Assembly (NCBI GenBank): GCA_024653575.1
Contig: JANLIJ010000161.1
Span: forward strand, 1 to 38,398
Length of the DNA: 38,398 bases
Reading direction: 5' to 3'
DNA from: Candidatus Kaiserbacteria bacterium
GTDB taxonomy: Bacteria; Patescibacteriota; Minisyncoccia; Phycocordibacterales; UBA918
Shown: piece after piece, positions 1 through 38,398 of the stretch
Layout: the number at the start of each line of letters is the position of its first letter
How positions within the stretch are numbered: position 1 is the stretch's first letter
The notes under the pieces: model-generated
Seen by the model: only the letters and a program-made list of their open reading frames with translations
Database searches by the model: none
Told to the model about the DNA's origin: nothing
Program-made: the position numbers and the translations under genes

Positions 1-2
1 GC

Positions 3-3000
3 TTTGATATAACGCAGAGCCCACTCGACATTACAGGAGTTTCGACGACAACCTATAACAATCTCTGTCTCAGGGCAACACTCTCGACAACAAATTCGAG
101 CATTCCAAGTCTCGACGACTGGACGCTCTCTTGGGAGCGGGAGCCATACCTCATACAGGCAGATTATCGTTGGTATGCAAACTCAACATCAACAACACCA
201 ACAGACCCTTGGCCTGTCGGCGCCGTTGACGTTGATGAAGATGAAGCAATTATTACTGCGTCTCCAGGGCTTGGTTCTGTCCTTCGTCTCCGTATGAGTA
301 TTCACGATGAAAACGTAGCGCTCTCAACATCAACCTCTGCATTTAAATTACAGTATGCTTCAAGTACCGATTGTACTGTTGCAACATGGAGTGATGTGGG
401 AGCTATTGGTTCATCAAGTCCAGAATGGCGTGGCTACAATAATGCGGGCATATCCGATGGTGTGACGCTCTCTTCACTCCTTCTCTCCACAACGACTGTG
501 TTGGGGACGTATGAGGAAGCAAATAGCTCAGCGCTCAATCCAAATATAGTTGGTGTAGGAAATGACGTTGAATTTGACTGGGTGCTGGAACACAATGGTC
601 TTGCGGGTACGCAGTATTGTTTTAGGGCAGTTACCTCGGATGGGGTTGAGTTAAATGAATACACAAACTATCCAACACTTACCACAAATGCGAGCCCAAA
701 TCAGCCAACACTTTCAACATTGTTTGATAACGAGAAGACTGCAACGGTGACACCAAATTTCCAATTCTCCGCATCAGACCCTGAGGGAGAGGATCTCTCG
801 TATCAAATACAAATTGATAATGATTATGCCTTTGACTCGACTGTTGCTGACAGAAATACCGTTGATGACGGAACTATGTTTGAAAACCTTGCTACTCCAG
901 CTGACAAAGACCCGTTCAATACCGGTGAGACAATTGAGTTCAGACTATCCTCAGCACTTACTAATGGTGTGACATATTATTGGCGTGTGCGCTCGAAGGA
1001 CCCGAACGGATCAGGTGCGTGGGGAAGTTGGTCTCAGATACGAAGTTTCACTATTGATACTGGACTCACCGCAAGTGCATGGTTCCAGACAACTGATGAG
1101 CAATTTGATACTGATTCGCTTGAAGATACAGAAACAAGTGTTGCTGAGTCTGTCTCACTTTCGGGTGGGTTCACTACGGGTACAACGACCGGTACTGAAG
1201 TTCGTTTCGATTGGGGAACATCAGGTAACGCATGGGACTCATTTACCTTCACTGATGTAGAGGCCTCAAGTGATCTTAAGTATAGAATTCAGTATTACGA
1301 AAATGAAGTGTGGGCAGACATTCCTGATACAGACCTTCCAGGTAACTCGACTGGGTTCGACACTTCCCCCGTAAATCTTCTTGGGTTGGATACAGCGACA
1401 TATAACACGATACGAGTCGTTGCGGTGTTTACCGATGCGGGAGCATCACCGGTACTTCAGGAATGGACTATATATTGGGGTTATAAAATACTTCCTCCCG
1501 ATATCAATATGCTGTTCCCCAATGAGCGACAGGCAACTACAACGCCAGTTCTTGAATTCTTTACCAGTGACCCTCAGGGAGATACGCTCGTGTATCAGGT
1601 GCAGTGGTCAACGACATACAATTTCACAGCGTCAACAACAAGAACCTCAAGTTCAAGTAGTGGTTTCGCAAACATAACGACACCGGCAGATACGAGTCCA
1701 TTTAATTCAGGTGAGCTTATTCAGTACACAATACAGCCAGGGGATGCGCTCACGGACAATGTCACATATTGGTGGCGCGTGCGTGCCGTCGACCCCTTAG
1801 GTTCAAATAATTATTCTGCGTTCACTGACCCACAGAGTTTTACCGTGAGCTCAACGACAAATGTCTCAACATGGTTCCAGACAACGAGTGAGCAGTTTTT
1901 GACTGATTCGCTATCAGGAATAACAACTCTTGCGCAGTCAGCAACTGTCGCAACAACTGCAATTGAGTCGCTCGTTGGGTACGCAGAGGGCACTGCGCCC
2001 GAGCCACGATATAGATTGTGGGATGGTACAGTCTGGGGGTCAGAATTGCAGGCACTCTCCGTAGGCTCAGCAATTACATGGCTTTCAACAAAACCGGGTG
2101 AGACACGAGAAGAATATTTACTCGGGACACTTGGCACAGACGGTGACGTAAATATTCAGGTGTATCAAAATGGGTCGTGGGGAAATTTGCAGGAGATTAC
2201 CACCGGTGTCCCGAACACAACTGCACGCGGGTTTGATATTGCATACGAAAATGTCTCAGGTGATGCAATGGTTGTTTCCTGTGACGGTGACGCTGACCCT
2301 GTATATTACATTTGGGATGGTGCGTGGACACTTGGAGGGACTATCAATCTCAATTCATCAAACAACTGTACGTGGATTCGTCTCATGTCAGACCCAGTCT
2401 CAGATGAGATAATCCTTATGGCTCGGGACAGCAGTGGTCTCTACTATGAACTCTTCGTGTGGAGTGGTTCGTCATGGGGCAACAGTACAACACTTGGTTC
2501 TATGAATGAGGTTGTACACGAGGGGGTTACCGGCTCGTATGAGGAAAGTGGTGCTCAAGCGGTGGTTGTTGCGTCAAATGGTATTAATGCGAGTTTCGTC
2601 TGGAAGGCGTGGGACGGCGCAGTGTGGAGTGCGACGACTACTGTTGCACTCGGTGATGACTTTGAATCGGGAGCACTCGTCTCAGATGTTGGGTCTGATA
2701 ACATGGCGCTCTGTTACGTTGACGAGGACAATGACATCGGTGCGGTACGGTGGACAGGGGCAGGATTTGTCGCCACCGTTGAACTAGAGACAGCGTGGGC
2801 TGCGGGAAGTACGGTAAAAAATGATCGCCCCGTCGATTGTCTCTTTGAGGTTGGTGGAGCTCGTGACGGGTATATTATGGTTGCCTATAGCGACACCACA
2901 AATGTTCGCTATCGGGTTTGGGATGGTGCTGTGTGGGTTGCTGAGGCGAGCGTTTCAACAATTCAGGACTCTGCACGTGTACAACTTCGTCGCACATTTG

Positions 3001-6000
3001 CAAACCTCCCACAGCTTGTTGCGTACGATATGACCAACGACCGCTACGATTATTCAAGCTGGAACGGGGCCACGTGGAGCGTATTTCAAAGTCTTGAGAC
3101 AAACGGCGTCTCAGGAGCGTACCCATACAAAGAGCCGTTCATGATTGCGCCACGCAACCCCGGCTCGACAGGTACCATTGTCGGGAATCCAGGGATTGCC
3201 TTTTACGACGGGGCTGGTCCATATTGGCAGGAACTCAATTGGACTGACTCAGAGCCAAGTGGTTCAACGATTTTGTATCAAGTTGAGTACTATGATGGTG
3301 TTTCGTGGGAACTTGTTCCAGATTCACTCATCCCTAACAATTCCGTCGGTACATCGACTGGCCCTATCAGTCTCATAAATGTATTGCCTGTCTCGACATA
3401 CAATATGATACGTCCCGTTGCCAATCTCAGTTGTAATCTGGGGACCTGTCCGACACTCAGCGACTGGACACTCACATGGTCAGCGGGTATTACTGTCTCA
3501 GGAACAGCGCAACAGTACGATCAATCCGCGAACCTCACCTCCGGAACTGTGGCAGTCGCCATAAATGGTGCGCTTCAAGTGGGAAGAACAGGCACTATTT
3601 CAGGTGGAACGTGGTCTATTGCGAACGTCAACGCTGCTCCTGGGGATGTAATTACAGTATTTATTTCTGGTGTTGCCGATACAAACGAAGCCGTTGCAAA
3701 GGCTCGATATGATGGAGTAGGAGACATGAGTGGGCTCAGACTCTATGAACGACATGTCACCATCGGTTCAAATGATGCGACATCAACACCGTTCACCAAT
3801 ACAGACCTTGGACTGTATGATTACTCAAATAATGAGGACCTATTCTTCAATGCTACAGGAACAGCACTTTCGACGTGCGTTGAGTCTGGCTGTGCTGATG
3901 CAGAGCTTTACATAATGGCGAGTACCACGTATGCCCCTTCAGGTTCACTGACGCTTCATGATATCGAGAACAACGGTACCCTCATTGCTCAAGGAAATAC
4001 GCTCACCGTCTCGGGAAGTTGGGACAATAATGGAACGACGACGATGGGTACATCTACGGTTATATTCACTGCGACATCAACTACAGAGACTATCGATGGT
4101 ACTGGTTCGATTACAAATGCTTTCTACAACGTTACCTTTGGTAACGGAGCTACTACCGCAACATGGACACCGCTCAGTACGCTTGATATCGATAACAACC
4201 TTACTGTCTCAAACGGAACTCTCTCTCGAGATGGGGTGCAAATAACTGTTGGAGGAAATCTTACAACAGGCGCTTCAGGATTCTGGAGCGGTTCTGCAAC
4301 GACAACCTTTGATGGGACAGGAACAAAGAATTGGTCTGACAGCAATGCGATACTTCAGAATGTTGGTAATGTTCATGTCGATGGCACTTCAAAGACAATC
4401 CAACTCACGGGGAATGTGAAAGCACAAAGTGTCACCATCGGTGCAGATGATATTCTTGATGTATCAACGGGGAACTTTGACATAACGGTACTCACTGATT
4501 GGATAAATAACAACACATTTGTTCCTCGAGCAGGCGAGGTCATTTTTGGAGCGACAACGACAAACAGAATAATTACTGCAGGGGGTGACGCATTTTATGA
4601 CCTCACTTTCAATGGAGTGGGCGGTTCGTGGTCCTTTACTGAGGCTGACCTTTCCGTTACAAATGATTTCAGGGTTTCTACGGGAACAGTGACAATGCCG
4701 ACAGGGACAACAACGCTCTCTGGCTCATGGAATTCAGTTGGCGGAACGTTTGCACATAATAATAGTACGCTCCTCATGACCTCAGGTGGTGTAGAAACAA
4801 TTTCTGCGAGCGGAACGCCATTTACCAATAATTTCTACACGCTCGTTTTCAATGGTTTGGGTAGCTGGTCATTCCTTGATACGAGTGCAACAACCTCAAA
4901 TGATTTCCGTATTCAGCAGGGAACAGTCGTGCTCCCACAGACAACACTCTCTGTCTCGGGGAACTTTATGAACACGGGAGGCACCTTCACGCATAACAGT
5001 GGTACCGTTGCATTTACAGGGACAGGAGCAAGAGTTATCGATACAAATGCATCATTCAACAACGTTTTGTTTGGAGGTAGTGGCTCATGGTCATTCTTTG
5101 ATACATCGGTGACGGTACTCGGTTCGTTTGTTGCAACAAACGGTACCGTGACACTGCCTTCCTCCACACTGACTCTTGGCGGTTCGCTCGTAAACACTGC
5201 TGTCATAAACCACAATTCGGGAACAGTTCTTTTCAACTCGAGCGATACAGGAGAAACGATAAATCTCGGCAACTCACCTCTGTACAATGCAATATTTAAC
5301 AGTACTGGAGGAGGGTGGACCATCACAGCACCTGCCACGACAACAAACAACTTTAGCCTGAGTACAACATCGACATTCACACTAGCAAGTGGTCAGACAC
5401 TCGCGGTGCTAGGAACATTTACCAATAATGTTTCAAACGCCTCAACCACATGGGCGGGTTCAACACTCTCACTTGAAGCGGGTAACTACAGTATCAATAG
5501 TAAGACAAATCTAGGAGATACGTACGATACACTCCGAGTGAAGGCAAGCACCGATATTAAAATGTGGAACTCGAGTGCGTCTCTCTACGTGGTGGATGGT
5601 ACCGGTTCGCTCTACTCGCAGGACCATGCAGGGGTCGATGGGGTCCTCTACATCTTCGGTGCGTATGAAAGAATAAGTGGAAATGAATACTGGAGCTACG
5701 CAACTGACTTTGATGGGACTGCGCTCGGAGGAGGCTCACGACAGGTTGATGTGCGTTTTGCAGGTGGAGCGAGCGCTTCATTTACCGATGCCACACTCCA
5801 AATTCTCGGAACCGCAGTTTCCACAACTACAGTCGATAGACAATCAGGAGGACTCTTTGGGATTGTACTCTCCAATTCGACACTCAATGCACAGTATTAC
5901 GACATACGACATCAAAATGAATTAGGTTTACGACTTCTTAATGGTACTACTATTACTTCACTTGCGAATGGCCACTTTACTGTAGATGCAATTGGAGGTT

Positions 6001-9000
6001 CTGCCATTACTGCTTCAAGTAGTACGATTGATTTAAATCCTGGTTTGCAAATTTACAATGTACAATTTGATACTGCGGTAGGTGCTTTAAGTGATCTCAC
6101 AACGGGAGACGGAGAAAACACATTTATTTTCTTTGATGACTTTAATGATGGTTCTATTAATACATCAAAGTGGACTAAAGATGTCGAGCTTGGCTCTATC
6201 ACAGAGACAGGTGGGTATCTACGTGCTGGGGGTGGTATTGCGTCAGGGAATTACGGGCATGTGTCACTTGGTTCTGAAGTTGGCTATGCAAGTTTCTTGG
6301 ACAACTCTGTAGTATGGAGAGCTCGAAACTCAACAAATGGTATTGGTGAACTTGTATTTAGGGGTGACTATGGAACCAATAGAGGATATAAAGCTCGCTT
6401 TGATCAACGGGTTGGGACAAATGGTAACGCATTTCTTGAAACACCATATTCTGGTTGGACTATCTCCAACGGTACCGGTACTTGTACATCAGACAGTTTA
6501 GAGCCAGTAGCAGACCAGTGGTATCGATATGAAGTTACTGCAAGTAGTACAAACTTCATAATGTACAGAGATGGTGCTTCAATGCGAAATTGTACTGACA
6601 ATACATTTGCTCTCGCCGGAGAAATTGCACTTCAAAACCACTATGGTAGTTACACTGATTATGATTGGGTGGGTGTGCGTCCTTTTGTGACACCAGCTCC
6701 GACTAGTACTTCATGGGGTGTCGAAGAAACTGTACGTACTGGACTCTATAGAGAATCACATGTGGTAACAGGTTCTATAATAGGAGCACAAACTGATTAT
6801 GTGCTTCCGATTACAGTAAATTATGGAGCGGGTACAGATGCTGGCTCAACTATGTACTGTGACAGCCTTTGTAACACAAACTTCTCTGATGTTCGGTTTA
6901 CAAATCAAGATGGTAGTCCACTCAGTTATTGGCGAGATGAATCATTTGCAACATCGAGTACTGCTACATTTTGGGTAAAGTTTGACAGTATACCTGCTTC
7001 ACCAGCAACAACGAGTATTTATGCATACTATGGGGATGTCTCTGGATATAACGTCACTCAATCAGACGGCGCTCCAACTTCATATTGGTGGTTCCGTTCA
7101 TCATTGGGGGATATTGATGGGGAATCGTATGATAATGATACCGGCAACCCAGGTTCAATACGTTGGGATGATAGTGCGCTTACCATAAATGTATCGGGTA
7201 CGGTATATAGCGATGATGGTGTAACTCCAATGAGTGGTCCAACATGTAATGATAGTACACAAAATATTCGTATTGTTGTAGAAGGTGGAAGTTCGTATAC
7301 AGGAGACTGTGCTTCAGCTGATGGCACTTTCAGTATCCCTGGAGTTGTGATTGTGGGTGATCCTGTGGTGACTGCGTATCTGGATACAAACGGTGGGGCA
7401 AAGGGGACTACGGTAACACGTACACCAACAGCTGATATAACTGACTTAGATATTCATCAGAATCGAGTCATTACACGCCACGAGGATACGGCACCATTGA
7501 ATATTCTTAATATGGCAGTATACGACTTTGATAATGATAGTGATATCCGGTTTACTGCAGCTACTGGTACACTCACCGTACTTTCTGGCTCTGAGTTACA
7601 CATCGCATCGACCACTACCTTCGCACCTGTGGGAGATATAACCATCAATGCAAATGCGTCGGGGACTGCGTCTGACGGCTCACTCCACCTTGCGCGCAAC
7701 GCCATACTTACTGGATATGCAACTTCGACATATACGATTGGGGGTAGTTTCACCATGGACGAGGGCGCGGTATTCTCCCCAGCTTCGACAACGGTTGTTA
7801 TGAATGCAACAACGACCGGCAAGACAATCACAACGACCGCTTCACAGGAAATATCATTCAGTACACTTGAGTTCAATGGTGCGGGCGGTGGATGGAATAT
7901 CAATGGTGACGTCCGAGCGTATGAGAATATGCTCGTGACACAGGGAACTGTGTCGGGGACTGCTGATGTAACGGTGGTGAACGGTTCTCTTATAGGAGAC
8001 GGTGTGCTTTCGATGGGGGGTGGTACGACAACAATCAACAGTTCAAATACGCTCGGGGGCGCAACAGCCTGGACGTTTGCGAATCTTGTTCTCGGTAATG
8101 CAAGTCTGGTAGGGACGACAACACCTTCAAGTAATGCAACGACAACCATCCTTGGGAAACTCACCATCAGTACCGCACACTTCCTACATGCAGGTGGTTC
8201 ACTCTGGAATTTCGCGGGAACGGGGAACGTATTTACAGAAAATGGAACCTTTATCGAAGGGACAAGTACTGTGCGATACAGCGGTACTGGTGCTACAAAT
8301 ATCCTCAGCACTACGTACCACAATCTTGACCTTAAAGCGCAGGGTGGCTCACCAACATATACAGCCGTAGGTTTGGGCATCGTCGTAAGCAACAATGCCG
8401 TAATCGGAAATGGGACGACGGTGACTTTTGACACCAGTGACCCCGCGCTCGATGTCAATGGTAATCTCTCCATTGAGACGGGAGGTACATTCATTGGAAG
8501 TGGAAGCGCGTCGACGACTATTGCGGGCGATTGGGACAACAATGGCACCTTTACTGCAAGTGGAGGAACCATTGTGTTTGATGGGGCCAGTGCATCAAAT
8601 ATTTATGCAGGGAACTCATCTTTCAGCAACGTGCGATTCAATGGCATAGGAACATTCACGGTTGCAGAGCACGCAACTGCAACAGTGTCACTTATGCTCC
8701 GAAATGCAGGCTCGTTTACACTCTCAAGTGGGCAGACACTTGCGGTGGATGGTACATTCACCAATGAAATTGGTGGAGCTGGCACTACATGGACAGGAAG
8801 CACACTCTCGCTCTACGGTGGTGGTAATTATGCAATTAACGCGTCAACAACCAGTGATATCTATAATGTATTGAACGTTCGCACAAATACACAGATTCGC
8901 ATGTGGAACAGTAGCGCAAGTACGTACGACGTACATACTTCTGGCTCGCTCTACTCACAGGATCATGCAAATGTAACTGGTGATTTGTATATCTTCGGTG

Positions 9001-12000
9001 CGTACACAAAGAGCGCGGGGACTGATTACTGGAGTCACGCAACTGATTTTGACGGTTCCATTCTTGGTTCTCCACGAAACGTGGATGTGTATGTTGCGGG
9101 TGGCGGAAGCATCCTCTATACGGGGGGAGGACTCTCGGTTGTTGGTGACGCAAGCGCTAGTACAACGATACAAAATCAGGGAAGCGGAACGTATACATTC
9201 CGTATTGGTGGCAATGCATCGACGACGTGGTCATATTACCAAATCAGCAACACTGACTCTTCTGGACTCGTGTTCAGCGGTACACCGACAGTCGTGACAC
9301 TCTCACACGGTGATTTCGATGTCACACAGAACTCAGGTACCGCACTCACGGTGGGTGGTACAGTTATGACACAAAATCCTGCAAGGACATTTACAAATAA
9401 TTCCTTTGCAACATCGACAGGTGTCGGTCCTGCGTATAACGTCACTGCAACGGGTACGACTGTTAGCTCGTGGAGATTTACAAACCATACAGGTACCATT
9501 GATGGTGAAGCGTTTGACGTAGACCCAACGGGTGATCCGGGGTATGTCGTGTGGGATGACTCCGCTGCAAACATCACCGTCTCTGGTATTGTGTATAGTG
9601 ATGAAGGGACTACTCCAATGGGTGCTTCAGTCTGCGATGGCGGAACACAGAGTATTCATCTTCGAGTAGGCGGACTCACTTCATATACTGGTTCCTGTAA
9701 CGGTTCGGGAGCATACTCAATTTCAGGCGTTCTGTATAGTCCTGGAGATTCTCTCATTGTCTATATCGATGGGGAAACAGAGAAAGCCGCGACCGTTACT
9801 GAAGATCCTATTTCAAGCATCGGCAACATGGACCTCTACGAAAATAGAGTCATTGTGCGTCACGAGGGGACTGACCCACTCTCGATAGTTGATATGTCTC
9901 TCTGGGATTCTTCGGATGATGCTGATATTCCATTTACTGCAGTGGATGGGTCTCCAGACACATTGACAGTCCCTGCAAACCGTAAACTTATTGTGTGGGG
10001 GAGTAAGGAATTTGAGCCGAACGGTAACGTAACCGTTTCTGGTGGTGGTGGAGGTTCGGCGTATGACGGTACGCTTGAGCTCTATTCAAGCGCAATCTTT
10101 GACGCGACTGGAAGTGAGACGCACACAATCGGAGGAAGTCTCATTGCTGGTGTTGGGGCAAGTATTGATGACGAGACTTCGACATTCACTTTCACCACAA
10201 CAGGAGGTGCTCGAACTATCGATACAAACGAGTATTCATTCTACAATGCAGTGTTTAATGGTTCAGGAAGTTGGACAATTACAAATACTGCACTTGATGT
10301 TGGTAATGACCTTACCATCACACAGGGTGCAGTAACGCTTCCAAGTGGGACAACGACCATCACCGGCACGCTCTCGGTAACTTCAGGGTCATTCAATGCA
10401 AATGGTGGAAATATGCTGTTCAACTCAGCGACAGCTGAGACAATTACTGCGAGTACCTCTGCATTCAATACACTCACCATCAATGGTGCTGGAAGCTTTG
10501 CCCTTCAAGGCACACATGCGACCGCAACCTCGCGAGTACGAATTGAAAATGGAACATTCACGAGTGTATCGGGTACATTCACGGTTGGTGAGAACTTTAT
10601 CAATGACGGTACGTTTGCCCATAACAGTGGCACCCTACGAATGACGTCTGCTGGTACGGCGGTGCTTACAGCAAGCAGTTCGGATCTTGGGAGTGTCATC
10701 TTTAGTGGAGGAGGCGCGTATTCATTTACTGATGAGGATGTTGCACTTTTGGGCTCACTGACAATTCAAAGTGGTGCAGTAGCGATGGCATCAGGTACTA
10801 TGTCTATCGGGGGGTCATTCGTAAATTCTGGAGGTACATTTACTCACGCAACTGGCACAGTCCTCTTTAATTCAAGCGATGTGGGTGAAACGATTAATTC
10901 AGGTGTGTCAACGTTCAACTCTGTTTCATTCGCAAGTGCGAGTGGCGGATGGACTATTACAAATAATGCGACAACGACAGGGAACTTCTCACTCGTGAGT
11001 GCCACTAGCTTCGCGGTAAGTTCAAGTACTCGACTTGCGGTGCAGGGTGTGTTCACCAACCTTGTGGGCGGAGGCGCAACTACGTGGACAGGGAGTACGC
11101 TCGCAATTAATTCAGGAGTCTCATATACCATAAACACGAAAACAAGTGGTGGAGATACCTACAACACGGTGCTTATCTCATCGAGTACCGCGCTCCGTGC
11201 GTGGGACAGTGCCGGTTCCATCGCCGTTATGGATGCAAACTCATCGTTCTACTCGCAGGACCATGCGGGAGTGAGTGGTTCACTCTATATCTTTGGTAAC
11301 TACGTACGAAGAACAGGTGCTGATTATTGGAGTTATGCAACTGATTTTGATGGTACGGCACTCGGGGGCTCCTCTCGTCAGGCGTTTGTTTATATGGCAA
11401 ATGGTGCAACGACAACACTTACAGGCGGTAGTCTTGATATTGTTGGAACTGCAGGTTTTGATACGACAATAAACAATCAGGGGTCAGGTACATATGGAGT
11501 GAACATTATGGGGGGTACACTCAACGCCCAGTATTATAGTTTCACAAATATGGGAGCTGAAGGTCTTACTCTATCAGGCACCACCACAATCACCTCACTT
11601 ACTGAAGGTAACTTCACGCTTGCGCAGAATGGTGGTTCGCTCATCACACTCTCATCGACAACGCTCAATCACAACGCGGGGCTTGTCGTTACTGGTGCAT
11701 CATTTGCAACGACATCTGCGATTACTGGCTATAACATAAATCTTGTTGGCACAACACCAAGTGCGTGGACGTTTGTAAGTCATACCGGCAACCTCAGTGG
11801 GGAAGCATTCGACAATGATGGGGGTGATGACTGTGGTTCTCTCAGGTGGAGTAACAGCACCTGTCTCCTTACACAGCAATCGGGATATCGGTGGAGGAAC
11901 GATGACGGGGGTGAAGGTGTCCCTAACTCTGAGTGGTTTGATTTGGATTGGGGCAAACGCAAGCGAGTTACCGTTACAAACGCTGATGCTATTGCATACA

Positions 12001-14159
12001 CAGATGCGGTTGTTAAATTGACGGTGACCTATGATGCTGATATGCAGGCTGACTTTGATGACGTGCGCTTCACGAGCAGTGATGGTGTAACACCACTTAA
12101 TCACTTTACTGAAACATATAGCGCAAGTTCACAGGCGACCGTCTGGGTGAAGGTACCAACGCTTGCCACATCGACTGATACTGAGGTCTATATGTACTAC
12201 GGCAACGGTGCAGTGAGTGACGGAAGTGCGACGAGTACGTTTGCATATATAGATACGTTTGAGGATGGAGGAATTGCAGAATATTCGGGTGACACGAGTA
12301 TCTTCGCTGTTGATGGAACATACGCGTATGAGAGAACCAATGGCCTCGATGCCACTGGAAACGAGAGTGCGAAGGCAACTGACGGTATATATAGAAATGA
12401 TGTGACGGTCTCACAGGGACAAACAATTCGCTACATGCAGTACATCAGCACCACCGCGGGGTCAGGAGATGAGACCTGTACGCTCTTTGGTGTGCAGTCA
12501 CCAGGAAGTAATAATTTAAACTATGCGGTATGTCTTGAGCTCTTCGGTACTGACCGTGTATCACTCGCAAAGGACGTTGATTACAATGACACATCGGGTA
12601 CGATTCTCGCATCGACGACGATAACGTATGCAACAGGATGGCATGAGGTTGAAATTGATTGGGCGACAGACGATTCCATTGGGGTGACCGTTTCAAGAAA
12701 TGGCACTGTCGTTGCGACAACGTCAGCGACCGATGCGTCATATACACAGGGAGGAGTTGGGTTTACATTCTGGTTCCAAAACGGAGGATGGGATATATAT
12801 TCGAGTCGTACACTTACAGCGACAACGCCAACGACAACCTTTGGGTTTGAACAGGTACCTGGTGGAGCGACATGGCTTGCGCCACTCAATACTACTGCAA
12901 CGGGTGTTGATGTCGGTGACAGTGCGCGTATCCGTTTCCTTGTTGAGAATACAGGCCTGACCGTCGCAAATCAAAATTATGAAATTGAGTTTGCGCCGAA
13001 GGGAGCTTCGCCGAGCTGTGAAGCAGTAAATTATGCGACATATGTCGAAGTACCGAACATCGCAAGCTGCGGCACGAGTGATATCTGTATGGTGTCATCC
13101 TCACAGTTTACAAATCTTGCATCGACAACAGATGTTCTGGGCGGTGCCGGCACATTCACCTACGGCCAAATTGTTGAGGATGCAAGTAACAATACGAGCA
13201 ACATCACACTTAACGATGATGAATATACGGAACTTGAGTATGTGATAACGCCTACCGTAAATGTTACTGATTCAAACTACTGTTTCAGAGTTTCAAATGA
13301 GGGGATTGACCTCGACTCATATGCTCAGGTTGCTGAGCTCGGTCTCCGATTTACACCAAATATTACCTCGCTTGTCTTTAATGACAGCAATGACATCACA
13401 CTTTTGCCAGGTACCACGACGCGCGTGTATGCGACGGGCACCGTTACTGATTTGAATGGGTACACCGATCTCGGGGCTGCAACGACTACGTTCTATCAGA
13501 ACGGTCCTGAAAATGGTGTTGGGTATGGTTGCTCGATCGATAACAACAACTGCTATCGTATGACGACGACGGGAGGTAGTTGCAGTTACACCAATTGTGG
13601 TGGTGATTCATGTGATATCGCGTGTTATGCGGACGTTTACTACCACGCGAATCCGACCGATATATTTTCGCCGGATGATGGTGATGCATGGACTGCGTAT
13701 CTTGAGGTGACTGATTTGGGTGGTGCGGTAGCAACAAATACTTCGTATTCACCTGACCTCATCACGCTTCGTGCCATCTCGATGGATAGTAGTATTGACT
13801 ACGGAGCCCTCGCAGTAAATTCTGATACAGGGGCATACAATGCAACAACGACACTTGAAAATATTGGTAATGGTAACCTCGATATTTCAATTGAAGGAAC
13901 AGATCTCACTGATGGAGGGTCATCCGCTATACCAGTGACACAGCAACACTTTGCGACATCGACATTTAGTTATAGTTCATGTGTCTATTGTAGTTCACTG
14001 GGAACTACATCAATTAACTACAAAATTGATTTGGCAAAACCTGCCTCAACAACACCATCGGTTACTGACGATATTTTCTGGGGTATTGCAATTCCATTTG
14101 GAGTCGCAGGTACACCGCATACAGGTACAAATATTTTCTACGCAATTGGAGATATATAA
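3..14159 (+). CDS. Giant (>4,700 aa) modular surface protein/adhesin, 5'-truncated: FN3-like modules, W-D-G-x-x-W propeller-like insert, three beta-helix-like super-repeats, two DUF2341-type modules, C-terminal Cys-rich + WxL-like module
   Basis: Frame 3 is open from base 3 (FDITQSPLDITG...LRLRMSIHDEN), so the ATG at 294 is internal. It has YYWRVR/YWWRVR FN3-type motifs, YSQDHA...YWS(Y/H)ATDFDG three times, FSDVRFT/FDDVRFT..WVK..YYG (DUF2341) twice, and a TAA stop ending at 14159. Confidence 0.9.
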   Translation, partial: FDITQSPLDITGVSTTTYNNLCLRATLSTTNSSIPSLDDWTLSWEREPYLIQADYRWYANSTSTTPTDPWPVGAVDVDEDEAIITASPGLGSVLRLRMSIHDENVALSTSTSAFKLQYASSTDCTVATWSDVGAIGSSSPEWRGYNNAGISDGVTLSSLLLSTTTVLGTYEEANSSALNPNIVGVGNDVEFDWVLEHNGLAGTQYCFRAVTSDGVELNEYTNYPTLTTNASPNQPTLSTLFDNEKTATVTPNFQFSASDPEGEDLSYQIQIDNDYAFDSTVADRNTVDDGTMFENLATPADKDPFNTGETIEFRLSSALTNGVTYYWRVRSKDPNGSGAWGSWSQIRSFTIDTGLTASAWFQTTDEQFDTDSLEDTETSVAESVSLSGGFTTGTTTGTEVRFDWGTSGNAWDSFTFTDVEASSDLKYRIQYYENEVWADIPDTDLPGNSTGFDTSPVNLLGLDTATYNTIRVVAVFTDAGASPVLQEWTIYWGYKILPPDINMLFPNERQATTTPVLEFFTSDPQGDTLVYQVQWSTTYNFTASTTRTSSSSSGFANITTPADTSPFNSGELIQYTIQPGDALTDNVTYWWRVRAVDPLGSNNYSAFTDPQSFTVSSTTNVSTWFQTTSEQFLTDSLSGITTLAQSATVATTAIESLVGYAEGTAPEPRYRLWDGTVWGSELQALSVGSAITWLSTKPGETREEYLLGTLGTDGDVNIQVYQNGSWGNLQEITTGVPNTTARGFDIAYENVSGDAMVVSCDGDADPVYYIWDGAWTLGGTINLNSSNNCTWIRLMSDPVSDEIILMARDSSGLYYELFVWSGSSWGNSTTLGSMNEVVHEGVTGSYEESGAQAVVVASNGINASFVWKAWDGAVWSATTTVALGDDFESGALVSDVGSDNMALCYVDEDNDIGAVRWTGAGFVATVELETAWAAGSTVKNDRPVDCLFEVGGARDGYIMVAYSDTTNVRYRVWDGAVWVAEASVSTIQDSARVQLRRTFANLPQLVAYDMTNDRYDYSSWNGATWSVFQSLETNGVSGAYPYKEPFMIAPRNPGSTGTIVGNPGIAFYDGAGPYWQELNWTDSEPSGSTILYQVEYYDGVSWELVPDSLIPNNSVGTSTGPISLINVLPVSTYNMIRPVANLSCNLGTCPTLSDWTLTWSAGITVSGTAQQYDQSANLTSGTVAVAINGALQVGRTGTISGGTWSIANVNAAPGDVITVFISGVADTNEAVAKARYDGVGDMSGLRLYERHVTIGSNDATSTPFTNTDLGLYDYSNNEDLFFNATGTALSTCVESGCADAELYIMASTTYAPSGSLTLHDIENNGTLIAQGNTLTVSGSWDNNGTTTMGTSTVIFTATSTTETIDGTGSITNAFYNVTFGNGATTATWTPLSTLDIDNNLTVSNGTLSRDGVQITVGGNLTTGASGFWSGSATTTFDGTGTKNWSDSNAILQNVGNVHVDGTSKTIQLTGNVKAQSVTIGADDILDVSTGNFDITVLTDWINNNTFVPRAGEVIFGATTTNRIITAGGDAFYDLTFNGVGGSWSFTEADLSVTNDFRVSTGTVTMPTGTTTLSGSWNSVGGTFAHNNSTLLMTSGGVETISASGTPFTNNFYTLVFNGLGSWSFLDTSATTSNDFRIQQGTVVLPQTTLSVSGNFMNTGGTFTHNSGTVAFTGTGARVIDTNASFNNVLFGGSGSWSFFDTSVTVLGSFVATNGTVTLPSSTLTLGGSLVNTAVINHNSGTVLFNSSDTGETINLGNSPLYNAIFNSTGGGWTITAPATTTNNFSLSTTSTFTLASGQTLAVLGTFTNNVSNASTTWAGSTLSLEAGNYSINSKTNLGDTYDTLRVKASTDIKMWNSSASLYVVDGTGSLYSQDHAGVDGVLYIFGAYERISGNEYWSYATDFDGTALGGGSRQVDVRFAGGASASFTDATLQILGTAVSTTTVDRQSGGLFGIVLSNSTLNAQYYDIRHQNELGLRLLNGTTITSLANGHFTVDAIGGSAITASSSTIDLNPGLQIYNVQFDTAVGALSDLTTGDGENTFIFFDDFNDGSINTSKWTKDVELGSITETGGYLRAGGGIASGNYGHVSLGSEVGYASFLDNSVVWRARNSTNGIGELVFRGDYGTNRGYKARFDQRVGTNGNAFLETPYSGWTISNGTGTCTSDSLEPVADQWYRYEVTASSTNFIMYRDGASMRNCTDNTFALAGEIALQNHYGSYTDYDWVGVRPFVTPAPTSTSWGVEETVRTGLYRESHVVTGSIIGAQTDYVLPITVNYGAGTDAGSTMYCDSLCNTNFSDVRFTNQDGSPLSYWRDESFATSSTATFWVKFDSIPASPATTSIYAYYGDVSGYNVTQSDGAPTSYWWFRSSLGDIDGESYDNDTGNPGSIRWDDSALTINVSGTVYSDDGVTPMSGPTCNDSTQNIRIVVEGGSSYTGDCASADGTFSIPGVVIVGDPVVTAYLDTNGGAKGTTVTRTPTADITDLDIHQNRVITRHEDTAPLNILNMAVYDFDNDSDIRFTAATGTLTVLSGSELHIASTTTFAPVGDITINANASGTASDGSLHLARNAILTGYATSTYTIGGSFTMDEGAVFSPASTTVVMNATTTGKTITTTASQEISFSTLEFNGAGGGWNINGDVRAYENMLVTQGTVSGTADVTVVNGSLIGDGVLSMGGGTTTINSSNTLGGATAWTFANLVLGNASLVGTTTPSSNATTTILGKLTISTAHFLHAGGSLWNFAGTGNVFTENGTFIEGTSTVRYSGTGATNILSTTYHNLDLKAQGGSPTYTAVGLGIVVSNNAVIGNGTTVTFDTSDPALDVNGNLSIETGGTFIGSGSASTTIAGDWDNNGTFTASGGTIVFDGASASNIYAGNSSFSNVRFNGIGTFTVAEHATATVSLMLRNAGSFTLSSGQTLAVDGTFTNEIGGAGTTWTGSTLSLYGGGNYAINASTTSDIYNVLNVRTNTQIRMWNSSASTYDVHTSGSLYSQDHANVTGDLYIFGAYTKSAGTDYWSHATDFDGSILGSPRNVDVYVAGGGSILYTGGGLSVVGDASASTTIQNQGSGTYTFRIGGNASTTWSYYQISNTDSSGLVFSGTPTVVTLSHGDFDVTQNSGTALTVGGTVMTQNPARTFTNNSFATSTGVGPAYNVTATGTTVSSWRFTNHTGTIDGEAFDVDPTGDPGYVVWDDSAANITVSGIVYSDEGTTPMGASVCDGGTQSIHLRVGGLTSYTGSCNGSGAYSISGVLYSPGDSLIVYIDGETEKAATVTEDPISSIGNMDLYENRVIVRHEGTDPLSIVDMSLWDSSDDADIPFTAVDGSPDTLTVPANRKLIVWGSKEFEPNGNVTVSGGGGGSAYDGTLELYSSAIFDATGSETHTIGGSLIAGVGASIDDETSTFTFTTTGGARTIDTNEYSFYNAVFNGSGSWTITNTALDVGNDLTITQGAVTLPSGTTTITGTLSVTSGSFNANGGNMLFNSATAETITASTSAFNTLTINGAGSFALQGTHATATSRVRIENGTFTSVSGTFTVGENFINDGTFAHNSGTLRMTSAGTAVLTASSSDLGSVIFSGGGAYSFTDEDVALLGSLTIQSGAVAMASGTMSIGGSFVNSGGTFTHATGTVLFNSSDVGETINSGVSTFNSVSFASASGGWTITNNATTTGNFSLVSATSFAVSSSTRLAVQGVFTNLVGGGATTWTGSTLAINSGVSYTINTKTSGGDTYNTVLISSSTALRAWDSAGSIAVMDANSSFYSQDHAGVSGSLYIFGNYVRRTGADYWSYATDFDGTALGGSSRQAFVYMANGATTTLTGGSLDIVGTAGFDTTINNQGSGTYGVNIMGGTLNAQYYSFTNMGAEGLTLSGTTTITSLTEGNFTLAQNGGSLITLSSTTLNHNAGLVVTGASFATTSAITGYNINLVGTTPSAWTFVSHTGNLSGEAFDNDGGDDCGSLRWSNSTCLLTQQSGYRWRNDDGGEGVPNSEWFDLDWGKRKRVTVTNADAIAYTDAVVKLTVTYDADMQADFDDVRFTSSDGVTPLNHFTETYSASSQATVWVKVPTLATSTDTEVYMYYGNGAVSDGSATSTFAYIDTFEDGGIAEYSGDTSIFAVDGTYAYERTNGLDATGNESAKATDGIYRNDVTVSQGQTIRYMQYISTTAGSGDETCTLFGVQSPGSNNLNYAVCLELFGTDRVSLAKDVDYNDTSGTILASTTITYATGWHEVEIDWATDDSIGVTVSRNGTVVATTSATDASYTQGGVGFTFWFQNGGWDIYSSRTLTATTPTTTFGFEQVPGGATWLAPLNTTATGVDVGDSARIRFLVENTGLTVANQNYEIEFAPKGASPSCEAVNYATYVEVPNIASCGTSDICMVSSSQFTNLASTTDVLGGAGTFTYGQIVEDASNNTSNITLNDDEYTELEYVITPTVNVTDSNYCFRVSNEGIDLDSYAQVAELGLRFTPNITSLVFNDSNDITLLPGTTTRVYATGTVTDLNGYTDLGAATTTFYQNGPENGVGYGCSIDNNNCYRMTTTGGSCSYTNCGGDSCDIACYADVYYHANPTDIFSPDDGDAWTAYLEVTDLGGAVATNTSYSPDLITLRAISMDSSIDYGALAVNSDTGAYNATTTLENIGNGNLDISIEGTDLTDGGSSAIPVTQQHFATSTFSYSSCVYCSSLGTTSINYKIDLAKPASTTPSVTDDIFWGIAIPFGVAGTPHTGTNIFYAIGDI

Positions 14160-14218
14160 AATCAATCACAAAATGTGGTCAGGTGTGAGATGAGTTTAAA
14201 GTTATCCGATTGAGCTAG

Positions 14219-14247
14219 TTTCTTATTTCTTATTTCTTATTTACTAT
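14219..14247 (+). repeat. (TTTCTTA)x3 heptamer tandem running into a TACTAT -10-like box
   Basis: Three exact TTTCTTA units at 14219-14239. TACTAT at 14242-14247 lies 6 nt before the ATG at 14254. Confidence 0.6.
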
Positions 14248-14253
14248 AGAGGT

Positions 14254-15753
14254 ATGATTCGTTCGCTTTCCACAGCGATTTTGACGCTCTTTGTGATTGC
14301 ATACTATGTGCAGGTTATGCCTGTCGTGCGTGCAGCTGACACTGTCCCACCTGATATTACGAATGTTCAGATTACGAACGTTGCGGAGGACACTGTTACC
14401 GTGACGTGGGTGACCGATGAGGATGCAGACTCAACCATAAACTATGGACTTCAGGAGGACTATGGAATTGTGCGTATTCCTGAGGCAAACCGTACGGAAC
14501 ACTCAGTGACACTCGATAATCTTGAGCCTGGTCGTACCTACTACTTCCGCGTAGTTTCGTCTGATGAGGATGGTAACCAAGGGATTTCTGCAAACTATAA
14601 GGTGCTCACTGAAGGCAACCCCGAGTCAGGAAGTGATTCAGGAAAGGGAAGTGAGACACAGACAGAGACGAGTCAGACAGTGCAAACACAATCACAGACA
14701 ACGCAAGAAATTGTTGAACAGATTCAGCAAATCCAGTCACCCGAGACACTTCAGGAAATTCTCAATGAGACCGTGAAGGCGATTCAGGGCATTACTGAGG
14801 ACCTTACCATCGTCGGTCCTCCAACCGTTGTTACAGAGACCACAAGCGCAATTGTGAAATGGACAACAGACAGAGCTGCAAGCTCTGAGGTTCGCTTTTC
14901 ATCATCTGATACATACATTCCTGAACAGTATGAATTCTCTCAAGCAAGCACTGATGCCGATACGACTGACCACGAGGTGCGCATCATTGGTCTCGAACCA
15001 TATACCGAGTATCACTTCCAAGTTCGTTCAAAGGACAGTTATGATATTACCGGCACGAGTCGAGATTACACCTTTAGAACGAAAGCATCACTACCCGATA
15101 TAAAGAACTTGCATATATTGAAAGTTGAGGAAAACTCTGCGACGCTTGCGTGGGACACTACCGTCCCCGCGAAGGCGCTCATTGAATATCAAGACCTCAC
15201 AACGGGTGCGCAAAACTCGATTGGGCGACCAACACTTGCCTCGACGCATCAGATGAGAATCTCTGACCTTACACTTGGAACGCGCTACGTTGCCTTTGTT
15301 ATCGCTGAAAATGCAGGAGGGGACAGAGTAAAGAGTAACCCAATCACTTTCGTTACGGTGAAGGATACTGCGCCACCAATCATTAGTAACGTGACCAACG
15401 AATCGACCATTTTCCCTGGTGGTGAGTCTCGTATTCAAACTATTATAGAGTGGCTCACCGACGAGCCTGCACATTGTGCGCTTTCATATCGCGAAGGTAT
15501 ATCAGGAGGTATTGATCCAACAGTCATTGACTCAAAGGACAGTGGTTTTACAGCACAGCACGTTGAGGTGATTGTGGAGTTTGCTCCTGCAACGGTATAC
15601 CAATTTTGGCTCGAATGTGCAGATGATGCGGGGAACTCGGTGAAATCTGAGAACTACGTGCTCTTCACACCAATTCAAGAGAAAAATATTATTGATATCA
15701 TTATTGAGAACTTCGAAAGCACCTTCGGATGGGTTAAGAACGTTGGCGGGTAG
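14254..15753 (+). CDS. Secreted fibronectin type III repeat protein (about 4 FN3/purple-acid-phosphatase-N-like domains)
   Basis: Signal peptide (..VRA-AD). Repeated W-x-T-D..H-x-V-x-L-x-x-L-x-P-x-x-x-Y-x-F-x-V motifs, a Q/T-rich linker and an amphipathic C-terminal helix (IIDIIIENFESTFGWV). Confidence 0.85.
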   Translation: MIRSLSTAILTLFVIAYYVQVMPVVRAADTVPPDITNVQITNVAEDTVTVTWVTDEDADSTINYGLQEDYGIVRIPEANRTEHSVTLDNLEPGRTYYFRVVSSDEDGNQGISANYKVLTEGNPESGSDSGKGSETQTETSQTVQTQSQTTQEIVEQIQQIQSPETLQEILNETVKAIQGITEDLTIVGPPTVVTETTSAIVKWTTDRAASSEVRFSSSDTYIPEQYEFSQASTDADTTDHEVRIIGLEPYTEYHFQVRSKDSYDITGTSRDYTFRTKASLPDIKNLHILKVEENSATLAWDTTVPAKALIEYQDLTTGAQNSIGRPTLASTHQMRISDLTLGTRYVAFVIAENAGGDRVKSNPITFVTVKDTAPPIISNVTNESTIFPGGESRIQTIIEWLTDEPAHCALSYREGISGGIDPTVIDSKDSGFTAQHVEVIVEFAPATVYQFWLECADDAGNSVKSENYVLFTPIQEKNIIDIIIENFESTFGWVKNVGG

Positions 15754-15870
15754 AATATAGAATAGAAAATATAGGATATGGAATATAGAATAGAAAAAAT
15801 AAAAAATATAACATATGCAACGCGAAGCGTTGCTATATTCTATATTCCATATTCTCTATCCTGTATCTAA
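15751..15870. repeat. Heptamer-periodic (AGAATAT / ATATTCT) inverted repeat around a GCAACGC-GAA-GCGTTGC hairpin
   Basis: Perfect 17-bp inverted repeat at 15776-15792 / 15836-15852. Central 7-bp stem at 15817-15833. Confidence 0.8.
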
Positions 15871-15876
15871 TTTATT

Positions 15877-17199
15877 ATGTCAAAACCACTCATTATATGT
15901 AGGAACCTTGACATCACCTATAATAAGGGGAAGTCGAATGAATTTAAGGCGCTTCAGGGTGTAAACACTGACATTTACGAGGGCGAGTATATTATTCTCT
16001 TTGGACCATCGGGTTGTGGAAAGTCAACACTCATGTACGCCATACAGGGTTCACTTCCACCGGGTGATGGGACATTACTTATACGAGGCGATGATATTTA
16101 CTCATATCCCCCACAGGAGCGCGTCTACTTCCAGAGATATGTCATGGGAATTATTTTTCAGTCATTCAATCTCATTGGCTCCCTCTCGGTGCTCGATAAT
16201 GTTGCGCTTCCCATGATTTTTTGTGATGCAAATAAAGCGACACGCGAACGAAGGGCACAAATGTTGCTCGACAGGTTTGGTGTTGGTCACGTATCCGATA
16301 AGATTCCCTCAATGCTCTCAGGAGGACAGCAACAGCGTGTCTCTGTAGCGCGTTCCATGGTGAACGATCCGCAGATTCTACTCGCTGATGAACCAACAGG
16401 GAACCTCGATAGCACATCGACACAGCAGGTTATGGATAAGATTGACGAAATTAACACCTTTGATCAACGCACCATTATCATGGTCTCACACAATGCAGCT
16501 CACCTCTCATACGCTCATCGTGTGTACTACCTCAAGGATGGATTCATTGTGCGTGAGGTGGTGAATCCTCAGAGAAAGCAAATTAAACCCGTTCGTGAAG
16601 GTGAGACTATTGTAACTGAACTCGAACTGCTTGCGCGTCTTTTTCCCTACGACTCTATAGACACCCTTCGTGTAAAAAGTCTTACCAATTTTTTAACGCA
16701 AGATTATTCATTCAACCAACTTATTCGTATCGAGAAAGCTATCAGCCTTCTTATAAATGGAAAGATTCACAAAAAACTATTTATCGATGCACTGGTGAAA
16801 AAGTATGACGAAGGTGGGGTAGGAATAGAGAGGAAAACAGCAGAGCATATGGCGAGTGCTTCGGTCTCTATCGTGAAGCAGTCAGCAGATATTAAGCGTT
16901 TCAGAAGTGACAATGATTCCGATGCGGCATTCTTTTCGCAACATAAATTCGCTGAACGCGTGCGCGAGTATCTTCTAGAAAATCATCACATTCCACTCAC
17001 AAAAGTAATGGAGGCAAACCTTACTACGATGATTGCTGACAGGCTCTCCGGCGTCACGGGAGATAAAGATTTCCATAGAGAACTCATGGCGCTCACCAAG
17101 GATGGTGGCCTTCACCTCAAAGAAGATCTCGCTGATGATATGGCGCGGTACATGGAGAAACTCATCGCCCTCGGTGTTGATGTGAGCTACAAGGCGTAA
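15877..17199 (+). CDS. ABC transporter ATP-binding protein, MacB/LolD family, with ~210-aa C-terminal extension
   Basis: Walker [10 protein letters not shown]-loop IFQSFNLI, signature LSGGQQQR, Walker B/D-loop [13 protein letters not shown]-loop MVSH. Confidence 0.95.
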
Positions 17200-17256
17200 T
17201 AAACATAATTGTTATGGCTTGTGTCCCCATCTCACCGAGATAGTATCTACATACAT

Positions 17257-17265
17257 TGTTATACT
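17257..17265 (+). promoter_or_regulatory. Extended -10 promoter (TG-T-TATACT)
   Basis: TGTTATACT ends 9 nt before the ATG at 17275, and no SD sequence is present. Confidence 0.55.
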
Positions 17266-17274
17266 ACTTGTACT

Positions 17275-17799
17275 ATGTTCCCAACATTTCGTGTGTTCAC
17301 CGAACGTCACCCACGATACGTTACTCTTGTGGGATTTTCTATTTTTGTCTTGGGTATGACACTGTATGGTTTCCAGCAAATATCTGAGCGAACAGTAGTA
17401 AAGGTGCCGCCGATAGTCAATAATGAAAATACGGAAGAATTACAAAAATCTCTTCTTGAACCAATGAGGACAGATTTTGGTGCGAGTGTACCTGATGGTT
17501 TTGTCGCCGATATTCCAGTTGAGGGAGGGGTGATGTTTGAACAGAGCTATAGCCTCGAATACCCAGAACAGAAGCAATTGTCTGTGGTTTTCCCTTCGGC
17601 ACTGAATGTAAAAGAAAACTATATTCTGTATGAGGATTTTCTCAAAGATCAAGGGTGGAATGTTTTAAATAGGTATGAGAGTGATATGGTGTCCTCGCTA
17701 TATGCAACAAAGGAAAATGAAGAAGTTAATGTAACCATTGGTGAACTTGGTGCAGGCATGGCAAAATCACAGGTGAGTATTAGTATTTTGAAAAAATGA
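17275..17799 (+). CDS. Membrane-anchored hypothetical protein (~174 aa)
   Basis: ATG 17275 is preferred over the track start at 17209 because the promoter lies between them. One N-terminal TM helix, then a PDGFVADIP...Y..FLKDQGW domain. ATGA overlap with the next gene. Confidence 0.75.
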   Translation: MFPTFRVFTERHPRYVTLVGFSIFVLGMTLYGFQQISERTVVKVPPIVNNENTEELQKSLLEPMRTDFGASVPDGFVADIPVEGGVMFEQSYSLEYPEQKQLSVVFPSALNVKENYILYEDFLKDQGWNVLNRYESDMVSSLYATKENEEVNVTIGELGAGMAKSQVSISILKK

Positions 17800-20381
17800 A
17801 CACACTACGCGCTGTCTTTATAATTTTTACATTATTGCTCATAGCACCGAGTGTGTCGTTTGCTTCAGGAGGGACAATAACTTATACAGATTCTTCAGGA
17901 TTAAATCCACGATCATCACCAGCGTACGTAGGTGGGTATGTTGTTGAGACTTTTAACTCATCTGGTTCCTTTGTTATAAATACAATCCTAAGTAATGTGG
18001 AATACTTAGTTGTAGGGGGTGGTGGAGGGGGTGGTGGAGGCTTTGGAATTAGTTCTGGCGGTGGGGCAGGTGGATTGTTATCTGGGACAATCGTCTCATT
18101 GCCTGTTGGTGTTTATCCAATCACAATAGGTTCAGGAGGAGTAATGACAAATAATGGAGAGAATTCATCAGCATTAGGTTTTGTCACGAATGGAGGTGGT
18201 GCTGGAGGAGGCAGTTCATCAGCATTATCTGGGGGGTCAGGCGGTGGAGGTGGCCCATACGTTGGGTATTCCGCTCCCGGTACTGGTATCGCAGGTCAGG
18301 GTAACTCAGGTGGAACTGGGGCAACGGGTATGGGGGTAAACGGTTGTGCCGGGGGAGGTGGCGCTGGTGGTGTTGGAAGTAATGCTAAATGGATTGGCGG
18401 AACTGGTATTGGGGGTCCGGGTTCAGCTTCGTCAATTAGTGGTATCTTAACTTATTATGCTGGTGGCGGTGGTGGCTGTTCATACCAAGGGGGAATAGGT
18501 GGCGGTGGTTCTGGAGCGACTCCAGGCGTCAATGGGACTGGTGGTGGTGGAGCATCTCTCACTTCAGGTGGTTCTGGGATTGTTATTATACGATATCGAT
18601 ATAGCATTGATCTCGGAACAATTAATGTTTCATCAAATCTATCTGGTGCCTCATGGACAATTACTGGACCTGAGACCATAACAGGAAATGGGACATCTCA
18701 GACAAATTCAAATAAACCAGTTGGGACATACACGATTATGTGGGGTAGTGTGCCAGGGTATACTACTCCTGCAACGCAGAGTTTTACACTCACGTCAGGT
18801 AATACGATTAATTTCAGTGGGAGTTACATTTCAACATTGGCTGATCTTACCGCAGGACCTGTTACACCATTAACAACTCCCGTCAATACACCGACAACAT
18901 TCTCTTCTGCGATAATGAATATTGGAGGAGTGTCCACGAGCGAATTTGGAGGTTCGTGCTTACAGCTCACAATTTCGAGCGATACAAAAAATTATAATAT
19001 GCGTACCGCTGCAGATACCGCAGGATGGGTGGCGGGTCAGCCAATATGTCTGACTGTTAATCCAGGTGTCAGTGTAGGTTCGCTATCAACAGCACAACCA
19101 GCAATGACTACAGGGATCTTTCCGGTTGGTACGAGTATAAATATAGTTAATAGGGGTTCTATCATTGGGGCAGGAGGGAATGGGGGGAGGGGGACAAATC
19201 AAGGGTCAACATTTGTCTCTCCTAATTCTGCTACAAATGGAGAAAACGGAGGCAACGCTCTCTCGCTGAATCTTGATGTGAAGTTAGATAATACTTCGGG
19301 AACAATTCTTGGAGGTGGTGGCGGTGGTGCCGGATCTTGGGCTTACGTAGGTTCATATGGTGGAGGTGGAGGTGGAGGTGCTGGCAGTCTTCCAGGAAGC
19401 GGTGGTTTAAAGGGAAATATCGCAGGTGGTGATTTTTCAAATTGGTGTGTTGGAACAAATGGCTCTGCTGGAAGTACTGGCGGTGGTCTGGGTGGTAATT
19501 CAGCATACCAGTATGGATGTCCATTTAACGCAGGGTACACTCCCTTGTATGGTGGAACTGGAGGAAACTATGGCCAAAACGGTGCAAATACTTATGCAAT
19601 TGCAACCAATATTAATGGGTATGGTGGTTTGGCGGGTACTGCAATTGTGTATAACGGTTTTACCACCAGTGCACTGGTTACTGATTTTTCAAACTTCTTC
19701 CAGGTTGCAACTGCTCCGAATGGTGGTGGTACCGTCATTGATTTACCAGCTACTACAATGAGCCCAGTGAATGCGGGTGATACACGTAATGCAACAGTAT
19801 CACACACCTTCATGTCGGCAGGAACATATTCTATGCGTGCTTGTGCTGACGGTACGACATCTCTTGGTGGAGGAGTAATAACTGAATCTAACGAAACTAA
19901 TAATTGTGGTCCGTGGACAGATATTGTTGTTTCTCCTCCAACACCTCCTAATCCCTGCGCCCTGACGTCCATCAATGATTGCTTCCTCCCCGACACACCC
20001 TCAGGAGGAAATGCAGGTGCGTGTATATCTTTAGGAACATGTAACTACTCCTGCACAAACGGCGCATGGACACAGAATACAAATTCCTGTGTCAACCCAC
20101 CCGAGAACCCCATACTCACCGTCAACAGACGCACCGTGGAGAAAGACGGCACCGTCACCCTCACCTGGGACACGAAGAATGGCAATGAAGCACTCTGTAC
20201 CCTCACCGCATACAGTGAAGGACCGAACCTCATCACCGCAGACGGAGACTCCATAGGCTCACTGAACGCCACTATACCCGCCCGCAGTACGTACACGCTC
20301 TCCTGTCCAAACCCACTCGGTGGAGCACCACTCACGGACACCGTCTCGGTAGACATTGTGCCGGTGGGGGTGGAGACGTAG
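17796..20381 (+). CDS. Secreted glycine-rich adhesin: Gly-rich domain, PEGA-like domain, CARDB domain split by a phage gp38-like polyglycine domain, Cys-rich and Ig-like C-terminus
   Basis: Signal peptide (..SFA-SGG). VEYLVVGGGGGGG...GGSGIVIIRY, GTINVSSN..GTYTI..VPGY, ADLTAG..NIGG and GTYSMRACAD..ITESNETNNC motifs. Confidence 0.85.
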   Translation: MNTLRAVFIIFTLLLIAPSVSFASGGTITYTDSSGLNPRSSPAYVGGYVVETFNSSGSFVINTILSNVEYLVVGGGGGGGGGFGISSGGGAGGLLSGTIVSLPVGVYPITIGSGGVMTNNGENSSALGFVTNGGGAGGGSSSALSGGSGGGGGPYVGYSAPGTGIAGQGNSGGTGATGMGVNGCAGGGGAGGVGSNAKWIGGTGIGGPGSASSISGILTYYAGGGGGCSYQGGIGGGGSGATPGVNGTGGGGASLTSGGSGIVIIRYRYSIDLGTINVSSNLSGASWTITGPETITGNGTSQTNSNKPVGTYTIMWGSVPGYTTPATQSFTLTSGNTINFSGSYISTLADLTAGPVTPLTTPVNTPTTFSSAIMNIGGVSTSEFGGSCLQLTISSDTKNYNMRTAADTAGWVAGQPICLTVNPGVSVGSLSTAQPAMTTGIFPVGTSINIVNRGSIIGAGGNGGRGTNQGSTFVSPNSATNGENGGNALSLNLDVKLDNTSGTILGGGGGGAGSWAYVGSYGGGGGGGAGSLPGSGGLKGNIAGGDFSNWCVGTNGSAGSTGGGLGGNSAYQYGCPFNAGYTPLYGGTGGNYGQNGANTYAIATNINGYGGLAGTAIVYNGFTTSALVTDFSNFFQVATAPNGGGTVIDLPATTMSPVNAGDTRNATVSHTFMSAGTYSMRACADGTTSLGGGVITESNETNNCGPWTDIVVSPPTPPNPCALTSINDCFLPDTPSGGNAGACISLGTCNYSCTNGAWTQNTNSCVNPPENPILTVNRRTVEKDGTVTLTWDTKNGNEALCTLTAYSEGPNLITADGDSIGSLNATIPARSTYTLSCPNPLGGAPLTDTVSVDIVPVGVET

Positions 20382-20448
20382 GTAAACACTTTTGTGTGTA
20401 TTAAAAACGTATCTTATTTCTCGTTTCTCATTTATTATTTAGACACCT

Positions 20449-21657
20449 ATGCAAGTTGCTGATCTTGCTCGTCTTTCGACGAGAGCCTTTAAAACAAATC
20501 CACTCCGTACATGGCTGACGATTCTTGGTATGGGTGTGGGTACTGGTGCTGTCGTGGTGCTCGTGGGACTCGGCTTTGGTTTGCAACAAATCATTTTGGA
20601 ACAGATTGTCTTCGGGGACAGTCTCCTTTCTCTTGGTGTATCCGCAACAGGAGCGAAGAACCTCTCTATCACCGACGATGTTATTCAGAAATTTGAAGAG
20701 AATGAATATATTGAGGACGCAGCACCTCTTGCGCGCTATCCAGCACTTATTACCTATAAGGGTCTTACGGGTAACGTGTTCATTCAGGGTGCAGAGCCAG
20801 CGTATCTTCGCTATGCAGGTATAACCGCATCAAACGGTACTGCCTTTGTTGAAGAGGATATTGCAAACGGCAATGAAATAATGCTTTCCCCAGCGGTATT
20901 AAAGCTCTTTGGTGTTGAAGATCCAAAAGCATTTATTGGTCAAGAAGTCACTTTTAGACTCCTCGTTCCCGATACGGAAAACAGTGAACTTATTACAGAG
21001 ATTAATATTGAGAAGAAATATCGAGTGAAGGGAATCACAAAGGAGGAAGGAGTGCTCAATGTACTCATGATGTTGCCTGAACTCAAGAACTATGTCGGGA
21101 TTGAGGAGTACGACAGGGCACAGGTTAAGGTCGTTTCAAACCAATTTCTTGCATTGGCAGAAGAGGAACTCATTAAGGAAGGGTACCGAGTGACAGCACT
21201 TTCAAAGACTGTCGAGCAGGCATCGAAGATTTTTCAGGGAATTCAGGTGGTACTCGCAACATTTGGAGGTATCGCGCTCCTCGTATCCGCAATTGGTATG
21301 TTCAATACTATGACGGTGACGCTCCTCGAGCGGACCAAGGAAATTGGTATCATGAGAACAATTGGTGCTTCTCCAAGTGATATCAAGTCACTCTTCGTTT
21401 CTGAGTCAATTGTTGTTGGTTTTCTCGGGGGAGTGAGTGGGATAGTTATGGGGGTAACTTTGGGATTTGCTGTGAATATCATGTTGAACATTGCAGCGAG
21501 TCAGTTCGGTGGTACCTCGGTAAACCTCTTTTCGTTCCCTGTGTGGTTCCTTCTCTTTATTGCAATATTCTCAGCAGTTGTGGGGTATTTGACCGGAATC
21601 TTCCCAGCCAGAAGAGCCTCATTACTCAATCCACTCGACGCTATTCGCTATGAGTAG
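20449..21657 (+). CDS. ABC transporter permease, MacB/FtsX family (type VII ABC)
   Basis: N-terminal RTWLTILGMGVG TM, a large extracytoplasmic domain, IGMFNTM..ERTKEIGIMRTIGA, three further TMs and a C-terminal PARRASLLNPLDAIRYE. Confidence 0.95.
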   Translation: MQVADLARLSTRAFKTNPLRTWLTILGMGVGTGAVVVLVGLGFGLQQIILEQIVFGDSLLSLGVSATGAKNLSITDDVIQKFEENEYIEDAAPLARYPALITYKGLTGNVFIQGAEPAYLRYAGITASNGTAFVEEDIANGNEIMLSPAVLKLFGVEDPKAFIGQEVTFRLLVPDTENSELITEINIEKKYRVKGITKEEGVLNVLMMLPELKNYVGIEEYDRAQVKVVSNQFLALAEEELIKEGYRVTALSKTVEQASKIFQGIQVVLATFGGIALLVSAIGMFNTMTVTLLERTKEIGIMRTIGASPSDIKSLFVSESIVVGFLGGVSGIVMGVTLGFAVNIMLNIAASQFGGTSVNLFSFPVWFLLFIAIFSAVVGYLTGIFPARRASLLNPLDAIRYE

Positions 21658-21662
21658 CTACC

Positions 21663-21704
21663 TGTGTATAACTCACGCTTTTTCTTATCAACATAACGTA
21701 AAAT
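21663..21704. promoter_or_regulatory. Pair of DnaA-box-like sites plus a TAAAAT -10-like box
   Basis: TGTGTATAA at 21663-21671 (reverse complement TTATACACA, matches TTWTNCACA), TTATCAACA at 21685-21693 (one mismatch) and TAAAAT at 21699-21704. Confidence 0.55.
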
Positions 21705-21731
21705 TGTAGTAAACAAGTTCATATATATTGT

Positions 21732-23576
21732 ATGTCATATAACACAGATCATTTACAGACGGCAGGTAAAATAACTGTGTATACCACACTTATTGGAGTA
21801 GTCGCTTTTGCAGTAATTTTTATTTTCAACATTGGTGAAAATAAAATCAAACAGGCAGATGCGCAGAGCACAGCGACAACTTCTGTTACGGTACTCAACA
21901 CGCCACCAGCATGGACTGCCTCCTCGACAGAGCTCGTTGAGTCTTCACAGGGGAATCCAACAAATGCCGGTGATGTAGTTTCCTGGGTTGCAATTGGTAC
22001 AGACTCAAACAGTGAGCCATATTATCTTCTGATATGTAGTACAAACGCCTCGCCGACACCAAATTCAAGTGCTGCGCCAGCCTGTTCAGCAGGAGTACAG
22101 TGGGCAGTTTCAGCGTCAACCACAAGTGGTACACTTGCAACTGCAGCGACCACAACACTCAGTGCATGGGCTGAGTCAAATGCATGGTACGCGTGGATTT
22201 GTGATGACAACTCAGGAACACCAAGGTGTAGCGCTACGTATACGCAGGGAACAAATGCAACCAACTCTTCTCCATTTGAAGTAAATCACAGACCAGCCTT
22301 CACAATCTTTAACGATAATTCACCGGCTGACCCTGGGCAGACTGTTACCTTCACAAGTACTTCGTCTGATTCAGACACATCTGGTTCACCTGATACTGTT
22401 TTCCTCACAGTCTGTGCAAGCTCTGGATTTAATACAACAACAAATGCGTGTACTGGTACAACGCTTGCCACGTCAACAGTGAGTGTTGCATCCGATGCCA
22501 CAGCTTCATACACAATTGTTATCCCAACACAGGACCAGAACTATAGTGCATTCGGATATGTGACTGACAACCATGGTTTTGAGGCTACTGGCGGTGCTCA
22601 GGATACAGATTCAACTCTATCAGTAAACAATGTGGCGCCGACAGTCTCGGGAGCAACTGTTTCATTGGTACAGGCAACGACAACTGACATTATTCTCACC
22701 ACAGAGTCAGGTGAAACGACAGGCTTTACGCTTTCCTTTACCACAGCAGATAACAATAGTTGTGATGCAGCAGGCGGTGGTCCAGCAGATGAAATTGCAA
22801 GTTATGACTTAAGTGTGTATAGAACACCTACTGGAAATAGTTCTACAACATGTATCGTAGCAGGTGATTATGATGCGAATAACTGCTATACAAGCGCAGT
22901 AGCTACCACAACTTGGAATCTATCATGTACATCAAATGCTGGCACATGCTCAGGCTCTGGGGACACGGACATGACATGGGACTGTACATTCCCACTTTGG
23001 TACATTGCAGATCCAACAGGCAATGCGACGTCCACATTCTATTCAACTGACGAGTGGAGATCTCAGGTTCGTGGGATAGACGACGATTCAGCAATAGGCT
23101 CGTTTGGTGAGAGTTCAGTTGGGGTTGATGTTCAACCACTGCTCGCATTTGCGCTCAATACACTCTCAATTCCATACGGCGCACTTGAACCAGGACAACA
23201 GACTGATCCTCTTATAGCAACGACAACGATTTCTGCTACAGGTAATGTCGGTCTCGATAAGGATGTTCAAGGGGAGTCTATGTGTACGACATATACAACC
23301 GCATCACCATGTGCGCCTTCAGCAACATCAACAATCCCTGAGAGTGAACAGGTATTCGCGACAAGTACCACAAGTTATGCAGCTGGTGTGTCGCTTTCCT
23401 CAACAACCCCTCAGGAAGTTGAAATCAATGTACTCAAGTCAACTTCAACGTCAACACCAGCAACCGCCAATGCCTACTGGGGTATACGAGTCCCAGGCTC
23501 AATTACATTTGCTGGAGATTACACAGGGGAGAATACATTCACTGCAATAATTGGAGAAACTGCTGAGTGGCAGTAA
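21732..23576 (+). CDS. Secreted Thr/Ser/Cys-rich protein with C-terminal WxL/TasA-like module; candidate fibre subunit
   Basis: Hydrophobic N-terminus then ADA-Q cleavage-like site. Its last ~310 aa align with the giant protein C-terminus (NNCY, ADPT, YGAL, GNVGLD, WGIRVP, YTGENTF). Confidence 0.8.
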   Translation: MSYNTDHLQTAGKITVYTTLIGVVAFAVIFIFNIGENKIKQADAQSTATTSVTVLNTPPAWTASSTELVESSQGNPTNAGDVVSWVAIGTDSNSEPYYLLICSTNASPTPNSSAAPACSAGVQWAVSASTTSGTLATAATTTLSAWAESNAWYAWICDDNSGTPRCSATYTQGTNATNSSPFEVNHRPAFTIFNDNSPADPGQTVTFTSTSSDSDTSGSPDTVFLTVCASSGFNTTTNACTGTTLATSTVSVASDATASYTIVIPTQDQNYSAFGYVTDNHGFEATGGAQDTDSTLSVNNVAPTVSGATVSLVQATTTDIILTTESGETTGFTLSFTTADNNSCDAAGGGPADEIASYDLSVYRTPTGNSSTTCIVAGDYDANNCYTSAVATTTWNLSCTSNAGTCSGSGDTDMTWDCTFPLWYIADPTGNATSTFYSTDEWRSQVRGIDDDSAIGSFGESSVGVDVQPLLAFALNTLSIPYGALEPGQQTDPLIATTTISATGNVGLDKDVQGESMCTTYTTASPCAPSATSTIPESEQVFATSTTSYAAGVSLSSTTPQEVEINVLKSTSTSTPATANAYWGIRVPGSITFAGDYTGENTFTAIIGETAEWQ

Positions 23577-23591
23577 AATAAATTTTCTTAA

Positions 23592-23622
23592 AAGAACCCA
23601 CGTTTATACAGCGTGGGTTCTT
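23592..23622 (+). terminator. Stem-loop after the 614-aa gene (terminator or 3' stabiliser)
   Basis: AAGAACCCACG / CGTGGGTTCTT 11-bp perfect stem with only a weak U-tract. Confidence 0.7.
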
Positions 23623-23688
23623 GCGTTTATGGCGCAAGTATTTGATAATTAAGGAACAGATATGACTTCGCATATCTGCATTTACATA

Positions 23689-24615
23689 ATGAAGTTTTTT
23701 CGCTCATTCCTGATTATAATTGCAGTACTTTTTTTTAATGTGCATGCACTGTATGCTGGCTTTGGTGTGACTCCGCCTTATGTATCGAATGTAAGTCTTA
23801 CACGGAATTCAGTATATGAACAAACGATTTATCTTGTGCGCAGTGACCCTACAACAGACCTGAAAGCAACAGTAAGTATTGATGTCCCTGGCGTCAATGA
23901 GTGGTTTGTAATCAATGAAGGAAATGAGTTTGTTTTGCCAAGAGGTGAGCAGAAGGTACCGATGACCGTAAAGGTCACTGTTCCTGACGATGCTGATTTT
24001 AAGCAGTATTCAGGGAACATCAGAATTAAGACAGGCGCAACTGATGACAAAGTACAGGGAGGCGCGGTGAGCATTTCACTCGGTGCACAGATTGATGTTG
24101 ATATCACTGTTATTGATAAAAAGATTAAAGATTTTAAAGTTAGAAAAATTGGTGTCTCAGATCTCAATGAGGGGCATAAGGTTGGGTGGCTCTATTATCC
24201 AGGAAAGATTACTTTTGAGATGTTCATTGAGAACATTGGGAATGTACCAATTGCACCATCTGACGTAGTCTTTAGAATATATGATAAATCAGGAAATGTA
24301 TTACTTGAAGAGGCTCATAAAAAGGGAAAGATTGAACAAGTAGAACCATTTGCCACAAAGTCAGTAATAGCAGAGTTGCCAACCAAGCTTCCTTCAGGAA
24401 GTTACCTTGCGAGGTTTGAAATTAAAAATGGTGATGATACAAAACTGAGTGGTGAGGTCAACCTTAGTGTGCTCCCGTACGGTACACTCCAGACGGCAGG
24501 CTTTGGCTTCCTCGGTCTATCTCTCGCACACAAACTCTCAGTAATAGTTCCAATTTTGTTCTTTATTACAATCCCACTCGCTATCCTCGTTCGTGCAAAA
24601 AGAAGGAGGAGATAG
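23689..24615 (+). CDS. DUF916/DUF3324-like (WxL-interacting, chaperone-like) two-Ig-domain protein with C-terminal membrane anchor
   Basis: Signal peptide MKFFRSF..LYA, then FGVTPP, YSGNIRI..LGAQI, FIENIGNV and LPSGSYLA motifs. C-terminal TM followed by KRRRR. Alternative start at 23662. Confidence 0.7.
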   Translation: MKFFRSFLIIIAVLFFNVHALYAGFGVTPPYVSNVSLTRNSVYEQTIYLVRSDPTTDLKATVSIDVPGVNEWFVINEGNEFVLPRGEQKVPMTVKVTVPDDADFKQYSGNIRIKTGATDDKVQGGAVSISLGAQIDVDITVIDKKIKDFKVRKIGVSDLNEGHKVGWLYYPGKITFEMFIENIGNVPIAPSDVVFRIYDKSGNVLLEEAHKKGKIEQVEPFATKSVIAELPTKLPSGSYLARFEIKNGDDTKLSGEVNLSVLPYGTLQTAGFGFLGLSLAHKLSVIVPILFFITIPLAILVRAKRRRR

Positions 24616-24616
24616 T

Positions 24617-25741
24617 ATGAAAATAAATAATTTCTCGCTACACCTTTGCCTGCTCTTATTGTTTGTGTTGTTTTGTTCTGGTTCGAAAAGTGCACATGCA
24701 CAGATTTCAGTCTCGACAACAACAGTCTTTGTGAGTATTTGTGGTGATTCCCTCATAAACTCTGGAGAAGAGTGCGATGTGCCTGGTGAGGTCGGTTCGT
24801 ACAGCACAACAATTGCAGGAAGACAGTGCGGTACTGAATGTCTCTATGGTCCATACTGTGGTGATGGCATCCTTCAGACAATTCATGCTGAGGTTTGTGA
24901 TGATGCAAATAATATAGATGCTGATTTTTGCGCCGCTGACTGTAGTCGTGAGACTGCGAATAGCGGTGGAGGGTCATCTGGTGGTGGAGGAAGTTCAGGT
25001 AGTGGTGGTCGAGATGCTGTGCTCGGTGACACACAGGTATCAATTCAAGGAAAAGCGTTTTTAAATACAACAGTTACGATACTCATCGACGGGACTTCAG
25101 TTGGAACGGTGCGTACTAACAGTAGAGGAGAATTTCAATTCAACGTTGAGACAGACCCGGGAACAGCATCCTTCGGATTCTGGGCGACAGATTCATCAGG
25201 TACACGTTCACTCACCGTAAATACCACTTTTGACGTGACACAGGGTGCTGTAACGAGTCTTAATGGAATTCTCATTCCACCAACGATACGTGTTTCTAAA
25301 GCAGTTGTGAACCCCGGTGAGGTTGTCACGGTGAGTGGACAGACAATGCCTGACTCTACAGTAGAAGTGGTCGTCGATAGTGGTACAAAGACATTTACGA
25401 CGACATCTGATTCTACCGGTAAGTGGTCACTTGAACTCAATACTGGCTCGTTGTCGGTGAGTGCGCACACACTCAAGGCCAGATTTGTCTCTGGTTCTGG
25501 ATCATTAAAGACCCAGAGCCCCTACGGTACGTCACTTGCACTTTCAGTTGGTGTGGAGGGGAAGGCGACAAATAATTCAGATTTGAATAGAGATGGAAAG
25601 GTTAATCTTATCGACTTCTCGATTCTCATTTTCTGGTGGGGAACACCAGGTGGTAACTCAAACCCGCCAGCGGATATAAATCAAAATGGTAAGGTAGGAC
25701 TTGAAGATTTCTCTATCCTCCTCTTCAATTGGACAGGCTAA
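24617..25741 (+). CDS. Secreted protein: Myxococcus-type Cys-rich repeats (DUF4215-like), Gly/Ser linker, two Ig-like domains, C-terminal dockerin
   Basis: SD AGGAGG at 24604-24609 before ATG 24617. CGDSLINSGEECD and CGDGILQ..EVCDDAN..DFCAADC repeats. Duplicated Ca-binding loops DLNRDGKVNLIDFSIL / DINQNGKVGLEDFSIL. Confidence 0.85.
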   Translation: MKINNFSLHLCLLLLFVLFCSGSKSAHAQISVSTTTVFVSICGDSLINSGEECDVPGEVGSYSTTIAGRQCGTECLYGPYCGDGILQTIHAEVCDDANNIDADFCAADCSRETANSGGGSSGGGGSSGSGGRDAVLGDTQVSIQGKAFLNTTVTILIDGTSVGTVRTNSRGEFQFNVETDPGTASFGFWATDSSGTRSLTVNTTFDVTQGAVTSLNGILIPPTIRVSKAVVNPGEVVTVSGQTMPDSTVEVVVDSGTKTFTTTSDSTGKWSLELNTGSLSVSAHTLKARFVSGSGSLKTQSPYGTSLALSVGVEGKATNNSDLNRDGKVNLIDFSILIFWWGTPGGNSNPPADINQNGKVGLEDFSILLFNWTG

Positions 25742-25743
25742 TC

Positions 25744-25900
25744 GAGTATAAGTATTTAGTATAAGTATGGAGTATACGAAAACACAACCACTAAATGCTA
25801 CGAACCAAACGCTAATCACCAATCACTAAGTGCTAACTCTTATGTATAATTGCAGTCGTTGCCTTTAAATACTGATACTCATACTAAATACTAATACTAA
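25744..25900. repeat. AGTAT / ATACT 6-7-nt periodic inverted repeat
   Basis: AGTATTTAGTAT at 25751-25762 is the reverse complement of ATACTAAATACT at 25881-25892. About 5 units per arm, with an inner CACTAA-like array. Confidence 0.75.
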
Positions 25901-25903
25901 CTT

Positions 25904-25945
25904 TGTGTATAACTTGCTCATAAAAATTTCAGGGTGCGCTAGAAT
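25904..25945 (+). promoter_or_regulatory. DnaA box and TAGAAT -10 box upstream of the structured leader
   Basis: TGTGTATAA at 25904-25912 and TAGAAT at 25940-25945. Confidence 0.55.
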
Positions 25946-25950
25946 GTAAG

Positions 25951-26168
25951 TACGCCTATTGGGGGTACACAATCCATTCATGTGAGGAGTGTGTGTCGCC
26001 GGTTGGACACGTTCATGCCGCAAGTGCTTACAGCCGAGCACTGTCTGGTGGGCGTAGTACATTGATAGTAAACATTAGGGAGGTGGAGACTCTCATGTTT
26101 ACGGAGTGCACAAATATATACTGGAAAGAGCACCAGTTAAGCACTACTCATTATTCAGAGTCAATGTA
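25951..26168 (+). ncRNA. Putative structured 5' leader / ncRNA with two multibranch domains
   Basis: At least eight short stems, largely compatible with one another, several with G-U pairs (see findings). No family recognised. Confidence 0.6.
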
Positions 26169-26191
26169 TTGATTAATACAACGTAAAGCCT

Positions 26192-27331
26192 ATGATTCAC
26201 ACGGAAAAGACCGTGCGAACTCTTCAGGCTGTTGCGATGTCGGTTGGTTTGGCACTATTCCTTTGGAGTACAGGCCTCCCAGCATTACTCCTCCAAGCGG
26301 AGGCGGCATCAATCACGAACGCAAGTGATACGCTGAGTAATTCAGCACCATCAGTGACCTCAAACCACACGATTGCCTTTACTACGCTAAATGGTATGAC
26401 AATCGGACAAAACTTTACCGTGACCTTCGCATCACAGTTTGACACCTCAGCGGTGACAATCAACGATGTAGACCTCAGTGTAGCTGCTGCCGATCAAACG
26501 ATCGTAGATGGTGCATCAGTGGCTGGTCAATGGGGAGTTGCGGGTTTGGGGACTGACGCGATTACATTTACCACACCTACAGATGCAGGAGTCGGATCTT
26601 CAACAGCAATTGTTGTGAAGATTGGATCAAATGCAACTGGTGGTACGATTCGAATCGTGAATCCAAGTGCTACAACGTCCTATGCAATTGATGTTGCGGG
26701 GACAATGCAGGACTCAGGACAGATGCGTGTTGCAATTGTTGATCAGGTTACCGTGTCAGCGAGTGTCGATACGTCACTCACATTTTCAGTTACCGGAGTT
26801 AATCCTCTACAAACTGTAAATGGAAGCCCTACTACAACAATCGCTACATCAACACCGACAACACTTCCATTTGGAACACTTCCAGTGGGAACATCACGTA
26901 CACTTGCACATGATCTCACTGTCGCCACTAACGCCTCACAAGGCTATACGGTGACGATACAGCAGACCGGTGATTTGCAATCAACAACTGGTGCAACTAT
27001 CGATGGATTCATTGATGGTGCAGATACTGCAACGCCAACAGCGTGGCAGGGACCAGCAACATTAATTGCAAACCCTGATACGTATGGACACTGGGGTATT
27101 ACCTCAGAGGACTATGCGTCAACATCTCGTGCCGTTGAATTTTCAAGTGACACGTGGGTATCAGGAAGTACGACACCTATCGCAGTTATGGGCCACGATG
27201 GCCCAGCTGACGGCCTTACAGCTGGTTCAGGTGCTACACGAGTCGGTTATCAAGTTCAAATATCAGCATTGCAAGAAGCGGGTGACGACTATACAACGAC
27301 ACTTCGCTACGTAGCAACGCCGACGTTCTAA
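26192..27331 (+). CDS. Secreted two-domain WxL/fimbrial-subunit-like protein; candidate major surface subunit
   Basis: Signal peptide (..AEA-A). VTVSASVDTSLTFSV, LPFGTL, LTVATNASQGYTV and C-terminal GDDYTTTLRYVATPTF. It has its own promoter, long leader and terminator. Confidence 0.8.
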   Translation: MIHTEKTVRTLQAVAMSVGLALFLWSTGLPALLLQAEAASITNASDTLSNSAPSVTSNHTIAFTTLNGMTIGQNFTVTFASQFDTSAVTINDVDLSVAAADQTIVDGASVAGQWGVAGLGTDAITFTTPTDAGVGSSTAIVVKIGSNATGGTIRIVNPSATTSYAIDVAGTMQDSGQMRVAIVDQVTVSASVDTSLTFSVTGVNPLQTVNGSPTTTIATSTPTTLPFGTLPVGTSRTLAHDLTVATNASQGYTVTIQQTGDLQSTTGATIDGFIDGADTATPTAWQGPATLIANPDTYGHWGITSEDYASTSRAVEFSSDTWVSGSTTPIAVMGHDGPADGLTAGSGATRVGYQVQISALQEAGDDYTTTLRYVATPTF

Positions 27332-27349
27332 GCAACAGACTAAGAGTGT

Positions 27350-27390
27350 GAAAAACCCTATCTCCCACCACGAGACGGGTTTTTCATTTT
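27350..27390 (+). terminator. Intrinsic terminator
   Basis: GAAAAACCC..TCTC-loop-GAGA..GGGTTTTTC followed by ATTTT, about 20 nt after the stop codon. Confidence 0.7.
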
Positions 27391-27801
27391 CTCGATGGCT
27401 CTGCCATCGAGAAAATGAAAAATCCGGCTCGTCCCACGATGACGGGTGCCCAAAAAATAAGGAGCGAAGCGACATATTTTTCGAGGCCGTGGCCTAGAAG
27501 TTAACGAGCGAAGCGACTATAACTTCTGGTCTGTCTCCTTTTTCTTTCACAATGAAAAAGGAGACCATAACAAAATTTTATTCCTAATAAATTTTGTGAC
27601 GCATCACTCCAACGCAATTTATAGTTCAGCATGGTGCGCTGATGCGCCCCATACAGCGACTATATTTTCTGAGCCCGTCGCAAAATTTTATTCCTAATAA
27701 ATTTTGTGACGCATCACTCCAACGCAATTCATAGTCCAGCATGGTGCGACGACACAAAATATGAGTGACCCAATTCCTAGTTTCCTAGCTCGTCCCACGA
27801 T
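27376..27801. repeat. Cluster of palindromes and direct repeats (REP/MITE-like)
   Basis: 20-bp perfect IR at 27380-27422, 12-bp IR at 27533-27565, 68-bp direct repeat at 27571-27638 / 27681-27748, 14-bp direct repeat at 27427-27440 / 27788-27801, and GAGCGAAGCGAC twice. Confidence 0.85.
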
Positions 27802-27842
27802 TTTTTATACACCCTCCATGCATGTGAGTGCACGCAAACTCT

Positions 27843-27851
27843 TGCTATACT
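27843..27851 (+). promoter_or_regulatory. Extended -10 promoter (TG-C-TATACT)
   Basis: TGCTATACT ends 12 nt upstream of ATG 27864. Confidence 0.6.
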
Positions 27852-27863
27852 ATGTTTATATAT

Positions 27864-28880
27864 ATGAGGTGGACATTTTTCATTCAGGGTTTTTGGTTTG
27901 CATTGTTATTCTTAGTACAACCTCTTGCTGTGCATGGAGCACTTCTCTATTTTGACCCCGCAAGTACTGATGTGTATAGAGGTGATAGCGTTACACTTTC
28001 ACTCAGGCTCGATACTGATGAAGGGGAGTGTATCAACACTATTGACGCCACTGTCCACTATGACGAGTCCGTTCGTGCGGTTGATATTTCGAGGGGAGAC
28101 TCTATTTTGAATATATGGGTTGAGGATCCCGTTATCGATGAATCAGCGCATACTATTAAATTTGCTGGGGGTATTCCTGGCGGATACTGTGGTCGCATTC
28201 CTGGAGACCCAAGTCTCACCAATGTTATCTTGAAACTCGTATTCCGCTCACCCGGCTTTAGTATAGGAGGTGGAGACAGCCAGTCAGCACGTGTTTGGGT
28301 GGATGAGAACGTGCAAGTGCTTCTTCATGATGGGTATGGAACAAATGCTGACACAAAACTGCAGGACGCGCTCATTAATTTAATGAGTACCCCAGGGACA
28401 AACGTTTCTGATACATGGAGGAGTGATGTTGGAGGAGACGCTGATTTGCCGTCAGATTTTAGTATCACTTTAACAAAAGATGACACAGCTTTTAGTGGAC
28501 GATATTTTGTTGTATTCAATTCCAGTGACAAACAGTCAGGTATTGATCACTATGAAATAATGGAAGAGCCATTTTCAGAATTCTTTGCCTTCGCATGGGG
28601 AAGGGCAGACGCACCATGGGTACGGGTAGAGAGTCCTTATGTACTCGAGGACCAAACGCTCAACAGTACTATTCGTATAAAGGCTATCGATAAAGCAGGA
28701 AATGAGCGCATCGCAACTCTTGTCCCCGATACTGCCTTACGAAGCATGTCGCAGGATGCACTGATCACAACCATTGTTGCCGTTGGTGTAATTGGATTGC
28801 TTAGTACACTCATTGTGTATGGGTTGTGGAAACGGCGGCAGCGTGTTCTTGAAAACTCTAATAAAATTGATAATGAGTAA
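27864..28880 (+). CDS. Membrane-anchored cohesin-domain protein
   Basis: Signal peptide (..VHG-A). LYFDP..GDSVTLSLRLDT..INTIDATVHYD..SILNIWVEDP..IKFAGGIPGG cohesin-like pattern, Ig-like DKQSGIDHYE..IKAIDKAGN domain, C-terminal TM and KRRQR. Confidence 0.8.
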   Translation: MRWTFFIQGFWFALLFLVQPLAVHGALLYFDPASTDVYRGDSVTLSLRLDTDEGECINTIDATVHYDESVRAVDISRGDSILNIWVEDPVIDESAHTIKFAGGIPGGYCGRIPGDPSLTNVILKLVFRSPGFSIGGGDSQSARVWVDENVQVLLHDGYGTNADTKLQDALINLMSTPGTNVSDTWRSDVGGDADLPSDFSITLTKDDTAFSGRYFVVFNSSDKQSGIDHYEIMEEPFSEFFAFAWGRADAPWVRVESPYVLEDQTLNSTIRIKAIDKAGNERIATLVPDTALRSMSQDALITTIVAVGVIGLLSTLIVYGLWKRRQRVLENSNKIDNE

Positions 28881-30615
28881 TCACACTACATGGCGTGTCC
28901 TCTTGCTTTCAATCACCTGTCTGTGCTTGTTTCCTTTTTCAAATACTGCTGAAGCTGCGGTACTTAAACTAAACCCGAATACAGGTGTTTATTCGGCGGG
29001 AAAATCTTTTACGGTGTCCATTGTTCTGAACACTGAAGGAAAACCCGTGAACGCTGCAGATGGTCAACTTTCATTCAGTCCGCAAGAACTACAGGTTGTA
29101 TCGATATCTCGAGCGAGTTCCATCTTTAATCTATGGACTGAGGAGCCATCTTTTTCTAACGCGCGGGGAACAATCACATTCAGTGGCGGTTCTCCTTCAG
29201 GATACAAAGGTGCCAGTGGTTCAATTGCTGTAATCACATTTAGATCACTCGGCGCGGGAACACCAAAGGTGACTTTTTCAAATGGCTCTGCGCTCGCAGC
29301 TGACGGAATGGGGACAAATGTACTCACTGCAATGAACGGTGGCACATATACGATTGCTGCAGAGAGTGTCAGTCCTGCTCCTGAATACATTCCTCCTGCA
29401 AATACACCAAAAGCTCCAGTTGTTACCTCGAGCACGCATCCAGACGAATCTGTTTGGTACAAAGAGAAGAGTGCCAATCTCGCGTGGACACTCCCTGATG
29501 ACGTTACTGCAGTTCGTGTAATTCTTGATGACAATGCGGGCACTGTCCCGACAAAAGTCTATGACGAACCAATTACTGAAAAGACGATTGAGGATTTGCC
29601 TGAAGGAACTTCATACTTTCATATTCAATTCAAAAACGGTGAGGGGTGGGGCAAAATTACTCACTTCAAACTTTCAGTCGATACAGAGACCCCAAAGAAT
29701 TTTGTCGTGAGCGAAGAAGATGGGGAAAACTTGAGCAACCCAAAACGGGTTCTCGTGTTTACCGCTGAGGACACCTCACCGCTCCTTAACTATAGAATCC
29801 AAATTGATGGCAAAGACCCACTTGATTTTAAGGATCTAGAGCAGACAAGTAAATATGCACTTGACCAACTTTTGCCCGGATACCACACGATTACTGTTGA
29901 GGCTTTTGATAGTGCAGGCAATTCAACAGTCGCAAATTATTCCTTGACAGTTTCAACGTTTGAAAAACCTATTTTTATTGATTATCCAACGAGAGTCAAT
30001 ACTGAGGTAATTCCAGCAATTAAGGGTAAGACACGCCCGCAGTCATCAGTAGCGATTACTGTCAGTGAAGCAAGTGGTGCTCGTATTGCAAATGCAGATG
30101 AGGGCACGCGTACCTATACAGTCACGAGCAACGATAGTGGTGAGTTCATCTTTATTCCAGATGGGCCGTTCATAGAAGGTGTCTATGTCATACGAGCTAT
30201 TGCAACAGATTCGTTTGGCAGTATGAGTGAAGAGTCAGACGAGATACGCCTCATTGTTGAAGTCCCGGGGTACATTGCAATTGGTTCGGTAGTAGTGAGC
30301 ATCCTCTCAGTGCTGGTGCCTGCGGTCAGTCTTATACTCGTATTGCTTTTTGGGACGTGGTATCTTTGGCACAAACTCATTGTGTGGAAGCGACGTGTGC
30401 GAAAGGAAACCCTTGAGGCTGAGGAGCGTTTGACTCTTGAGTTCGATGGTTTGGTGAAGAATCTCCATGAACATGTGACAGAACTCAAAGAATCACGCAA
30501 AAATAAATTAACAAAAGCAGAATCAGAATTAATTGCAAAGATTGAGGATGATCTTTCACTTGCACGGAAGAAGATTGGAAAGGAAATTGAGGATATAGAA
30601 GGTGTAATCAAATAA
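28873..30615 (+). CDS. Cohesin + three Ig-like domains + TM + cytoplasmic coiled coil
   Basis: Start at 28873 (MSNHTTW) overlaps the previous stop. LKLNP..FTVSIVLNTEG..VNAADGQLSF..SIFNLWTEEP..ITFSGGSPSG cohesin pattern, ITVEAFDSAGN, a TM, then a charged helical tail. Confidence 0.8.
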   Translation: MSNHTTWRVLLLSITCLCLFPFSNTAEAAVLKLNPNTGVYSAGKSFTVSIVLNTEGKPVNAADGQLSFSPQELQVVSISRASSIFNLWTEEPSFSNARGTITFSGGSPSGYKGASGSIAVITFRSLGAGTPKVTFSNGSALAADGMGTNVLTAMNGGTYTIAAESVSPAPEYIPPANTPKAPVVTSSTHPDESVWYKEKSANLAWTLPDDVTAVRVILDDNAGTVPTKVYDEPITEKTIEDLPEGTSYFHIQFKNGEGWGKITHFKLSVDTETPKNFVVSEEDGENLSNPKRVLVFTAEDTSPLLNYRIQIDGKDPLDFKDLEQTSKYALDQLLPGYHTITVEAFDSAGNSTVANYSLTVSTFEKPIFIDYPTRVNTEVIPAIKGKTRPQSSVAITVSEASGARIANADEGTRTYTVTSNDSGEFIFIPDGPFIEGVYVIRAIATDSFGSMSEESDEIRLIVEVPGYIAIGSVVVSILSVLVPAVSLILVLLFGTWYLWHKLIVWKRRVRKETLEAEERLTLEFDGLVKNLHEHVTELKESRKNKLTKAESELIAKIEDDLSLARKKIGKEIEDIEGVIK

Positions 30616-30616
30616 A

Positions 30617-31279
30617 ATGAAAGATAGAATTCAAAACCATGCAGTCATCGCGTCAGCCCTCTTGTTTTTTGTTGTTACAATTCTCGTAGGTGTGTGGCTT
30701 GTTCACTTTAATCAGCGTGAATTAGAAACATCATTGCGGGCTTCGCTCGAGTTGAAGGAAATGCGCCTGCAGGAACTTGCTGATATTACAGACAGGAACG
30801 GCGCAGATGAAATTGTTACTAAGATTATTGCTGACTGCTCACGGAGACCAGAATTTGAATCATTACTTGTCCGTCTCTCAGAACTCAACGGAAAGGAGTT
30901 GTTGACACTGCAAAATCTTGAAGACGCATGTGGTGGTTTTTATGCAGAACGAAAGGCGCTCATGGTATCAAAGCTCGAGCAAGAGTTTCAGAATTACTCT
31001 GAAACAGTGAAATTCCTCCTTCTCCTCACCTCACATGACTCAACCTCGTACCGTATAGCTGATTGGAATGCTCTCGTCACACTTGAGCAGGAACGGAGCG
31101 ACCTTCTCACTGAACAGAGGGTGTTACAGGAGGAAATCATTACGGCGCTCATGCAGGGGTCATTAGTTCAGAGTGCTCGAGTACAAGATCTTGTCCATGA
31201 GGCACAGGAGATTGCTGAACTTCTTACTGTTCACGATAGGCAAATAGACGAAAAGAGAGATGCCTTGAAGGTGCCCTAG
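30617..31279 (+). CDS. Single-TM coiled-coil hypothetical protein
   Basis: N-terminal TM, a Leu/Glu/Gln-rich heptad helix and one Cys pair. It starts 1 nt after the upstream stop. Confidence 0.8.
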   Translation: MKDRIQNHAVIASALLFFVVTILVGVWLVHFNQRELETSLRASLELKEMRLQELADITDRNGADEIVTKIIADCSRRPEFESLLVRLSELNGKELLTLQNLEDACGGFYAERKALMVSKLEQEFQNYSETVKFLLLLTSHDSTSYRIADWNALVTLEQERSDLLTEQRVLQEEIITALMQGSLVQSARVQDLVHEAQEIAELLTVHDRQIDEKRDALKVP

Positions 31280-31289
31280 TTAGTTGTCT

Positions 31290-32030
31290 ATGATACAAAA
31301 ATTTTTGCTCTTATTTTCAATACGACCAAGAGACAGAAAATTTGATACTGTTCGATATGCTTTTCCAATTGTGGTCATCGCTACAATCTTTGCTGGCCTC
31401 GCATCCATCGCAACGGAGAACAGCTCATACGTCACCATCAGTTCTCCATTGACTACCATTTCCCGCGACCAAGAATTTTTCATTGATGTTTCAATTTCTG
31501 CACACGTTCCAATCAATGCAATTGACCTGGTAATATCATATTCTGAAAAGACACTTGATGTGCTTGCGATTGATACCGGAACATCGGTCATAACACTTTG
31601 GACAGAGAACCCATACGCGGAGAACGGAAAAATATATTTGCGTGGTGGTACCTTCAGGAAGGGCTTCCTTGGTGAGCATGAGGTTGCGCGAATTAAAGTG
31701 CGCGCCAAAGAGGCCGGTGAAGCACGGTTCTTTGTGAGCGGAACTGAATTTATTGCGGGGGATGGCCTCGGAACTCCGGTAACTGCAGTAGAATCAGAAC
31801 ATAATGAACTCAAAATTGCGGTGCTTGGTGATGATCGTGGAGTTATATCGGGTGAGGCAACCATTTCTCTTGTGACCGATACCGATGGCGATGGAGACGT
31901 TGATTTGGGCGACATTAGTGACTTTATGACTGCGTGGCTTACACGAACGAATATGTATGATTTTAATCATGACGGAAAAATGACTTTTAGAGATTTTTCG
32001 ATACTTCTTGCAGATTCTTTCCTTCGATAG
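31290..32030 (+). CDS. Cohesin + dockerin fusion protein with N-terminal TM/signal
   Basis: FFIDVSI..PINAIDLVISY..SVITLWTENP..IYLRGG cohesin pattern and DTDGDGDVDLGDIS / DFNHDGKMTFRDFSILL dockerin loops. Alternative TTG start at 31284. Confidence 0.8.
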   Translation: MIQKFLLLFSIRPRDRKFDTVRYAFPIVVIATIFAGLASIATENSSYVTISSPLTTISRDQEFFIDVSISAHVPINAIDLVISYSEKTLDVLAIDTGTSVITLWTENPYAENGKIYLRGGTFRKGFLGEHEVARIKVRAKEAGEARFFVSGTEFIAGDGLGTPVTAVESEHNELKIAVLGDDRGVISGEATISLVTDTDGDGDVDLGDISDFMTAWLTRTNMYDFNHDGKMTFRDFSILLADSFLR

Positions 32031-32108
32031 TGGGTAGTGCCTAGTACTTAGAACTTAGCACTAAGTATTAAAAATTATGTACTAAGTTACTAAGCACCAC
32101 GTACTAAC
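32028..32108. repeat. TAGTACT / GTACTAA heptamer-periodic imperfect inverted repeat
   Basis: TAGTGGG TAGTGCC TAGTACT TAGAACT TAGCACT, then GTACTAA GTTACTAA GCACCAC GTACTAA. Confidence 0.7.
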
Positions 32109-32115
32109 CTAGAGC

Positions 32116-32220
32116 TGTTGATAAATGTGTGGATAGTGCTGGGATTAGTTGTTACTATTGTATATACAGGCACATTGGGTAAACTCGTACGGCAAAAGAG
32201 TCCCTGAAAGTGTGTTTGTA
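32116..32220 (+). promoter_or_regulatory. Two DnaA-box-like sites, extended -10 (TG-T-TACTAT) and a 5'-leader hairpin
   Basis: TGTTGATAA at 32116-32124, TGTGGATAG at 32128-32136 and TGTTACTAT at 32150-32158. Stem 32165-32176 pairs with 32209-32220. Confidence 0.55.
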
Positions 32221-32228
32221 CGTAGAGT

Positions 32229-34043
32229 ATGAATAGAAAACGGTACGTAATGAATACGGCACACAAAGACCTACGCGGTTTTGCATATCTGATATACAGT
32301 GCTATTTCACTGTCACTCCTCATGGTGATGGTGTTTTTACCGCTTGCGCCACTTTTTGCTGATGAGATTGTGATGGACGAACCTACGGTCACTTCTGTTG
32401 AAGAAAGTGTTGTGCCTGACTTCGTTGATCTGGTACCAGAAACAGAAGAGCAGGTAGTCGAAAGCGAGCAACAAGACTTAATTGAGGACGTTGCTATAGG
32501 AAGTGTTATTGATGAACATAATAAATCAGAATTAACTCAAGGTGATTCAGATACAGTACTTTATGATGCTACACAAAGTGGCGAAGACCCAGTACCTGTT
32601 GAAGAAATTACAAGTTCAGATACAAGCGGAAATGCGGTAACTGAGGAAGGTGATATTGCTGATGTAGAAGTAATTGAGGAAAACACAGAGGCAGTGTCTG
32701 ATGAGGCTATCGATACGGAGGTGGCTGAGGAAGCTTCAAATACATCAGACGAGGTCGAAGATATTGAAATCATTGATGAGACAGTGGAAGAATTGCTTGA
32801 GGAAACTGATGGAGAACAGGTCGGGGACATTGATGAGGAGCAAGTCAATGAAACCGAAGAGACTATTTCAGACACTGAAGAGGAAAATGATATTTCTGAT
32901 GAAGAGTCGAAAGTCCACGCAGTCGCAACTTCTTCTGACACAGAAAATGTAATTATGGTAAATACACTTACCAATGACAGCAATAAATTCTCGTTTGCAG
33001 AAAATGAATGCACTACTGCAGGCGATGGAACATTTTATTGTGTAAAAGCTGAACATGCACCTGAGATTATTCATACTGACCGTATTTTTTCAGCCATTGA
33101 CATTGAGGGGGATAAGGAGATTTATGTTGAAAAAGATAGTGAAATTAGCCCTCTCACGAGCAATCAGTATGATGATGATGCACCGTACTATGATGAAGTC
33201 TCAAATACTGCTGTGTGGCATCGTCTCATTGATGGCCGGTACCAAATCATCTCTTTTGATTTTGATAAAGAAGAAGAGACCCAACTAACGAACGATCGAT
33301 TTAACAATATGGAGCCAAACCGCTTTGGTAGCGCAACTGTGTGGCAGGGATGGGTGGGAAATGATTGGGAGATATTCTTTTTTGAAGGTGGCGAACTTAC
33401 TATGCTTACCGACAATACCATTAATGACATCACACCAAGCGTAAATGGAGCATATGTCGTGTGGCAATCATTTGAGAACAGTGCCTGGGTTATGAAGGTG
33501 TATGACATTCGTTCAAGAACAACTGCAACTATTGATGATAAATCAGGAGGCTCTATCGAGAATCCACGTTTTGTACTTGTGTATGATTCAAAACAGATGA
33601 CTGGTGATGTTGAAACAAAGGGATATGACCTCAAGAGTGGTAAGGTGATTGCCCTTGGTTCATCCCCAGTGAATCTACCTGAAGAAATTCCAGATCCAGA
33701 TCAGACTGGTGAGGAGCGTGCGCTTGTGACAATCATCACCCAACTGAAACCAAAGACAGAGGACGATGGTGGTGGAGATGAACCGTTACCAGATGCTGTT
33801 GGTACAAGTACCCCAAGCGACACAGATTTATTCATTACACCAAACGCCATTGAGTTTGGTACCACAACACTCGAGACTGTAGAAGGGCCCACTGCGACAT
33901 CGTCAACTGACGTTATTGTTCCAGCCATTATTACAGTAGATAGTGTCGACACCTCACACATTGAGGATATCATTGTTACAACATATGTAGAGCCAATTGC
34001 AAGTACTACTCTTGCACAGGAAATGATTGTTTCTGAGGAGTAA
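32229..34043 (+). CDS. Exported protein with D/E-rich disordered stalk and TolB-like beta-propeller repeats
   Basis: N-terminal hydrophobic segment and ~190 aa of acidic low-complexity sequence. Repeats LTSNQYDDDAP / LTNDRFNNMEP / LTDNTINDITP, each followed by VW(H/Q). Confidence 0.8.
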   Translation: MNRKRYVMNTAHKDLRGFAYLIYSAISLSLLMVMVFLPLAPLFADEIVMDEPTVTSVEESVVPDFVDLVPETEEQVVESEQQDLIEDVAIGSVIDEHNKSELTQGDSDTVLYDATQSGEDPVPVEEITSSDTSGNAVTEEGDIADVEVIEENTEAVSDEAIDTEVAEEASNTSDEVEDIEIIDETVEELLEETDGEQVGDIDEEQVNETEETISDTEEENDISDEESKVHAVATSSDTENVIMVNTLTNDSNKFSFAENECTTAGDGTFYCVKAEHAPEIIHTDRIFSAIDIEGDKEIYVEKDSEISPLTSNQYDDDAPYYDEVSNTAVWHRLIDGRYQIISFDFDKEEETQLTNDRFNNMEPNRFGSATVWQGWVGNDWEIFFFEGGELTMLTDNTINDITPSVNGAYVVWQSFENSAWVMKVYDIRSRTTATIDDKSGGSIENPRFVLVYDSKQMTGDVETKGYDLKSGKVIALGSSPVNLPEEIPDPDQTGEERALVTIITQLKPKTEDDGGGDEPLPDAVGTSTPSDTDLFITPNAIEFGTTTLETVEGPTATSSTDVIVPAIITVDSVDTSHIEDIIVTTYVEPIASTTLAQEMIVSEE

Positions 34044-34064
34044 GTACGCGATAATTAAGAGGAA

Positions 34065-38398: not shown

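Follow-up and report, generated by a model that had tools for sequence, protein, structure and literature searches.

In ultrasmall bacteria and archaea that depend on hosts, few building blocks of giant surface proteins are commoner than units in which a DUF2341 domain is followed by a lectin. Specifically, the ordinary unit joins a DUF2341 beta-domain (here, domain A) to a ConA-like lectin (domain B) through 7 aa, and Patescibacteria, DPANN archaea and other organisms carry such A-B units, singly or as tandem arrays, in large surface proteins. Giant Patescibacteria proteins (>4000 aa) with DUF2341 have been reported (PMC11809585), and among the titles of the literature naming DUF2341 none concerns domain order, titles being no proof of absence in print. 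With respect to permuted proteins, a review describes multidomain circular permutation by duplication and trimming for saposin/swaposin and for DNA methyltransferases (PMC3320104).

The window analyzed here, a stretch of 38,398 nt from a Candidatus Kaiserbacteria contig (JANLIJ010000161.1), carries the same two domain families as the ordinary units in the order B-A, nested within one repeat of a giant open reading frame (ORF):

3..14159, + strand: giant surface-protein ORF, 5′-open at the window edge, 4718 aa within the window
5109..6083, + strand: host flank 1, the end of repeat 1 preceding the insert (aa 1703-2027), aligned with paralogues and orthologues
6084..7040, + strand: B-A insert, 319 aa (aa 2028-2346)
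6084..6110, + strand: N-terminal joint, ALSDLTTGD, similar to the usual linker between A and B in ordinary units
6111..6731, + strand: domain B (aa 2037-2243), ConA-like lectin/CBM-type beta-sandwich, from the B HMM, AF2 and fold match
6732..6743, + strand: B-to-A joint, 4 aa by HMM ends, inside ...WGVEETVRTGLYRESH...
6744..7040, + strand: domain A (aa 2248-2346), DUF2341 beta-domain, from the A HMM and Pfam
7041..8000, + strand: host flank 2 (aa 2347-2666), with N-terminal residues SGYNVTQSDGAPTSYWWFR
9402..9443, + strand: empty site of sister repeat 2 (SFATSTGVGPAYNV), from the three-way repeat alignment
11700..11738, + strand: empty site of sister repeat 3 (SFATTSAITGYNI), from the three-way repeat alignment
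11946..12857, + strand: ordinary A-B unit near the C-terminus (A, aa 3982-4069; B, aa 4076-4285), from Pfam and the HMMs

The bounds of the insert follow from its alignment to orthologues, and the coordinates given in the preliminary description (6090-7037) were correct to within a few bases. The giant ORF, represented at the 90%-cluster level by P0152 (6562 aa), matches DUF2341 and Ig_Rha78A_N and no other Pfam families, and its product is best explained as an extracellular protein of about 6,500 aa from a Patescibacteria-type bacterium. Within the protein, self-BLAST aligned host flank 1, which ends in ...LQIYNVQFDTAVG, with aa 2835-3140 as well as aa 3580-3903, and host flank 2 with aa 3145-3476 in repeat 2; flank 1 also aligned with orthologues. 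These comparisons and a three-way repeat alignment place ~320 additional residues in repeat 1 only, between FDTA and GYNV. In the two paralogous repeats and in orthologues from 14 related genomes, the host sequence is continuous without the insert, with ~1 residue between flanks 1 and 2 and with conserved joints. The earlier claim of an insertion at a point where the sister repeats are nearly empty is therefore upheld, and the search for insert-free orthologues that accompanied it as a suggested check was successful. For the host site, the best explanation is a short loop or linker in repeat 1 that is rich in Ser, Thr and Ala; when 60-residue host flanks were included in AF2 models, flank pLDDT was 31-49 for both the B-A and the A-B order, staying under 45 for B-A.

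All of the motifs by which the insert was originally described are present in frame +3 of ORF 3..14159. VQFDTA (aa 2020; nt 6060), GDGENTFIFFDDFNDG (aa 2035; nt 6105) and PTSTSWGVEE (aa 2233) are followed by LYRESH (aa 2248), NFSDVRFT (aa 2293), FWVK (aa 2323) and IYAYYGD (aa 2339), and the first motif past the insert is GYNV (aa 2348; nt 7044). The corresponding motifs of the ordinary C-terminal copy are RKRVTV (aa 3986), DFDDVRFT (aa 4017), YMYYG (aa 4063), TFAYIDTFEDG (aa 4079) and PTTTFGFEQ (aa 4276). The A HMM, the B HMM and a split Pfam match agree that the lectin precedes DUF2341 in the insert, as had been proposed, and, as judged from sequence, this reversed order is far above chance. 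Searching window:6000-7130 with the Pfam DUF2341 model (PF10102), another check proposed at the outset, gave 70.8 bits against a gathering cut-off of 23.4. The match is split and reversed, nt 6879-7085 matching model positions 1-66 and nt 6078-6176, ~800 nt upstream, matching positions 50-82, and there is no single colinear match in the insert; in a genome scan with the same model, the two pieces scored 50.5 and 29.8 bits. The upstream piece takes in the N-terminal joint, which is comparable with the linkers of P0003 and P0006. The ordinary C-terminal copy, by comparison, matches model positions 1-75 in one piece. The Pfam model begins in the middle of A, takes in YYG and the linker, and ends in the first lectin strand, and so straddles two domains.

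Each half of the insert was recognized as a whole domain. Window A matches positions 4-98 of the 99 in the A HMM (E 1.9e-31) and lacks the N-terminal W..GW motif of ordinary units, while window B covers positions 1-207 of an HMM built from B domains (E 6.1e-73). The AF2 model of B has pLDDT values mostly of 80-94, and its best fold match is CBM66 (4b1m_A; Z 18.7, rmsd 2.3, 155/165 residues aligned), followed by 4jqt_B (Z 18.4) and 1oq1_A (Z 17.5), with 3hbk also matched; Foldseek matched GH16 (E 7e-9) and Emp47p. As modeled, B is a complete ConA-like lectin/glucanase beta-sandwich that superposes on solved members. Its predicted fold is common to CBM66 and to DUF1080/3-keto-disaccharide-hydrolase-type ConA-like domains, although sequence identity to these is only 12-17% and PF06439 scores 16.5 bits on window B, under its cut-off of 26.8. 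A PDB sequence search with an A-B profile returned no solved DUF2341 relative, the best matches being designed SAKe proteins (E 3e-4) and a beta-glucanase (E 0.024).

Since B is whole by itself and A is a separate beta-domain, what has been permuted is domain order, with both domains whole, and not a fold. The insert is accordingly a domain-order circular permutation, and the proposal of a natural circular permutant holds for the order of the domains and fails for the fold. At the level of sequence, the insert corresponds to the ordinary C-terminal copy as a circular permutant, A to A (37% identity, E 2e-13) and B to B through the B HMM (positions 2-206 of 207 on aa 4076-4285, E 8.1e-15). The reversed correspondence whose absence was to have spoken against permutation therefore exists, even though the two halves are whole separate domains. 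This C-terminal copy was nonetheless a poor choice of comparator: its lectin half gives only a weak BLASTP match to window B (25% identity across 120 aa, E 2e-4) and is, by sequence, a divergent subtype, and the more informative comparison is with ordinary cassettes at the same site. In likeness to saposin/swaposin- and methyltransferase-type permutants, N- and C-terminal parts are exchanged between proteins and the family includes tandem forms. The insert differs from these classical cases in that its new ends are joints in a host loop rather than termini from new start and stop codons, and in that its halves are whole domains that may stem from two different units. The reversed cassette is neither a new mechanism nor a new kind of system. 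For protein evolution it offers a clean, recent and well-sampled domain-order permutation nested in a host protein, and it marks the boundaries of the DUF2341-lectin unit exactly.

The metagenome bin is fragmented (220 contigs) and the gene is internally repetitive, which raises the prospect of a reversed order produced by mis-assembly. We regard this as hardly credible, because the B-A order is kept in at least 11 orthologues (46-100% identical) drawn from four record sources (NCBI, ENA, JGI and Logan). Specifically, flank 1, B, A and flank 2 are found in frame in 10 further cluster representatives from the four sources, at 46-97% identity; the whole of B-A is kept in P0152-P0160 and P0162, and the flank 1-to-B joint can also be read in two fragments, P0165 and P0172. 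The joints are clean and conserved, and the insert is better conserved than its surroundings, with identities to P0001 in P0153-P0159 of 72-84% for B, 61-82% for A and 52-73% for the flanks. The cassette was found at E <= 1e-20 in only 2/21 genomes of the genus. No direct repeats were found at the insert joints, just 10-16-nt pairs at chance level inside the region, and the GC content of the insert (0.41-0.43, versus 0.45-0.50 in adjacent 300-nt bins) was too weak a signal to indicate foreign origin.

The same site holds an ordinary A-B cassette in G007/P0161, P0008, P0202 and P0203. These inserts occupy the same host repeat and the same insertion point as B-A (...F(S/D)T(T/A).. to ..(S/T)G.NVT..), but their order is opposite, their length is 333 aa versus 316-319 aa for B-A, and their A belongs to a different lineage. 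The G007 insert also relates to the window insert as a circular permutant in sequence, with B 54% and A 49% identical and the order reversed. The site is clearly variable: it is found empty, with A-B (two or more types) or with B-A (two types of B).

In the sampled proteins, the A-B arrangement is nearly uniform. B lies within 25 aa downstream of an A in 292 of the 306 B domains sampled from 199 proteins, and the A-to-B linker is 7 aa in 217/238 pairs. The 14 B domains without a preceding A comprise 11 orthologous B-A inserts and three proteins with B at the N-terminal edge, two of which begin inside an A and one of which begins with M directly at B. Tandem (A-B)n arrays are frequent in the 150 best representatives, and their B-to-A joints measure 4-7 aa in 39/108 cases and <=10 aa in 59/108, lengths that include the 4 aa of the insert. 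These figures bear on the possibility that the order arose in two events without a tandem intermediate, B and A arriving independently, or an A-B cassette losing its A and a foreign A joining behind B. The variability of the site is in keeping with such a history, as are the differing nearest relatives of A and B described below. Against it, the 199 proteins contain no internal B without a preceding A, B-A inserts excepted, and all three of the apparently lone A domains that were inspected are followed by another lectin type, unseen by the B HMM, which we take to be LamG_3-type; they were rejected as signs of a free-standing A. With no such B and no true lone A among those inspected, free-standing single-domain donors are not seen, and the 4-aa B-to-A joint is itself array-like. 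Taken together, these observations make a two-event origin quite improbable.

In terms of phylogeny, all 10 complete inserts of the B-A order are united in a single clade by their A domains (support 99), and the A domains of all four A-B inserts fall in a separate 20-row clade (99). The B domains of the eight main B-A inserts group (99-100) with ordinary-unit B domains from the unrelated proteins P0003, P0006, P0010, P0163 and P0164 and not with that of G007, a grouping with which the AU test rejects (p 0.0013). Identity values are similarly discordant: the G000 A shares 49-55% identity with A domains that are paired with a B resembling the G000 B at just 30-39%, and the units with the B most like that of G000 (52-61%) have an A just 28-45% identical to the G000 A. 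The discordance between A and B is borderline when all 10 inserts are kept together (AU p 0.046 and 0.036), and a joint A clade that places G007/P0008 with the B-A inserts withstands the AU test (p 0.23), the A alignment having 101 columns only and some groups having been named once the trees were known. The flank-1 tree unites the insert-bearing genes (95-97), G007/P0008 and P0202 lying within the starred clade of the B-A genes, and in the flank-2 tree the insert states are scattered, with seven changes. This conflict rules out a simple vertical history of the site. P0203 is placed among empty-site genes and two repeat-3 paralogues lie within the insert-bearing clade; together with the flank-2 scatter, these placements mean that recombination blurs any single history.

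The trees also bear on the standard model for circular permutants (as reviewed in PMC3320104), by which a G007-like A-B would have been duplicated in place to A-B-A-B and then have lost its first A and last B, leaving A and B of one unit. The presence of A-B at the identical site in relatives, the flank-1 position of G007/P0008 and P0202, and the survival of the joint A clade in the AU test are all compatible with this route. The eight B domains that group with unrelated ordinary units, the 99-supported split between the A of A-B inserts and the A of B-A inserts, and the differing closest units of the G000 A and B argue against it, and we consider an origin from a single unit unlikely.

Our results are more consistent with a slice B(i)-A(i+1) taken from a tandem (A-B)n array, and the suggestion that the insert was cut from such an array remains the best-fitting route, favored over a simple re-cut of one unit. 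It is favored because the B-to-A joint has a length usual in arrays, because an A-to-B-type linker survives before B, and because the nearest relatives of A and B differ, albeit with borderline statistical support. By this route, the site would at the start have held an ordinary A-B cassette, which would have grown into a tandem A-B-A-B or given way to one; once its outermost A and B had been lost, B(i)-A(i+1) would have remained, and the site would afterwards have been a position of variable cassette content, with recombination in its surroundings. No A-B-A or A-B-A-B intermediate was found at the site among the 10 + 53 + 13 proteins retrieved. On balance, we think it probable that the insert is a conserved nested B-A cassette, derived from a tandem array in this way, that acts as a glycan-binding or attachment module.

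With respect to function, the fold and context suggest that the insert is most likely a putative glycan-binding or attachment module that juts sideways from a surface fiber to contact a host cell or surface, and a variable cassette site is indicated in what is probably an attachment fiber. The site might even be a dedicated, recombination-prone display site of the giant fiber at which lectin cassettes are exchanged between lineages, giving rise to the various states observed, and B-A persists as a rigid pluggable unit, a proposal that we put forward tentatively. In that case, B-A would survive because the N- and C-termini of the rigid unit and its interdomain linker lie on one face, so that the unit could be plugged in at either cut point. 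Cassette swaps would then alter host or surface specificity in the manner of receptor-binding-module swaps in phages, and designers of loop-insertable binding modules would have a natural template in the insert. A natural permutant at a site that is elsewhere empty or filled by A-B also constitutes a ready-made experiment in which both orders are tolerated in one loop. This tolerance would imply that the insert termini lie close together, as had been proposed. The AF2 models have a pTM of ~0.7 for both B-A and A-B, a value that does not show equal packing of A against B.

Fold searches with the two-domain models mostly matched B, and the model in the ordinary A-B order matched CBM66 with Z 19.1, next to the Z 18.7 of the B-A model. 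Some fold rows for the A-B model begin at residues 86-146, within A, which hints that strands of A extend the B sandwich.

Every motif quoted in the preliminary description was found at its position, and our alignments bear out an insertion where the sister repeats are nearly empty. Specifically, self-comparison of the giant protein resolves three sister repeats; repeat 1 matches repeats 2 and 3 as far as aa 2027 and resumes at aa 2347–2349, and in the three-way alignment about 320 repeat-1 residues, from FDTA to GYNV, are without a counterpart. Two HMMs were made from the window and its relatives: a 99-position model of the DUF2341 beta-domain (A) and a 207-position model of the lectin-like domain (B). 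The components, with A and B placed by these HMMs, are as follows.

nt 3–14159, + strand: giant ORF, a single open frame of 4718 residues, 5′-open at the window edge
nt 6084–7040 (aa 2028–2346), + strand: insert, bounds from alignment to orthologues
aa 2037–2243: B of the insert (HMM E 6.1e-73)
aa 2248–2346: A of the insert (HMM E 1.9e-31)
aa 3982–4069 and 4076–4285: A and B, respectively, of the C-terminal copy (B HMM E 8.1e-15)
34065–38396: second large ORF, 1444 aa, 3′-open, no Pfam match

The order B-A, reversed relative to the C-terminal copy as initially proposed, is upheld by a split and inverted DUF2341 match, by the resemblance of the A halves (37% identity, E 2e-13) and by detection of both B domains with the B HMM. 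The match is split because the Pfam model crosses the A/B boundary, spanning mid-A (from DFxDVRF), YYG, the linker and the first strand of B: model positions 1–66 fall at nt 6879–7085 of the insert and positions 50–82 at nt 6078–6176, while in the C-terminal copy positions 1–75 are matched in a single piece. By BLASTP the two B halves show little resemblance (25% over 120 aa, E 2e-4), so they represent different lectin subtypes. The GC content of the insert is 0.41–0.43, against 0.45–0.50 in adjacent 300-nt bins of the same gene (window 6000–7199). In repeat 3, an ordinary A-B unit preceded by a YRWRNDDGGEG...W..DW leader starts only about 70 residues past the point that corresponds to the insert site, which is empty in this repeat (window 11739–11945, aa 3913–3981).

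With respect to structure, AlphaFold2 was run on the B-A insert with a 25-row alignment and on the A-B insert of the related genome G007 with 40 rows. Flanks scored poorly in both (pLDDT 31–49); the B-A insert is mostly at pLDDT 80–94 (pTM 0.69), and nearly all 10-residue blocks of the A-B insert are at 77–98 (pTM 0.72). The B-A model superposes on CBM66 (4b1m_A) with Z 18.7 and rmsd 2.3 over 155 aligned residues (model residues 75–260), and the A-B model does so with Z 19.1 (residues 176–373); DUF1080-type, GH16, ERGIC-53/Emp47 and phage receptor-binding domains are the next fold matches. Because B by itself can be overlaid on whole ConA-like domains, it is predicted to be an intact domain of this fold in both orders, with A a separate beta-domain. 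Acceptance of the two orders at a single site gives indirect support that A may pack on B alike in either order and that the ends may be close. A sequence search for solved structures related to DUF2341 found none.

That multidomain proteins can be circularly permuted is textbook knowledge; what is new here is a conserved reversed cassette together with an empty/A-B/B-A polymorphism at one residue-exact site. Both flanks were located in 21 of 41 related genomes, and in 14 of these the best flank-1 and flank-2 matches adjoin, separated by about one residue (...QIYRVNFSTTTA-I-SATNVTQ...), which supplies the orthologues without the insert that had been sought. The cassette itself (E <= 1e-20) occurs in only two of 21 genomes within the genus, the window's own and G007, the latter carrying 333 residues at the identical point in ordinary order (...NFSTTLS-[A-B]-SGTNVT...). 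A-B also occupies this point in the fragment P0008 and the giants P0202 and P0203. The arrangement flank 1-B-A-flank 2 recurs in P0152–P0160 (46–100% identity over aa 1990–2390, coverage 100% in all) and in fragment P0162, with insert lengths of 316–319 aa, and the flank 1-to-B joint is visible in fragments P0165 and P0172. The B-A order is thus not peculiar to the window's assembly, and its recurrence in NCBI, ENA, JGI and Logan records excludes mis-assembly for practical purposes. In P0153–P0159, B is 72–84% and A 61–82% identical to the window protein and the flanks 52–73%; the permuted module is therefore constrained at least as much as its host. Relatives carry further DUF2341 domains elsewhere (L014, a G007 protein, aa 2033–2135; P0156, aa 2870–2964; P0160, aa 1452–1548), each with a lectin of another type behind it, LamG_3-like by eye (...DEVR...W...EYNNQ...); the window protein has no such pairs.

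A search with the 321-aa insert against 1.84 billion representatives gave 4016 matches at E <= 1e-3. We annotated 199 proteins, the best 150 of the 4016 plus those of three further searches, a sample picked by similarity to the insert and hence not an unbiased census, in which 292 of the 306 B domains that are complete at the N-terminus have an A at most 25 residues ahead. The 14 exceptions are 11 orthologous B-A inserts and three proteins with B at the N-terminal edge, two of which visibly start within an A, whereas the third opens with M right where B begins. Ordinary units are compact A-7 aa-B bodies (linker of exactly seven residues in 217/238 complete pairs), and tandem (A-B)n arrays are common among the annotated relatives.

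In flank-1 trees, which exclude the insert, the insert-bearing genes fall in one starred clade. G007 is sister to nine B-A genes in the 27-row version (support 95); the 34-row version gives a clade (97) of 12 B-A genes, three A-B genes and two repeat-3 paralogues, with P0203 outside. The flank-2 tree scatters the insert states (seven changes); the giant gene has therefore recombined around the site. Trees of the 325 residues before (window 5109–6083) and the 320 after it (7041–8000) disagree strongly; in genome G004, for instance, identity to the window is 75% downstream and 47% upstream. The gene is a mosaic produced by recombination, with a breakpoint close to the cassette site.

The A domains of all ten complete B-A inserts form a single clade (99), and those of the four A-B inserts group with ordinary units in another clade of 20 rows (99). 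The B tree is no mirror of this: the eight main B-A inserts have a B that nests (99–100) with ordinary-unit B domains of the unrelated P0003, P0006, P0010, P0163 and P0164, whereas G007/P0008 make up a second lineage and P0160/P0162 a third. A tree constrained to unite the eight with G007/P0008 was rejected (AU, p 0.0013). The discordance of A and B is less secure in other respects: AU tests with all ten inserts kept as one group were borderline (p 0.046 and 0.036), a common A clade of B-A inserts and G007/P0008 was not rejected (p 0.23), the A alignment has 101 columns, and some test groups were defined after the trees had been seen. P0160 (aa 4306–4617) and P0162 (aa 464–779) carry deeper-branching B-A inserts with a B of a distinct subtype, marked by the GxYPxIP... 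motif that G007 and P0005 also have, although their A groups with that of the remaining B-A inserts; it seems that B was swapped within their permuted cassette.

By raw identity, the A domains nearest to the window's A (49–55%) are partnered by a B only 30–39% like the window's B, and units with the closest B (52–61%) have an A only 28–45% identical. The insert pairs a B and an A that apparently belong to different lineages. An A-to-B-type linker is also kept ahead of its B (ALSDLTTGDGENTF, cf. GDTTTSNGEDTF in P0003), and its B-to-A joint of four residues is of array length (4–7 residues in 39/108 array joints, <=10 in 59/108). Taken together, these three features are best fitted by a B(i)-A(i+1) slice from a tandem arrangement that may have been mixed. 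The site would first have been occupied by an ordinary cassette; the tandem arrangement would then have lost its outer A and outer B, with a later B exchange in one sub-lineage. The array origin proposed earlier is thereby favored, but B is intact and A a separate domain in both orders, so the cassette is not a circular permutant of one domain. This follows the idea of permutation by duplication treated in PMC3320104, which cites Weiner and Bornberg-Bauer (2006); in contrast to it, the insert's new ends are joints within a host loop and its two halves may stem from two units. Simple duplication and trimming of one single unit is an unlikely source, and stepwise independent events are less probable still. 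The proteins returned by homology searches for the site include no intermediate. A tandem slice remains our preferred reading.

Being of ConA-like, CBM type and borne on the giant extracellular repeat protein of an ultrasmall bacterium that depends on a host, B most likely binds a glycan and would serve attachment, displayed sideways from the fibre. Pfam recognizes nothing in the giant protein besides three stretches of DUF2341 and an Ig-like N-terminal domain; P0152 (6562 aa) represents its 90%-identity cluster, and a relative 80% identical over the region bears an NCBI name that assigns it to a Minisyncoccia (Patescibacteria) MAG. The window's genome comprises about 1.03 Mb, spread over 220 contigs. 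Given the genes 3′ of the giant ORF (FN3, Ig-like, dockerin and glycine-rich proteins and a MacB-type ABC transporter), the locus looks like a surface-protein island. Alongside several ORFs without a Pfam match, window 14254–38396 encodes an FN3 protein, an ABC ATPase with MacB/FtsX permease, a glycine-rich/CARDB protein and a dockerin/Ig-like protein. Giant Patescibacteria proteins with DUF2341 are surveyed in PMC11809585.

Follow-up and report, generated by a model that had tools for sequence, protein, structure and literature searches.

The Elr/WxL pilus has been reported in Bacillota only, in Enterococcus faecalis and other members, and the available part of its account depicts a C-terminal WxL attachment module that stays invariant under changing payloads, alongside a chaperone anchored in the membrane and a donor strand at the N terminus; WxL pairs are shown there to operate via donor-strand exchange, and the long-held view of WxL domains as non-covalent wall binders is discussed (10.64898/2026.10.17.759780). 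Pam pili are donor-strand pili of CPR bacteria and, in the available part of their account, which mentions no giant adhesin, they have beta-sandwich subunits, no usher, chaperones with a C-terminal transmembrane (TM) helix and an operon encoding tip and anchor subunits (PMC13278184). In chaperone-usher tip adhesins (FimH, PapG, CfaE, CsuE), a pilin-type domain comes after the adhesin body. Furthermore, the Csc clusters of lactobacilli encode CscA (DUF916), the small WxL protein CscB and the large WxL protein CscC.

The locus described here resembles the Elr/WxL system in the presence of a putative C-terminal attachment module that a large adhesin shares with a small subunit under variable payloads, of a membrane-anchored candidate helper with a C-terminal helix (the Elr helper being two-domain) encoded in the cluster, and of a conserved strand at the mature N terminus of the small subunit, through which, as we infer, strand exchange may take place. 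Different from Elr/WxL, the module consists of two domains with conserved cysteines, the host is a CPR bacterium and the carriers lack LPxTG. The trio of small, large and membrane-anchored proteins also recalls the Csc clusters, with the same differences. As for Pam, the phylum is the same and the C-terminal helix of p317, read from its sequence, recalls the TM helix of the Pam chaperones in the portion of that account available; however, the donor described there for Pam pilins is an inter-domain linker, whereas the candidate here is an N terminus. The arrangement of a body followed by a putative pilin-like domain is shared with chaperone-usher tip adhesins, but those systems are Gram-negative and rely on a chaperone in the periplasm and an usher in the outer membrane, unlike here.

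Carrier genes and their C-terminal module

The window (the whole stretch of 38,398 nucleotides that was analysed) encodes a giant protein and a 614-aa small carrier, p614, separated by genes that span 14254..21657 on the forward strand:

3..14159, forward strand: gene of the giant protein, 4,718 aa in the window, 5' end open
13350..13751, forward strand: giant module domain 1, an Ig/PKD-like beta sandwich with conserved cysteines, placed by alignment to the modelled module and fold search
13752..14156, forward strand: giant module domain 2, a beta sandwich with terminal residues ...HTGTNIFYAIGDI, placed by alignment, model, fold search and profile match
14254-15753, forward strand: fn3 protein
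15877-17199, forward strand: ABC ATPase
17209-20381, forward strand: variable insert with a 196-aa protein and a Gly-rich 861-aa protein
20449-21657, forward strand: MacB/FtsX-type permease
21732..23576, forward strand: p614
21732..21863, forward strand: p614 signal peptide, placed by the 80% consensus of 114 full-length homologues and hydrophobicity
21864..21908, forward strand: conserved p614 strand QSTATTSVTVLNTPP at the likely mature N terminus, candidate donor strand
22626..23138, forward strand: p614 module domain 1, model residues 1-171
23139..23573, forward strand: p614 module domain 2, model residues 172-316

A full-length relative of the giant (P0126) measures 6,562 aa and is 99% identical to it, and Pfam DUF2341 matches within the last 718 aa of the giant. 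The p614 family comprises at least 814 proteins of about 612 aa, with no Pfam domains.

The preliminary description had proposed that both proteins end in the same two-domain module, and comparison of their sequences indicates that the final 269 aa of the giant (13350-14156) are homologous to the final 316 aa of p614 (22626-23573). All eight motif pairs on which the proposal was based occur in the two translations; the start of the second stretch, which had been placed at 22627, is to be corrected by one base to 22626, since 22627 is out of frame and gives stops. The pairwise alignment turned out to be significant: BLASTP of the last 718 aa of the giant against p614 returned 31% identity over 236 columns with an E value of 9e-16 (residues 513-715 of those 718 versus p614 381-606), and the MAFFT alignment of the two module stretches showed 34% identity. 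Moreover, profiles built on other genomes, with the sequences of this genome excluded, crossed from one carrier type to the other when searched against the 6,550 ORFs of the genome, as an HMM of 9 giant-type modules recovered the p614 of the window (residues 358-606, 3e-24) and an HMM of 15 small-type modules recovered the C terminus of its giant (1e-14). Even though the significant alignments begin at DNNNCY/DANNCY and leave out the first 60 or so residues of the module, with NDITL/TDIIL, these residues fall within the same Ig-like domain predicted by AlphaFold2. No Pfam family matched the module of the giant or that of p614 at E <= 10, NCBIfam gave no match either, and the Pfam PKD model did not match in module domain 1.

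The module matched 936 representative proteins at E <= 0.001 and occupies the C terminus in 143 of 149 representative carriers, being internal in the other 6; the large proteins of G195 and G066 continue for about 350-385 aa after it. Carrier lengths range from 108 to 2,645 aa in one set and from 2,664 to 7,538 aa in another, and the passengers above the module from about 300 aa (module-only proteins) up to 7,538 aa. Further clients in the same genome, which had been envisaged, did not emerge, the search finding none beyond the giant and p614, while other genomes contain up to 5 or 6 module matches each. Large and small carriers are paired, and the order large, small, p317 recurs wherever the contig permits.

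It could be argued that the two proteins share ancestry only, the module being a structural Ig tandem that domain shuffling has distributed among surface proteins, with no common handle function. Ig-like tandems are indeed mobile, a few carriers have the module in an internal position, and in the close giant family it is conserved no better than the rest of the C-terminal half (52-59% identity versus 47-63%). Nevertheless, such an origin would not lead us to expect the C-terminal position in nearly all representatives, nor the strict gene order and the co-occurrence with p317, nor the 21 invariant columns, including four cysteines, in an alignment of 28 modules of both types, and we consider it improbable.

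Judging from their sequences, both the giant and p614 seem to carry a cleavable signal peptide and to lack any further anchor. In agreement with the preliminary description, neither has a C-terminal TM segment (over the last 100 aa, Kyte-Doolittle means of 19 residues peak at 0.96 for the giant and 0.59 for p614) and an LP.TG scan of the two proteins gave no match; the genome contains two sortase genes, both on other contigs, the LPxTG scan having covered the giant and p614. The N-region of the p614 signal peptide is unusually conserved, with the 80% consensus MSYNTDHL(Q/R)TAGKITVYT in the 114 full-length homologues, and the cleavage site between A-D-A and Q is a reading by eye rather than the output of a signal-peptide program.

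Predicted fold and relation to described fibre systems

The division into two domains was borne out by the AlphaFold2 model of the p614 module (pLDDT 94, pTM 0.88), which consists of two beta-sandwich domains, residues 1-171 and 172-314. In this isolated-module model, domain 2 reaches pLDDT 96-98 and has seven strands by DSSP; since the module models confidently alone and domain 2 shows seven strands, domain 2 may be a complete fold.

All structural matches have Z values below 8, the range labelled generic by the fold-search tool, and have to be read as such. Domain 1 matched the PKD domain 4xed_A (Z 7.7, rmsd 2.5, 93 of 97 aligned), and domain 2 matched 6fvi_A (Z 7.3) and the Csu pilin 7zl4_A (Z 6.7, rmsd 3.0, 111 aligned), the latter on a par with matches to PapD-like, MSP and other Ig folds. 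The two domains together matched FimH 3rfz_A (Z 7.1, rmsd 4.1, 220 aligned), Foldseek returned CfaB-CfaB 3f84_A (prob 1.0), CfaE, CupB6 and CsuE, and the C-terminal domains of AgI/II are also among the fold matches. FimH and AgI/II are adhesins, and tandems of two beta-sandwich domains often occur in adhesin tips; the module could thus be a distal head, a ligand- or host-binding tandem directed at the same target in both carriers, with attachment provided by something else. However, both carriers apparently possess a cleavable signal peptide and no other anchor, a head would have little reason to follow a single membrane protein (p317) so closely, and the module-only small proteins would be heads with no body, so that we assign this role to the module with very little confidence.

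In terms of sequence, the module system belongs to neither the Elr/WxL nor the Pam family. A search with the WxL domain PF13731 gave nothing for the module and nothing anywhere else in the genome, whereas a control genome of Lactococcus lactis scores, and Atlas rows with WxL reach 0.79 at most, which is noise level. Similarly, NCBIfam NF058581 (CPR_Pam_pilin_C) matched none of 50 module carriers at E <= 1; its matches in the genome are p379 and two other ORFs, all under the 55-bit cut-off, and a profile comparison of the module with the C-terminal domain of p379 was not significant. No sequence similarity of the module to chaperone-usher adhesins was detected.

The N-terminal strand and p317

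The QSTATTSVTV strand, singled out in the preliminary description as a possible donor, proved to be conserved and specific to small carriers. Its consensus, D-x-ATTSVTV-x-N-x-x-P, immediately follows the likely signal-peptidase site, and it is present in 38 of 54 small representatives (29 by a strict pattern and 9 more by HMM) versus none of 18 large ones, the 29 strict matches being the sole occurrences of the pattern in 101,286 aa. In particular, the minimal small proteins of L016, G066, G208 and G029 consist of signal peptide, strand and module, and nothing else.

Downstream of p614, the window contains the following genes:

23662..24615, forward strand: p317, with signal peptide, ectodomain and, at the C-terminal end, a hydrophobic helix that precedes RAKRRRR; it may serve as a membrane-anchored chaperone or as an anchor
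24593..25741, forward strand: dockerin-bearing Ig protein (DUF4215, Big_6, Dockerin_1), after p317 in nearly all loci
26192..27331, forward strand: p379, with distant similarity to the Pam pilin C-terminal domain
27828-28880 and 28792-30615, forward strand: cohesin-like membrane proteins
within 27828..32030, forward strand: 220-aa protein
31284-32030, forward strand: cohesin-plus-dockerin protein

The p317 gene usually lies immediately 3' of the small module carrier. In a class sample of 301 genomes, p317 was found at E <= 1e-20 in all 16 module-positive genomes, with 4 weak partial matches and no strong one in the remaining 285, and in a phylum sample of 401 genomes it was found at E <= 1e-15 in 12 genomes, all among the 15 clear module carriers; strong matches are restricted to module-positive genomes in both samples, counts that overstate independence, since the sampled genomes are interrelated. 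The distribution of p379 does not track the module, overlapping with it in 6 of 16 module-positive genomes. In the Atlas, p317 resembles the WxLIP_PGBD/WxLIP_HBD (DUF916/DUF3324) cluster (0.93, 211 features); Pfam WxLIP_HBD gave sub-threshold matches, at the same place, in 2 of 17 members of the p317 family, and WxLIP_PGBD in none of the 17.

The tight linkage to p317 and its C-terminal membrane helix would also suit a static anchor, in which the p317 ectodomain or the cell wall serves as a fixed receptor for the module, no polymerisation occurs, and the N-terminal strand is simply the first strand of the first domain. The confident modelling of domain 2 alone agrees with this arrangement, and WxL domains, as the available part of the WxL account discusses, were themselves long considered non-covalent wall binders (10.64898/2026.10.17.759780). 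It would, however, leave unexplained why the strand lies exactly at the likely signal-peptidase site and in small carriers only, why it is retained in module-only small proteins, and why large and small carriers are paired; we therefore regard a static anchor as rather unlikely.

Proposed attachment of giant proteins to the cell surface

The preliminary description had suggested that a common handle links a huge passenger to the structure of the small subunit, like large and small WxL pairs. This idea gained comparative support from the C-terminal position, the pairing of carriers, the p317 linkage and the N-terminal strand, while its sorting-signal component found no support of its own. A shared, p317-linked attachment handle is the likely function of the module, which probably fastens the giant and p614 to one cell-surface fibre built with p317; by analogy with Elr/WxL and Pam pili, we hold a chaperone-assisted donor-strand mechanism to be the most likely one, at slightly less than even chances.

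It is possible to hypothesize, with a probability of about one half for the explanation as a whole, that the Ig/PKD-like domain and the second beta-sandwich domain form a surface-attachment module acting in a p317-dependent structure through donor-strand complementation and exchange. The giant and p614, which themselves lack a membrane or sortase anchor, would be exported via their cleavable signal peptides, and the module would tie both carriers, by binding, to a single structure dependent on p317. The free N-terminal strand of the small protein (D-x-ATTSVTV-x-N-x-x-P) would insert into domain 2 of either the next subunit or the giant and complete it, so that the small protein would form a shaft or adaptor; as to subunit order, the giant would be mounted on it as an adhesin, and p317 may act like a chaperone, priming the subunits at the membrane, or anchor them there.

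In the small genomes of CPR bacteria, the genes for giant surface proteins rank among the largest; these proteins are thought to mediate host-cell attachment, and we know of no mode by which they are held on CPR cells, which have no outer membrane. A conserved, unannotated module with a small partner and a membrane-anchored helper provides a concrete, testable assembly model, and the module sequence is itself a handle for finding giant adhesins among the representative proteins that match it. If the donor-strand mechanism is true, fibre building of this kind extends past the Gram-negative chaperone-usher systems, the WxL systems of Bacillota and Pam pili. We tentatively suggest, while leaning somewhat toward doubt, that Patescibacteria may possess donor-strand fibres assembled by chaperones and without an usher that form a third lineage, with no sequence relationship to the other two, and on which adhesins of 1,000 to 7,500 aa are mounted by the same module; if true, this would account for the display of the largest proteins by cells whose genomes measure 1 Mb.

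The common C-terminal module and its carriers

The giant ORF and the 614-aa small carrier (p614), both of which bear the C-terminal two-domain module, lie in the window together with the following genes.

Module carriers and neighboring genes in the window
3-14159: giant ORF, 5'-open, 4,718 aa in the window; module at 13350-14156
21732-23576: p614 ORF, 614 aa; module at 22626-23573
23662-24615: p317, the gene after p614
24593-25741: dockerin-bearing Ig protein
26192-27331: p379
27828-30615: a pair of cohesin-like proteins, each with a membrane helix at the C terminus (Pfam Cohesin match below threshold)
31284-32030: 248-aa protein that joins a cohesin-like part to a dockerin/EF-hand end

The similarity of the giant and p614 C-termini, proposed in the preliminary description, was confirmed as real. 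The giant stretch translates cleanly at 13350-14156, where it had been placed, while the p614 stretch, given as 22627-23573, has the right end and a start one base out of frame, being in frame from 22626. Every motif pair listed for the two stretches was found in both translations, the BLASTP alignment of the two proteins is significant (31% identity over 236 columns, E 9e-16), and the MAFFT alignment of the two stretches shows 34% identity. Circularity was avoided by building HMMs from other genomes alone, with nine giant-type and 15 small-type modules: the giant-type HMM matches p614 of the window at 3e-24, and the small-type HMM matches the C terminus of the giant at 1e-14. Both significant HMM alignments start close to DNNNCY/DANNCY and leave outside the first ~60 residues with NDITL/TDIIL, which fall inside the same predicted domain as the aligned part. 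Neither protein has an LPxTG motif or a hydrophobic C terminus, in agreement with the preliminary description. As for further clients, phmmer and a 128-sequence HMM found none beyond the giant and p614 among the 6,550 ORFs of this genome, whose assembly comprises 1.03 Mb in 220 contigs and is 94.8% complete; elsewhere, up to five or six module matches occur per genome (G368).

The p614 family, present in Paceibacterota/Minisyncoccia records and called just "hypothetical" there, counts at least 814 proteins of ~612 aa, and the giant family comprises at least 120 proteins, of 2,664 to 7,538 aa and with DUF2341, a domain that PMC11809585 mentions in large CPR proteins. A full-length relative of the giant, 99% identical (P0126), measures 6,562 aa. 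Among 1.84 billion cluster representatives, a two-sequence profile recovered the module in 936 (E <= 0.001), and the module ends at most 12 residues from the C terminus in 143 of the 149 representatives that were rescanned. The module is internal in the large carriers at loci L021 (3559-7242, genome G195) and L018 (3046-7920, genome G066); in the former, we could notice by eye a DUF2341-like stretch and a LamG-like part after the module, an arrangement opposite to that of the giant. The DUF2341 part of the giant is itself preceded (11700-11800) by the unit start YRWRNDDGGE, similar to that of a unit starting MHYHWRNDNGSE, present in two copies in the 3'-open 1,444-aa protein at 34065-38396.

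N termini of small and large carriers

Small carriers open with a hydrophobic signal segment, after which come a V/A-x-A site, recognized by eye, and then D-x-ATTSVTV-x-N-x-x-P; in p614, with cleavage also read by eye, the likely mature N terminus is ...ADA|QSTATTSVTVLNTPP. A strand with N-x-x-P also closes the internal domains of p614 (SPFEVNHRPAF, STLSVNNVAPTV), and the copy at the N terminus thus resembles a final strand that belongs to no domain. Of the 54 small representatives that have a signal-like start and at most 760 aa, 29 carry the strict pattern, these being its sole matches in 101,286 aa, and an HMM built from those 29 adds nine more; none of 18 large representatives has the strand. 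The minimal small carriers (~300 to 320 aa; locus L016 and genomes G066, G208, and G029) consist of signal peptide, strand, and module, with nothing else. Large carriers (P0126 and other giants; L020, P0319, and P0331) share another conserved start just after the signal peptide, for instance RKLDTLYVLPGEV, VKILPSSI, VQIIPGSV, or IKIFPVAY, instead of which mid-size carriers present WPQ...FPPxV.

Residues 1 to 20 of p614 (21732-21790), with the signal-peptide N-region MSYNTDHLRTAGKITVYT, are at least 80% conserved in 114 homologues. Cleaved signal peptides are not usually so conserved, which hints at a dedicated step of export or recognition for p614.

Gene order and linkage to p317

Sixteen loci of other genomes share one gene order, in which the giant is followed by the fn3 protein, the ABC ATPase, the FtsX-type permease, the small carrier, p317, the dockerin protein, p379, and the cohesin-like proteins. 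The fn3/ABC/FtsX block is often missing from distant genomes, where the core is represented by large carrier, small carrier, p317, and dockerin protein, and p317 usually starts ~100 bases or less past the stop of the small carrier. In a class sample of 301 genomes, the 16 with the module (E <= 1e-5) are the same 16 with p317 (E <= 1e-20), and four weak partial p317 matches occur in other genomes. In a phylum sample of 401 genomes, the module was found in 16 (E <= 1e-5, one of them weak at 5e-6) and p317 in 12 (E <= 1e-15), all module positive; a further 14 weak partial p317 matches comprise 13 in module-negative genomes and one in carrier G633, and in two of the three clear carriers that have no strong p317, the module lies at a contig end. 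Because the sampled genomes are akin and not independent, these counts describe a linkage and are not a statistical test.

The p317 protein combines a signal peptide with a conserved ectodomain that begins GFGVTPPYV, and arginines follow its hydrophobic C-terminal helix. The protein-language-model search (Atlas) places it beside a Bacillota cluster (0.93, 211 shared features), 98% of whose members have WxLIP_PGBD and WxLIP_HBD (formerly DUF916/DUF3324). In Pfam, WxLIP_HBD appears below threshold at the same place in two of 17 p317-family members (E 0.015 and 0.17), and WxLIP_PGBD in none of the 17.

A role of p379 as a pilin docking into the module was considered and rejected as a general rule, p379 being matched in just six of the 16 module-positive genomes of the class sample. 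Its distribution differs from that of p317, with the module in only six of the 22 genomes that match p379. The p379 model is weaker (pLDDT 77); by fold, its N-terminal domain comes closest to YweA and Gram-positive pilin domains (Z 11.0 to 9) and its C-terminal domain to TLP-1b 9ikk_A (Z 7.7). More p379-like and Pam-pilin-C-like ORFs occur in the same genome, on contigs C110 (18082-19248 and 22693-23274) and C103 (21551-21994), and the best CPR_Pam_pilin_C match of the genome, a 633-aa ORF of C103, reaches 37.5 bits, under the 55-bit cutoff.

The cohesin-like and dockerin-bearing proteins may form a second attachment system within the same cluster. Between the ABC ATPase and the FtsX-type permease, the window also holds genes for a 196-aa protein and a Gly-rich 861-aa protein (Gly_rich_2, CARDB) at 17209-20381, which have no match in the other loci and thus look like a lineage-specific insertion. 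AT-rich inverted repeats lie at or just after the stops of the fn3 gene (15753-15866; arms 15762-15792 and 15836-15866, 84% complementary) and the dockerin gene (arms 25745-25768 and 25875-25898, 92%). A hairpin with 30-nt arms, 93% complementary, and a 3-nt loop (27370-27432) follows the p379 stop codon by ~40 nt, and two 78-nt direct repeats, 92% identical, occupy 27561-27748 in the spacer ahead of the cohesin-like gene.

Fold of the module and comparison with known pilus systems

AlphaFold2, with a 102-sequence alignment, predicted two beta-sandwich domains (pLDDT 94, pTM 0.88). Domain 1 (residues 1 to 171) best matches PKD/Ig domains (4xed_A, Z 7.7, rmsd 2.5, 93 aligned), and domain 2 (172 to 314) matches PapD-like/ASH and MSP domains (Z 7.3 to 7.0) and the Csu pilin 7zl4_A (Z 6.7, rmsd 3.0, 111 aligned). 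The two domains jointly superpose on FimH 3rfz_A (Z 7.1, rmsd 4.1, 220 aligned), and the top Foldseek rows include fused CfaB-CfaB, CfaE-CfaB, CupB6, and CsuE alongside AgI/II C-terminal domains and integrins. All these matches have a Z below 8, a range possibly reflecting just a common arrangement; the predicted fold is compatible with a pilin type, of which the matches are no proof.

At the sequence level, no Pfam family matches the module (E <= 10), nor does any notable NCBIfam family, with CPR_Pam_pilin_C in none of 50 carriers; the PDB sequence search with the module (alignments A1 and A5), p379, and p317 gave nothing below E 0.6. No significant match came from comparing the profiles of the module domains with those of all other protein families of the cluster; the best rows were the p379 C-terminal domain (E 0.07) and the dockerin protein (0.0086 over 37 columns). 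The best Atlas scores for domain 2, 0.79 to 0.80 with WxL and SCPU rows among them, are at noise level.

Two preprints of 2026 serve as the basis of comparison. According to the first, the WxL proteins of the Elr system of Enterococcus faecalis form a pilus via donor-strand exchange, the small WxL protein provides an N-terminal donor strand, and the system was found in Bacillota only (10.64898/2026.10.17.759780). The second reports that the Pam pili of the CPR bacterium Mycosynbacter amalyticus use strand exchange, with chaperones bearing a C-terminal TM helix, and have both a membrane anchor and a tip subunit (PMC13278184). No published account of the module itself was found in the literature on Pam pili, WxL/donor strand, giant DUF2341 proteins, and Patescibacteria.

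Donor-strand assembly of the carriers would accord with analogy to these pili, with the N-terminal strand specific to small carriers and with the weak fold resemblance. Against it count the confident folding of domain 2 by itself, with seven strands, the internal position of the module in a few large proteins (G195 and G066), and, in the close giant family, a conservation of the module no better than that of the rest of the C-terminal half. We regard this mechanism as tentative, at slightly less than even odds.

The interpretation of the module as a common handle is partly supported: its role as an attachment part, based on architecture and linkage, is well supported, and the way of joining would be the tentative part. 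The cluster follows the same logic as the Elr/WxL and Pam pili but fails the sequence tests for both the WxL and the Pam families, and we therefore take it to work like these systems while being a member of neither.

What the first reader, a model, noticed from the sequence alone, without database searches (positions are those of the whole stretch)
25951..26168. Unrecognised ~220-nt structured 5' leader with two multibranch domains ahead of the candidate major subunit
Seen: domain 1 is closed by TACGCCTAT 25951-25959 / GTGGGCGTA 26048-26056 and encloses CACAATCC..GGAGTGTG, GTGTC 25993-25997 / GACAC 26006-26010 and AGTGCTT 26023-26029 / GAGCACT 26036-26042. Domain 2 is closed by TACATTG 26058-26064 / CAATGTA 26162-26168 and encloses GTAAACAT 26068-26075 / ATGTTTAC 26095-26102, AGTGC / GCACT with inner ACTGG / CCAGT (26105-26145), and ACTC / GAGT. 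The structure begins 5 nt after a TAGAAT -10 box, about where transcription should start, while neighbouring genes are nearly leaderless. Inference: an mRNA stabiliser (as for S-layer mRNAs), riboswitch or protein-binding element.
Basis: partly seen in the sequence, partly recalled or inferred. Interest (0 to 1): 0.75.

Follow-up and report, generated by a model that had tools for sequence, protein, structure and literature searches.

The report
Structured mRNA leader born from a gene
A 244-base, tightly folded RNA leader sits in front of a surface-protein gene of tiny groundwater bacteria (Kaiserbacteria), and it appears to have evolved from a small regulator gene that is still intact in sister genera.

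Summary
Window 25951-26194 is a conserved structured RNA. A covariance model built from it finds exactly one copy in each of 47 of 151 genomes of the family. Wherever the neighbourhood was inspected, the copy lies directly upstream of the orthologue of the 379-aa secreted protein at 26192-27331.

In 17 genus-level sequences, 94% of cells pair and 49 of 66 pairs carry compensatory double changes (0 of 500 shuffles reach this). A second set of 22 metagenomic sequences gives the same 49 of 66. No Rfam family matches.

New findings:
- The leader is homologous at the DNA level to a 72-94 aa helix-turn-helix ORF. That ORF is related to the N-terminus of rve-type transposases and is still an intact gene under purifying selection at the same place in sister genera.
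- Helices P4-P7 already exist inside that ORF. In this genus the reading frame is gone and only the RNA fold is kept.
- The organism appears to use mostly leaderless mRNAs, shows no Shine-Dalgarno signal, and its genus has an altered 16S 3' end.

Function is inferred. The most likely role is a cis-acting stabiliser and start-site platform. A protein- or ligand-binding regulator remains open.

The parts
25903..25914 (+). Conserved upstream box (TTGTGTATAAC-like), about 30 nt before the -10-like box. Role unknown: second promoter or factor site.
   Evidence: Present in the genus-level, g2 and g6 upstream regions printed and aligned. Not tested further.
25940..25945 (+). -10-like hexamer TAGAAT (TACAAT in most relatives). 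Presumed promoter of the leadered mRNA.
   Evidence: The consensus scan did not call it because no -35 is present. The TSS is inferred, not mapped.
25951..26194 (+). Whole structured leader, from the presumed 5' end to the ATG. This is the match of covariance model R1.
   Evidence: 250.6 bits, model 1-243. Single copy in the own genome.
25952..26055 (+). Domain 1, a four-way junction. P1 25952-63/26044-55; P2 25964-75/25986-97 with conserved loop CAUGUGA; variable hairpin P3 25998-26022; P4 26023-29/26036-42 with conserved loop ACAGCC.
   Evidence: Pairs with double changes: P1 11 of 12, P2 9 of 11, P4 4 of 7.
26056..26170 (+). Domain 2, a four-way junction. P5 26056-64/26162-70; P6 26068-82/26090-102 with invariant loop GUGGAGA; P7a/b 26105-11/26141-45 and 26120-24/26133-37 with loop AAAGAGCA; P8 26146-49/26158-61.
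   Evidence: Pairs with double changes: P5 7 of 9, P6 8 of 13, P7a 5 of 5, P7b 5 of 5, P8 0 of 4 (three of the four pairs never vary, one varies on one side only). Kept inside the ORF-bearing relatives.
26171..26191 (+). Nearly invariant A-rich linker (UAAUACAACGUAAAGCC-like) before the start codon. It has no GGAGG-type site.
   Evidence: Invariant columns. Predicted open at -21..-11: mean unpaired probability 0.7-0.9 over 15 sequences.
26192..27331 (+). Gene served by the leader: a 379-aa secreted or surface protein. N-terminal hydrophobic helix, then two beta-sandwich domains.
   Evidence: 1104 homologues; every source name among the 120 listed reads 'hypothetical protein'; pLDDT 77.5; best fold matches are MSCRAMM adhesins and pilins, TM about 0.2, E 3e-7.
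26187..26230 (+). Tentative continuation of the fold around the start codon. P10 is 26187-91/26226-30 and encloses the ATG. P9 is the hairpin 26200-04/26211-15.
   Evidence: 88.7% of cells paired against 8-51% when slid. Only 4 cells have double changes, all through synonymous codon changes. Weak.

Best explanation
SHOWN. Window 25951-26194 is a conserved structured RNA of a family not present in Rfam. It consists of two compact four-way junctions, a nearly invariant A-rich linker of about 21 nt, and the start codon of a secreted two-beta-sandwich protein gene. It occurs once per genome. It is homologous to a small helix-turn-helix (HTH) gene that occupies the same position in sister genera. 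In those genera helices P4-P7 already lie inside, and just behind, the reading frame.

INFERRED (mechanism). The RNA acts in cis as the 5' leader of a monocistronic, strongly expressed surface-protein mRNA.
1. Transcription starts a few bases after the conserved TACAAT/TAGAAT box, so the long helix P1 forms at the very 5' end. Together with the two tightly stacked junctions it shields the mRNA from 5'-end-dependent decay, as described for S-layer mRNA leaders.
2. The fold keeps the A-rich linker and the AUG in a fixed, exposed place behind P5. In a bacterium that mostly makes leaderless mRNAs, shows no Shine-Dalgarno enrichment and belongs to a genus whose 16S 3' end lacks the usual CCUCC, this would allow internal initiation without SD pairing.
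3. Historically, ribosomes were probably brought to this start codon by translation of the upstream HTH ORF. Its stop overlaps the surface gene's ATG (ATGA) in two distant relatives and lies about 14-47 nt before it in genera g4 and g8. When the ORF decayed in this genus, the RNA fold that had been laid over it was kept and extended by domain 1.

The invariant loops suggest that a factor or a tertiary contact also reads the fold. That part remains open.
For: Structure:
- 36 of 55 pairs compensatory on a MAFFT alignment.
- 49 of 66 pairs, 94% paired, 0 of 500 shuffles.
- an independent set, 49 of 66.
- P1, P4, P5 and P6 are also kept in genus g6 and in the ORF-bearing set.

One copy per genome: (47 of 151 family genomes with a hit, each with exactly 1).

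Leader status:
- A conserved -10-like box lies 5 nt upstream.
- RNA-library contigs bridge leader and CDS: X15 record 1 covers 26027-26994, X17 record 14 covers 26018-26203 at about 98% identity. None of the 4 runs covers 25750-25973.
- 9 of 23 metagenome-collection contigs are 1356-1426 nt long and start at model positions 10-38.
- No -10-like hexamer sits in the leaderless position before this ATG (read from the sequence).

Non-coding here: ORFs of 30 aa or more differ in place and frame among relatives, and two relatives have none. The HTH protein finds nothing in the g1, g2 and g6 leaders (0 of 20 genus genomes at E < 0.008).

Origin from a gene:
- The ORF in g4/g8 has dN/dS 0.07-0.19.
- It matches the N-terminus of 265-288 aa rve/rve_3 proteins.
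- A sequence-only profile of the leaders hits these ORFs at E 9e-12, 1e-7, 3e-6 and 4e-6.
- Model alignments show P4-P7 with compensatory changes inside them.
- The ORF and the surface gene are adjacent in other families, and the stop overlaps the ATG in L124 and L125.

Setting:
- A -10-like hexamer peaks 12 nt before ATGs (112 of 519 against 17 in the control window).
- SD-like words are not enriched (44 against 47).
- The 16S 3' end reads ...GGAUUAAUUCCAAU in two genomes of the genus.

Precedent: 5'UTR stem-loops stabilise slpA mRNA and expose its ribosome site (PMC10221546; one passage read).
Against: - No TSS, half-life or translation measurement exists. All RNA evidence is from assembled contigs, which cannot show ends or strand, and DNA carry-over in RNA libraries cannot be excluded.
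- The short contigs might break at the leader for assembly reasons. One 1552-nt contig runs 100 nt further upstream.
- A stabiliser needs only a 5' hairpin. It does not explain invariant loop sequences (GUGGAGA, ACAGCC, AAAGAGCA, CAUGUGA) kept over a whole family.
- Thermodynamic folding predicts that -10..-1 and +2..+6 are mostly paired. P9 and P10 may enclose the AUG, which would hinder rather than help initiation.
- The window's own folding energy is unremarkable (z = -1.85).
- The window's own 16S gene is not in its assembly, so the altered 3' end is taken from two congeners.
- Start codons in the genome-wide count were simply the first ATG of long ORFs, so they are approximate.
Confidence: 0.45

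Rival explanations
1. Regulatory sensor. The two junction domains are a binding platform for a protein (for example the surface protein itself or an envelope-stress factor) or a small ligand. Binding changes access to the linker and AUG, or changes mRNA decay. This would be a protein-binding leader or a riboswitch.
For: Hairpin-loop sequences are invariant across 21 aligned sequences while the flanking stems covary. This is typical of recognition sites. Possible structures enclose the AUG (P9/P10) and could serve as the switchable part. The ancestral locus carried a DNA-binding HTH gene and a palindrome upstream of it, so the locus has a history of regulation.
Against: There is no terminator-like site on the + strand and no SD-sequestering helix. 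It occurs in only one gene context and once per genome, unlike most riboswitch classes. The junctions have almost no unpaired conserved nucleotides, and conservation sits in terminal loops. No Rfam family matches, even at E up to 10. No candidate partner was identified, and the HTH protein is not found in this genus.
Confidence: 0.25
2. Ribosome-recruiting leader or processing module. Either the folded domains bind the small subunit or 70S directly (IRES-like), or they direct a cleavage in the linker that releases a near-leaderless mRNA. Both are ways to translate a leadered gene in an organism built for leaderless mRNAs.
For: The organism shows a leaderless signature and no SD enrichment, and its genus has an altered 16S 3' end. 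The upstream ORF that could have delivered ribosomes by coupling has been lost while the fold was kept. The linker is invariant, and its UAAUACAA word recurs before the start of the paralogue, which has a different leader.
Against: This is purely inferential. No ribozyme or tRNA-like family matches. RNA contigs run uninterrupted from domain 2 into the CDS, so at least part of the RNA is unprocessed. Downstream genes of operons in this genome must also initiate internally without such a leader.
Confidence: 0.15
3. No RNA function. The conservation reflects DNA-level signals (promoter, operator) or slow decay of the former HTH gene.
For: The region descends from a coding gene. Several conserved words resemble -10 boxes or the half-site of the palindrome found in ORF-bearing relatives.
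Against: Compensatory double changes in 49 of 66 pairs in two separate sequence sets are not expected from DNA sites or from a decaying pseudogene. The reading frame is destroyed in different ways, yet helices are kept. Domain 1 is a new fold absent from the ORF-bearing versions.
Confidence: 0.03

Closest known systems
5' untranslated leaders of S-layer protein mRNAs (e.g. Lactobacillus slpA)
   Same: A long structured 5'UTR in front of an abundant surface-protein gene. A stem-loop at the 5' end is said to stabilise the transcript and expose the ribosome site (PMC10221546; one passage read).
   Different: Those leaders are described as simple stem-loops with a normal ribosome-binding site. This one has two four-way junctions with invariant loops, no SD, strong covariation over a whole family, and a coding-gene ancestry. 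There is no sequence relation. Nothing shows that the protein here forms an S-layer.
Riboswitches and other Rfam cis-regulatory leaders
   Same: A conserved, covarying multi-stem RNA between promoter and start codon.
   Different: No Rfam family matches. No expression platform was found. Single gene context. Conservation lies in terminal loops rather than in junction cores.
Upstream ORFs that deliver ribosomes by translational coupling (stop overlapping start, ATGA). General knowledge, recalled.
   Same: In relatives a small ORF ends on, or about 14-47 nt before, the surface gene's start codon.
   Different: In the window the ORF no longer exists. Only the RNA fold that overlapped its 3' part remains.
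N-terminal helix-turn-helix domain of rve-type (IS481-like; family name recalled) transposases
   Same: The ORF that occupies the leader's place in genera g4 and g8 matches the first ~75 residues of 265-288 aa rve/rve_3 proteins.
   Different: The small ORFs are single-copy, lack the integrase core, and carry a basic tail. The window has no ORF at all and only DNA-level homology.
Viral and cellular IRES elements (recalled)
   Same: Multi-domain folded leaders that place a start codon without the usual initiation signal.
   Different: No evidence of ribosome binding here, and no bacterial precedent of this kind was consulted. This is an analogy only.

Membership tests
Any Rfam 15 family | Match to a curated covariance model at its gathering score | tested here: not met
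   0 matches in the whole window; with E up to 10 over 25700-26300 there is one chance-level hit (14.3 bits against a 47.9 cut-off) at 25703-25727, outside the element.
Riboswitch | Conserved, covarying aptamer fold | tested here: inconclusive
   The fold covaries strongly. Nothing marks it as a ligand pocket, because the junctions are nearly free of unpaired conserved bases.
Riboswitch | Expression platform (intrinsic terminator or helix that hides the ribosome site) | tested here: not met
   no terminator-like site on the + strand in 25500-26400. No SD to hide. P9/P10 around the AUG are only tentative.
Riboswitch | Recurs before several genes of one pathway, and binds a ligand | tested here: not met
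   exactly one match per genome in all 47 of 151 family genomes that had any. Where the neighbourhood was inspected it precedes the same gene family. Ligand binding is not testable with these tools.
Surface/S-layer mRNA stabilising leader | Long 5'UTR co-transcribed with an abundant surface-protein gene | tested here: inconclusive
   Contigs of RNA libraries bridge leader and CDS. Short contigs of leader-plus-CDS length exist. The protein has a signal-like helix and adhesin/pilin-like folds. TSS and abundance were not measured.
Surface/S-layer mRNA stabilising leader | Stem at the extreme 5' end that lengthens the half-life | not testable with these tools
   P1 starts 6 nt after the -10-like box. 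The half-life is unknown.
Small HTH protein gene (transposase N-terminus-like) upstream of the surface gene | Open reading frame encoding the HTH domain | tested here: not met
   For the window and its genus: no conserved ORF and no tblastn match. Met in g4/g8 and in other families.
tRNA-like element | Recognised cloverleaf with tRNA signatures | tested here: not met
   ARAGORN finds no tRNA or tmRNA in the window.

The most novel reading that the evidence does not exclude
In a bacterial lineage that has given up Shine-Dalgarno pairing and mostly uses leaderless mRNAs, this folded leader is itself the device that brings ribosomes to an internal start codon, a bacterial IRES-like element. It arose by overprinting an RNA fold on an upstream 'coupling' gene, and the gene was then discarded.
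Probability: 0.12. Interest if true: 0.9.

Novelty: new variant of a known kind. Interest (0 to 1): 0.62.

Why it matters
It adds a well-supported new structured RNA family from the candidate phyla radiation, a group with almost no experimentally known RNA regulators.

Two aspects go beyond a routine new motif. First, the fold can be traced to a protein-coding gene. RNA helices and a reading frame under purifying selection coexist in sister genera, while here only the RNA survives. That is a documented path from coding sequence to structured leader. Second, the host appears to lack SD-type initiation, so a 244-nt leader on what looks like a strongly expressed gene raises a direct and testable question: how does internal initiation work in such bacteria?

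Tried and rejected
- Single-sequence folding energy as evidence: only z = -1.85, so it was not used as support.
- Rfam: nothing.
- Conserved small ORF or leader peptide in the genus: none.
- Multi-copy insertion sequence as the source: the HTH ORF is single-copy in g4/g8 genomes. Model R1 did not hit the one full-length transposase gene fetched (L057), nor the ORFs of distant families (L058, L059, L062), at E up to 1. R1 also missed L040, although the sequence-only profile hits it.
- RNAalifold on -32..+48 of 21 sequences gave no consensus. P9/P10 were then counted only as a structure I named, and the support is weak.
- Gene tree of 30 surface-protein rows: the base is an open polytomy, so the number of independent losses of the ORF cannot be told. 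The A and B paralogues of the genus group together, which conflicts with the B-type leader seen in genus g4. This was left unresolved.
- The own genome's 16S gene was not found, so congeners were used instead.
- Depth along the leader in the RNA runs is per contig and was not used to rank parts. The absence of cover at 25750-25973 in 4 runs is noted only as compatible with the presumed TSS.
- Loop-loop or loop-linker pairings looked for by eye (L8 with the linker; the 3' side of P6 with AGAGUC) involve invariant bases only, so they cannot be tested and were dropped.
- Literature searches (Parcubacteria / structured RNA / covariation / leader; Parcubacteria / S-layer / highly expressed / metatranscriptom) listed no paper on this element. 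Only listings were seen, and none of the 15 listed contains 'Parcubacteria'.
- Two look-ups of earlier scan findings returned nothing.

Full report
WHAT IS THERE

The finding lies in a 450-nt gap between ORF 24593-25741 (Ig-like and dockerin domains) and ORF 26192-27331 (379 aa, no Pfam family). Most other gaps between the ORFs I took as genes in this cluster are below about 125 nt. Two are larger: 496 nt downstream of the surface-protein gene and 313 nt at 31915-32229.

The window is a whole contig of a genome of about 1.03 Mb in 220 contigs. Source names on close homologues of the 379-aa protein read Candidatus Kaiserbacteria and Minisyncoccia.

CHECK OF THE OBSERVATION

The folding energy of the single sequence is only marginal: -75.5 kcal/mol, z = -1.85, with 10 of 200 shuffles folding as well. 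The opposite strand gives z = -1.23. Rfam gives nothing: 0 matches at gathering scores in the window, and one chance-level hit outside the element at E up to 10.

CONSERVATION

- The 256-nt stretch matches DNA of 18 of 60 relatives, 16 of them among the 20 genomes of the same genus. The 3' half is kept further than the 5' half.
- The downstream protein has homologues in all 20 genomes of the genus and in 4 other genera of the family.
- The upstream regions of the orthologues share invariant blocks (CAGCCGAG, GUGGAGAC, ACAACGUA-AG before the ATG) and a TACAAT or TAGAAT box just before the first helix.
- ORFs of 30 aa or more in these leaders differ in place and frame, and two relatives have none. 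The genus-level leader is therefore non-coding.

COVARIATION

On a plain MAFFT alignment of 15 leaders, RNAalifold predicts 55 pairs, of which 36 carry compensatory double changes.

I built covariance model R1 (243 positions, 66 pairs) from the 8 best-aligned of these 15 sequences. The structure was RNAalifold's, with one hairpin corrected by hand because its stem covaries as ACUGG/CCAGU, GUUGG/CCAAC, GCUGU/ACAGC and so on.

| Set | Sequences | Cells paired | Pairs with changes on both sides | Shuffles reaching this | Slid controls |
|---|---|---|---|---|---|
| Genus-level | 17 full-length leaders | 94.0% (80.4% in shuffles) | 49 of 66 | 0 of 500 | 32-48% |
| Metagenome contigs | 23 contigs, 22 distinct | 92.6% | 49 of 66 | 0 of 500 | 31-47% |

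The second set was found with a three-motif pattern. Both of these alignments are fitted to the model and lean towards it. The MAFFT-based count does not have that bias.

- P8 has no pair with a change on both sides (three of its four pairs never vary, the fourth varies on one side only), so it is untested.
P3 beats at least 94.5% of shuffles in 13 of 17 sequences but not in the window's own.
- Each domain is a tight four-way junction.

DISTRIBUTION

R1 finds exactly one match in each of 47 of 151 genomes of the family: genus g1 16 of 20, g2 1 of 1, g4 2 of 3, g6 26 of 114, g8 1 of 2, and none in five other genera. Stricter filters applied to this scan, and weak matches may have been lost. The genus genomes without a match either have the gene cut by a contig end or lack the close orthologue. 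In g6 and in the ORF-bearing sequences, P1, P4, P5 and P6 are kept, while P2, P7 and P8 are often absent.

IS IT A LEADER?

Contigs from four RNA libraries of four studies were laid on 25750-27400 at 80% identity.
- X15 record 1 covers 26027-26994, and X17 record 14 covers 26018-26203 with 4 differences. Domain 2 and the CDS therefore lie on the same RNA-library contigs.
- No run covers 25750-25973.
- Contigs cannot show ends or strand.

Separately, 9 of the 23 metagenome-collection contigs are 1356-1426 nt long, which is about leader plus CDS. They begin at model positions 10, 14, 14, 16, 17, 21, 22, 25 and 38, and never upstream of position 1. One 1552-nt contig runs 100 nt further upstream. 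Many homologues also sit on contigs of 1.2-1.8 kb.

This fits a monocistronic transcript that starts at or near P1, but it is a hint and not a mapped TSS. There is no -10-like hexamer in the leaderless position before this ATG (sequence).

ORIGIN

In genera g4 and g8 the same position holds a 72-94 aa ORF.
- It is single-copy there: g4 3 of 3, g8 1 of 2. There is no match in 19 of 20 genus-g1 genomes, and the twentieth has only E = 0.008.
- Its pairwise dN/dS is 0.07-0.19 wherever dS is not saturated.
- It has 39 relatives among protein representatives at E up to 0.001. Six of the 12 that I scanned are 265-288 aa proteins with rve and rve_3 integrase domains, which the ORF matches over their first ~75 residues.
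- It is therefore a stand-alone HTH protein related to a transposase N-terminus.

The same small gene stands next to a homologue of the surface protein in other families. By tblastn, 7 of 15 loci from the species-representative genomes have the surface gene downstream, one of them only partially. In two of them (L124, L125) the ORF's stop overlaps the surface gene's ATG. A palindrome of about 13 bp per arm precedes the ORF in most of these loci.

A sequence-only profile of the 17 leaders hits the g4/g8 ORFs at E 9e-12, 1e-7, 3e-6 and 4e-6. R1 alignments show P4, P5, P6 and P7 with compensatory changes in them. P5 joins codons inside the ORF to bases behind its stop codon. Domain 1 is not recognisable there.

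The more distant ORFs vary at synonymous sites in the GUGGAGAC block and are not hit by R1. The simplest reading has three steps:
1. The ancestral state was an HTH gene followed by the surface gene.
2. In the family's ancestor an RNA fold was laid over the 3' part of the ORF.
3. In g1, g2 and g6 the frame decayed while the fold was kept and extended.

A gene tree could not tell whether the frame was lost once or more often.

SETTING

- In two genomes of the genus the 16S rRNA ends ...GGAUUAAUUCCAAU, so the usual CCUCC core (recalled) is changed. The window's own assembly lacks the 16S gene.
- In the window's genome, a TAnAnT hexamer lies inside -17..-6 of the first ATG of 112 of 519 long ORFs, against 17 in a control window, with its mode 12 nt upstream.
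- GGAG, GAGG and AGGA words are not enriched: 44 against 47.
- The organism therefore looks largely leaderless and SD-independent, which makes a 244-nt leader exceptional.

The linker 26171-26191 is nearly invariant and predicted open at -21..-11. The bases next to the AUG may pair with +35..+39 (P10, 26226-26230), and a hairpin P9 follows at +9..+24 (26200-26215). The support is weak: 88.7% paired, but only 4 cells with double changes, all by synonymous codon changes.

THE GENE

The protein has an N-terminal hydrophobic helix and two beta-sandwich domains (pLDDT 77.5). The best structural matches are staphylococcal MSCRAMM adhesins and pilins, at low TM-scores of about 0.2. It is a secreted or surface protein. 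'Major subunit' is plausible but not shown.

MECHANISM

- Shown: fold, conservation, single copy, gene context, and homology to the ORF.
- Inferred: the RNA is a cis-acting leader whose 5'-terminal helix and compact junctions protect the mRNA and hold the A-rich linker and the AUG in place for SD-independent initiation. This replaces the delivery of ribosomes by the former upstream ORF.
- The invariant loops argue that something more (a protein, a ligand, the ribosome, or tertiary contacts) reads the fold.

My odds are 0.45 for stabiliser and platform, 0.25 for sensor, 0.15 for ribosome recruitment or processing, and 0.03 for no RNA function. The remainder is for something not yet thought of.

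COMPARISON AND NOVELTY

It works most like the structured leaders of S-layer mRNAs (PMC10221546, one passage read). It is not a member of any described family. It fails two of the defining features of riboswitches that could be tested. I rate it a new variant of a known kind. It is a new RNA family with an unusual, traceable origin from a coding gene, in an unusual translational setting.

Noticed in passing
L144:2940-2961 and L145:2940-2961 (16S rRNA 3' ends of two genomes of the same genus); whole genome G000: The 16S 3' end reads GGAUUAAUUCCAAU, so the usual anti-Shine-Dalgarno core is changed. In the window's genome, SD-like words are not enriched before start codons (44 against 47). -10-like hexamers peak 12 nt before ATGs (112 of 519 against 17). 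This suggests a largely leaderless, SD-free lineage.
   Followed up: partly
G000:C110 about 17911-18108 (locus L132:192-389), upstream of the paralogue at C110:18106-19248: The paralogous surface-protein gene has its own, different, very conserved leader of about 190 nt. It has a long-range nested fold: 45 predicted pairs, 8 with compensatory changes, in 11 genomes. It shares the UAAUACAA word before the ATG, and the start codon lies inside a predicted hairpin.
   Followed up: partly
Loci L117-L126 (relatives), just upstream of the small HTH ORF: A palindrome (arms AGCGTTGTCCCCA / TGGGGACAACGCT, spacer 3-20 nt) precedes the HTH gene. One locus carries matching changes in both arms. It could be an operator or a 5' RNA hairpin. 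Its ACAACG half resembles the invariant ACAACG before the surface gene's ATG.
   Followed up: no
window 27332-27827: A 496-nt gap follows the gene. It holds two strong hairpins read by eye (about 27351-27383 and 27385-27422; the terminator scan called none), then two direct copies of an element of about 70 nt (about 27572-27640 and 27682-27750).
   Followed up: no
window 25843-25852 and 25903-25914: Two copies of a TGTATAA-containing box lie about 60 nt apart upstream of the presumed promoter. The proximal one is conserved across the genus, g2 and g6. Several relatives have a small inverted repeat between this box and the -10-like box.
   Followed up: no
window 3-14159, 34065-38396, 24593-25741, 27828-28880: The gene sits in a cluster of very large ORFs (4718 aa with an open 5' end; more than 1444 aa), a dockerin-bearing Ig-domain protein, a weak cohesin-like protein and a MacB/FtsX-type ABC system (15877-17199, 20449-21657). 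This looks like a cell-surface assembly locus.
   Followed up: no
P0001 residues ~191-379 (window 26762-27328): The C-terminal beta-sandwich domain recurs at 28-39% identity inside ORFs of 2000-2470 aa in most genomes of the family.
   Followed up: no
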